Shown: in pieces, positions 1 to 64,000 of the stretch | Position numbering within the stretch: the first letter of the stretch is position 1 | Layout: each line of letters starts with the position of its first letter | Origin: Nemertoderma westbladi | Lineage: Eukaryota; Animalia; Xenacoelomorpha | Assembly (NCBI GenBank): GCA_032718475.1 | Contig: JAUCBJ010008450.1 | Location: 64,446-128,445, forward strand | Direction: 5' to 3' | DNA: 64,000 nucleotides | Notes under the pieces: model-generated | Told to the model about the DNA's origin: nothing | Databases searched by the model: none | Seen by the model: the letters and a program-made list of their open reading frames with translations, nothing else | Translations under genes and position numbers: made by a program

Positions 1-321
1 TAGATGCTGTATTTCTTGGGTTTGCGGACCATCTAGACCTATACTGGCATTATTTTCTAGGTTATTACTTTGCTCGGTTTCCGATATTTCGGCATGTGCT
101 ACTTGTTCATTACTAACCTTGTTTAAAGTATCTCCAGATTTATTGCTATGTATCCTGTGCAATAATGAACTGTGTCTTTTACCGCAACCTGGCACTGTAC
201 ACCTATATAAATTTGTGCAGTCCCTTATTATATGATTAGGGCTGAAACAGAGATAACACAATTGTTTATTAGTGACCAGATCATTACGTTCGCTTACAGA
301 CAGTTTTAATAGTTCTGGGCA
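1..321 (-). CDS. Continuation of host BEL/Pao gag (2nd and 3rd zinc knuckles)
   Basis: Manual translation gives CYLCFSPNHIIRDC and CTVPGCGKRHSSLLH, in frame with the 8600-11019 ORF once the insertion and one TSD copy are removed. Confidence 0.88.
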
Positions 322-860
322 TGTGACGGGATCATCCGGAGATGAACCCGATTTATCCTGTTTTAGTTCACGCGTCCCCGCCGTGTGAAAGAGTGTAAGT
401 TGAGGTTACTGTTGTTCGTTATATTGTGATCTTGAGACGCGATATAGATATAGATATAGATTGATGTTATACACTGACGTTCACAGGTTGACGGGATGAC
501 GGTAACTAAAATCCCGGTACTTCCCTAATTGTAACTTACTGTACCACCAGTAACACTGAGATAACTGAGGTAATATGATTACTGCTTACTGGTTATATCG
601 CACGGTGGCCTTATTGCTACTCAATCGGTGCCAGCCCCCCTCTGATTGGTTGCTACCCTTGTTGGCGCCCTTTGAGGTGTTCCCGTTCACCCCAGCTATT
701 CTCTCCCTTGTCAGGATACTAACCCCTGACCCTTATTGTGTGCTTCTCCTTCCCATTCTGTTGGGGAGACACGAGTTGGTTTGGGACCTAATCTCGTGTC
801 CCCCAATATTGCTTATTGGCTTAACTTTGTGGGGTGTTGGCGGGATTGAATAAGCTAACA
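322..860 (-). repeat. 3' LTR of nested BEL/Pao element
   Basis: Direct repeat of 8061-8599 with TG/CA ends; preceded on the minus strand by the purine tract GGGGGGGAG. Confidence 0.95.
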
Positions 861-898
861 CTCCCCCCCATGCTATCTTCCCGGTAAGAAGATAGCAT
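861..898 (-). promoter_or_regulatory. Polypurine tract with adjacent 11-bp hairpin
   Basis: CTCCCCCCCA (861-870) abuts the LTR. Perfect stem ATGCTATCTTC (870-880) / GAAGATAGCAT (888-898). Confidence 0.75.
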
Positions 899-1467
899 CA
901 AACCATAAAGTGCGTTACAATCCCGCTGGATCCCGATCTAGCATCGGGTGTGGGGTGGAAATCTTTTCTTTTGGAGTCGGCTTTCCAGGCCGCTCCCTAT
1001 GGGTATGATGTCACTACCCTCTGGCGTCTCGTGTCGGGCCGATCGTGCGCTTCTCTCACACAATTTTTGTTTCCCCAACACTCTCACCATTCTAACTTCG
1101 CTCTCTAACTCAACTCGCTCTCTCCCCAAACTCGCTCTCTCCCCACTCTTACACTCTCCCCACACCTGAATCGCACTCTTAACTTCTCGCCAACAGCTCT
1201 TCTCACTATTTCCTCTCTAATCTCTGCCACTCTCTAAGGCCCTGACCTCTAATGCTACCCCTGTGCTATCATACTATCTACCTTATCTAACTTACTAACC
1301 CTAACTATCTAACTCTACTAACTTTTTTTTTAACTCTTACTACTTTTAGCTCTAACTAAAAGCCTCTAACTTTCTACTAACTCTAACTAGAACTCTCTAA
1401 CTTTCTGCTAAGTCTACTAACTCTTTTCTAACTCTGACTAAAATCCTCCAACTAACTCTATCTCTAT

Positions 1468-2045
1468 CTACGTGGCGCTAACGGTGCCCACAACCACAAC
1501 CGGTACTACGTACCCTCTTACTAACTCTATCTCCATCTACGTGGCGCTAACGGTGCCCACAACCACAACCGGTACTACGTACCCTCTTACTAACTCTACC
1601 TCCATCTACGTGGCGCTAACGGTGCCCACAACCACTCTACTACTAACTCTAACTAAAACCCTCTATCTACGTGGCGCTCGTGGTGCCCACAACCAATCTC
1701 TGCTACTACTTTCTACGTGGCGCTTCCGGTGCCCACAACCACTCTACCACTGCTACTTTCTACGTGGCGCTTCCGGTGCCCACAACCTCTCTCTCCTACT
1801 ACTTTCTACGTGGCGCTTCCGGTGCCCACAACCTCTACTACTACTCCTTTCTACGTGGCGCTTACGGTGCCCACGACCCCCCTACTACTACTCGTGGCAT
1901 GACAATATGCCACACTCCCTTACCCCGCCGCCTTCTAACTTACTCTCCTTCTACGTGGCGCTTACGGTGCCCACAACCCCACTACTACTACTCGTGGCAT
2001 GACAATATGCCACACTCCCTTGCCCCGCCGCCTTCTAACTCTACT
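1468..2045. repeat. Array of 9 copies of a 28-nt motif CTACGTGGCGCTnnnGGTGCCCACAACC with variable C/T/A-rich spacers
   Basis: Copies start near 1468, 1537, 1606, 1667, 1713, 1760, 1806, 1851 and 1951; the motif is an imperfect inverted repeat. Confidence 0.9.
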
Positions 2046-2203
2046 CTCCTATCTTCGAACTACCTCTTACTTCTACTAACTATTATTTTAATTATTTAAT
2101 TATTTATTATTATTTATTTTTATTTTTTAACTAAATAATTAATTTCTTGTGGGAAGGGCGTCTCGCCCTCATTCCCACCCCCCTCAGTCCAAATATTGGA
2201 CGA

Positions 2204-5200
2204 CTAAACTCTAAGCTGCCCCTCGATCTTCCATCGATTCTTCCATGAGGCACTGTCCCGCTGTCCCCCTGTGCGTCCTCTTATCTTTCCACCCACTTTC
2301 CTCGCCAATTCCAACTCATCTGGAATTGGCTCTCCCCCTTTCACCACCCCAAAATCGGGTCTCTCCACCGCCTTCTTAACTATGTCCTCTCTTGGCATCA
2401 AAATGCCATCTCTTTCTTTGTTGTCTCCCGCCGGCAGAATGAATAGAAAGTGAAAGAACAGGCAGAACAGTAGTCCTATTCCTTTCCATCCTGCCTTCCT
2501 TCTCGACTTCCCCCTTGTCGGTATGCCTCCAAACCGGACCTGCGTCTCTTCCGGACACTCCTCTGGACACTCCTCCAGACACTCCTCTAGACACTCCTCC
2601 CGACACTCCTCCGGGCACTCCCCCGGAGTGTTGTCCTCCGGACACCTCGCCGTCCGCTCCGCTCCATCTCCATACCGATGCTTGCTGGGAAACCTACTCT
2701 CCTCTGCCCACTTTCTTACTGTCACCTCCCTATTTTGCTCTACTATCTCTTGTTTCTCCTCTACTTCCTCTGCGCCTGCGGTGCCTGGTAACATGCACCC
2801 TGATGTCTCTGTCACACTGCATGGTATCTTAGTTTTAACTGGGCCGCTAAGCGTCCATCCGAACGGCGTGAGGATCGCCGTCGGGTCCCGCTGCCTGTCT
2901 TCGCCGAAGACCGTCTTCGTTCTCTCGTGGGCCGTCGGGCAGTCCATCCCTACTATAATGGACACCTTCCTAACGTCCACCTTTGGTATTGAGAAATCGA
3001 TACCGTCCAGGAATCTATACTGCTCGACCTCAATGTTGGTTGGTCGCCTGGCGTTGATGTTTATCGATTCGATGATGTGGATGGGGTCGATCGTCGCCCC
3101 ATAGTCGCATCCCGGTGCAATCGCTGCTATCCTGCACCGCCCCGCCCTCGTCTCCAGGACCTCATCTTTACTCGAGACGGTAGTCACCGCCATTCTATTC
3201 GGCCTTGTCTTTAGCCCTATCTCTTCGGCCACCCAGTTCTCCACCAGCGTGAAGGCTGCTCCGCTGTCGACCAGCATTAATGTCGTTACTGATCGACCGC
3301 CCTCTCCTGATATCTTTACTGGTACTACCCCGAGTAGTACTTTTCTCTTCTTCTCCTCTTCTATAGTGCTTGTGGCCATTGCCTGGCCTCCAGTCTCGGA
3401 CTCTCTGACTGCTGTTTCTCTACACTCTCCGTATCTGTGTCCCTCTACCACACATCGATGACATAGTCCGTTTGCGTCTGTGTAGGCTATACGATCTTGT
3501 TTGGGCAACGCTTGCCAGTGCTTACAACTACTGGTCTTATGTGTTCCGTCTCGATGTAATTGACATTCGAATCCTGGATTATAGCGTTCCCTGTATAGTC
3601 CCTCACGTATCGCGCGTAGGTTTATATGTACCGATTTAGTGTTTTGGTTGTCTGTACTCGGCCTACTGGGTATGTTGGGATTATGTTTATTTATGGTGTT
3701 ATTTTCTTTCTGTCCCCGCCACGGTGTGGCCCTGCTACCAGCTAACTGTGGACTAGCAGTCCCCTGTGTGGCCGCATGTGGTAGTGATTGTCCCACTCCC
3801 GAGAATGGGTCTGTCGGATTATATTCGGGTTCAGGCCAGTTGTATTCGGTCTTAGGTGCCTTCCCCAAACTATCCTCGCTATAGACTGGGTCTGTTATTA
3901 GTTCGGCTTCATAGTTCAAGAAGCTCGACATCTCTTCTAGGCCCGGTTCCACACCCTTCTCTTCCCGTGTGGAGAAAGCGATTTTCCTCCACTTCCTTCG
4001 TAACCAGATCGGCAGTGCCTGCGCTATCGTGGTGATGTTGTTAGACGCGTTGAGTTCGTATGGTGCGTCCAACGTCTTTAACACGATCAGCGCCTTTTCA
4101 ACTTTGTTAGCAAACGTCTTAATGCTAACGGGATTATCCTGTAGGCCACCCGTTGTTATGCCTCTCAGGGTTTGCCTGATGATCTTGGCTGGGTGCCCGT
4201 ATTCCCTGTCCAGTGCCCGCCATGCTGTCGTGAAGCCCCCTTCTATACCCTGGTATTGCCTCACGATGTCGTATGCTGGGCCTCCCGTGTATACTTGCAG
4301 ATACTTTAGGCACTCCGCCTGCGTCAAATTTTTTGTTAGTATCTCGTTGCTATACATGCGCCGAAACTGAAGATATTCTTCCGGCCTACTCCCATCGAAT
4401 TTGAATGGTTCCACGGGTGGTAACTCGATCCTTGTTTTTAACGCATCGATTAACGTGGCCATCCCCACTGCTTGCGCCTCTAATGGGTTCGATGGATGTT
4501 GCATGGTTTCCCTTGCTTGGTGCGGTCCACCCGTTCTATTCTCTGCTCTCCTCTGACTTGGGTATATCATTGGGGGTAGCGGCCCCCTCCATATTTCTGT
4601 GTCACACGATTTGTTTTCGTCCAAGGGATTCGTTCTCGCTTCTATCGGGGTATATTGTTGATATTGCGATGGGGGAATGTCACCCTGTCCCCCCCCCACC
4701 AATATGTTTGGTACTGGGGTTGATGTTAATATATTGGGGCCCATGCATTTATCCGCAATAATTCCCCCCTCCCCTGGGTATATGTTATAACCTTTGGTGC
4801 TGTAGTCATACTGCTGCACTGGTACCGGTATAGGCCTATCAGCTTCTGGCCTACCTACCGGAATGTATTCCGCGACTTCCGGGTCTAATCCCGTTGTCCG
4901 CGCTATCCTATCGCCTACGGTGCTCCTGTCAGCATGGCCTACGGTATGTGCAGTAAGGCCTGCAGTATGTCCTACAGTCTGTATGTGCTCGGAATCGAAG
5001 TTTATTCTTCTCGAATAGTCCTCCCCGCGGCTACCGTATTCTCGATCGGTAGGTACATCCCGACGGAAAGTTTCCCTTCGACCCCCTCTGCTGCTCTCTT
5101 CTTCGCGTCGGTACGTCACGTACCTCTCTCTCGGCGCGTAGTGCGCCTCGTCGGGTCGCGTCTCTCCGGGACGACGGCAATCTCCCGTAGTTCGACCCCA

Positions 5201-7992
5201 CCGACTCTCTTCTTCCATCTCAATCACCGACGGCTCACTATCCGTCCTCACTCTTCTATCGTTCGCGGCGATGCTTCTCCTATCATCTTCTCCTCTTCTT
5301 CCCTCAGTGCAGTATTCCCGCTCGTGAGATCTCTCGTTGACCTCCCGGTTAAACTCCACTGTTCTTCTTCTCTCTTCTGATCGGGCTTGACACTCCGTCC
5401 GCCCTCTCGCGGCGTCAACCTGCATCTCTCTGCTCGATCGCCCGCCGCTGGGGACACTCGCGGTCCCCCTATTACTTTCCGTCGCCGTGTGTTGCGGTTT
5501 ACCTACTTCGGCCCGCGCATTATCCGCCGACGCCTGTGGGACACTCTCTGCCCCCCCCCTCTCGTCACTAACTTCTCGCGGTGGGGTGCTCGTAGCCCCC
5601 CCCCACCCGCCACTTCTAACTTCGGTACCTCTTACTACACTCCTGTACCCTTCTTGTGGGGCGCTCTCCGCCCCCCCCTTCTCGCCGCTAATCTCACGTG
5701 GTGGGGCGCTCGGAGCCCCCCCCCACTCGCCACATCTAACTTCACTATTTCCTACCTCGTCTCTACACTTTTCTCCCGTCGACACAACATTTACATTGGG
5801 GCTGGGTCCGCTTACCCCCGCCCCTCTCTCCACTACTACCTGGCCTACCAGGCCTACTTCGGGTTGTCTCAACCCCGCCGATTCCGGCCTACTAACTACG
5901 AGGCCTACCAGGCCTACCTCGGGTTGGCCCAACCCCGCTACTTCCGCCCTACTGACTACGTGGCCTACCAGGCCCACCCCGGGTTGGCTCAACCCCGCCG
6001 TCTCCGGCCTACCCACTGCGTGGCCTACCAGGCTCACCCCGGGTTGACTCAACCCCGCCGTCTCCGGCCTACTTACTACGTGGCCTACCAGGCCCTCACC
6101 CGCCGGGCTATGTGCGTTGGACACGTCTACATTAATAATACCACTGTGATTATCCTGCGCACCAAAGCTAGAAACAATATGTTGCGTTATAACAGTATTC
6201 GGATTATTTTGTAAAATCGAATTCGGGTTATTATTTAAATTATTTGGATCATTTTGTGAAATCGAATTCGGATTATTACTTAAATTATTTGGACTATTCT
6301 GTATAACTACATCACTAGAATTACTCTGTACGTCAATATTAGAACCGTTCTGATTTAAAATAATATTATTACTATTAGGTAACGTATTTCCTGCAATAAA
6401 AATTTGGTTAGAGTCGTCCAATACAGTATTATTAATATTAGCGTTATCTACTGTATTAGTGTTATTACCCCCCCCGCTCGTACGATCACACCAGTTTCGT
6501 GTCCGTAGTGTGGTCCCTGTCAGTGGAGTATTAATAAACGTATCCACGGCCCCCGGCTCCTCTGAAATGTTCGAGCCTGCCCCTCTCTCAGACACTCCTG
6601 CCCGCGCCCGTTCCACCTCGCGCGCGTGTACAGCCGTATACTCTACGAATTTGTCTCGCTGTTTCTCTAACTCTATTTGGCCACTCTCCACTCTTGTTAC
6701 TTTCTCCTTTGACTCTCGTTTTTCCTGCTCGATCAATTCCAGCTCTCTCCTAATCCCCTCTCTTCTTCTCGCCTTACGCTCTTTGCGTTCACTTTCCTCT
6801 CTCGCCTCACGTTTCTCGCGTTCACTTTCCTCTCTCGCCTCTCGTTTCTCGCGTTCCGCCTCGCGTTTCTCCTCGCGTTCCCTTCGTTCCCTTCTCTCTC
6901 TCGCCTCGCGTTCCTCGCGTTCTCTCTCGCGTTCCGCCTCGCGTTTCTCGCGTTCTGCTTCGCGTTTCTCGCGTTCTGCCTCGCGTTCTCTCTCGCGTTC
7001 CCTCTCTTCCCTCAACTCTATCTCCTCACATTCCCTAAGGTTCCTCGCGGCCCTTTCGCCCCTCTCCCTCAACTCTTTAATCGACACCGTTTCCCTCTCT
7101 AGCATCACTCTCCCCTCCTCTAGCCGTCTACCTAGTTCTCTATTCGCCTCTACCACTACATTGAAACGGTGTCTAGCCTCTATCTCTCTCACCCGTCTTT
7201 CTTTTTCGGAGGATGTAACAGACTTATCGGTTGCGACGGATTCCCTCCGCCTTCCCGACCCGCTGGCTCTCCCCCCCTTTCCGGAACTCCCTCCGACCGA
7301 CGAGACCGAACCCGCGGGGTCAACCTCGGGTTCGCCCTCCTCTGGTCTGTTCCAACCTACTGTCTTTATACCCCGGGCATCGATTAAGTATGGCCCTAAG
7401 TACACTACCCTAGGTTCTATACTCCCATACCGCCATGAGTCATACAGCTCGGCGACCCAAGTCGCTCTCTCCTCGGCCAATCCTCTCTGCCCGAAGCGCA
7501 CTAGATAATATAAATGTATCTGTTCGACTCACCTAGTCGTCTCCTCAACTTCACCTGGTCTATCTCAGCCCCTCCTCTAGCTTCCTTCAGTTGTTCCCGG
7601 GTCGCGGCGTAGGCTCGTCGAAGTCGATCAGAAACCCCGACATCCTCGTCGCCGACCTCTCCTCTCTCCCTCCGGGTTCGGCGTCGTACCGTCGGCTCCA
7701 CCGTTGCCGTTCCGGTGGGCCGTTCGTCGCCCTCGGTCTGTGGCTGACCGGCGACATCGGCATATCGACCGCCGCCCTGTGTCGACTCGTCTCTTTCTTC
7801 CTCGAGCCCGATCTCTCTATCCTCCGGCTCGATCTCTGGTTCCAGGCGGTCCCCCTCTACTCGAATCCCCGGTTCGCCCGGTACGGATGGCTCCGGTGTC
7901 GTGGGCGTATGTCGCCTGGTCGCGGCCTCGCGGATCGTTAGATCGTCGTCGTCCGGGGTCCGCGTGGGTGTCACTTCACCCGACTCGCTCAT
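2204..7992 (-). CDS. Gag-protease polyprotein of nested BEL/Pao element, split by a frameshift near 7501-7525
   Basis: ATG ORF 7992-7501 overlaps the 1765-aa ORF. Contains an E/R coiled coil, 20-aa repeats (GLVGHVVSRPETAGLSQPGV), gag core PVEPFKFDGSRPEEY..AWRALDREYGHP, knuckles CQLH..H..C and CHRC..GH..C, protease LVDSGA, BEL-typical TPFGWTLSGP, then a hydrophobic segment and stop. Confidence 0.88.
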
Positions 7993-8060
7993 CTTTTGTC
8001 TGTTGGTGGCTGGTGGTATCTGAGTCTATTAGGCTAGGGCAGCAGTTGTTGTTTAGTTAC

Positions 8061-8599
8061 TGTGACGGGATCATCCGGAGATGAACCCGATTTATCCTGT
8101 TTTAGTTCACGCGTCCCCGCCGTGTGAAAGAGTGTAAGTTGAGGTTACTGTTGTTCGTTATATTGTGATCTTGAGACGCGATATAGATATAGATATAGAT
8201 TGATGTTATACACTGACGTTCACAGGTTGACGGGATGACGGTAACTAAAATCCCGGTACTTCCCTAATTGTAACTTACTGTACCACCAGTAACACTGAGA
8301 TAACTGAGGTAATATGATTACTGCTTACTGGTTATATCGCACGGTGGCCTTATTGCTACTCAATCGGTGCCAGCCCCCCTCTGATTGGTTGCTACCCTTG
8401 TTGGCGCCCTTTGAGGTGTTCCCGTTCACCCCAGCTATTCTCTCCCTTGTCAGAATACTAACCCCTGACCCTTATTGTGTGCTTCTCCTTCCCATTCTGT
8501 TGGGGAGACACGAGTTGGTTTGGGACCTAATCTCGTGTCCCCCAATATTGCTTATTGGCTTAACTTTGTGGGGTGTTGGCGGGATTGAATAAGCTAACA
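8061..8599 (-). repeat. 5' LTR of nested BEL/Pao element, with candidate TATA (8332-8336) and initiator (about 8302-8307)
   Basis: Repeat of 322-860; on the minus strand TATAA lies about 30 nt upstream of TCAGTT. Confidence 0.93.
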
Positions 8600-11019
8600 G
8601 GGCACCTAAATACTGCGTGGGTATTATGCCCGCAAATAATACAATTTCGAATTCTTGTTTTGGTTTGGCTTATACTCGGTATCGCATCACCATCCTGTGA
8701 ATACTGAGCCGCGGTTTCACTATGAGATACTTTCCCCTTAGTTTCACCGGATAGGTTCAGCATTTTCTTTGGATTGGTGTTTTGCAATGCAACTTCTGTA
8801 TTCAATGTGGTAATTTTCGGTCGTTGCTCTATGTTTGATTTATACTTGTAGTCCTGCGGCGGTGTATGTACTTGTCTGGCTTCTGTATTAGAATAAGTGT
8901 AGACGGGGTCATTCATAGTGTCGGCTTCTTTCCGTATGAATTCGGCTAACTCGTGTAGCGTAGGTTCATGATGCTTATGTGTGCGTATATCGCCCGCTAC
9001 GCGTCGCCAGCGGCTCATCACATTGGGGGGCAGGTTTGCTGCAACCATACGCAAGTTTGCTGTGGAGTTCATTTCTTGCGTATTATTAAAATGTTGTAAA
9101 ATTATAGCCTTGTTTCTTACTTTATCAGCGTAAGATCTAAACTTTTTCTTACACTGCTCGAAAGATCCTGAAATTAGATCGACCTTATCAGTTAAGTCTC
9201 TAAGAGTGTGTTCTACAATGACACTAGGGTGACCGTACCGGTCGTGCAGTATTTCCCAGGCTCTGGTGTACCCGCCGCTCAAACCTGAAAGGAAGGATAT
9301 TAAGTGCAGAGGTTCACCTGTTAAATAATTCAATAAATATGAAAATTTCTCCATTTCTGTAAAGGGTTTCAGGTCCACTTGAGCTCTAAAGGTTGCTGTG
9401 AAGGATATGTATTGCCCGGGGTCACCACTAAATTTAATGGGTTCAAGTTGAGGTAAGGTCAATCTTGTGTTTAGTTTGTCTAAGGCGGAAAATGTTATCT
9501 CAGCAGCAGAGTTGTTCAATTGAGTGAACTGTGATGGTGTAGACACGTATGTCTCTGCAGGAGCAAATGGTAGTTCATTACTGTAGTTTTGATATGGTTG
9601 TCTATAGCCAGAATGATAGCCCGTGCTGTTAATGCAAGATGGGTCTCCTGCTGTAGGTATATTTGTATTGCTTACGGTGTTTGTAAAGTTACATGGGTTA
9701 GAACCAACAGATTGGATCATACGGCGTGACGTAACTTGCCCGCCCGCACTGGCGATCGAAACAGATGGTATATACGCAGGACAGTGCGCATTTAAAGGCC
9801 TATTTGTTGGGCTAACATAGGCATTTATATCTGTAGTTCTAGTTAACCCTCCCTCATGTGTACTAGGCCTACTATTTATAAAGGGGGCTGGATTACGTGT
9901 AGGATAACTAAAGCTATTCGTCATCGTGTGTATAGGAGATATTCCTATATTTTCGGCGGGTGCCATATTGCGAGGTGCACTCTGTGTGTAGATTATTGAC
10001 GACATAGATGTTTCCTGAGATTTACCGACGATGTCTTGTTTTGTAGTGACTGGTTTGTGGCTTGGTTCAATATCTATATTATCTGTTAATTTATAATTTA
10101 CACTAGCATCCAGTGTACCACCATTATTTTCCTCTTCTGCCAATTCTGTAGCTAATTTTAGCGCGTTTAATTTGTCTCTCTGTTGACACAGCTTTCGCTC
10201 GCTCTCTAGATCTCTAATTTGTTTCTCACGTTCTTGGTCTCGAATTAATTGTTCTAATTTTAAGCCTTCTAATTTTTCTTGAGCTCTTAATCTGGTAGCA
10301 GTAGACGCAACTGAGCCCGACCTACTACTATTTACAGACGCTCGGTCATGTGTGGGGCGCTTTGGGTTTTTCAATGGAAGTTGCGCCGATGAAAATTGAC
10401 CATCAGTAACGCTAATAGTGGGCTTATGTAAAACATTATCTGTAATATAATTATTATTATCCACAACGGCTGCAGTTGAACCTGAGGATATAAGGTGAGA
10501 CATTTCTTGTAGATCCCCCTGGAGAGCTACTGCTAGCACTTCAAATTCTCCCTGAAGCTTATTCGCTTCATTAGAAAAATTATTGTCATATAATTTTTCT
10601 ATAAATACTTGGTAGGCTTCGCATATCCTGTTGTAAGAAGTTACACACTCCTTATAGGTTGGAGGCACTAAGTCTAAACCTCCCGGTTTTCGTATATCCT
10701 GAAAGAAAATGTTTCTTTTCTTGGAAAAATATCCTTTATGACCTGCAATAGAACGGTTAAATACTTCTAAGTCTGGAGGGTTTTGTACACACGTGGTCCC
10801 TGAGTTTCGAGCCCTGGCACCTGCGTCATTTCTATCACGACGTAGAGTGCGGTTACTGGCTTGTCCAAGTGCAGAAGCATTGGACATACCTTCAGTCCCA
10901 GTGGGTTCGTACGTGTTATGTGGGCCAACTAGTACCGTTGATGTACGGGGAGCGTCAATAAACTCACCTTCATTTCCGTCGACTTCACAGTCGTCGAAGG
11001 CCGTCAGTGTTTCATCCAT
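8600..11019 (-). CDS. N-terminal and core gag of host BEL/Pao element
   Basis: 819-aa ORF; the last ~13 aa are read-through into the inserted LTR. DUF1759-like motifs and the first knuckle are present. Confidence 0.9.
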
Positions 11020-11208
11020 CCTGAACTCGAGCAGCTCGATTATCCTCTTGAAACTCGATTTGTAAGCTGTAGTTTATCGTCCGGATCCACCACTTACAAC
11101 TGCTACTGTATCTACAATATGTATTTAACAATGCCTAGTAACCAAATATATGGTTATATTCTGATCAACCGTAAAGACGGTGTTAAAAAGACTGGTGTAT
11201 CTTTTTAC

Positions 11209-11725
11209 TGTGAGCGTTTTTTACTTTAATCGCTCTGATTCTGTCAGTTATGCGTGATTTAATCTTAATGACCGAAAAACATTGTGATAACATAATAGTA
11301 ATAACAGGAATGTTTATTGAAGAATGTTAGAATTTAATATCATCAAAATATGTTCGGTAAAAAGATACACTTCGGATTCCCTAATAACAGAATGAATTTC
11401 ATCGCGGTTGTTAGTTGATTAAATAGGTTGAGATACGAAGGGACAGGGAAGTTGTAAAGAAGAGCTGTCATAGGTCAATGTGTCTTATTGTCATTGTATG
11501 CGGTATTAGAGCTGGTGATAATTGGCGAGAGTTGAATAGTGAATGTAGCAATTAGATTACCCGGCCAAGAATGTATAGTAGTAGATATCAGCTGATATTA
11601 TAAACATTATATTATATTGTATGCTAGCGGTTGGATTTTGTGGGCTAATATGCTCGAGCTGACTTGTTACAAGCATTGTACGAAATAAGGGGTATTTTTT
11701 TACTGGTCATGTACAATCTGTAACA
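11209..11725 (-). repeat. Probable 5' LTR of host BEL/Pao element (~517 bp)
   Basis: Minus strand starts TGTTACAG exactly where RTE-like coding sequence breaks (KSIKTNSAS|) and ends ..CTCACA followed by GTAAAAAG. The partner LTR is not in the window. Confidence 0.7.
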
Positions 11726-11850
11726 ACTGGCACTATTGGTCTTAATGCTCTTTGCAGCAGCCTTCACTTCTGTAAAGGAGATATCACCAATGGGAATATC
11801 TGGGAGTACAGACTCAGACACGTTCGTGGGGCCTTCGCACAGCACTAGGC
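11726..11850 (-). mobile_element. RTE LINE fragment
   Basis: LPDIPIGDISFTEVKAAAKSIKTN, homologous to FTDIPIGEISFAEIKTATRSIKTN at about 15790-15860. Confidence 0.7.
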
Positions 11851-12087
11851 CCAGTTATGAGATACAAATTAAAATTGAGCGACTGTATCACAAAATCAGT
11901 AGTTGAGAAATTTAACCACACCGCCAATCAATCAAAGACAGGGGGACAGTACATGTTCAGCCCTTTTAATCTGCACCCCCCCCCCCCCCCCCCCCTCCTC
12001 CCCTTCACACCAACCAATACATAACCGCGACATCTACCACCCACGGGCTGAAGGGGCGGAAGGGTAGCGCAAACTTATTTCCAATCG

Positions 12088-12450
12088 CACGTTCAATATG
12101 CGAAGCCATGTGGTTTATAGGAATATAATAAACGCAGTACTCGTCTTCATTATAAGCCTCATTGAGTTCGTCCTGTTTTGTATTAAAAAATAAATTTCTT
12201 AAACGCAGGCTGACGATTTTTATAATAATAATAACAAGGGATGCGTTCAATATGTGAAGCCAGGTGGTTTATATAATAATAATAGTAAACGCAGTACTCG
12301 TCTTCATTATAAGTGTTGTTGTGCTCGTCCTGTTTTGTATTTAAATATCTTTCCTAAACGAAGACTGACGATCTTTATAATGCGTTCAATAGGCGAAGCC
12401 AGGTATGGTTTTGGTTTATAGGAATATAGTCTACGCAGCACTCATTCCTC
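12088..12450. repeat. Degenerate ~140-150 bp tandem repeat (~2.5 copies)
   Basis: CGTTCAATA..GAAGCCA..GGTTTATA..ACGCAG recurs near 12091, 12244 and 12383. Confidence 0.7.
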
Positions 12451-12893
12451 ATGAGCCCGAGTTATAGTGTGGCAATGTAGATGCAGTAGTTGCACCCGAC
12501 CAGCCGGAAACTCGGAGCAATAGGCCTACTGCTTGTACAATGCGTGTCAATTTCAACACCGCCGGGCACTGGGTGATATTAAAAAGCAGTATTAAAAAGG
12601 CAGAGTGAGATTAAAAAACCGGATTATTTCATCCTCGGTTACGGTTAGTCCAGTTTGCTGTAACATTACACTGTGAACAATTTGAAATGTTTTGTAAGCT
12701 AGGACACATCTCTCTCTGCCTTGCTTTCTTAAATGGTAGCTAAATGTGTACCAGTATTCTCTAGAGTGTATAATTCTGGGGGAACCTCATTGGAAATTGT
12801 TTTTCTTTGACTCCATGTATATAATAATTTTTCAATAAATTATACCCATCTTTCTATGCTTTGCAATGGAATTCCATGTATTTACCTTTGTAG

Positions 12894-13029
12894 GTTGGAA
12901 GACTATGGTGGAGTTGAGGAAACATTTTCAGTTGGAGTTGGAGATGGAGAATACCCCGTGGCATCAAACCTTCACTATCTGGATAACAAAGTATCTTCTG
13001 TTAAACTTATTAGCCCCATGAATTCAAAT
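12894..13029 (+). CDS. Crystallin-domain gene exon (phase 2 in, 0 out)
   Basis: tttgtag|g..aat|gtaagt; LEDYGGVEETFSVGVGDGEYPVASNLHYLDNKVSSVKLISPMNSN. Confidence 0.85.
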
Positions 13030-16000
13030 GTAAGTCAATAATAACTTATAATAAAATTCTTCCTTAATTCTTTGGTTAATAATAATCATAATAGTAAGCT
13101 ATATAAGATGTTCAAGTTTCTTTCCCAGTTGGTTCATCATGCTGGCCTGGTATCCCCTGGTATCAACTGATCTGGACACGCAGTATAGGAACTCACACTG
13201 TATGTAAAGCTTTCTTTTCGGGGGAAAGTATGGTAACAATGAGGGAGTGGGAGACGTTCAATCGGAGGGCTGCAAATGCCTCAATATCCAAAAGGGATGC
13301 AACTCTTTCACATCAATGTGAGCTGTGTGAATTAACCACAGCGGTAGATACATCATCCTGGCTGAATTCCAAACCCCTTACACTCCAGGATACCAGATAA
13401 CAGATTGACAAGAAAGAGTTCCGCGATGCTCTTTGCCTTCGATATGGTTGGACTCAGAAGAACCTCAGTGTTTTAAATGTTCTGTTGTATCCCACTGGAG
13501 GATTCCCCACCATCAGAGGATTCCCCACGATCATCAACACTCCCTAGAGGTAGCCCATAGCAGTGGAATACCTACTGTAGCCATTATTGGGGTGTGAATA
13601 GGTGAGATGGAGCTAGCTATGGAAATCTACACAAATTTTCTCTGCCATTGGTGGTGCTGCTCCATCTGGAACTCATTTTGTTTCATGCTTGCCTAAAAAT
13701 TTTCAGAAAAGCTGGAGATCTGATCTATACTCTGCTGGGTTTGACATAAGTTGACATTCTCGATAATGCATTCAGTGTTGCTATGCCTCATTGGGTGATG
13801 CTCTACATCGCATCAGCCAGTGTAGTGCAAAATAGCAGACACATACATCCTCCTAGCCATCACCCACTCTTACCCAGAGATTGAACTAAAAACTCTACCA
13901 TCTACAAAATTTAACATTTGTTTTGTTGTTGCATATTTTTAACAGTTTGATATATCATAATATTAAATATATTAAAAGTTAAGAGCAAAAAAAGGCTTGT
14001 CTCAGGGAATGGTCAGGTATTGTTTTTTGGAGAAGATATCCATTAATGGTATGGGATGGATGAAGACATAGTCTCCGCGCTAGCAGAATTACGAAATCAG
14101 CCTTGTCATGGAATGACTGGTCCTCTGTGTGCAACAGTCCAGTGTGAGATCCGTCTTTACACTAAAGCTGAACAACAGGGATGAGGTTCTCATCTGTGAG
14201 GCAACAGTACACTGCGAGGGCTATACCATCTTCAAAGAAGCAGTTAAGTTAGCAGCTGCAGAAAGAGTTCCTGCATACCCTCGAAACGGATGTAGGACAA
14301 TTCGGTCCCGGACAATTCGGTCCGGACAATTCGGTCCCGGACAATTCGGTCCCGTACATTTCGGTCCCAAAACACTAAATAAATGGGACCGAATTGTCGG
14401 GGACCGAATTGTCGGGGACCGAATTGTCGGGGACCGAATTGTCCTAGGACCGAATTGTCCTAGGACCGAATTGTCCTAGGACCGAATTGTCTGGGACCGA
14501 ATTGTCCGGGACCGAATTGTCCGGTTCCTGATAGCAACTTTTTAGTGCTTTTTTGATATTGGTGAATGTTCTAGAATATTAGTAGAGATATTTGTTATGG
14601 TAGCTAGTCTTATTTACTTGCTAGAATTTTTTGAAATTTTAAAAATACTGTATTTTTTTTTTATTTTTGTTATTGGAAGAGAATATTATTATATATTATT
14701 TATTAAGGTGTAGCTAGTGTTTTTATTTTACTAGCTAGCATTTCCTTGAAATTATAAAAACACTTGTGAAAACATTGATATTTCAGAATTAGGCCTAAAC
14801 TGTTGCTGATTATATTAATTACCAACAATATTGATGATATTATAACAGTCCCTGAATGAGATCCAGCTATTATCTAGGATAATAGTTTAGGCTTGTTACC
14901 AACCAACAACACATACAGTATACTTACGCAGTATATAAAAAAATTCAGCTTTAAACATTTTAAATACATACTATTACTAGCTAGTAAATAATTCAAAAGC
15001 TCCATAAAAACACCATAGCTACCATAAATAATAATGTTAACAAAAAAAAGTAAATTTTTTTTATTTTTAAAAAAATACTAGCTAGTAAAAAAAACACTAG
15101 CTACCATATAATAATATATATTAAGGTTCTAGAACATTCACCATTATATAGTACCAATTAAATTTGGTCCCGGACAATTCGGTCCTGGACAATTCGGTCC
15201 CGGACAATTCGGTCCCGGACAATTCGGTCCCGGACAATTCGGTCCCATTAAAAAGCATGTTTTGGGACCGAATTGTCCTAGTCAGTATCCGGACAATTCT
15301 GTCCCGGACAATTCGGTCCCAAAACACAAAATTAATGGGACCGAATTGTCCGGGACCGAATTGTCCGGTGCCGAATTGTCCGGACCGAATTGTCCGGGAC
15401 CGAATTGTCCTGCTTCCCGTCGAAACAGGAAAAAGGTCCCCAGGACTGACCACAGAATTCGGAAGTGCATACTGATAGGCATACGAGGGCAGACAAGGAT
15501 GCAGTTAAGGCTGCTTCTAGGTCCCTTAACAGACAGTGCGCTGATAATCTGAAGGAGCTTATCAATGAGCAGTTTGAAGCCATTAACAATCCTTATGATA
15601 GCAGGCAATCAGTTCAGGTATGATAATCAATAAACCAGCTCACTGGGAGGAAAAGCCAACCAACCACCAAGGTTGCAGCTGAATCTCCAGCTGAATGCCT
15701 CAGAGGTTGGAAGGCACACTTTGAGAAGCTTCTAAACAATGACAAGGATTGTCTGATAACTTTGAGGTACATCATATACCTAAATCTGTGTTCACAGATA
15801 TCCCCATTGGTGAAATCTCCTTTGCTGAAATCAAGACTGCAACTAGGAGCATCAAGACCAATCGTGTCAGTGAAGTAGTAGTGAAAACAAATAAGTTTGT
15901 CCCAGCCCCAAAGAAGGACAACAAAACAACCCATGGATCTTTTAGTGGAATCTCGCTAATCTCGATTGCTGCAAAGCTATACAACTGAATTCTATTAAAT

Positions 16001-19000
16001 TATATCATTGATAGTAACAATGTGTTGGCAAGCTGTATTTATCGAGGTGTTTGTTATTATACATTTATTATAGGAAGGGATCTAGGGGTCTTAACCTCGA
16101 ATGGGCCATTCGAGGTTAAGACCCCTAGATCCCTTCCTATAATAAATGTATAATAAATTATATCAGGGATCCTGTTGAGAGACTGTTACGTGGGAACCAA
16201 AATGGGTTCCCTAAAGGTTGTGGAACCATGGAGTCTATTCTGGCACTTATAAGGATAATCGAAGAGTTATCAATAAAGAAAGACAGTGAAGTGAAATCCC
16301 AGAGTCCCTAGTTTCTCTAATAAAATGTTATGGTCAATGGAATTAAACGGAATAAATTTAGAAAACCGACCGCAACATATTTGTTTTTATCCTGTTGGTC
16401 GCACCAGGTTTCAGTAGCTAGGGTCACTGCGTCTGTGGCCGAGAAACCTTTCCGAAAACCAAATTGTCTGGGATAAAATTTGTTGTTTTTATTTAAGTAT
16501 GCAGTCATTTGATCCAGTAGTATTTTTTCAATAATTTTAGCAAAAGGTGAAGTTATGGCAATTGGTCTATAATTTGTTGGGCCTTTTTTAAATACGGGAA
16601 TGATGTCAGCTAATTTAAGTCTGTCTGGAAATTACAAGGTCCAGAAGATTTATTTGAGTTTTGGTTACATATTACAGTATCTAAGGTAAGGGAAGAAATG
16701 CAATTGAAGGAAAATTGTTGACTGTGTTGTACTGTAGAAACCGCTGGGATAATTAATGGCATGGATTTATTTACATTTTGTGAAATTTCTACAAATTCTC
16801 CTAAACGAATAAATCTGTAAGTACCGGGATTTTTTTAACTTGCATGACAATCCATCTCTCCAGTAGTAAACCAAACCCACTCCACAATGATGAGGTTGTT
16901 AATCCCTCATCTGATGAAGTTCAGGAAATTGTTCCCCCCAACTGGGAGTGTGATGCAGGACCATGTATGCCGAACCAAGGTTTGCAAAACTCTTGGAATC
17001 ACTGTCACGGTCGTCCGGGAAGTTATGGACGAAATAAAATTCCAGTCTCTAATCAATTTAACCAGCTTGTTGGGCTGGATTCGCCCCTTACACCTGGCAG
17101 TGGTCCAGGCCACGTTCCCCCATTGGGATCTCAAGGTGTTGCCGAGGCCGACAACAATAGTCGTATGTCCTGATAAGATGCTGCTGTAGGTACCCCACCT
17201 GTAACACATCGCAGCCCTTTGTCAGAGGTAGTCTATACAGACAGTCAGTGTAGGCTGATTGACAAGTTGGGGTTTACCGTCATTGGTCCTAATGGGCGAC
17301 CGATAAAGTTTACACAGCAGCGCCGTGCCCTGGTGCACACACCAGTGGAAACAGAAGTTCAGTCTTCTAATCATTCGGGTCTTGGGTCCAATAACAACTC
17401 CAACAGTGGTAGACACCGGCAATAGCGGATTCCTACTAAAGGTACATGTACATCAGTGGAAGGTCTCGAATCGATACCGATGGCACAACGTTCAAGGAAA
17501 TTATATCTCTCTGGGATTGCCCCAAATGTTGATCCAGATAAATGCGGATTCGATGGTCAATGTGACAGTGCCACATCGCTGGACACCAGGTGGTCATGTT
17601 TCATTATTACATGTAAGGAGGGTGACCACGATGTTTAATTACAGCCAGATAGCTGGCCTGTTGATGCATCTATTCACTTGTATTTTTCTCCTAGGAATCC
17701 TCCTGTCACTAGACCTAATTTGGGTTATCTCTTCTCCTTCAGGGTCTCCTAATCGGGAGGGGTCTCCTAAGTAATGATTGTAATTGATATTTTTACAAAA
17801 ATAATTTATACTTTTTATATTTATATATATATTTTTTACTATCTTTTTATAAATAAATGCAATGGATAATACAAAGTTAAATATAGCAAGCTATAACTGT
17901 AATTCAATCAGGACAACACAGTCTAAAATAATCATTAATGAGTTGTACAATAGCTTTGATATTTTATTGCTCCAGGAATTGCAACTTCCTAAACAAGAGC
18001 TTTCAATTCTCTCTAATATTAATGATGAGTTTTTGGGTCAAGGGTTCTCCCAGACTGATTATGAGTCAGGTCTACTACGTGGTAGATCAGCCGGCAGCCT
18101 AGGCTTTTGGTGGCGGAAATCTCTGGCTCATGCTATTGAAATTGTAAACTTTAATGATCCCCATATGTGTGGTGCAATTTTAAAGTTAACAAATAAGGAT
18201 AAACTACTTATAATAAATGTTTACTGACGCGACCTTATGATTGTTGTGAAAATATAGATTTGTTCAGTGATTGTCTAGGTAAACTTAAATATCTTCTTGA
18301 AATGGAAAATTACTCACACTGTTTAATTATGGGTGACTTCAATGCAGACCCATTTAGGGAAAGGTTCCGTAAATTTTCTCAGTGGTGTAATACTTCAAAT
18401 GTTACTGTAGCTGATGTTATGTATCTGCCCCGCGATAGATGTTCATGGGAGTACATCATGGCTGGATCACGGTGTTTGCTCACCTACATGCCTAGATCTG
18501 CTAAGCGAAGTTAAGAATGTTTATTATCTTGCTATATCGGATCATATGCCAGTTACTTTGTCGTTGAATGCGGATGTTTCACCTGCAGACAGCACTTGTG
18601 ACAATAACTGTATAAATTCATTAAATTATTCTGAGTCTGATTTCAAATTCTATTCATGGACTACAAACTTTTGAATTCCAAGAAGTCAAAATGTATATGT
18701 CACATTCCGAAATCTTACACAGTCACTCGCTATGCCAATATTAAATTATATGGTGCGAATATCGAAATCGTGGACTCTTTCAATTATCTAGGTCACATTT
18801 TGTGCTCATCCACCGATGATGACATCGACATTACCAAGCAGTTGCACTTGTATGCAAGAGCAAACTCTCTTGTGAGAAAATTTGGTAAAGCATCCATTTG
18901 TGTCAAGGTTGCGCTTTTTAGCGCTTATTTAACCCCAATTTACAGCAATAGCCTTTGGGCTTAGAGTAACTACTCACACCGTGTCCATGAAAAGACTGTG

Positions 19001-22000
19001 CTACTGACAACTGTGCTAGATTATTATTTAATATTCCCTATTTAACGAATGATGAACCAACCAGTAGTGGATACATTTGGTGAGCTTAATTTACCAATGT
19101 TTTGTGATCTAATACACAAATCTGTCGCTAGGTGATATAAGAGGGTCGTGGCTTCACCCAACAGTTTAATACGTGCTGTGTTTTCTGTTTGTAGGAATCT
19201 TGAGACGCATCTTAAAGGACACTGGCCTTGAAGATGCAGGTGATCCAGCAAATGTCATGGTTGATAGGGAGTTGTGGTGGCGCAATTTTGTTGACAAGCT
19301 GGCACATCATTCTTAAAAATGCAGCTGCAATGCAGCATGCCGATCCTAGTAGTAGGTCTTTGAGGTTTCAGGGTCCTCTTATCTGGAACTCGCTGCACAG
19401 TGACTTCTAAGCACTCAAAAACATAAATATTTTTCGATCACACCTAAAAAAACTTACGTTTAATCAACTTGATACATAAATGAGTTCAGCTTTCACTTAT
19501 TTTATTGATTAGATGGCTCAGTTCAGCTCAGTATCAGTAATAAAAAAAATAAATGCATATTTTGGCTTGATCATTAATTTATATTTACAATATTGTTATT
19601 GTTGTATCGTTGAATTATTTTTTACCATTTGGCACAGGTGGTCTTGGTCATTCGTCCATTTTAGCTACATTGCCGGTAGTATGCCCCTCTTTCCTTAGGC
19701 TCTTCAGTGGAACTCAGGCAGCACTAGCTATGCGATTTGCCTGGTTCCACTGAATATTATATATTTAATTGTTTAATTGTTAAACTGTTTTTATAATTAA
19801 GGAAATAAATATTCAATTCATTTTAAATATATTTGTAATATATATAATGCAGCTGCAATGCAGCATAATGATCATAGTATCAGTAGTAGTGGAATTAGAT
19901 GAAGATTCGTTGTTCCTGTAATAGTAATAATATTAATATTAATCTATTGACTGATTTAGACTGAAACTGATAATTTCAAGTAATTGCACCCGGCAGTGAA
20001 TTCCTCCTATATGTCCAACTTACAGTACATAAATGCAAGAGAAGCAAGTGTCAACATTACTACTACTACTAGGTCAATGGTTGTCAAGTTTCCATCAACA
20101 TTAATTAGCATCGAGAAAATCGAATGTGTCTGTCAAAGTAAATTTCAAGGGCAGTGCCTTCTTTAGCCAAAAGTCCATCCCCTTAGCTAACTTGTAGGTG
20201 TAGCAGCTCTTTGTGGACAACATCGGATGCATGGGTACTCCTTCCTTGTGTATTTTGGCCAACTAATATATTCTAGAATTACAACTCAAATTTAAGAATG
20301 ATGTTTCATGAATGATGAACATATCATTCCCAAGTTTACCCATATACGAATTCCTGAACCACTTGTTTGTTACTCTGAATCGTTTGCTCGGCAAAGGCGA
20401 AACATCGTGAGGAAATGCTTACGATCCTTGAAGGGCGAAGTTGCTCGCATCTCTACAAAACTTGACAGACTTTACGATGTCGTTAGTACAATACTCGCAC
20501 CGATAGTATGCCAGGCAGTATTCGAACACATTAGGCGAACTAATGCATCACAGATTAAAGATAAAAACAATGACTGAGGAAAAAACTTGAAAATCTTCTA
20601 CAATATAAAGAGAGTGGAAACAAGTTTACTAAGGAAAACACAGTCATTAATAGATTGAGTAGAATTCTTTCCAATACGGAATTGGACTGTCTAAAACTGG
20701 GTTTCAATATGTCTATTGGATTTAAAAAAGTTGACTCCATGAAAGTCAAATTGAATTGGAATGATTTTTTCAGAATTTGTTACGTCTTCAGGAGGATGAC
20801 CTTAGCCCATCACAATGTATGGAACATAGAGCACTTATTAAGTCTCTTATTTTGGGCTACACTAGCCAACCTCCAGTGCATTTAAGTAACATTGAGAATA
20901 CATTGCTTAATCTGTCTAAAGACACATCGATTTATGTCTGTAAATTCGATAAAGGAAATGGAACTGTAATTTTAGATAGAGAAGAATATATTCAAAAAAT
21001 GAATTTAATTTTGAACGTCTCAACTAAGCTTGATAAGTATCAATGTCATCCTAGACAAACTCGTGATACTACTTGTGTAATAGAGGATAAGTTCAATGAT
21101 TCTCTAAAGTCATGTGAATTACCAGAACGTAAGTATAAACAACTTAAGGTGGTGGGAAGTCAACCTGCGAGGTTGTACGGGTTGGCGAAAATACACAAGG
21201 AAGGAGTACCCATGCATCCGATTTTGTCCGCAACGAGCTGCTACACCTACAAGTTAGCTAAGGAGATGGACTTTTGACTAAAGAAGGCACTGCCCTTGAA
21301 ATTTACTTTGACAGACACATTCGATTTTCTTGATGCTCTTCAAAGATTTTGTTGGCTTTGGGGCACTTTGATAAATTGGATGGACATTTTTTCAAGTTTA
21401 ATATCGTTGATTATATTCAGAAAGATGATCTCGCGATGGGTTTACCATTGGCATGCACTCTTGCTGTATTTTTCATGTTTATGCTTGAATATCGATTTGT
21501 TGAATGTGACCATGATATCCTTCCCGAGTTATATAAAAGACTCATAGATGGCTCTATTCTCACATTTGATCCAGGAGGAAACCGACCGTCATCATTCCTA
21601 GATTTTATGAATTCATTAGGTCCTAGTGCCAAGTTCACTATGGAAACTGAGAAGGAAGGACGTCTTCCATTCCTGGATGTTTTAGTTGAATGAACACAGA
21701 CTGGTTTTTCAACCGAGTGGTATACAAAGCCCACTCACACTGGACTTTATACACCTGAACAGAGTATTTACTCACCCAAAATATAAATGGTCCCTCTTAT
21801 TTACTTTATTTTGGCGGGTCCTGATCATATATAGCACTCATTATGTGGCTGCCTACACCTAGTAGGCCTACTTATGCAATCTGTAGGAAGCAGACAGCAC
21901 ACTCTACATATGTCGTTACCAGTACCGTACCGCGGACTGGACCGGTTTCACTCATTCTGTGGCTGCCTACACCTAGTAGGCCTACTTATGCAATCTGTAG

Positions 22001-25000
22001 GAAGGAGACAGCACACTCTACATATGTCATTACCAGTACCGAACCAAGGACTGGACCGGTTTCACTCATTCTGTGGCTGCATACACCTAGTAGGCCTACG
22101 TATGCAATCTGTAGGAAGCAGACAGCACACTACATATGTTGTTACTGGTACTGTACCGTTACCAGTACTGGTATAATATACGATTTCTAACAAATATAAC
22201 TTCGAAACTTGAAAATAATATGAACATATTCGTTTTAAATAAAGTACCTGTACTTCACTTTCAGGCTCTCGTTCACTCTCATTTCATTCTGTAGCTCGTT
22301 CATGGAAATATCCCCACTCGAGCTGGTATGATACTGTGCTACTATATTTAAATAGAATTATATTATTGACTAAATTGCACCAGGCAGTAATATTCTCACA
22401 TAAATTTATAATTAAGTAATTAAGTGTCGCTATGAAGCATATACTACTACTATTTAATTAGTAACTACCTATACTAAATTTTAAGTCATTAAGTAAGGGT
22501 CGCTATGAAGCTAATACTACAGTACTGCTATTTAATAATGAAATAATAATAAACTGATTTAGTTTCATGATAATGTTAAATAACTAGTTTTTTCTGAAAA
22601 TCAATATTATATGTAATTTGTAATGGAGTAGATTCAAACAGCGCACCGTATCAGAGTAGATAATGGCGTCAAGGGATGTTCAAAATCCTCCAGTATGGTA
22701 TTTGGTAGTCCTTGGTATGCAGTTTACAGATACTGTATCTCATTGAAGATTAAAAGTAATTTTATTTGTCTCTTTATTAATTTACATTTATTATTTTAAG
22801 ATCTGCAATGAAATTACATTGTATGATGAACCCTACTTTGGCGGTAAATCAAAAACGCTGTTTGTTTCTGGAGGGTACAAATATCTTGGGGACCTCGACC
22901 AAAAAACTTCTAGTATTCAGGTTAGATTTTCATAATGCAGCTCCTTTCATCTGCTATGGAATTAATAATTGAGTAGAATGAAGAATGAGACATGAAAGAA
23001 GATTATATACTATTATTTCCGAATTTGGTAGAACAGCCACACCCCCCTGCCCCCCTCCCCCTTTTCCTTCTAAACGCCCTCCAATATTTCTGTATACTTC
23101 CAATTCTCGCTGCTGTTGGGTTCCACTAGCATTGCTATTTTCTCAACTGTGTATGCAGCGTTCTCCCTCCAATAACTCACAATTATTACACTTATGTGCA
23201 AATTTAATTTTAATCTTTGGAACTAGCGTAAGAAGTAAATACATGTTAACAAATAAATGTATAAAGAAAATAAACTAATCATATAATTGAATTTATACCA
23301 CTATATTAGTATAAATACTAATGGTATTTATTTAACCTTATAGATTAGGTGTGGATCCTGGATTCTGTACACAGGAATCCTCTTCACCGGAGAATATATC
23401 ATCCTCGACCCAGGTAGCTATGAACGATCCATCGATTTCGATCCTTATTTTGAAAACAAGATACGTTCATTAAGGCCCTTACCAGAGGTTAGATACCATT
23501 AATTAAGTTTAAATAATCTTTACTATTTATTGTTTGATGGTGAATAAAACAATGATGGAAAAGTATCATTGTATAATGTGGCTGACAGCCAATATGTTTT
23601 TCTACTGTATAAAACTGAAGGTTACAGAAGTCAGGAACTGGAGTCTTCAACCCCTAATGAAAACTCTTAATGTAATCCAAAGTACAAGATTATGCACTGG
23701 CTGGTCCTCACGGCGAAGGCAATGTCCTGCAAAGCGGAGGCGATTTTGTTCTAGTGTCAAGCTTGGGGGAATCAATGAGACACCTCCAATGTTATATAGT
23801 GTGTGGTTGGAGATGTGTGCATTTTACTTGACACAATGTACCCGGCATAGCATTCTTGTGAATGTGCCATCCAGAGATTTGGTGTCCTCAGCAGATAGAG
23901 CCCAGCATGGACTCCCATATAGGAGTACTGCAACTACTGCTGCTCTAAATAATCGGACCTTAAGTTTCCGATTAATTCTCGGTGACTTTCAAATCCTTGA
24001 AAGCCTATTCAAGGCTGCCCATGCCTTTCCCTTACGTATTCGAAGGTCCTCACCTGACTTCCGGATCCATGATCCCAGGTAACAGAAGTCATCCACATGC
24101 TCAAGCATACCATCTTTTGAGCTTATGCTCATCCGATCAGAGACTTGTTGAGGACTTTCAAAGTTAACTGTCAAAATTTTGGTCTTTCTGGAGTTAATAA
24201 AAAGACCAACACTAGAAGCAGCATGTTCTAATGAGCTGAGGAGCCATCAGCAGTCATCAGCAAAGTCTAGATCAGTTAGGTACTTGGCAGGATTTCCTCG
24301 ACTTCTGGAGCCAGTAGCTGGAGTTATCATCACCCCATCATCATTATGATGATCTAAGGACATGCGTAGAACATAGTCAACAACAATTATGAACAGGAAT
24401 GGTGCAAGTGTGTCTCCCTGGAGGACGCCCCATAACACTTCAAATGGTTCTGTGTCACCGTCAACAGTAGACACAAATGTTGTCGAACCATTGTATACTG
24501 ATCTGATTGCTGCAATAATTTCATCAGGAATCCCATATAATGAAAGTATGCTGAACATACGTGAGCGAGAGACTGAATCAAAGGCCTTGAAGAAGTCAAC
24601 AAAGATAACAGCCAGATGCCTGTCTTTCTAATAATAATAATAATAATATAATAATAATTTCTTTATTGATCCTTAAAACCAGAGAATTTATGATAAAAAA
24701 TTGCACTGGGCATTCAATGTATACACACTAAATGATTATTTGGAACAATAGCGTCAGTGTACAGGAGCAACTATGTTACTCCTATGTATGTAATACCGGA
24801 AATAAGACATGTACAGTAGATATAATAAATAAATAAAAAAAATTTAGTTGAGCACAAATATTACTACCCCCCCCCCCCACCCCCGCTGAACCATGCAGAA
24901 ACCTTGGTTTCGTTATGGAGCAGTTACCCCCCCCCCCCCCCCCCCCCCCCTCCCTCTGGCAGACAATAAAGAGCCTCCAGCTAAGTTACTTCTTCTCGAC

Positions 25001-28000
25001 TGTATTTACTTAGAAATATATTTTTTAAATGTCGTTTAAAAGTTGCAAGGTTTGGTGACTTGATTACATCGATATGGAGCGAATTCCATAATTTTACCGA
25101 TTTCACAATTATACTATCGTGACCAAACCTATTTTTAGATTTTGGAATAACGATATTCCCAGTTCGTGGATTTAACCTAATATTGTTTTTTGCTAAAAAC
25201 GGCAGATCCAAAGTTTTAAAAGCTTCTGTAAGCTTATGCATATATTTGTAAAAGTATATAAGCGCATAATATTCTCGAACTGCAGAGAGTAACGGAATTT
25301 CGCCTTTCTGCCTCAACTCCGTTCCACTGCTGTCGGTAATTTTCTTCCCGAAAATAGTGCGTAATGCGTAATTTTGTACCTTTTCAAATTTATAAAGCAG
25401 TTCCTTTGAACCATGTTTGTCATGGAGAGACACAAGCAGCTGACAACAATAATTATGATAGGGCATAGTAAGCGTTTTATATAATTGCAATTTAGTTTTA
25501 TTGGGCAATTGACCCTTTATTATTCGTAAACAAGAAATGGTAAGAGTCATTTTTTGGATCATTTTCCCTATGTAATCTTTCCAATTTAGCTCGTTATCAA
25601 TGTTCACTCCCAGATATTTTACTGATGGAGATTGTGGAATAGGTTCAGGGCAGCCTACATTTAATTTTATGGATGAGAAGTCAGCTCTATTTTCTGGGCT
25701 GATTTGCTTCGGAGATAAAAGGAGAAATTCCGTTTTGTCTGGGTTCAGTTTCAAATGAGAATCATTAAATATTTTTTGAATTTTCTGAACATTCGACTCT
25801 AACAATTTTGTAGCTTGTTCTGGATCTGAGTCAGCCACATAAATAACTGTATCATCAGCATACTGTATAATTGAAACATTTGTCAGTTGTTCTGGAATGT
25901 TATTGGTATATAGCATGAATAATAGAGGCCCTAAAATGGTACCTTGGGGAACGCCCCTTGTTTCAGTTAGCCAATCAGAAAAAGTATTTTCTACTTTAAC
26001 ACGTTGCTTCCTTTTCAATAGGTAATTTTGTATGAGGTTCAGTGCAGTCGAGTGGAAGCCTAAATGTTTGAGTCTGTGATTCAAAATGTCATGATTTATA
26101 GAGTTGAAAGCTTTGCTTAGGTCTAAAAATGCGGCTGCGACAAATTTGTTGTCATTCAAATGTTGACGCCAATTCTCAGTTAAGTAAGTAACTGCATCAA
26201 CAGTAGAAAATCCTGTTCGGAAACCAAATTGTTTTGGGTATAAAAGCTTATTATCTTTGACATATTCAAGTATTTGAGAACACATAATTTTTTCAACAAC
26301 TTTGGCAAAAGGAGACGTTATTGCAACTGGTCTGTAGTTCGCAGCATCAAATAGATCACCTTTTTTATAAATTGGGGAAATATTCGACAATTTTAGATGG
26401 TCTGGGAATAAAGATTTCGTCAAACATTGATTTATTAGAAAATGCAACGGGCCCGAAATGTGAGATCGAATTTCCCTTATTATTTTTGTAGGTATTTTAC
26501 AAGGTCCAGAGGACTTATTTTCATTTAATTGATCAATTCTATAGTCTACTTCTAATAGACTCACGCATTTAAATGAAAAATGAGCTCGGTTTTGTACGGA
26601 GTCGACTGGTAGGGTATAAATGCCCATATTGGTCGACGAGCAATTAAAAAAGTTCCCTAAATTTAGAAAAGTTTCATTCATGGCATTTGATAATTGTTTT
26701 CTGTTAGTTATTAAAATACCTCTGTATTTGATACAGTTAATGGAGGCACTTTTGATTTTATTATTTATAATTTTATTAATTATTTTCCACCTTGATTTGC
26801 TGTCCCTGGCACTCAGATATTTATTTTTTACGAAATTATTCTTTAGTTTATTGTTCAGATTATTAAACTTATTTCGCAATAATTTGTATGCTTTGTAATC
26901 GTTATCACTTTTTGTACGGCGCCAAAGTGCAAATTTTTTATATTTATTGGTTTTTAACTCATTAAGTTCATCTGTTGCCCAGTCATCTCTCATCATATTT
27001 TTATTAGGAATGACTAGTTTACGTTTCATAGGGGCATATTTATTCAGTATTTCCACTATCTGATTTTCAAAAATCTCAAATTGTTTATTGATATCATCCT
27101 CAAGATAAAAATCATTCCAGATAATATTCTCAATTTCATTTAAAAAGGCACCTTTGTTAAAATCAGTAAAATTCCTATACTCAATCCACTCGTTGTCTTT
27201 CTTTACCATTTTATTAAATTTATGTTTAATTGATGTCACTGTGTAATCATGATCTGAGAAATCGCATAAATATACACTGCCAGTGGAATTAGAAATAGTA
27301 GTTCGATTCAGACTAGTTATTACCACGTCTAAAAGTGTGGAAGTTTTATCCGTGGTTCTAGTTGGCACTGTTGTATTTGTTAGGTACAATGTATACAAAT
27401 TTAAGATGTCATTGAGAGCTGAAAGTCTCGTATTATTAACTCCTGAAGTCCCCAAAATGTTTACATTTAGGTCACCTTGGATAATTAATTTTTTATTTGG
27501 TTCCAGAATTTGTGCATTTTCAATTTCCTCTGAAAAACTGTTAAAAAAGTTAGTATTTATTTTAATTCTAGTTCTGGGCGGACGATAAACAGTGCAAACC
27601 AAAATATCGTCTATTTCCACCCATATCGATTCTAAAACCCCGTTAGTTTTGATATCGGGTCTAACCCTACTATTTATATGTTCTGGAACATATGTTAAGA
27701 CTCCACCCCCCTTCCTTCCCCTTCTGTCTTGCCTATAAATTTTATAACCGGGAATGGCTACTGCTTTATCGCTAATATGTTTCTTTAACCACGTTTCGGT
27801 TACAGATAAAATGCAGTTATTTGAACCCCTCAGCAAACTGCGTACATGATCGATATTTTTAAATAAACTTCTAGCATTTATTTGAATAAAATGAAATGTT
27901 TGACTGTTAGACCGAATAAAAGATTTCAGATCTACCTGTATATCATCAATCTGAGGGCCAGGGTTCGGGTGGATGTCTCCAGCTAGAGCTAATAGATTGT

Positions 28001-31000
28001 TTACTGTGAGACTCACAATTAAAATAGAACTTATTACTACACGGACATATAATAATGTACTTAATTTAAAACTCGAAATAATAAAACTCAAAATTAATTT
28101 GGTATTTCTAGTTTGTGTTTCTGGGCGGAAAGTATAATCACACACAGGTGGCGAATACAACATGGTTGTAATTCGACTACTACAGTGAAATAAAATACCG
28201 GATAAAACGGTAGTGAACAAGACATATAAAACCATTGAAATAAAAACGTTTCGGCGTTTACAGTTAAAATTATTATATTTATTACTAGAGGCCCATATAT
28301 AGCGACTCAGAAAAAAACAGAGAGTGAATAGTGTCACCATATAATGGTACCCTGGTGGGTGTAAAATAGCTGGTGCCATCGACTGCCCCCCAGAGAGAGC
28401 CCCAAATGTTCCTCTGTGAATACAGATTATCAGAAAAATTCCCAATATTGTTTTTAAATTAAAATACTTGAATTTTTGTGGTTGGCGTTTTTGCCGCCCT
28501 CTATACATAGTTCTTGAATTAAATTTCAACCTATCAAACCAAATATTCACAAAAATAAAAATTAATGGAATTAAAAGTACAAAGACGCTAAATAGTAAAA
28601 TCAATGTGACTATAACAGTTAAGAAATATAGTACAAGTGAAATAAAAACAAGGATTTGTTTCCGTAGGTAGAGGACGATTACAACTAAAAGTAAAATCGC
28701 CTCTGCAAAAATTAAAATCGATGTTTGAGTGAGTATATAAATGACTTGGGGTATTACGTTGAGGTTAGGCGAAATGGGTGGTATTACATATATCCAATTT
28801 AGAATCGCATATATGATTGTATATAGGAATAAAATTACTAAAGTAGTTACATTTACAGTTAAGGTCGCGAACATGATAGTTTGTCATTAGGAATAAAATA
28901 CTAAAATTATAAAAGTGTTAAAATACCAGTTAAAGTTACATGGAAATATTAATTACCGGTAATTAAGGTCTAGGCATCAATAGCCTGTAAAAACGTAATT
29001 AGTGCACCGATAACCCCCTTAGAAACTGCAGGACCTCCCTCAGAAGGGGGGGGATGGTCGCGTCTGTGGGGGAGGCCCTGTAGGGGGTTGCTGGGAGGGC
29101 CAGGGTTGGGTCGGGTACCCCTGGGTGGTTGGACGACCCGCCCATGGCGCTATGGGAGTCAGTTTGCGTCCCGAGATGGCAGTGGGAGCTGGCGGAGCCG
29201 GAGGCGGAGGGGAGCCCAACCAGTGAGCGCCGGGTGCTTGGTTACCGTGGTAACGGTAGGTAGCGTGAGAAGCACCAGCACTGGGGCGAACTTTCTCGAC
29301 GATGGCGCGAACGAGTAACCCGATATTCTGTTGTTTAATATGTTTACTGTCGTATAGGTGGTTGGCTGTAATCGAGTGCTCGGTGAAGGTTATGTTGTTT
29401 TCATGGCACATCGTTGCGAGGAGCTGGTTGGGGTAGGTTACGTTGCGGTCTTTTCGTGCGATAATTGATCCGACAATAATGCGACATTTTGGCCACACCG
29501 TCTTTATTGCTACAGCTCCGTCACGGATGTTCTTACAGACGGAGCGGACCGACGAATTATCGATGTCATTAGTACCAGTTTGGATGTAAACCGTGTCGAT
29601 GTTCTTGTACGTAGAGGAAGCAGTTGTAATAGTGGATGGAATCTGTGCTGCCGTGCTACAGGGAACCATTTTAGCGTCGTGACGTATCTTCCTCGGATAT
29701 ATATATTTCCTGTTGCTGTCCATCAGTAGGAGACAGCGGGTGGCCCTTTCAGGTCGACTAACGTTGGTAAAGGGCGCTTCATTAGGCTGGTTCGGGGAAT
29801 GCGGCATGGTTGTCTGGGTGGTAGTCGCCGGGGGCTTGGTTGTCTGGGTGGTAGTCGCCGGGGGCTTGGTCGTCTGGGTGGTAGTCGCCGGGGGCTTGGT
29901 CGTCTGGGTGGTAGCCGCCGGGGGCATCGTCGCTTGGAGTGGTGAGGCTGGACGCGGGGTCGCTTGGCGTGGTGTCGCTGGGCGCGGGGTCGCTTGGCGT
30001 GGTGTCGCTGGGTGCGGGGTCGCTGGGTGCGGGGTCGCTGGGTGCGGGGTCGCTTGGTGTGGTGTCGCTGGGCGTGGAGTTACCGGAGGTGGGAGGAGAT
30101 TGTCCTCCCCATCCCCAACCTGGATGACCGACTCGTCTCGGGGAGTTTGCTCCCGCAGGAAGACAGTGCGGTCCATAATCGTATCATCCAGGTTAACAAG
30201 GGGGAAGTTATGAGGATGGTGGAGGGAGTCTAGCTCTTTGCGATAATCCTGGAGTAGCTGGTGGTCGATGTTACGTTGTTTAGTTAGCTGGACCACGCGC
30301 TTTTCTAGGTCAGACAGTCTCGTCAGTAGGACGTCAACTAAATCATCACAAAGTTGATTAGTAGAGGTGGTCTGGGAGGTGGTGGCAGTTTTAGATGTAG
30401 GGACTTCGCCCGAACTGAGAGTCCGTCGAGATTTCTTTGGTGGCGGTGGTGGTGTTCATTCAACTGGCATTGTTGCGGGCGTGTATGGCGGATCCTGGCT
30501 GCCTGGAGAGACTAAAGAGGAATCGAAGAGTTGTGGATTGTTCTCAGTACCGGTAGTCAGGTTGTTAATCCTGTAATCAGGTAGTCAATAATCCTGCCAA
30601 GTACAGCAGTAGTGTGTAAATGGCGGCAACATGAATAATTGTGTCTGATCTGATCTGATTGATCTGATTGCTGCAATAATTTCATCAGGAATCCCATATA
30701 ATGAAAGTATGCTGAACATACGTGAGCGAGAGACTGAATCAAAGGCCTTGAAGAAGTCAACAAATATAACAGCCGGATGCCTGTCTTTCTTTTTTGATAA
30801 CTCTTCAATTATCCTTCTAAGTGCCAAAATGGGCTCCATGGTCCCACGACCTTTACGGAACCCATTCTGATTTCCACGGAGCAGTCTCTCAATGGGATCC
30901 CTGATGCGATTTAATAGAATTCTATTGCATAGCTTTGCAGCAATCGAGATCGATGAGATTCCCCGAAAAGAACCATAGAGTGTTAGGTTGCCCTTCTTGG

Positions 31001-34000
31001 GAACTGGCACCAACTTTTTTGTTTTCATTTCTTGTGGGACTCTTGTTGTGCGGTACATGTCTACTATGATGGGATAGATGAGTTTTAAACACTCAGTCTC
31101 AACACTCAGCTGTAGTGTGAAGCTGGATCTCATACTTGGCTGTTGCAACAGAGAGGACCAGATTTCGTTGTTCTGCTAGCACGCAGACTAAGTCTTACCT
31201 TGGCCACAATAAGGCGGTGATCACTGGAGAAGGGTCGTAGTGTAAATGCATCACAGTCTTGTATAGAGCTCCTGTATTTCCTACGAAACAGGATATGGTC
31301 TATCTGGGACTTGTGACCACTGGGTCCACTATGAGTCCATAGCTTTCCAGTTCGCTTCTTGAACTGGGTTCCAGCCAAAAACAATCCATTACCAGAGATA
31401 AAATCCTGAAGATGGACGGAATTTCGGTTAACACTATTGCTATAGACCCAGGGCGATGTAGGTGATTGATGCAGACTTGCATTAAAGTCTCTCAGGAATG
31501 TTAAGAATGCATGCTGATCCACTCCATCAGTAGCTGCTTGTAGATTCTGGTAGAAATTTTCCACTTCATCTACAGGGACAACACTAGTTGGAGAGTAGCA
31601 CACAATCAGAATCACCTTAGGAAACTTCTTAGCCAGTCTTCCAGAACATGAGAAGTGGCAACGGATGATGCAGTTAGAGATTTGGTCTATTTTGTCCAAT
31701 GCTGCATGTGCAGTTGGATTCATCAATAGACCAATTCCACCGTTGCCACGAATCCCTCTCCCCCTCACAATCTGGCCTCCCTGGTGATCCAGGGTTTGGA
31801 CCAGAAAAGTCACCAGGAAAGGGACTCAAAGAATTGTTTGCTGCTCTCTCTCCAGTAGGAGGTGAGACAGGCAGCCGCTCAGGAGATAACTGACGCCTGT
31901 GAGGCCGATTGTGTCCAGTCATTCCACTGGCCTCTAGTGGCTGGACCTCCGCATTACTAATGTAATCCATAGTGGGGGTTGGGGGGTGCTTTTTTGCCGA
32001 GTCAGCTCTCGGGGCAAATACCACACTCTGGTTTGCCATTCCACAGGGTGGGTGTCGCAGTGGAGTCAGATATGAGGCCCATCACCCATATCTACTCTGG
32101 CGCACATGACCCACCATTGGCTGTGCAGCTCATCTGCTGGGTCATGCCCGGTACCCCTGTTGCCAGTTGCAGGTCGCAGTGAAGTGCACTCAGAGTGGAC
32201 ATGAGAACACTCTACTCCTGACCAGCCATTGGTAGATCACCATCTGCCTGGCCAGGCCATATACCCCTGCAGCCAAGTATATGGGTCCTTAATCCAGGAC
32301 CAAGGGCGTCCTTATCCCAGAACGAAGGGGGTCCTAGTTACAGGACCAGATTTGCCCTAGTAAGAGGGTCTGTGCAGCTACAGGTGGCACCTCCTTTATG
32401 CTGCATGGAGGTGGCAAGTTTTCTTGATAAATGACCTAGAATACCTGACCTGACCTGATCATTGTGTACAATCAAGTGTGTACCTGTACATTGTACATTC
32501 TTGTATAATGCATACATCACAAACTAGGTCCTATATAGGTCTGCAGACTGCAGAATCTCACTGGCCCCCCCAAGATTGAGACAGAAAGTCGCTCCACTTT
32601 GCAAGACATTGTTTCGCCATGGGGATCAGCCTCAGCATGTTCACAATTGAATGCTTTGGTGGTCCAATGAAGAAAATATGCAAGTGAGAGGCAAAAAAAC
32701 ACTCGCCATAACATTGTGGATGATCTTGTGAAATACAGTTGATACAGGAGAATTGTGGCAGCACAATATTGTGTGATTGAAAAATACCCCCCCCCCCCCC
32801 CCCCCCCCATAATAGGCTGGTTACTTCTACAATTTCCATGGTGGCAAGCAATTATCATCCATCATGGATTTCAATTTTTAGGAATGGTGTATATTCCATT
32901 AATGGATCTCTTGTCTTTGGCACCAAACATAGACTTTCACATATAAGCACATTGTAGCTGATAATAAAATTACCTTCAGTATAGATTAGCATATGGGATG
33001 ACTCCCATATGCTTGTTAGTTTATTTAATGCAGATCATCCCTTGACTCGGACTCAGCAGATTCACTAATTGACAGAAAAACATCAAGGACCAGAAGAAGT
33101 TTTATTTTCCAGGAAAAGTGTTCTACGGTTTTACATTTCTACATGTTCTCATCTACATCTACATCTTCTAAGGTTACATCCATTTCTTTACATTCTAAGG
33201 CTTTACATTATTATCATTATGATGAGTTTGGATCTCCACGTATACATAACACCACTTTGACTACAACCAAAATCCAGTGTTCTTGTCAATGTTCTTTCTC
33301 TCCCACAAATTTTCTAAGCTTCTCCAATGAATTCAAGGTTATTCATAGCATGGCCTACTTATTTAAGTAGACCATGTTCATAGATTGCCCAATGAAAATT
33401 TTGTAGGACTTCAAATTTATTATCCAATTCATCTTGCAGTTGCATGGTGATATGATCAATTAAACAGTAAGAGTTGAATCCAGCAGAGAAGACTACTCTG
33501 ATTTATTAGTGTGTACATCTTCTATATTGATCATAAACTTCAACAGAAATGTCATCACACACCCTTTTTGTCAATTGTCAAACTTAGTTCTCTACAGCAA
33601 ATACCTGTTTCTATGAATACAATTAGAGCAATCCTCTCTGCTGGGGTTGCCTAATATACAACACTCTGGTGAATAAATAAATTCATAAACAGTTTTTCTG
33701 ACTGGCCTTGCCAAGTTCCAAGTTAGTGCAGTCTTGAGGGAGAGGCATCCGAGACTGATGTTGTGGGATGCCACACTAAAGTTTAACTAATTATACAATT
33801 TATGACAAATAAATATAACAAATTATGTTTTATCTAAGATATATTCTTGCAATTGTTTCCAGGATGGGATCATGCTATTTGAAGACCCAAATTTCGGAGG
33901 TTTTGAAGCAGATCTTCAAAAGGACGTAGAAGATTTCACTATTCACCATGGGCACATAAACGAAGTAATCAGCTCTCTCATTATTGTTGGCGGTACTTGG

Positions 34001-34150
34001 GAGGTTTTTGAGTTAGTCAAGTGTTTGAGAATACAATCAGATATTTGTGAAATACATAAATGGGCAACAATTTCAACTTCAAGATATTTATATCAATACA
34101 TAAGGATAACTAATATCTAATATAGATTTTTTTATTTTTAGATATTTATT

Positions 34151-34182
<32 letters not shown>

Positions 34183-37100
34183 AAAAATAATAATAATATA
34201 TAACTATTAAGAAAAAGGTTGAATGTTGTATTCATTAACAGCAGTGTTGTTTTCAATTGAAGCAGCAAAAAGGGTGTAAAAAGGGTGTAAGGCTGATTTT
34301 GCGGTTTCAAGGGTAATGCATTTTCTGGGGTAAAAATCCACGCTGCATCGATTGGCCACTTTGCTTAAGCCATATATTTGTTTTTTTTTATCGAGATAAT
34401 TTAATGTAAAAAAATAGTGCTTTTGAAGTCAGTAGAAAAAGGGTGTAACTGCCAAAGATATACCCTTATGCATCTCACTACTCAAAAAGTGTTTGCAGTA
34501 TCCACATTTCAGGTACCGGTTTAAAGAGTCTATAACAGCGTGACAGTGTCAAGTACCCAGTATCATTTATTATTGATGATTTTGGTGAATGAGTGGTTTC
34601 ATATTATTATAACTTTTTGCCAGCAGAGGATGGTATGGCAGATGGGAGGCCATGAGGAGGTAAATTGCGGACATACAAGGTATCAAATAGTATTTCTAGG
34701 TCTATCTTTTACCTGAGCCGCTAGCTGAATGGTTAGAGCATCAGACTTCCAACCCGGAGGTCACCAGTTCGATCCCACCTGGACGTCATTGCCGACTTTA
34801 CAAAACCCAGTATCATGTAATACCATAGTGATAGTTTTTCTCTATCTCAATGCTAATAGTAGGACATTAGTAAGTACTGTGTTTAAGAACACCTTCCTCA
34901 TATTTTTAATCTAGTTTTAAGTAAGATGATCTAATTTGATGTCAAAATTGTATTGGTGTAAATTAAAATGCTTTTGGTGTTATGTTTTTTCAATTTTTCT
35001 AATTTGTGCAATATTATTATTATATTATTATATTTATCTGCAATATATAATAGCAATTTATTTTATATTCTTAATATATTTACTAAGTTGTCAACGCTTA
35101 TTATTGACTATAATTTTGCAGAGATGCGGATTTCTCTGGTGTTGGTAGTCTAGAACTCTACCCCGGCGTTTATCCTTTTAATGACTTTTTTCTTCCTGCT
35201 GGAGTTAACTTAGTATCATCAGCGAAACGAGTACAGCTAACAGTTGATAACAACACCTGCCATAATGAGATTATTTTATTCAGTAAAGAGAACTTCAAGG
35301 TTAGTGAGTAAATGCTAGAGGGACACTTAAATTCGAGAGATATAGCCATGGAGACACTACTACTATCACAACAATATAAAGCAATAGACCATAATTTGTA
35401 TTGTATTCTTAACAAATGTCTGATGTCTGAAGGAAGACCTTACAGAATTCATAACAGGAAGGTGGGAGAGGATAGTACAAACAAGAACAACAACATGAAC
35501 AACAAAGAACAAAATTATTCTAGATAATTATTAATGACAAACCATATAGTACAATAGTTTCGAAAAAAAGACCACAAAAATATTTATGTTTCAGTTCACG
35601 GCAATCAAATAACTATAAAATCAGTAGGCCTTGTCATTCTTTCTCGTAAAAAAAATTGTAAAAGAAAAATATATTTAATTCATTATAAACGTACAGTAAT
35701 ACATGCTTTATATATAAGTGTATACATATGCATCACACATAGATATCGTAATAACAAGCTACCAAAAATAAAGAAATTGAAAAATAATTATATTTGATAC
35801 ATAAACAGGACCTCCATGAAGTACTTACACATACACATGTAGATATTACTCTTATTGGGCGTAAAGTACTGACTGAGGCTATGAAAGACGAGTTGCTTAT
35901 ATTAAAAGTCACAGAGGGCAGAGAATAGGTAAGGGGTGTTTCATCCTGAATTGTCAAGTCATCACATTGACAAACTCACCAGTGGTGTGGCACGGGGCTC
36001 CATCTACCGTTTTCTACACGAAGTTTGTGTCAGATTAACCATAGTCAAGTAAAAATTACTCTGAGGTGGTCTGAAATATATTAAGCTCTATTGCGGTATA
36101 TATCATGACTACGAAGATCTGGGTTTAGAATCGTCCTGTACATGATTAACTTTGTCGCAGTGTCTGGATTCTAGAATGAATGGCTCCCTGGGGGTCTGAG
36201 TCATCGAACTCAATAAATTTTTGAGGAAATGGAAACCGTTTATGATCTCTTGCACATATCAAACTCCACATGGAATGGAATTTCATAATCTGGATTTCTA
36301 AACATCTTCAATAAAAATATCTTCCTAGAGTGCGAGACCCGGTAGGGCAATGAGCTCACCCTGTGTGGCGATATTAGTATAACCAAGGTTCCATATGACA
36401 GAGACAATTGCAATTCGGACAGATTAGTTTTATTTCACATATTTGTCTTTTATGAAATAAAAGGTAGATTCTTTATAGGGCCGCTAGAGGGCCATCACTA
36501 CTAATTATCCGTTGACAATTTCCTGAAAATTCACGTGGAATTACAGAATGTAGTAAAAATTGTACAAATTATGAGATATGAAATATTTTTTCAGCAAATA
36601 ATTTAAATGTATTTATGGGGAATATGTGCTGGGGTCCATAAACAAGTTATAAACTTGATTTATCTGATATCCATTTATATTAAAACCAATTGAGATAATT
36701 AACTAAAATAATACAAAGTGATTTGTTCGCGGTGGCAAAGTTAACAATTTCAAGAAATTTTCAAAAATATCTGATATTTGCTGGATTTGTTTGGGGGTAA
36801 AGTTTATGCTTTAAAGGTTTAATTCTTGATTTGTCATCTATTTTAAATACCATCGCCTCTATCTAGACATGGGGAATCAATCACGTTCAAAATTTTAAAT
36901 TTTCAAAAAAAAATATAAATAGCCCCCATCCATTAAAATTTCATTTGAGATGTGCTGTGGTCAAACATTAATTTAAATTCAGATTTTAAAATTATTTTCA
37001 TTTCGCACAAAGTTTTATTAGGGAAAATCTATAATTCAAAAAAATAAATTTCGATCCTCCCTTTGGGTGCACAACCACTGCATTATAAATATTATTCTTA

Positions 37101-40100
37101 TAGGGCCGTTCAATAAAGCTCAATGGGGACTGCAACGCACTCTGCTTCCAAAAAAGAGCCATGGACAATGACGCCAGGAGTGTTCGTGTGAACTGCGGAT
37201 CGTTAGTTTGAACTTTACTATTATCTGTAACCTTGATATAATTACCAACCAACCTTCAATCATTAACCATATTAATACTGCGCCGGTAAAATGTTGTTCT
37301 AATACTGGAGAGGGTGGGTGATGTTACGGGATTAATCCATATATGCACTTCAACAACCCAGAACCAATATATCACCTTATTAGCCGTCAGTTATATAAGG
37401 CAGTAATTATTACCTGACAAAGCAGGGTTCTGTTACTTACAAAGGTCAAGGTAGCAGTAGGGCCCAGTCGCCAAACCAAAGAGGTGTCAAGTGGTTGCGC
37501 AATTAACCATGTTGTCATACAGTAAATGTATTGTGCATATAACATATTGTTTACCCACTGTACATAGGATATGGGGAGAGCTTTATGTGTTCTAAAATTT
37601 TTGTGTTATTGCCCAGCTGGGAGAGAGAGGATAACAAATTAGTCAGAACGATTAACCACAGCTAGGCTGCTGCCATCTAATGAGATTAGTGGCATGCAGA
37701 ACCAATCAGAACCTTATTCAAATAAGCCTATTAGGTGTCTCTCTCTCTCTCTGGGTATATAATTGTGGGGCGAGCGACGAAAGTAAGCGAGCTTAGCATA
37801 CAGGTACCACTAACTCAATCGGTGTGTCTGTTGCTCTGTTGTGCTGTTGATTTATTGTTCTGTTGTTCTGTTGATATGTTGTTCTGTCGTTCTGTTGTGT
37901 CCAATTTTAAACGTTAATAACTCAGCCAAATGTTAATGAAATTTAACCAAACTTGGTACACATGTAGTCTGGCCGAAGTTTAGAAATTGTCCAAGTTGAA
38001 TTTCCGTGTGGCCTTCGAGAAGCATATAATTGGAGTTAATTATTTAATTAAATTGTTTAGGGTAAAAACAGCAATTTCAACCTTCCTCTTAAAGAATATT
38101 AATTATTTTCTAGTATAAGTATAATTAAGTAATGGTAATAAGTCTAGTATAATTATACTTCAAAATTATATAACTGTATTCCCCATACCCCATTCCATTA
38201 TAGTTTTTAATTAGTTCAAGAGATTTGTTTTAAGAAATGTGTTTTTTAATTGATCTAAACGTAATTAAGTTATCAAAATGACACCGTATTTCTATACTTC
38301 CAGCTCCCTCATTCATTGGCATGCTTGCTATTGCCTAGCCTATCTGCTGGCGCTGAGAACCAGTCCAACCATCTCAGCACTACTTGGCAACGGGTAATTA
38401 CATCAATAGGACATAGGCACTACTGTAGTGTAAGGTGCCAGACTAAAAAGCCAGCTTGCTTTATCTGCCTTTCATTAATCCTCTGTGCTCCTTTGGGTTG
38501 GGGTGGTGCAGATTAATAAGAGGGCGGTTGAAGCAAGGGGGGGGGGGGGGGGGGGCTCTTTATTCTCTTCTTTGATTTATTCTTATTGACGTTTTGGTTA
38601 AATTTTCATAATTATTTACGTAAATTTCTTAAGTACCGATTTGGGGATAGAATTGCTCAATTTTAATCTGTATCTAATAACTGAGCCTCGTCCTTCGCAA
38701 TGGCCCCACGAAAGTGTTGTTGTTGTTAATGTTTAATCCAGACAAGCACTTTAAGTGTAAGCATATTACAGACATAATGCACATAAATTCATATTTACAG
38801 ATACATTTATTCGTACAGTAAGTATAATAGTAGGATTATAATATATATATTAAGTAATATAATGTAATTAATCAAAATTAACCCTATATGAGTAATACTG
38901 TTAAATCCACTCTGCACAATTATTCATCTGGCTAATGCGGGATACCCCGCTAATGTTGCAGATATTACGAATAGTCCTAACTATAGAATTATTAGATGAG
39001 TGAATTATTTTTAAATAAACTATTAATAGAACTATATCTGATATGAACAAACATTGGTAAGTTTAGATTACCACATGCCATAGAAATACTCATAGCATCC
39101 CGTTTGTAACTCTAGGTATATTGAATAAACTTCGTAAACAATTATTATATGCAACTTTAAGTTTATTATGGACAGCACTAGAATAGTTAGATTTCGCCCA
39201 TAGTGAATTACAATGTATTGAAGTACAAAACGCTCTATGGGCATGTACCCATGTCTCAACATCGTGGTGAAGTGACTCGCCAAGATATTCATTAGTTTGA
39301 AACTACACCCGAAGATAACATGTTCTGTAGAAATTCCATCAGGTCCTATCGCTTTTCCTTGTTCTAACTTATTTATGCTAATGCTGTCGCAAACCTCAAC
39401 TATCGATACATGGTCAGATTCCGAAAAGATCGATTCTTAATTAGTAATTCAACGTATTCTTTCTCCGAGTCGTCGTTTACGCTGTTGTACAACCCATCGA
39501 AGTGTTCCTTCCATAATGCACTTATCTCTTCCGGCCCAGTTGCGTTACCAACCTTATTTGGGGGTTCTACGTGGGTTTTCCTAGCCTTGTCCCAGAAATC
39601 TTTAGAATAATTTCTAACTAGTGACGGGCCTAGCAGCCCGATAAGGAACCGACTTTTTATTTAAAGTAAACGAGATAACGAGAAATAGTATAGAACTAAT
39701 AATTATGTATAAATACAATCATATTTCATACAATAATTATTAATAAAGCGATCTATTATTAGTACCAGTTAAATAACTGGGAGCAAATCTTGGGATAGGA
39801 GTAGCGCCCACCCCTACCCTCAAGTAGCAGCTATCGAAAGAGGAGCCTTCGGGTCGCCTCCGGCTTCGGCCGACTGTTTGCGTGCTTGCTTGCTTTGCTA
39901 TTATTAGTTGCTCAATTCTAGAACAAAATCGACCTGCAATTAGTGAAGATCTCGTTTTGGAATTTTGAAACCATGCTGGTGCGATGTGCAAGATCGCGTT
40001 TAGTTTATAAATTGAAAATTCCATCAATTCATGTGCACCCAGTAATAAGAAATCGTGATAAATGTAATTAAATACAAATTATTCTAGAAAAATTTTCCTC

Positions 40101-43100
40101 TAAACTAGACAAGTGAGATTCAGGATATTTTGTTTAATATAACAAGTCTCGCATATTATATTAGATTAAAATTGTATATAAAATTAAATATATAGCTGCA
40201 CCAACCCAACATCCCACCACCAATCAGAACAATACAATTAAGACAAACCAATTAAACATACAATTAAAAACGGTGCACCGTGGATTAATACCGGTCTGCG
40301 AGGTCATTCCCCCGCAGACCCGCACCATCTCCAAAGCCCAGCGCCCTCCAGGGACGCCGGCTGGCAGGGATTCAGGATATTGCCTTTTATATAAAAATCG
40401 AAAACGCCATGTTTACATTAACCAACACCTTTACTTTACATTTTTCAGTGACTTAATAATAACCTATAGTTAATGTTCAACCTTGGGAGTTAATGTGGCG
40501 CCCTCCCTGCCTTTCAGGTAACGGCCAAGGGAGAGAGAGGAGCTTTCGGGTTGCCTCTGGTGTTTCATGTTCACAGATTACCTTACTTAATTTTCTTCAT
40601 TGACTTAATATCATATCTATATTAGTACCAGTAATAAGTACTATCAATGTTATTTTTTTAATTAAAAAAAACTAGCTCACAATTAATATCTGCAACAATA
40701 TAAATAGCACCAATCGATTCAGCATAAGTGAAATACCCATGAAAGTTATTTTTATATTGTTCATTGTCGAAATTGTGACCTGAAGGTGATTGGAACGAAT
40801 GGCCCCCGCTAGTAGGCCTGGACTCGTGATGTGCCAGTCCTTTAGTAGAGTTGTCTTTGGTTGCACCTTATCATTGAAAAAATGAGTGTACCAATTAATC
40901 ACATTTACACTAATACAATAACATTGCATTTCATATAGGAGCTTACTTATTACGACAGTGTCGAATGCTTTGGCATAGTCTGTGTAGACAACGTCACAGA
41001 ATTGTTTGTTGTTGAGGGCGATGCCCCAGTGATAGGTGAGGTCCAGAATTTGTGTCATTGGACTGCGGCCGCGAATAAAACCAAACTGTTCTTCGGGTAT
41101 GAGGTTGTCCAATAAGTAAGCTCCCATCTGATCAATTATAATCTTTTCGCTTTCTCTACCTAATATAGAAATAGGGTGTTCGGACACTTCCCCCCCGGAC
41201 ACTTCCCCCCCGGACAGTTCCCCCCCGCTCAAGTAGGACACTTCCCCCCCGGACACTTCCCCCCCAGACACTTCCCCCCCGCGGACACTTCCCCCCGACT
41301 GTTCTTAACTTCGCACATTCGTATTTTTCATTTTGTAAGGTAAACCGCTTGTATCCAGATAAGTTGTATCCAATTTTCCTTTCGTAGCTCAGAAAGAAAT
41401 CTTTTGTATCCCGATTTTACATTTTATATCAAAGTTTTATTTATGGGTTTTATCAATGCAATTACATCGTATTGTTTGCTAATCTTTAAACAATTAATTG
41501 TATTATATGACCTATAAATTCCATCCCCGGAATGATATACTGTTTTTATTAACTATAGAATTATAATAATTAATTGTTTTAATTATAGGTATTATTATGT
41601 AATAGTCTTCTTCAAATTGTAGCAGATGGGGATGAATATTATTGTTGCAATCAAAATTATACCTCTCCAGGGTAAAATCGACATGCGTCGACCTGTATTC
41701 TGTGTTCAGCATAGTAGCATATTATATTACTATTATACATACTATATAGATATTATACACACTACATATTAAATGTCCTGGTTACTTGCAATATTTTTAA
41801 TAGGATTTTGTTGAATTATATAATATTGTAGTAATTTATATATTAAATTGGTTAACATTCAATACAGCTCCTACTTTAGGCTTTGTCAATTTATTATCTG
41901 ATGATACAAACATGAATTAATTATTTCAAAGTGGTCTTAAGTCTTTCACCACGGGCACTCAGGGAAATGCTGGGGTCTGGGGGCGATAACCCCCAAGAAA
42001 AGAAGCGGGGGTTTGGGGGCGGCAGCCCCCAAGAAAAGAAGCGGGGGTTTGGGGGCGGTAGAAGTTAAAAGAAATTAAAAGAATTAAAGGAATTAAAAGA
42101 AAAACAAACAAAATTTGACTATAAAAATGTTTATTTTATAATTTTGAAAAACTTGTCTAGATACAACTTGTCCTGTACCCATCTTTAACTTTTGTTTATT
42201 GCTTTGATGCACCCAGATTAATTTTAACACTTTAACTGGGGGGGAAGTGTCCGACTTGGGCGGGGGGGGAAGTAAGTGTCCGGGGGGGAAGTGTCCGGGG
42301 GGGAAGTGTCCTAGATCCAGAAATAGGTCTATAATTTTCTGCACCAGATTGACTACCACCTTTGTATGCCAGGATAATATCCCCACGTTTCCAGGGAATC
42401 TGGGATATCATCCCCCGTAGTCATTGAATGGTTATGTAACATAGTGGTTCAATAAGTTCGTTTCTATGACTCTTACGTATGGCCATCGGAATGCCATCAG
42501 GCGTATACTTATTTGGTACATTGCTAATTGGTACATTGCTAAGGGGTTTTGAGTACTAATTCTACTGTAAAAATAATATCAGTAAAATTAGTTGAGTTGC
42601 TAGTGCGGGGTGGTAGTCTGGGCATATAGCCATTATCATCACCTGCATTGGAAGCATACTGTTCAAGTAAACGTTCACCCTTAGATATATCCGTTGTAGC
42701 TAGAGTAACATCGATTAATTTTAAAGGAGCTACTGAAGGGTTACTGTGTATTTTCTTGTTAGCGTACTTGTAGAACGCGTTTCTGTCTCCGGACTTAAGA
42801 ATTTAATCTTCACAACTCCTTTTGTAAGCAAACATGACATTTTTACATTCTTGGCATTGTCAATTGTAATTTCAAAGGCCAAAGGGCGAATCAAAACGCC
42901 GCTGCCGGAGAACGAGTTTTTTTGCTAACATTTTTCTAATTTGAGGATGGTAAATGCGTTTTGCCTTATTTTTATCATACATAGCAACGTGTTTAGAATA
43001 TATATTAAAAAATAGATCTAAAAATTTGCACCAAATATCCTGCAAACCTCTACCTCTATTAAAATCTTCTCCCCTATTAAGCCCGCAGTTCTAGTTTGAT

Positions 43101-46100
43101 CGCATCAGCATTCATTTTCAGAAAATTATAAGCTTGTTTGATTTCTTCTGAAGCCTTAAATGAATTAAAAAGTATAGCAAAGCTGAATGCACAATGGTTA
43201 CTGGTACTAAAATTGGGCTATTTTTTTTAAACATTACTAATAAAAAAATAACTCAAGATGCGGAATAAGTGAAGGGGGTCTTGGTACCTAGTCATAACAC
43301 CTTTAATTTGTGCTTTGAATTATCATTTTATATAGCCTAGAGACTTACCGAAAGTTGATGATAGTGATATCTGCAATCCATTTAATTATTGCTTTATTAT
43401 TCTTTATTTATAAATCCTGCAGATGGATTTTGTATGATGAAGATTTTTCTGGATGGGGATATTCGAAAGTTCTCGGCCCTGGAGAGTATGCGAATCTCCA
43501 TGAATTTACATACGATCCATACATACCCAGAGTTTCAGCTGTGAGACCGATAATCCCGGTAAGTAAAAACAAAGATCTGTTTTAGTAATTTCTTTAACCC
43601 TATTAAACACGGGGGTGGAGGTAACCATGCCTGTGGTTCTTTTTTGTTATAATTCTGAAACAAACGTAGTTGGGGATCTGAAATTGTATGACTTTACCTA
43701 AAAATCTAATGTCTTCCTAATAATTAAAACCGTTTTCAAAAATATTGGGAAGTTTTCGAGTTATAGCACCTTTTTTTAACCCTACTTTTGGCACTTTTTT
43801 GAAACGTATTTAGAAAATTACATTTCATGAATTATGATTTGTAAAATCTTTATGTTTACAAAGGTTTTTTGGTGTTTGCAATTAGATGGCAACCATATAA
43901 ATTAATTTAGAAATATCAAACTTGTTTTTTTCGGCGGTGCCAAATTTTGGTGCCAGCACCAAATTTTGAAATATGTCAATTTTATAAATTGATTGTTTGA
44001 ACCTGTTTTTGCGCAATAGGGGTTTTTTGGGGTTCTGGTTTCGATGGAATATATGCGAGTGCACCAGGCGTATCAAACTTGTTTTTTGGAGCTGTGTGCA
44101 AAATTTGGTGCCAGCACGAAATTTTGAAAATCTTTTCAATAATTTAATTGCTTGTGACACCATATTTCCCGGGTTTTAGAGGTTTATGGCGGTTCTGAAT
44201 TCAATGGAATAAATAATTATCTAACTAGACATCTCAACGTTGTATTTTTCGGAAGTGGATGCAAAATTTGGTGCTAGCATCAAATTTTGAAAACTATCAA
44301 ATATATCAATTGATTGTGTCACATTTTTTCTTGCGTTATACGGGTTTATGAGGGTTCTGAATTCAATGGAATAAGTAAAAATTGCATAAGAGTTTTCAAA
44401 CTTGTATTTTTCGTTGGTGGGTGAAAATTATTGTTCCAGCACCAAATTTTTGAAAATAAACAAATTGATCAATAGATGGTACCATCTTGTTTCATGCATT
44501 ATACGGGTTTATGAGGGTCTTGAATCTGATGGAATCAATAAAAAAGGGCACTGGGCATCTCAAACTTGTACTTTTTGGTGATGGGTTCGAAATTTGGTGC
44601 TAGCACCAAAATTTGCCAAAATACGAAATACCTAATAAAAAAATACGTGTAGCAATGATGTCAAATTAGAAATGTTATCCATTAGAATCAGCGCCCCAGA
44701 AAACCTATAAATGTTAATTTATAGCATCGTATAAGTGAATTAAAAATTTTGTGTTCAAACTGAAAAGTGCTGGTTACTTGTTTTTTTCATTTTTTGTCTA
44801 CGTAGAGGACTAAAACAGCCATTTCTAGTAATTAGATCAATTTTAAATGAGTTCCAATGGATTTTGCGCCCCAGAAAATTGATTAACTTGATAGATACCT
44901 CAAACTACAGAATCCCTCCCCCCCTCGCAATCTGGCCTCCCTGGCTACACCAGTTTTGGGCCACAAAGGTCATAGGAAAGGTACTCACAGAATTGTTGGC
45001 CGCTCTCTATCCGTAGGGGGTAAGACCGGCAGCCAGTAAGGAGATAACTGATAACTGGGGCTAATTTTGTCCAATAATTTCACTGGCATCTAGGGGCCAG
45101 CGCCAGACCCACGCATTACTAATGTGGGTGCTTTATGCGTCATGTGGGTCATCTCTCAGGATGCCATCCTGGCATCCTCATACCATCCTGGATTGCCATT
45201 CCACAGTGTGGGTGTCACAGTCGAGTCAGATATCGGGCCTATCACCCAACTAACATGAAGGACATGACCCACCATTTGCTATGCAGCTCATCTGCTGGTT
45301 TGTCAGATCAGATCTGGGTTATTGATTCAGAAAATTGGTCACCTCTAACTGGGATCATGGATCCAGAAGTCATGTGAGTGAGGGCCTATGCAATGATATG
45401 ATGTGACGATGTGATGGACCATATGCAAGGGAAAGGCATGGGAAGCATTAAATTGGCTTTCCAGGATTTGGAAGTCTCATATATGAAACAGAAACTCAAG
45501 GTCATTTTTCCTCTCTTTGGGGTTACATGAATTATACCCGGGCATGGGGCCACGTTTTCCTCTCTTTGAGGTTACATCTATACTACCCGGGCGCGGGGCA
45601 ACTTTTTCCTCTCTTTGAGGTTACATGAACAATACCAAGGCGCGGGGCCGGGCACTTTTTCCTCTCTTTGAGGTTACACGAACATTATCCGGGCACGGGG
45701 CCACGTTTTCCTCTCTTTGAGGTTACATAAATATTACCCAGGCGCGGGGAGACGTTTTCCTCTCTTTGAGGTTACATGAATAATACCCGGGCGCAGGGCC
45801 ACGTTTTCCTCTCTTTGAGGTTATATGAATAATACCCAGGCTTGGGGCCACGTTTTCCTCTCTTTGAGGTTACATGTATAATACCCGGGCACGGGGCCAC
45901 GTTTTCCTCTCTTTGGGGTGACTTGAACAATACCCGGGCTTGGGGCCACGCTTTCCTCTCTTTGAGGTTACATGAACAATACCCGGGCACGGGGCCATGT
46001 TTTCCTCTCTTTGAGGTTACATGTATAATACCTGGGCGCGGGGCCCCGTTTTCATCTCTTTGAATTTACACGAACATTACCCGGGCGCGGGGCCACGTTT

Positions 46101-49100
46101 TCCTCTCTTTGAGATTACATGAATATTACCCAGGCGCGGGGCCAGTTTTCCTCTCTTTGAGGTTACATGAATAATACCCAGGGGGGGGGGGGGGCACGTT
46201 TTCCTCTCTTTGAGGTTACATGAATAATACCCGGGCGCAGGGCCACGTTTTCTTCTCTTTGCGGTTATATGAATAATACCCAGGCTTGGGGCCACGTTTT
46301 CCTCTCTTTGAGGTTACATGTATAATACCCGGGCACGGGGCCACGTTTTCCTCTCTTTGGGGTTACTTGAACAATACCCGGGCATGGGGCCACGCTTTCC
46401 TCTCTTTGAGGTTACATGAACAATACCCGGGCATGGGGCCATGTTTTCCTCTCTTTGAGGTTACATGTATAATACCTGGGCGCGGGGCCCCGTTTTCATC
46501 TCTTTGAGGTTACACGAACATTACCCGGGCGCGGGGCCACGTTTTCCTCTCTTTGAGATTACATGAATATTACCCAGGCGCGGGGCCAGTTTTCCTCTCT
46601 TTGAGGTTACATGAATAATACCCAGGGGGGGGGGCACGTTTTCCTCTCTTTGAGGTTACATTAATAATACCCGAGCGCGGGGCCACGTTATAAACTTTGA
46701 CCATTTAAATTAATTATATTACAAAATGTCAAATTCGTCTGCTAAAATATTTGCTGTTTAAATCTCCATCTATTAAAATAACTCGTCATTCGCCAAATTA
46801 AATTTATGTATTACTAAATACATTTATATATATAGACCTACAGTATAAACAAAAAATGTTAAAAAATCGCAGTCTGCCCCGCTATAAATCTATCGCTAAA
46901 TTAGCACTCCTAATACATAGTCCCTATCCTTCCTATTCTTATCTATCTACTTTCTACTCTACCTTACCTACATTATCTATCTATCTATATGCCATCTTCT
47001 TTTTCACCTTTCTATTCTGCATCTGCAACACCCTACAGTATACTATTACTTCAAACTACTACTTACTACGTCCAATCTATCAAATGTTACATATATTTAC
47101 ATTTCATATAATCCCATCCTCCTGGTGAGCAGCCGTTTACTAGCACTACTATTTGGCTGTTCTCCAGTACCCATTTATATAGAACTTACCATATATAGTA
47201 TGTACTCATGTTAATTTCTATTTTATACAGTTATATTTATAACTGATATCTGAAATATATTACATTATATTTCATATATATTATATATATTATATATTAT
47301 TGTTGTTATTTTGAATTATTATATGAAGGGTAAAAATAAACATTGAATTTAATTGAATTGGTCCGATTATTTAGAACAGCAGTAGTACCAGTACTCCTCT
47401 ATGGTAGTCCATACTTGGCTCTAACTGCCCTGTAACCCTGCTACCAGGTGCAGGTCGCAGTGAAATGCACTCGAATTCGACCAATGGCGTCCATTTTCCA
47501 GAATGAAAGGGGTCCTAGTTATAGGACCAGGCTATACCATCAGTAAGATGGTCTATGCAGCCATATTGGTTGTAGGTTTAGCTACACCAGGGTCCTCTCA
47601 ACCATTTATCCACTCGGATCGATAAATTTAGTACCAGTTAAATTGTAGGGCGCAAAACTAGGGATTGAAGTAGCACCCACTTCTACTTTTTGGTAAGAGT
47701 TATCGAAAGAGGAGTTTTAGGTTCACCTCTGTTTTTGGCAGACTGTTTACTTGCTATTGGAGCTCTCTATGAATATTTTCCACTCACATTTCTATACAAA
47801 TACAGTAACAAACAATCTCAACCTTTTTATTATTATTATTATATCTCTTTTATTTGCTAAAAACTCATTCAAATATATATTTGCACGAGGCAGTTAATAC
47901 ATACAGTATTTACTGATAATTATAAGCAAATAAGCGTCACAGGGTTCCAGGTAACAGCTAGGCTGCACCGTGTACAGTACAAATATACAGTATGAGGAAT
48001 CGAGTAGGCCTACAGTACAATCATTATTACATTACATCTACAGTATAATAAATAATGTTCTATTAATTGGCGGCAGTCACAGGTGCAAATCCGCTAGGTT
48101 GCATCCTCATGGCTATATTTCGATAGGAACTGTTTTTTTAACTTTGTTTTGAAATATTTTAGTTTTGTAATTTCTTTTATTTTAATTGGTAGTGCATTCC
48201 ATAATTTTATAAGATTCACGAGTAAACTTTCATGTCCGTATCTGTTTCTAGTTTTAGGTATGATTATGTTTTTTGTTCGATTGTTTAGTCTAATGTTTAT
48301 TTTGGGTAAAAAAGGATGGTCTAATGCTTTAAATGGTTCTGATAGGTTGTTTACGTATTTAAAAAAGTATATTAATCCGAAATATTCTCTTACAGCTTTT
48401 AGGGTTGGTATTTTGGCTTTTTCTCGTAGTTCAGTTCCTGTTGAGTCCCTAATCCGTTTCCCAAAGATAGTTCGTAGTGCGTAATTTTGTACTTTTTCAA
48501 ATTTGTATAGTATTTCCTTGTGTCCGTATTTATCATGTAGTGGGACTAATAGTTGGTTACAGTGAAGATGGTACGGCAATGTTAGTGCTTTTAGTAGTTG
48601 TAATTTTGTTTTTATTGTTAGTTGTCCCTTTATTGAGCGGAGGCAAGATATACTGAGTGTCATTTTCTGTATTGTTTTAGTTATATGATGGTGCCATTGT
48701 AGTTTTTTATCTAATTCTACTCCTAGGTATTTAACCGTGGTTGATTGTGAGATCGGATCTTTTGTTCCTATGTCAAGATTTATTTCGTCTGTATTGAAGT
48801 CAGTTGATGTCTGTTGTTTTGGTGATAGTAGTAAGAATTCAGTCTTGGAGTGGTTCAGTTTCAAGTGATGTTGCACAAATGTTTTGTTTAATAGTATAAT
48901 TTCGTTTTGTAGTAATTTTGCAGCCAGCTGTGGATTTGTGCCTGTAGTGTATATTACTGTATCGTCTGCGTATTGAATGATAGTTGAAGATTTTGCTGTA
49001 TCTGGTATGTTGTTTGTATACAATGTGAAGAGAAGTGGTGCCAGTATTGTTCCTTGTGGTAGGCCACAGATTTCCGTTAACCATGGTGATGTTGAGTTTT

Positions 49101-51730
49101 CTAGTTTTACTCTTTGTCGTCTATCAGTCAAATAATTTTTTATAAGAAGTTGAGATGTGGAATGAAAACCTAACGTTGCAAGTCTGTGTAGTAATATTTG
49201 TCGGTTTACTGAGTTGAAGGCCTTGCTGAGATCCAGGAATGCTATTGCAATGTAATTATTTTCGTCAAGCTTTTTTCTCCAGGATTCTGAGAGATATGTT
49301 AGTGCGTCAACAGTTGAAAACCCTTTTCGGAATCCAAATTGCTTAGAATAAATTATTTTGTGTTTATTTATATAATGTATAATTTGATTATAAAGTACTC
49401 GTTCAAATATTTTAGCAAATGGCGTAGTCATTGCGACAGGTCTGTAATTTGTTGGTTCATGTGGATCACCTGATTTAAATATGGGAGTGATATTTACAAG
49501 TTTTAGTTTGTCTGGAAAAAGTGACTTGGTGATACATTGATTTAATATGTAAGTTAATTGATATGTTATATGCGGGGCTATATTCTTGATAATTTTTATC
49601 GGTATTAAAGATGGTCCACTGGATTTTTTTGCATTTAAATTATTTATGATGTTGTATACGTCTGATGATGTTATACATTGGAAGGAGAAAGTATCCTTAA
49701 TGTTTGTTCCTACTACCGTTACTCCAAGTGTTTTCATATTTGCATCAACGCTAACATTTTTGAAAAAATTTCCTAGTTCGATATAAGTTCTATTAAATAT
49801 TTCTACAATTTTTTTCTTATTTGTTGTTAGTGTTCCTAGATTTTTAATGCAATTTATTTTCGACTGTTTTCTTTTGTTGTTTAAGATTTTATTTATTAAT
49901 TGCCATCTAGATTTACTGTCTTTTGCTTCAATATATTTGTGTTTAATATAATAATTTTTTAATTTTGCATTTAGATTGTTGAATTTATTTCGTAGTAATT
50001 TGTATTCTGAATAGTTTGCATTTGTCTTGTTTCTTCGCCATTCTAGAAATTTGTTATACTTTTTTGTGCGTAATTGTTCCAATTCAAATGTTGACCAATC
50101 GTCATTTTTATAATTTTTTATTTTTTTGTTAGTTATTAATTTGCGTTTTATTGGTGCATGCCTATTTAAAATTTGTATTATTAGTTGTTCAAATATTTCG
50201 AATTGTAGATTGATATTGTTTTGACAATAGAAATTCCCCCAGTAAATTTTCGCTATGTCTGATATGAATCTAGATTCTTCAAAACTAGAGTAATCTCTGT
50301 ATTCTACCCACTGTTTACTGTCATTTTTTGCAGTCCTTAGTTTGTAGTCTATTTTGATTAAAGTATAATCGTGATCGGAAAATTCACACGGGAAAACTTC
50401 GTTTGCTGTTATCTTTCTTAGGTCTTTTATATATTATCATGATGTACATTTTCTAAAATATGCAATAGACTTAAAAATATCCACTTTACCAATTTACCAC
50501 TTTAAAATATTGAATTCAATGTCACTTCAAATATTCAGTGCAAATTTAAAAAGCATTTATCTCCAAAGTATTAAAGGGATGGAATAACATAACTAAAACA
50601 ATAATACATCGAATCTTCAAATTTTTATAAAGAACCAACAGCCCAATAAATGAATGTTTTTCTCAATGTTTTTCTGGTACTGGTAGCAGTTTTATGTAGT
50701 TGACAGAATGTTGTATATGGCAGTACGGTTATTTCTGTCCTATCTTTAGTATACATTCAACTCAATATTATTGGTTGGTGTTGTGTAATTAAACATATAT
50801 ATGTATGTTTTATTAACTATTATTAACTCTATAAAAGAAGATTCAGAACGATTATGACATTATTATTTTCAATCAATCTGAGCAGTTGAGACAGGCCATG
50901 GGCTGTCTCAGTCTGCAACACCACTGGCGTTATCCATCTATCTATGTTGAAAATCTGTCGAGCACTATAACAAAAGTGATAGGAACCTTAAACCCCTTAA
51001 ACTCCACGTTGGCGATAAAGTTCGTGTCCAAGACATGAGGACAAACAAATGGTCATTAATTGGCGATATTGTCAGAGTAGGAAAACAACGGGGCTATTAC
51101 ATTAAAATGTCGAGTCGGACGCACTGGAGAAACCGCCGATTTCTAAGACCATATCATTCCATAAAGGTGAATCTTGAACCTGAGATATATGAACTGGAAA
51201 CGGAACCGAAAACGAACGAACCGAAGTCCGACGAATTCCACGCATCCTCGCGCGTGAGAAAACCGTCCAGTTTAATAAGGAGTAGACCTGAAACTGAAAG
51301 TTTTCCCCAATATGGGAATGTGTGTATTATTATTTTTGTATGTTAATGACTCGAAGGGGGTAGTTGTGGTGTATGGGTTTGTGCAGTAGCCTAGGATAGG
51401 TACTGGTATACTATATAGGATTTCATTATTGATTTGATTATTCATTATTACTCTGATATTCTGAATGCCTGACATATGAGTATACAGCTCTATCTATCTC
51501 ACTACATTCCCTTTCCATCTGCTTACAGTCCCTGACACCATCCATGAAAATTGATTGCAAATAAATAATTTACCATTTCAGAATACTATCAGCTTATTCG
51601 ATAGGTACAACTATGGGGGCCAAGTCTTTCGACATTGTTTCAATACGCCGAATTTCGCATCTTTTACACCAACTTTCGACAACAAGGCATCCAGCGCTAT
51701 AGTGGTTGATGGACAGTGGAAAGTTTTCCA
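12894..51730 (+). CDS. Multi-exon host gene for a multi-domain beta/gamma-crystallin (Greek-key) protein; 8 exons in window, partial at both ends
   Basis: Exons 12894-13029, 22801-22920, 23344-23487, 33863-34011, 35122-35299, 37104-37201, 43423-43558 and 51582-51730 are all AG/GT bounded with matching phases: 1110 nt, no stops. 8 Greek-key motifs (Y/FxxxxF/YxG...S), G-W-x-x-Y/F junctions, and DNKVSS / DQKTSS / DNKASS signatures. Confidence 0.9.
13200..13880 (+). mobile_element. Degenerate 3' part of a CRE-like (restriction-endonuclease-type) non-LTR retrotransposon
   Basis: TSSWLNSKPL and IDKKEFRDALCLRYGW, motifs typical of the C-terminal region of CRE-clade elements; frameshifted. Confidence 0.6.
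14288..15417. mobile_element. Non-autonomous Foldback/MULE-type DNA transposon with 15-bp subrepeat arrays (GGACAATTCGGTCCC)
   Basis: Termini GGATGTAGGACAA / TTGTCCTGCTTCC. 9-bp TSD CCTCGAAAC / CGTCGAAAC (1 mismatch). The interior is also partly inverted (GGTGAATGTTCTAGAA at 14561 vs TTCTAGAACATTCACC at 15128). Confidence 0.8.
16054..16156. repeat. Perfect palindrome with 51-bp arms and 1-nt centre
   Basis: TTATTATAC..CCTCGAATGG g CCATTCGAGG..GTATAATAA, centre at 16105; insert flanked by duplicated TAAATTATATCA (15996-16007, 16154-16165). Confidence 0.92.
16300..16815 (-). mobile_element. L2/CR1-group LINE RT fragment related to the 24981-28874 family
   Basis: NYRPIAITSPFAKIIEK, QFGFRKGFSATDAV, YVAVGFL. 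Confidence 0.75.
16820..19300 (+). mobile_element. Degenerate APE-type LINE (end of ORF1, endonuclease, internally deleted RT); clade uncertain
   Basis: IASYNCN..ILLLQE..IMGDFNAD..SWLDH..SDHMP endonuclease motifs, then LNSKKSK..FNYLGH..LYARANSLVRKF..VKVALFSAY. Confidence 0.75.
19340..19825 (+). mobile_element. 3' end of an L2/CR1-like LINE with terminal stem-loop
   Basis: SLRFQGPLIWNSL..IFRSHLKK; hairpin TTCAGTGGAAC..GTTCCACTGAA (about 19703-19754); AATAAA plus ATTCA tail; flanked by a duplicated AATGCAGCTGCAATGCAGCAT. Confidence 0.65.
20105..21840 (+). mobile_element. Degenerate Penelope-like element with an inverted internal segment at its 5' side
   Basis: KFDKGNGTVILDREEY, RLYGLAKIHKEGVPMHPILS, MGLPL, FTMETEKEGRLPFLDV, YTKPTHTGLY; about 20107-20262 is the reverse complement of about 21182-21337. 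Confidence 0.85.
21844..22165. repeat. 114-bp tandem repeat (~3 copies)
   Basis: TGTGGCTGC(C/A)TACACCTAGTAGGCCTAC at 21844, 21958 and 22072. Confidence 0.9.
22801..22920 (+). CDS. Crystallin-domain gene exon (phase 0/0)
   Basis: ttttaag|..cag|gttaga; ICNEITLYDEPYFGGKSKTLFVSGGYKYLGDLDQKTSSIQ. Confidence 0.9.
23344..23487 (+). CDS. Crystallin-domain gene exon (phase 0/0)
   Basis: cttatag|..gag|gttaga; IRCGSWILYTGILFTGEYIILDPGSYERSIDFDPYFENKIRSLRPLPE. Confidence 0.9.
24981..28874 (-). CDS. LINE ORF2: ~300-aa hydrophobic leader, 2A-like peptide, APE endonuclease, reverse transcriptase
   Basis: LLALAGDIHPNPGP, then INARS..SVTETW..VYRPP..GDLN..LLD..SDH; NYRP, QFGFR, DLSKAF, GVPQGTILGPLLF, YADD, KYLG. 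No stops in 1297 aa. Confidence 0.93.
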   Translation of the reverse strand: MFATLTVNVTTLVILFLYTIIYAILNWIYVIPPISPNLNVIPQVIYILTQTSILIFAEAILLLVVIVLYLRKQILVFISLVLYFLTVIVTLILLFSVFVLLIPLIFIFVNIWFDRLKFNSRTMYRGRQKRQPQKFKYFNLKTILGIFLIICIHRGTFGALSGGQSMAPAILHPPGYHYMVTLFTLCFFLSRYIWASSNKYNNFNCKRRNVFISMVLYVLFTTVLSGILFHCSSRITTMLYSPPVCDYTFRPETQTRNTKLILSFIISSFKLSTLLYVRVVISSILIVSLTVNNLLALAGDIHPNPGPQIDDIQVDLKSFIRSNSQTFHFIQINARSLFKNIDHVRSLLRGSNNCILSVTETWLKKHISDKAVAIPGYKIYRQDRRGRKGGGVLTYVPEHINSRVRPDIKTNGVLESIWVEIDDILVCTVYRPPRTRIKINTNFFNSFSEEIENAQILEPNKKLIIQGDLNVNILGTSGVNNTRLSALNDILNLYTLYLTNTTVPTRTTDKTSTLLDVVITSLNRTTISNSTGSVYLCDFSDHDYTVTSIKHKFNKMVKKDNEWIEYRNFTDFNKGAFLNEIENIIWNDFYLEDDINKQFEIFENQIVEILNKYAPMKRKLVIPNKNMMRDDWATDELNELKTNKYKKFALWRRTKSDNDYKAYKLLRNKFNNLNNKLKNNFVKNKYLSARDSKSRWKIINKIINNKIKSASINCIKYRGILITNRKQLSNAMNETFLNLGNFFNCSSTNMGIYTLPVDSVQNRAHFSFKCVSLLEVDYRIDQLNENKSSGPCKIPTKIIREIRSHISGPLHFLINQCLTKSLFPDHLKLSNISPIYKKGDLFDAANYRPVAITSPFAKVVEKIMCSQILEYVKDNKLLYPKQFGFRTGFSTVDAVTYLTENWRQHLNDNKFVAAAFLDLSKAFNSINHDILNHRLKHLGFHSTALNLIQNYLLKRKQRVKVENTFSDWLTETRGVPQGTILGPLLFMLYTNNIPEQLTNVSIIQYADDTVIYVADSDPEQATKLLESNVQKIQKIFNDSHLKLNPDKTEFLLLSPKQISPENRADFSSIKLNVGCPEPIPQSPSVKYLGVNIDNELNWKDYIGKMIQKMTLTISCLRIIKGQLPNKTKLQLYKTLTMPYHNYCCQLLVSLHDKHGSKELLYKFEKVQNYALRTIFGKKITDSSGTELRQKGEIPLLSAVREYYALIYFYKYMHKLTEAFKTLDLPFLAKNNIRLNPRTGNIVIPKSKNRFGHDSIIVKSVKLWNSLHIDVIKSPNLATFKRHLKNIFLSKYSREEVT
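29040..30470 (-). CDS. LINE ORF1 with coiled coil, Pro/Thr repeats and SGNH/GDSL esterase-like domain; likely true start ATG 30470 with an in-frame TGA at 30456-30458
   Basis: LLMDSN, IQTGTND and YDSKH esterase blocks; the frame extends upstream as MPVE*TPPPPPKKSRR. Confidence 0.75.
32480..33770 (-). mobile_element. Highly degenerate hAT-like transposase C-terminus
   Basis: Frameshifted IVNMLRLIP..SCKVERL resembles the hAT dimerisation ERxFS region; IDHITMQLQDELDNKF upstream. Confidence 0.4.
33863..34011 (+). CDS. Crystallin-domain gene exon (phase 0 in, 2 out)
   Basis: tttccag|..ga|gttagt; DGIMLFEDPNFGGFEADLQKDVEDFTIHHGHINEVISSLIIVGGTWEVF. Confidence 0.9.
34715..34790 (+). pseudogene. tRNA-derived sequence (SINE head or tRNA pseudogene)
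   Basis: A box TAGCTGAATGG and B box GTTCGATCCC at tRNA-like spacing; the stems pair poorly. Confidence 0.55.
35122..35299 (+). CDS. Crystallin-domain gene exon (phase 2 in, 0 out)
   Basis: tttgcag|a..aag|gttagt; DADFSGVGSLELYPGVYPFNDFFLPAGVNLVSSAKRVQLTVDNNTCHNEIILFSKENFK. Confidence 0.88.
35750..36400 (-). mobile_element. 3' fragment of a LINE ORF2 (C-terminal Cys/His domain)
   Basis: HKLRVENGRW..CQCDDLTIQDE matches the HxLxxExGRW..C..C..DExH motif. Confidence 0.6.
37104..37201 (+). CDS. Crystallin-domain gene exon (phase 0 in, 2 out)
   Basis: cttatag|..tc|gttagt; GRSIKLNGDCNALCFQKRAMDNDARSVRVNCG(S). Confidence 0.85.
37761..38720 (+). mobile_element. Non-autonomous Helentron/DINE-1-like (HINE) element
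   Basis: Subterminal inverted repeat GTGGGGC / GCCCCAC, a CTGTT-type microsatellite near the 5' end, ACCAAACTTGGT palindromic core, T-rich flanks. Confidence 0.5.
38900..39620 (-). mobile_element. Internally deleted APE LINE RT fragment, similar to the 16820-19300 type
   Basis: LWKEHFDGLYNS, GKAIGPDGISTEH, FTTMLRHGYMP, LYCNSLW..KLKVAYNN. Confidence 0.65.
39755..39900 (+). mobile_element. SINE 3' part (related copies at about 40460-40590 and 47560-47755)
   Basis: Shared AGTACCAG..GGGAT..GTAGC(G/A)CCCAC..GAAAGAGGAG..GGT..CCTC hairpin; the 47590-47640 copy resembles a MetaSINE-like core. Confidence 0.5.
40700..42950 (-). mobile_element. Degenerate CR1-like LINE RT fragment interrupted by a Foldback/MULE element
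   Basis: ENYRPIS|ILG..QFGFIRGRS..DVVYTDYAKAFDTV. Confidence 0.75.
41175..42318. mobile_element. Second non-autonomous Foldback/MULE-type element with GGACACTTCCCCCC subrepeats
   Basis: Termini GGTGTTCGGACAC / GTGTCCTAGATCC; TSD AGAAATAG at 41167-41174 and 42319-42326. Confidence 0.8.
43423..43558 (+). CDS. Crystallin-domain gene exon (phase 2 in, 0 out)
   Basis: cctgcag|a..ccg|gtaagt; WILYDEDFSGWGYSKVLGPGEYANLHEFTYDPYIPRVSAVRPIIP. Confidence 0.9.
43598..44900. mobile_element. piggyBac-like non-autonomous element (one end) with internal ~170-bp degenerate repeats
   Basis: TTAA|CCCT start; the palindromic motif AAATTTGGTGCTAGCACCAAATTT recurs about 5 times; other terminus not found. Confidence 0.45.
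44910..45500. mobile_element. Rearranged RTE fragments
   Basis: About 44910-45300 aligns with 31750-32140; about 45350-45500 resembles the RT 3' part in the opposite orientation. Confidence 0.6.
45505..46688. repeat. ~44-bp minisatellite (~27 copies) with a 444-bp higher-order period
   Basis: Unit TTTTCCTCTCTTTGAGGTTACATGAATAATACCCGGGCGCGGGGCCACG; near-identical ORFs start at 45842 and 46286. Confidence 0.95.
46900..47360 (+). mobile_element. L2-type 3' tail remnant
   Basis: Stem-loop CTGG.GAGCAGCC..GGCTGTTCTCCAG, then AATAAA and (ATTGA)n. Confidence 0.45.
47825..50430 (-). mobile_element. 5'-truncated L2/CR1-group LINE (sister family of 24630-30650) with open RT frame 48094-50082
   Basis: DFSDHD near 50370; NYRP, QFGFR, DLSKAF, GLPQGTILAPLLF, YADD, KYLG; clearly homologous to but diverged from the 24981 ORF; AATAAA and simple-repeat tail. 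Confidence 0.9.
50940..51540 (+). mobile_element. 3' end of a Gypsy element: integrase C-terminus, PPT and probable short LTR (about 51365-51540)
   Basis: HYNK..LKPL..GDKVRVQD..KW..G..YYIK..HWRNRRFLRP; GAAGGGGG followed by TGTGG...CA. Confidence 0.65.
51582..51730 (+). CDS. Crystallin-domain gene exon (phase 0 in, 2 out)
   Basis: atttcag|..ca|gtgagt; NTISLFDRYNYGGQVFRHCFNTPNFASFTPTFDNKASSAIVVDGQWKVF. Confidence 0.9.
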
Positions 51731-52059
51731 GTGAGTATTTTTATGACCATGCCTTTAATTAGTTTCTATGTGTAGCTTTTGTGAAGCTAAGCTTTGCATT
51801 TAGCTATAGAAAATAGGAATATTTTAATGCGATATGTTACCCCTGTGAGGGGCAGCTTTATTATATCTATATCTAAAATATCAAACTATTACACAACTAT
51901 AAAATAATACAAAGAATTAGGGCATTGTAAAGGCCAAAGCGAATAGTGGTACACTTTGAGGTGCCCCCCCCCCCCCCCCATTCGAGCAAAAGCTAAATTA
52001 TATATATTGTAATATAACATAATACAATAATAATAACATAATACCATATGGTGTTGCAT

Positions 52060-52500
52060 AGTAGTACATATATACTGTATCTTAAAAAGGCATTTGAGTT
52101 CCACCTACCCCTTGATCTAATTTGGGAATCAGATAGGCCCTCCTTTGCGGCTTCAGTGGCAACCCCAATCCTAAAGCTATGTGACTTGTATACATTGGTG
52201 GGGAGGTTATTAAATAATCTTAGATGGATGAGTACTAAAAGGAAGAATGAGCTAGAATGGATGAGTACTAAAAGGAAGAATGAGCTAGAATGGATGAGTA
52301 CTAAAAGGAAGAATGAGCTAGAATGGATGAGTACTAAAAGGAAGAATGAGCTAGAATGGATGAGTACTAAAAGGAAGAATTTCAAAGAATTTAGTGCAGG
52401 ATTTGGCATTTTGCAATGATAGTAGAACTGTGAAAGCTATATAGAAGCTTTCTTAAAGTTTGGTGGTGAGTTGTTTAATTGTGTATTTAAGCAACGCCGT
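52060..52500 (-). mobile_element. Tyrosine recombinase C-terminal fragment (DIRS/Ngaro-like) containing a 33-bp tandem repeat
   Basis: YKSHSFRIGVAT..GRWNSNAFLRY carries the H-x-x-R, W and Y catalytic positions; repeat TGGATGAGTACTAAAAGGAAGAATGAGCTAGAA about 5 times (52225-52380). Confidence 0.75.
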
Positions 52501-52769
52501 TCATGGGAATTTGCGATTCAGCAGTATTGGTTTATATTCAATTATTTAAGCCTATTTGGTAGGCATACCTGCATACCGGTATTGATGATTATGGATTGAT
52601 TATTCATAGACATTGTGTATGTTATACTGGTAGGGCCTATATACTTACATTCAGCCATTCATGGAGTTGGTTTATTTTTAAATGCTGGTTTATTCTATAA
52701 TTAATAATAAGTAACCTACTAAATAGTTTAACATGGCAACATTAGCTAATAGGCGTAGAGGCCTAAAGT

Positions 52770-55320
52770 TGATACCACACTGTCACAAAGTTGTACATAC
52801 TGTGGTTGCCCCCCAGTAAAGCATTTTCGGGAGGAGGTACCATCATCGGCAAGTACCGGTTACTGGTACCACCTTAAATGAGACCAATACCAGTACTGGT
52901 ATTGAGGATTCTATAATCATTTGCAATGAAGATGGTCCAGATCAACTCCAACATCATATCACTCCCACAACATCTAGCTCAACTACGCCACTCATTGTTG
53001 AGACTCCAAGTTCATGTACCGGTACAGATAGTTCAGTCAGTCATCAACCCAAGAAGTTGTGTCTATCTACTTCTCCCAGTACCGGTACTGAATTACTTTA
53101 CCCTAAAGGTTTATTAAGCTGCCTGGAAAAATCCAGTGAAGGCAAAGTTCTTATTAAGAAGAAGTTGTTGTGTGAAGCAGATCGACAGTGCTTGGTAGGG
53201 CTTGTAATATCTTACCTAATGCAGATGAATTGTAAGAATCCGGTGCCTGATGAACTTTTAACGTCAGCTGTCGAAATCAATAAGTTCTTCATTCATGAAA
53301 TCCAAGAAGTATACTTCTACAAGAAGTTAGTCACGAAAACTTCTGCTGTAACTGGAAAGTCCTATGATACTTCGGTTATTGGAGGTAAACTTTATAACAA
53401 AGTTCTGACCGTGAAAAAAAAGTCAAAAGACTACAGGCACGTGACACTATTGCAATAGCTCATTCCAGTAGCTCCAATCATGAGGACCGAAATGCAGGGG
53501 GGCTTTTAACATTAGATGTTGATAACCTTAAAAAAGATTGTGAAGAATGTCTGCCTTATTTGAAATGTAGTTACATGTCAAAAGAGCACCATGAAAACAG
53601 CTCAATGTTTCGATTGGCTGGATTCTACCAAGGGAGATTTGACTTGAGTAGTTTTCCGTACATGCTGGATGATGCGGCCTCATATCCGGCTCTGAGTTCC
53701 GATTTTAAGAAGCTGGGAGAAGTTCGTGGATAGGAAAGCATTGATCCTTCTGTGCTTTTTAGTCCAATGTTTGGCAATTTGTGTTTCAGGGTTCTTCATT
53801 CCCTAAGTGCTGAGCAACTAACTAGTTTAGGAGATGACCCTTCTCCGGCAACATTGTTGAAAAGGCAATAAAGGCACTACCACTATGACTTTGCAACAAA
53901 ATGATAATTCGGTTACCTGGTGATGGGAAACGGAAGATGTGGCGGCCTACATTGAAGGATTGTGCTGATTCATTTGTAATGTATGCGATTGACCATGCAG
54001 ATATGGATAGTAAAATAAGTGTGATGGCAACGAGTTACTCTGAGAAGCAGCTGCCAATCAATCCCTTTATAGTTTCCCTCTCGGATAGCAATCAATATGT
54101 GATTGTGTACAACAGCTACCGATTTGTTCGCATAACTTTGTTGGAGGCCATTGACTTCTCTTTCAAACTCATGCATGTTTGTAACCTACAATACCAAGCT
54201 GCATGTGAGCCTATTTGGATATTATTTTAACATCTTTATGGTGTGCCTTCATCTACAACCAACATAAAGGTTCAAGCTCTACTGTCTGATCTGCAGTATA
54301 AGCATTCTTAAGGTCACCAATGTTCTCATGTCAATATTTATGTTGTGTATCTGGTCGCTTTTTCTACTGGTTGACACCAAAAATGTATAGGCCTAGTCAA
54401 TCAGGCTGAAAAACCAAGTTAACAATATTGTTTACTAATAATTATTAAACTAGATTAGTTATTTACCAACCAGGAACATACATATTTTATATATACTATT
54501 TTATATATATTTTCTGAATTATGTAATGCCTTAAGTTTGGATTATTCTGGATTAGTTATATATATATATACGAACCAGGAAAATACATTTATATACTTTA
54601 TTCTGGAATACGTAATGCCTAATATACGTACCAGTATATACATGACAGTTGCAATCATGGTGTTTTGCAGTGTTTGTAATGATGAATTGAGTTCCTTGGC
54701 GATATACCTCTTTCCTTTGGGGGTTATGCATAACATTAACGTGAATAAGGATAAATTAATTTGTGGACATGATGGCTGTCAGCTTGATTTTTATAGGTTT
54801 TATTCCTAATCTCAACACATACACAACTTTTGAAGCTAATATTGTTTTACAATGTGTATCTCTAGAGAGTTTTTTAAATATCTGTATATCTGTAAACAAA
54901 ATTCGCAATATTTGGTTTTTATTAATTAATAATTTTGTTTATTAAATTGTAAGGGCTTTTGTTGCCCATGATCAAATTTAATTAATATTTTCAATATCCA
55001 GTTAATGTTTAGTAAAATATTTGATATCTTGTCAAATAATTTTTGTAATTTAAAATATCTTGTCAAATATTTAACAATATGTTCTTACAAATATTGTTAA
55101 TATATCTTGCCAATTCTGAAAGATTGAAATTTCCACATGTCTATTTTGACAAGATATGATATAGATCCTGACAAGATATTAATTGAAGTTTTCACCAGAT
55201 ATTTTTGACAAGAATATCCCGAATATTCTGACAAGATAAAGGACAAGTGTATTTAACTAGATATATCTTGTCATTCTATATTTTTTTTGTCAATTTGACT
55301 GAACTTTTTTTAAGAGTGTA
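52770..55320 (+). mobile_element. Degenerate EnSpm/CACTA-like DNA transposon
   Basis: GGKLYNK, PFIV..EAIDFSFKLMHVCNLQY..IW accessory ORF motifs, a C2H2-like start at about 54660-54800, and (T)GACAAGATA / TATCTTGTCA subterminal-type repeats at 55020-55275. Confidence 0.55.
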
Positions 55321-55399
55321 TAATTAATAATAAGTAACCTACTAAATAGTTTAACATGGCAACATTAGCTAATAGGCGTAGAGGCCTAAAGTTCTTTAT

Positions 55400-55830
55400 A
55401 ACTAAATTTATGGATATTTCAAATGATGGTGTTTCTTTGATTGAATTACAATCAAAATTATTATCAATAAAATAGAGACTGACAATGATAAAACATATAG
55501 ATGAGCACATTTTTTCCTTTGCTTCAATTGCAAGATCTAATTAATCATAAACCTGGAAATTCATCATCTTCATCTGCTTGTTTGGCACCAACGGCTGTAA
55601 AACATGAGAAAAAATCCAAACTTCCTAAATTGGTATTGAATAAATTTGGTGGAAAAATTATTAAATATCAAGGTTTTAAGGAAGCATTTAATTCTGCAAT
55701 TGGAGATGATTCTGGTTTAAATAACGTTGATAAATTAAATTATCTCCAAACACTTTTGGAAGGCCCACCACTTTTAGCTATTCAAGGTTTATCACTCAAT
55801 GGAAATAATTATATTGTTGCAATTGTACAG
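55400..55830 (+). mobile_element. BEL/Pao gag fragment (DUF1759-like)
   Basis: KLPKLVLNKFGG..FKEAFNSAI..VDKLNYLQTLLEG..NY. Confidence 0.75.
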
Positions 55831-55857
55831 TACTCATGTTTACACAGTTGTTAATAT

Positions 55858-58065
55858 CGTGGTGATGGGATATTATATGCAACAATGTATCATGTATTAC
55901 CTAATTAGTGAGTAACCAGCTGGACGACTGTACATACACACTACCGTATATTAGGAATAAGCAAGATAGCAGAAGGGTAATTTTAATATACAGGAACTAA
56001 TTGATTTAACATTATCTGATTCATTTCATTTACATATTAATCTGAACATGGCGCAGCGTTCATTGAACCCTACCATTACATCAATTATTATAACTATACA
56101 ATAATTTTGTTACATCTAAATATGAACTTTAATTGTTTATTGTAACTGGTATTTAAATATGGAGAAACTCACTTATGCAACAACTCACACGCGGTGTATT
56201 TCGGCCTAGTAAATTCCGCTCGGCGTTGTTTTGATGATGCTTACAACGAACTAACTCAGACCAACATCGCAACTGCAACAATTGAACTCATAGAATCACT
56301 CAGCGGAAAAGCAGATGCCTATCGCCGAGCCGCGGACTGTTATAACAACGCCCATTTTGAAGTTCTCTGCATGGAACCTAGTGATGAAAGTGACAATGAT
56401 ACTAAACGTGCAGAAAATATTAACAAATACACATTCCAGATTGATATGATTGTATCAAGCATACGACGCGAATTCGAAATGGCTAACAATAATATCGATA
56501 CAACCCAGAATCTATCACCTTGCCCACGCCCTGGTGCTTCAATACACATAGAAAGGAGTAGCCAACCAAGCCCTCTGACCCCACCACTGTCACTATCCCA
56601 CTATAAATCATGGCGAACAAAATTTGGCGATTATTACACTATGAATCACATGAATGCCATGGACAACAATGATCAGTTAAGTCACCTTCGATCTTGTGTC
56701 TCTGAGGATATGCTTTCGAAAATGAGATATACTCTCGGTATACCGATAAATACCACTATGTTGTGAATAATATACTAGATAAGCTAGTATTATTTAACAG
56801 AAAAGGTGAGTCTTGCCAGGAGGCGATGTGACTTCGACAGCTGTTCCCAAACACCAGGTGAATCATTTGAAGCCTTTTTTGAAAGGCTCATGAAATTATA
56901 GGAGCTCACCGAAATCTCCACAACAGGTTGCTCATGTGCAGCAATCACCTAGTCACGCGCTTCATGTGTGGCATAAATAACACCGCACTTCAAAGAAAAC
57001 TCTTCGCACTGTATAAAAACCAACTGACAATTGAATCTGTAAAGGCTGTATGCATCGCATTTGCATGGGGTAATATAGAGACTGCCGCACTGTCAAAAAT
57101 ATCTAACAATGGGACACTGTTCCATACAGTCGATGGTGATGTCAACCAAAGTTCAACAGAAGAAACACAAGCTCTTCAAGTTCTTCAACAACTACCAATG
57201 AAAAATATCAAACATTTTCCAAACCCCCAAAAAAGTGGTACCCATGAAGCCAATCGTTCCAGATGTCCAGCCAGTGGACATCTGGAAGCGTTTCAAATCT
57301 GGCAAAATAGGACATTCAAGTAAAGCCTGTAAATCGTCATCATATCAAAATAAAACGCAGCAAATACAACAGCAACCATCTTATACCGATGATTCCTCAA
57401 CAATGGTTGCTCACCATTTCATCGGCAAGGTATCAACAAAAGGAAAAGAGCCTAATGTAGAGTATATATACAGTACCTCAAATTATTCATATAACACATG
57501 ACATTTCCGATAAATCAACGCTAAGAATCGCACAGCAAGCACCTATGGCAAACATAATAGTAAATCACAAAGACATAACATTTGGCTGCAAAGCACTATC
57601 AGACACAGGTGCAGACGCACCAATTATCCCCTACACACTTCTCAACCAATACGGGTTATAAACCGTGATTGACAAGAAGTACATTCCCAAAATTTATGCT
57701 GCTAACAAGCAACTAATTCATGCATATGGGACGATAAAATTAAACATAAAGTACTACGGCACAAATGTTGACATCGTTGCGATTGTTACAAAAATCGGAT
57801 CAACATTCATCATAACTTGGTTTGCCTTAAAAGAACTGAAAATTCCTATGGAAATACATCTAAAACCAGGAGCCAAGCCTTTTAAAGTTCTAACTGCCCG
57901 CAAAATTCCTGTGAGGCCGATACCAAAGCCGAATTAGTTAAAATGGTTGAACTAAACATTATTAAAAAAGTAAAACTTGTTGAAGGTCAACCACCTCCAG
58001 AGTGGGTAGCGCCTATGGTGGTCATTCAAAAACCCCATGGAGGGGTTCGCGTTCGCATATTTGGG
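55858..58065 (+). mobile_element. Degenerate 3'-truncated Gypsy element: LTR, tRNA PBS, gag, protease, start of RT
   Basis: ..GAACA|TGGCGCAGCG PBS at 56049 (tRNA-Ser-like); gag fragments with KIGHSSKAC; DTGAD near 57602; WVAPMVVIQKPHGGVR. Confidence 0.8.
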
Positions 58066-59712
58066 ATGCTATATTGGAATCAAGTTATTCAAAAATAACT
58101 CTTCATTCTTCAATAAATAAAATCTAAAAACTAAATCTTCAATCAGCAAGCTTCCTCTCATTCAAAAAAGAGCTTACAACTTTTCTTTCACTTTCCCAAT
58201 CCTCAATATCATATTAAGGGCCGACCCCCCCCCCCCCCCCCCCCCCCCAACCAGAATAAACCAGAGTAAACCAGAAGTAGGCGTACTAAAGTAGGCTATT
58301 TAATGTGCAACTCTCAGACTGTAATCATTTCTATCTTTGTACTTTCTGCCTTTTATTAAAACTTATTAAGAAAAGAAACAAACAATTTTGTATTTTGCAA
58401 TAGACCAAAACATAAGTTGGCGGATTAAACATGAAATAAAATATTAACATCTGTAAAAGCTTTTGTGGGATAACTGATTCGTTTGCCTTGTTGGCCAGTT
58501 CCCCCCCGGTCGCTAGAATACTCTAAAGGGATCTATAGCTAAAAATAGTGCAAGCTACCAGCTTATTGGCTGATTTGCTGTACGCAGGTATCTGGGCTCT
58601 GTTTAATCGGCCAACCAGCCTAGGGAGGTTGCGTCATAGCCTTGTTTTTGTATCTCCCAATAGAATTTGAGTTAGCCTTGATTTTGACCTATCACAGAGC
58701 TACTGAACTGAAATTTTCCTATCTCACTGCTCTTTCTCTGTGTTGAACGGGAGCTTCGTGGAATAAGGGTAGTTGGTATCCTCGTATAGAGAGTAGTCAC
58801 GAGTTTTTCAAAGCCACGAAAGAACGGCTTTTTAGTGTTTTGTGCTTTCTGCTTTTTAGCTCAACACTAGTAGGTTTAATTATAAGGACATATATCCTTT
58901 AACTGCAATTTCGTAATCACTGGCGGCTGTGAATATCACTGGCTTTTAATCACTTGAATATCTCACTGCTAAAAATTACCTGCTCAATCAATACTGTATA
59001 CTGCTATTTGTTGTCGGTTATTCATTATATTTGTTGATGAATTATTATATTGGAATAACGAGAAATAACCCCGAAAACCCAATATTCTTGATATACCGAA
59101 GGTAAGAGAGAAAGGTTACCAATAACGATTGTGACTTATGTTAAAGTGGTTTGAAGTGAATCTAATGTTATTTGATAGACCCTACATGAGTCAGTCTGTG
59201 TTCCTTTTATATGTGACTAAAATCAGTGAAGATTGGCAGATTAGTGTGCAGTATTGTGCAGCATTGTGTACGAGTGAGTCTGTTAAAGAAGCATTTCCTA
59301 AAGAATGCGCCATATATGTGAATTATAATTAAGCCATATCGTTGTGAGTAGTTTAAGTCATAACTCTGTTTATATAAATAAAGCACCACGTCCTAAAGGA
59401 ACTGTTAATATTCCCGAAGGTGAATAATATTGTCAGAGATTATATAATACTGTCAGTCGAATAATACATTAGGCTTACATAGCAATAAAAATTAAACCGT
59501 CGAACCCAATCTCCCGGGAATATCCAGCGGGTGAATGATCGCGCACAGATTGGTTTCGACTAGTGTAGTGAATCAAATACTTGTCATAGGCTAAAAAGCG
59601 ATTTAATATCTAGAAGACATCTTAATTTGGCGGGTTAAACTGCCAAAGGTCTGAAAGCGCGAACATTAAAGGATATAGCTTCTTTATTGCAGTAAGCAAT
59701 AAAGTTGAAAGT

Positions 59713-59863
59713 ACCGGTCAACCGGTAAACCTGAACCGGTACATCTGTAGGTCAGTAGGCCCAACTGCCAGAACCGGTACTGCCGTAGGTCCGTAGGTCC
59801 AACTGCCAGAACCGGTACTTCTGTAGGTCCGTAGGCCTAGCTGTCCTAACCGGTACTTCCGTA
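59713..59863. repeat. ~38-bp tandem repeat (~3.5 copies) built on AACCGGTAC
   Basis: GAACCGGTAC..GTAGGTC(A/C)GTAGG.CCAACTGCCA recurs. Confidence 0.8.
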
Positions 59864-60036
59864 TAAGTACACTAGTATTATTCGATTTGATTGTTGCATA
59901 CCGGTAGGCTGTTAAGGGATTAGGGATTGATCACCCCTTATTCCTTTATATGGTTTACTTATTTCTGTCAAGTTTTATTTATTTGTAGGCCAGTATTGAA
60001 CAGAAGGCGTATAAACCTGATCAGATTGTACAGACG

Positions 60037-60607
60037 ATTTGTAGGCTGAGCTGTTGTCTGATTGCTGTTAAGTCTGAACGGATTGCAGTGTATGTAGATC
60101 ACCTGTCTGATTAAGTACGGTTAGGAAGTAGGGGCAGCGAATGCTGTAAGGTAAACCCCCAACTAAAGAATAAGTCGTACTACTGGGTTAGAACGCATAC
60201 TCCCTAATCATTTCGGAGTCTGCATGTCCTGTATTTTATTTAGGCTTGAGAGTAGTCTGCCATCGTTTAGTCTGTACTTTGTTTGTGTAAGTCTGTACGG
60301 GTAGCGTATAATATTTATTTAGATAATTTGTAGGCTGGATAGTTGTCTGGCTGTTATTAGGCCTGAGCGGATTGCAGCGTGTGTAGATCACTTGTCCGAT
60401 AAAGAACGGTTAGGAAGTAGGGGCAGCGAATGCTGTAAGGTAAACCCCCAATTAAAGAATAAGTTGTACTACTGGGTTAGAACGCATACTACCTAATTAT
60501 TTCGGAGTCTGCATATACCGTAGTTTGTTTAGGCTTGATAGTAGTCTGTCAGTGTTCGGTCTGCATTTTGTTTGAGTAGTTTGTACGCGTAGCGTAATAT
60601 TTATTAT
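60037..60607 (+). ncRNA. Two tandem ~289-nt copies of a putative structured cis-RNA (long G.U-rich rod with conserved apical domain)
   Basis: Copy 2: 60349-60368 pairs with 60527-60546 (20/20 pairs, 7 G.U) and 60330-60341 with 60553-60564. Equivalent helices form in copy 1 despite many substitutions. Confidence 0.65.
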
Positions 60608-61915
60608 TCAGAGTTTATGCGATTATCCGCAACATTCATTCCCCAAGTTTGTTCCTACAGTAATTGTGTTTGTTATACATACCGCTATAGTTAAATTAAC
60701 CCCGGTACTACACGGGCTGCTTGGCGTAGGTAAAGACTGGTGATTTTGTGCATCGGTCACTCCAGCAGATGCCGTGGTTCTTTTAGCTATTCAAGTATAT
60801 TTAACTACTGATTATATGTTATACAAGTACTCGTACCTAATTTAGGGTTTAGTGTACAGTGCTTTCCGAAAGTAATTAGTGTAGGCATTATATTTGTGTT
60901 GTAAAGTGGTTGATAGGCACGTTCGATTAGCTCTATTAACTTCTAGGTAGGAACACTCCGTGATACATAACGTAGAACCTATAGCGATACGGCTATAGGT
61001 CGTCAGGCGGTGGTATTTTTCTATCTGGACAACGCAGTGTATTTACTACTACTTATTATTTCAAATACCGTAGTACCCTGTCCGTTGTAATAACCAGAAT
61101 TCTAACCCTTTGTTAGGCTGGTTTGTAGACTTCTTGTAAAATTACCCTGAAATTCGTATTTTGCGTTTTTGTAAATTTTTGTGTTTAGTTAGAGATTGTA
61201 ATCTCACCCGAATTGTACGTAATTTGTAGTATTAAGTAACTCAGGTAAATTAGAATCATTTGTTTTAGTGTCCTATAAGTAACACTTCACTGAAAGCGCA
61301 CCGCTTTGTGTAGTGATTACTCCCCAGAAATAATAACATTTATTTCAAACATTGACAAAACCCATTAAAACGGGTATATATATATTATAAATCAAATCTA
61401 ACGATTTATAAATAGTAGGCCTACCATATAACAATTAGGTCTCAATATCAGTTGGACTACTGCTTAAATAACGGTAATAAAGTAAGTTAAAGTAACCAAG
61501 TAACCCTAAAGTTCAGAAATTCAATTATTCTAAAATAATTGATATACCGGTATTTACGATAGGCCTATTATAATATTTATATTTGTGCTGAAAGCATACC
61601 GGTATTCTGAAATTAATTCAGTTAATAACTATACTTATATATATACTACAAACTGTCAGCTGTACCGGTATTCCCGATAGGCCTATTATATATTTATATA
61701 TATTTGTGCTAAAATTATACCGGTATTCGGTGATAAACCTAGTCTGTAATAATAGTTATATATACTATAAGCATACCGGTATTCTAATATATTATATATC
61801 ACGCTACACTGAGTAGCAGTACCGGTAATTAATTACTAGGCTAGCAGTTAATACTGAGTCACTAGACTTACTCAGACTGTAATACAGCAGTAGACATTCA
61901 ACGGTATACATAGTC

Positions 61916-64000
61916 ATGTCTGATACTAAGCAGAACCTGTCAGACAGTTTATTAGATGTAACTATCTGCGACTCAGATAGAGACGTACAACCGTCTGGTC
62001 GTAAGTTCAGTTCACCTCCCACTGTGAGGAAGGTCATCCCTCCAGTAGTAATAACAGAACCTAGGCTAGTCCAACATCGTAGGTCTATCATAGGCACCCG
62101 AGCTCAGGTCAAGCGGGACCAAGAAGCAGCGGAACAGCAACAACCCGCTAGTCAAGAACTTATTCCTCAGCGGCACAGCAGCTCCAGTAGTGAGGATACT
62201 GTAGAGCTGACACCCGAGCGCGGAGCAGAGATGACGGATGCGGTTTATACGGATCCCCTTCTCATCCTTCCTGCAGCCGTACTCACTAGGTTATTGATCG
62301 CGGTGGAAGAACACCAGATCGATTGGGCGAGAAGTCAACGGTCAACTAGAGATAGTTATGCGGGATACACGAGTGAAGAACTGAAGTCTATTGTCGAGTC
62401 GCAATGGAACTTCCCCGGACCCGGACTCCCGTTTGATTTATCAGAAGCTGCCTGGGAAGACATACACCGGATGGGAGTAGCCAAGGAAACCATCGATCCA
62501 GCTGTGTGGAAGAGGTCCGCAGCCGGATACGCACAGGGATTCTTCAGCTCTATGGAGCGAGTAAAAGAACAACTGTTTCAACAACCTCAAGGACCTCAAG
62601 AGCAGGGATCGCTGCTTTATCAAGTTAGAGAAAGAATTCTACGAATCAGGCTAATCTTATCGGCCTTTGAGGAGGCTTCTAAAAGAAGACAAGACACGTC
62701 GTTGCAAGTTGCCGTAAAGACTTGGTTTCAACGGGTGAGTCGCCAGGTTCAAGGAGCAGCTCAGTGGAAAGCTCAGTTGGAGGAGCGCTCAACCCATGGA
62801 GAATCAACAGACGCTACTTTTTCCCAAGTGGAAAGTGAAGCGACGGCAGAGAAACCGCATAAGAGGGATGCCATTGACATCTATCTGTCAGACTATCAAC
62901 GTTTTTTAGGTAATGACGAGTTGAGGAGAAGGTTAGAGGGACTTAGCCCTAATAGTGAGGGAACCAAGCTTGTGTTGGATGCCATCGATGTGGAAATGAG
63001 GGCTGCGAATCAGGCTAAATTTGATGAACAACTCCGCCTGACACGAGTCCAAGAAGAACAAGTAAAGAAAAAACGGATAGAAGATAGAAAGACAGCAGCA
63101 GCGGCAGTGGCAGCGGCAGAAGCGGATAGAAAAGCGGCAGAGGCAGCGGCAGAGGCAAAAGCGGCAGCGGCAGAGGCAGCGGCAGAGGCAAAAGCGGCAG
63201 CGGCAGAGGCAAAGGCGGCAGCTGCGGCCGAAGCGGAAAGAAAAATAGCAGTAGCAGAAGCAGAACGGAGGGCGGCTGAAGAAACCATCCAATTAGAATT
63301 GGAAAACATTCAGGAGAATCAAGACTGCATAAATAAACAGTTAACAGCTAGTAATATGCAGATGATGAATCGATCTACTCCCAAAAGACAGGGATATACA
63401 TCATCTGAGGAAGGCGATACCACCGATACTGAAGGCAAAGGAAATAGATCTCGTCTAAGCAGACGTAAAAGAACATTCCACCGTCAGAAATTGCCTGATT
63501 TGCCTCCAGCTGTTAGAAGGCAACTAAATAGCACCAACTTAGGCAGTACAGAACCCACAGACCAAATAATTAAAATAGAAAGACTCCCTACTATAGTAGA
63601 TGAGCCTGAAATAATTAGGCCTGTTCTCGAAATCACCCCTTCGGTGATAGACACACCTGTGCTCCCTGAAGTTACCTCTAAATTCCCTCTGCATAGCACT
63701 AAGCTACCTGTGCCCCGTAGAACTGCCCCAGAGACAGTTCAAGTCCTGGGTCCCGAGCGAAATATTCATAATTTGTCGCCCGTTGTCCATCGTCCGCCCG
63801 CTACAACGTTGGCGACTCCCGCTTCGGCGGTCGAATGGGTGGACGAGGGACGGCGGGGGATGGATATCCTGCTCGGGCAGATGCAGGAGACTGTCCAGCA
63901 ATTCAAGGGCACAGTAAGGGAAAGTAGGCTAGAGTTGCAAGAAGTGCAGCAAAGTATCGCGCTAGAACGCGATAAATTAGTAAATACTCAAAGAGGTATA
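61916..64000 (+). CDS. Long intronless ORF (at least 695 codons, open at window end), probably the gag-like N-terminus of a large retroelement
   Basis: ATG at 61916 (MSDTKQNLSDSLLDVTIC..); no stop to 64000 by manual translation; A/E/K coiled coil at about 63090-63290. Absent from the ORF track because it has no stop. No diagnostic domain is visible yet. Confidence 0.75.
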   Translation, partial: MSDTKQNLSDSLLDVTICDSDRDVQPSGRKFSSPPTVRKVIPPVVITEPRLVQHRRSIIGTRAQVKRDQEAAEQQQPASQELIPQRHSSSSSEDTVELTPERGAEMTDAVYTDPLLILPAAVLTRLLIAVEEHQIDWARSQRSTRDSYAGYTSEELKSIVESQWNFPGPGLPFDLSEAAWEDIHRMGVAKETIDPAVWKRSAAGYAQGFFSSMERVKEQLFQQPQGPQEQGSLLYQVRERILRIRLILSAFEEASKRRQDTSLQVAVKTWFQRVSRQVQGAAQWKAQLEERSTHGESTDATFSQVESEATAEKPHKRDAIDIYLSDYQRFLGNDELRRRLEGLSPNSEGTKLVLDAIDVEMRAANQAKFDEQLRLTRVQEEQVKKKRIEDRKTAAAAVAAAEADRKAAEAAAEAKAAAAEAAAEAKAAAAEAKAAAAAEAERKIAVAEAERRAAEETIQLELENIQENQDCINKQLTASNMQMMNRSTPKRQGYTSSEEGDTTDTEGKGNRSRLSRRKRTFHRQKLPDLPPAVRRQLNSTNLGSTEPTDQIIKIERLPTIVDEPEIIRPVLEITPSVIDTPVLPEVTSKFPLHSTKLPVPRRTAPETVQVLGPERNIHNLSPVVHRPPATTLATPASAVEWVDEGRRGMDILLGQMQETVQQFKGTVRESRLELQEVQQSIALERDKLVNTQRGI

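Follow-up and report, generated by a model that had tools for sequence, protein, structure and literature searches.

Two BEL/Pao retrotransposons, one nested in the other, with a fragment of their own RNA as the likely primer of reverse transcription

A BEL/Pao element nested in the gag of another

The window, that is, the whole 64,000-nt stretch of DNA that was analysed, carries two LTR retrotransposons on its minus strand, one inserted in the gag of the other (Table 1). The nested element is delimited by two LTRs of 539 bp each, with one mismatch between the copies and TG...CA ends, and by a 5-bp target duplication (TGCCC, at 8600-8604 and 317-321). Beyond this insertion the Cys-His region of the host Gag picks up again at 321 and then leaves the window. 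The TG...CA LTRs, target duplication and purine tract expected of a complete element are all found in the nested element; the host element was judged on its 5' LTR alone. ARAGORN found no tRNA genes in the 64,000-nt window, and Rfam gave no matches at 7800-12000.

Both elements were assigned to BEL/Pao on their coding content. Of the BEL/Pao-type Gag (DUF1759), Cys-His region and aspartyl protease, DUF1759 was found in both elements and the protease in the nested one, and a homology search matched the window elements to full-length Pao-peptidase polyproteins. The Pfam content of the nested element consists of DUF1759 and the aspartyl protease only, and 120 BEL polyproteins used as queries gave zero matches to pol within it. 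BEL/Pao-type RT, RNase H and integrase are thus absent from the nested element; those of the host would fall outside the window, and they are present in the relatives used below.

The boundary of the host LTR, which the initial annotation had drawn from a single LTR, is now fixed independently. The match to a dispersed flanking repeat ceases at 11725, marking the LTR start, and diverged LTR copies start matching at 11209, marking its end. Logan contigs from two studies stop at 11238, 30 letters inside the LTR, presumably at a graph branch point; one of the runs may be the window's own source. Given the AATAAA of the host LTR, an R overlap would remain for strand transfer; no canonical AATAAA-type signal was found at the corresponding place in the nested LTR.

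Table 1. Coordinates of the two elements and of their putative priming features in the window
Feature	Position	Strand	Remarks
Nested non-autonomous BEL/Pao element	322..8599	-	Twin LTRs and target duplication; Gag and protease without RT, RNase H or integrase; sits in gag of host element
Nested 3' LTR	322..860	-	Preceded by purine tract at 861-869
Nested long ORF	2204..7528	-	1774 aa: low-complexity N-terminus, Gag core (DUF1759), Cys-His region, aspartyl protease
Nested short first ORF	7501..8025	-	ATG at 7992; overlaps long ORF in a different frame
Nested duplex, leader arms	8010..8039 (8035-8039, 8010-8018)	-	Exact complements
Nested primer-binding site (putative)	8052..8060	-	GTAACTAAA; flush with LTR end
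Nested 5' LTR	8061..8599	-	539 bp; 1 mismatch against 322-860
Nested LTR partner, predicted primer 3' end	8241..8249	-	Exact complement; predicted cut between 8241 and 8240
Nested GT...AG stretch	8245..8278	-	34 nt; occupies the place where relatives have an intron
Nested duplex, upstream (LTR) arms	8262..8289 (8262-8266, 8281-8289)	-	Predicted pair probabilities 0.89-1.0
Nested TATA-like (8336-8332) and initiator-like (8307-8302) words	8302..8336	-	From sequence; start predicted near 8305
Host gag ORF	8600..11073	-	DUF1759; first ATG 11019; cut at 8600 by nested element
Host primer-binding site (putative)	11195..11208	-	GTAAAAAGATACAC; flush with LTR end
Host 5' LTR	11209..11725	-	517 bp, TG...CA
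Host AATAAA	11313..11318	-	39 nt downstream of predicted cut
Host LTR partner	11357..11370	-	14-nt exact complement; predicted cut between 11357 and 11356
Host TATA-like (11425-11419) and initiator-like (11395-11390) words	11390..11425	-	From sequence; start predicted near 11393

Pairing between the post-LTR site and the LTR

The nested 5' LTR ends in CA, which is followed directly by GTAACTAAA. The initial annotation had described four complementarities between such post-LTR sequence and the LTR itself, one of 14 nt in the host element and one of 9 nt with two further helices in the nested element, and all four proved exact on the minus strand. Its statement that the duplex reaches exactly to the LTR boundary was borne out as well, both sites being flush with the independently fixed LTR ends, and neither window element has a tRNA-type TGG in the 9 nt next to its LTR end.

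Among 20,000 dinucleotide-shuffled nested LTRs, 28 contained a complement of the post-LTR sequence of at least 9 nt, and the 14-nt complement of the host was reached in 0/20,000 shuffled host LTRs; a 14-bp inverted repeat anywhere across the 676-nt region of the host arose in 4/1,000 shuffles. Among the variants listed for contigs from related nested copies, with indels listed in part, there is no alternative letter in either arm of the 9-nt terminal helix (8052-8060 and 8241-8249); the contigs vary at 8040-8051, 8081-8098, 8211-8230 and 8279-8289. The TATA-like and initiator-like pair that had been noted upstream of each partner is present in both elements, but its words are no closer than consensus-like, and the transcription start near them is a predicted one.

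Predicted folding fails to single out the priming helix in either element. The nested priming helix has a pair probability of 0.36-0.44 in the predicted fold if the RNA starts at 8306 or 8320 and of 0 if it starts at 8255, with a competing helix at 8100-8107, and the predicted probability of the host priming helix ranges from 0.01 to 0.97 with the span folded and the temperature. In a scan for leader binding along each LTR, the best segment contains the partner in both elements. The best 66-nt segment of the nested LTR starts at 8304-8305, on the initiator-like word, and that of the host LTR reaches -21.8 kcal/mol vs -11.5 kcal/mol for the best non-overlapping segment. These scores were equalled by 1/200 and 2/200 shuffled leaders, a comparison biased toward the observed value because the scan moved in steps of 6 for the shuffles but in steps of 1 for the observed leader.

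The 34-nt GT...AG stretch of the nested LTR is possibly the relic of an intron. Its splicing was rejected as improbable: once the stretch is removed, the terminal helix is lost and the duplex energy drops from -38.3 to only -17.7 kcal/mol, the donor-like word bears indels in related copies, and the stretch is not skipped in any DNA contig.

Own-LTR pairing and split partners in related elements

A search with the host Gag led to one full-length polyprotein, the RT region of which gave 2,893 homologues, and the 120 listed were used. Alignment of 47 homologues yielded 78 loci from marine-type metagenome contigs, the best of 470 confirmed stretches. RT-RNase H identity among the families of these relatives is 35-85% (median 52%). 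Two scans of viral contigs returned no relative, and prokaryote genomes contributed two contaminant loci; one of these, L080, carries a same-type site with only 170 nt of upstream sequence, its partner being absent from the contig.

Six loci (L014, L023, L025, L027, L037 and L076) retain both LTRs, which diverge at the 3' end, so that the LTR end is set without reference to the pairing. No TGG follows the LTR end in any of the six. Two of them pair unspliced, over 11 and 10 bp. Only 5-7 bases match directly in the other four, where the short match begins immediately downstream of a pyrimidine-rich AG and the bases that complete it directly precede a GT donor farther upstream. With junctions allowed, each of these six families, whose LTR ends are independently set, has 10-13 bases paired with its own LTR; two pair unspliced and four across a splice junction.

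A strict rule (GT[AG]AG donor, ACA end, offset 0-6) was applied to 42 of the 78 loci and the two window regions, which gave 43 regions since one lacks the ACA; the remaining 36 loci, with <350 nt upstream of gag or no gag, were left out. A junction-spanning match of at least 10 bases was found in 18/43 regions vs 9/1,796 swaps, and 20 of 38 families reach 10 by either route vs 62/1,796 swaps.

A relaxed rule, chosen after the strict-rule failures had been viewed, admits wider donors, end motif and offset, scores three loci on their 3' LTRs and takes one representative per family by alphabetical pick, for 32 metagenome families; L003, L011, L019, L033, L039 and L070 were dropped, also after the data had been viewed, for a misplaced start codon or LTR. 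Under this rule, 28/32 families pair 10-13 bases with their own LTR in letters that differ between families, vs 75/1,122 swaps between families by either route (unspliced 10-bp matches alone, 63/1,122). Conservation of the complementarity across related families, a test that the initial annotation had named, was thus passed. In 22/32 families the match appears only when a GT-AG intron inside the LTR is taken out, and six pair unspliced. Junction-spanning matches arose in 12/1,122 swaps, 8 of these 12 with sites identical or near-identical to the other family's own, and in 0-1/34 cases when the junctions were shifted by 2, 4 or 6 nt. The terminal helix of the nested window element, at 9 bp, is under the 10-bp line applied to the relatives.

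The four families that fail the relaxed rule are represented by L016, L038, L044 and L058. L038 passes with a 542-nt intron, which extends the range of intron lengths in the relatives' LTRs from 75-423 nt under the relaxed rule to 75-542 nt, and L016 passes by eye with one G-U pair; in L044 and the L057-L061 family the pairing is below the rule. A held-out test on the 3' LTRs of 11 pairs added one new family (L069 with L070, 11 bp across a 360-nt intron). In the rest of this test L026/L027 repeated a known family, two L057-L061 pairs gave 8, five pairs with only 99-315 nt of LTR gave at most 9, and two had no 3' LTR. The intron is present in 3' LTR copies: L014, L025 and L076 were scored on the 3' LTR, and L027 has the intron in both LTRs.

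The pattern also emerged with fewer constraints. When upstream regions were scanned with the LTR end not imposed, the top match fell just after an ACA-like end, usually across a splice junction. Dropping the splice rules left GT..AG as the bounds of the best two-piece complement in 15/21 cases, a count in which the site positions come from the constrained search and ties are scored as matches.

Of the 30 sites of the two window elements and the 28 related families, 25 open with a G-C pair and 5 with A-T, and pairing declines past position 11; in this tally pairing at the first positions holds by construction, and the row of L041 is mislocated yet counted. In spliced coordinates, C occupies -14 in 16/27 relatives and A occupies -13 in 21/27, and a CA just upstream of the paired stretch (-14/-13) is found in 22/27 vs 5-6/27 in three upstream control windows. 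This CA may be an initiator, which would give a primer of ~13 nt with 11 bases paired. It is not found in the two window elements.

Probable priming by the element's own RNA and its alternatives

The pairings are real, far beyond chance and conserved as self-priming predicts. With a probability of roughly 85%, both window elements are BEL/Pao LTR retrotransposons that prime reverse transcription with a piece of their own RNA 5' end. The proposal in the initial annotation of tRNA-independent self-priming in a BEL/Pao lineage gains support from the own-LTR pairing in relatives and from the missing TGG, with the start and the cut predicted.

By analogy with Tf1, transcription would start shortly upstream of the LTR partner, and the capped RNA 5' end would fold back and anneal to the post-LTR site. 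RNase H would then cut after ...AC, and RT would extend the freed 3' end; for the pol-less nested element, the RNase H would be supplied in trans. RT would copy U5 and the remainder of R and then transfer to the RNA 3' end. In the relatives, a cap-proximal GT-AG intron in the LTR would be spliced out before annealing. As the partner is split by this intron in most relatives, a primer of ~13 nt would there be made by splicing. Because daughter LTRs would take their primer region from the 3' LTR of the RNA, the intron would be preserved; were this 3' copy spliced as well, the daughters would lack the intron, as do the host element and six scattered relatives. In the nested element, the short primer seems to have been swapped for a ~65-nt duplex beginning at the predicted start. 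Taken together, it is probable, on the sequence evidence, that a widespread Sinbad-like BEL/Pao lineage has dropped tRNA priming, that the spliceosome builds its 11-13 nt primer by removing the LTR intron, and that this intron passes to new copies by way of the 3' LTR, which stays unspliced, and has repeatedly been lost, the window pair being intron-less forms.

A duplex that is real and conserved could instead serve packaging, dimerisation or translation control, as a check of RNA splicing, with another primer in use. The duplex lies only 20-45 nt ahead of the gag ATG in several relatives, and the outer helices of the nested element are predicted to be more stable than its terminal helix. This explanation is nevertheless improbable. 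Minus-strand synthesis must start at the LTR end, and the duplex stops 0-6 nt from it. An alternative primer site is missing: 0/30 of the window and related sites have a TGG no more than 9 nt from the LTR end. The predicted primer 3' end is nearly fixed, with A at -2 in 27/27 and C at -1 in 22/27 relatives, as a cut site would show, and the modal paired length, 11 in 15/27 relatives, equals the Tf1 primer length given in PMC7175516.

Still less probable is priming by a host tRNA fragment or other small RNA, as in half-tRNA-primed Copia, which would make the LTR complement a by-product or a regulatory mask. The sites of some relatives begin with GTTCGAA, which we take to resemble a tRNA T-loop. 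Half-molecule tRNA priming is known in Ty1/copia lineages, according to PMC6317226. Against this, 28 different 10-mers occur among the 30 sites, each matching its own LTR and rarely that of another family; the sites thus track each family's own LTR and splice junction, unlike what a set of host RNAs would lead one to expect. A final alternative, that the pairings are chance matches or LTR-boundary artefacts, is negligible: the host boundary originally came from one LTR and AT-rich LTRs yield the unspliced 10-bp swap matches counted above, but both boundaries are now independently fixed and the shuffle, swap and shifted-junction controls stand against it.

Self-priming of the kind favoured here has precedents outside BEL/Pao. 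In Tf1, bases 1-11 pair with the site, and the RNase H cut falls between bases 11 and 12 (PMC7175516); the same mechanism has been proposed for Tj1 (PMC4600332), and self-priming has been predicted for Tcn1 and for the TAR lineage of Ty1/copia (PMC6317226). The self-primers named in the available portions of PMC3601003, PMC6934838 and PMC2864245 are only fungal and chromovirus. As in Tf1/Tf2 of Schizosaccharomyces pombe, Tj1, and the Tf1/sushi and Tcn1 chromoviruses, the site after the 5' LTR of the window elements complements their own LTR with no tRNA site in evidence, and the modal paired length of the relatives is that of Tf1. The location of the partner at the transcript 5' end is, in our case, predicted from the TATA/initiator-like words in the window and from the CA at -14/-13 in the relatives. 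The two groups differ in descent, Tf1/sushi elements being Ty3/gypsy whereas the window elements are BEL/Pao by their DUF1759 Gag and fall outside Ty3/gypsy Gag/Pol. They also differ in primer length, 11 nt in Tf1 vs ~37 nt (host) and ~65 nt (nested) from the predicted start and cut. A partner split by a splice junction, as in 22 of the 32 BEL/Pao families, is not described for Tf1-type systems in the source text available. Self-priming in the plant TAR lineage (Houba, Osr-1) is likewise predicted from sequence and likewise outside Tf1/sushi; TAR belongs to another superfamily and other hosts, and the available part of PMC6317226 describes no intron-split primer for it.

The ICTV profile of Belpaoviridae describes these elements as tRNA-primed, with an 18-nt site complementary to tRNA-Arg or tRNA-Gly, and their replication as poorly understood (PMC8742986); the 2025 update, in the part available, concerns species renaming only (PMC12451622). 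The window elements resemble Belpaoviridae and Sinbad in their DUF1759 Gag, Cys-His region, protease, TG...CA LTRs and 5-bp target duplication, and lack the 18-nt tRNA site, a departure from the description and not from the descent. A term search for PBS, tRNA or priming found no occurrence in three BEL/Pao surveys (PMC554778, which is the Sinbad paper, PMC6238403 and PMC3118150), and the literature searched, mostly outside subscription journals and Repbase Reports, yielded no account of BEL/Pao elements that self-prime or have an intron-split primer.

If true, self-priming in BEL/Pao would join the Tf1/sushi chromoviruses and the predicted TAR copia lineage as a third case. It would bear on how often tRNA priming was lost and would explain the failure of PBS finders on these elements. 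Self-priming is known elsewhere and would be new for a family thought to be tRNA-primed; the candidate splice-built primer of the relatives is the surprising part. Because the primer match would be created only by intron removal, reverse transcription would be gated by splicing, which would tie retrotransposition to host splicing control and give a rare instance of an intron kept inside an LTR. The predictions are exact as to start site, junction and cut, and can be tested in existing marine-invertebrate RNA data.

On the RT-RNase H tree (midpoint-rooted, with no outgroup and with L030 left out), the six intron-less families never group, which requires 6 separate changes, 5 of them forced by well-supported branches; this scatter fits repeated loss better than a single origin. 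The relatives carry an RT motif, H[VLI]FGG, for which a term search of the domain file of de la Chaux and Wagner gave only four families, each of them classed there as Sinbad (PMC3118150, supplements S4 and S6). This is a lead to the Sinbad superfamily and not a placement, as the trees contain no named references. Both window elements are of the intron-less type. Their placement is loose because neither has an RT within the window and their Gags are only ~25-31% identical to those of the relatives. Among the sampled proteins, the two window Gag cores pair together with a support of 89, in a quick tree that has no tRNA-primed outgroup and includes three proteins from a Gag profile search.

Coding content and mobility of the nested element

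The nested element, the BEL/Pao retrotransposon inserted in the gag of the host element, is a member of a non-autonomous BEL/Pao family that was mobile recently. It encodes Gag and protease, and no reverse transcriptase (RT), RNase H or integrase was found within it. Its LTRs are near-identical, and it is deeply covered by the DNA runs. A short ORF shares 28 nt with the long ORF in a different frame, an overlap that may reflect a frameshift, a small intron or a mutation.

LTR ends and copies in related loci

Among the related metagenome loci L002-L076, the spacer between the end of the 5' LTR and the primer site, the stretch complementary to the element's own LTR, measures 0, 3, 4, 5 or 6 nt depending on the family. 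This implies that integrase would trim the DNA end to a variable extent across families. DNA contigs from three runs contain a diverged version of the host LTR, with differences across the primer region.

One related locus (L035, 1-15890) carries a single element in head-to-tail copies that share LTRs and are 100% identical, an arrangement that may be either a tandem array or an assembly artefact. BEL/Pao sequence also occurs in two bacterial metagenome-assembled genomes (L079 and L080), most likely as eukaryotic contamination of these assemblies.

Other repeats and open frames in the window

The remaining features include two RTs sharing ∼64% DNA identity, the first in a LINE flanked on both sides by a direct repeat. 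Neither the ORF upstream of the LINE ORF nor the open frame at the window edge has a Pfam match; the latter contains an Ala/Glu/Lys-rich repeat and is possibly the Gag N-terminus of a further retroelement. The palindromic subrepeat block is foldback- or MITE-like.

Coordinates of features in the window
Feature	Position	Description
Nested element	322-8599	
Long ORF	2204-7528	
Short ORF	7501-8025	174 aa
Host LTR stretch with the primer region	11346-11456	
Subrepeats	14278-15417	15 bp, palindromic arrangement
Palindrome	16054-16156	103 bp, near-perfect
Direct repeat	24499-24629, 30660-30790	131 bp
LINE	within 24981-30455	endonuclease and RT, 1300 aa
ORF upstream of LINE ORF	within 24981-30455	471 aa
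Tandem repeat	43908-44630	unit ∼162 bp, diverged
Tandem array	45506-46689	49-bp unit, 24 copies
Second RT	48094-50433	
Open frame	61883-64000	at least 706 aa, continues beyond the window edge
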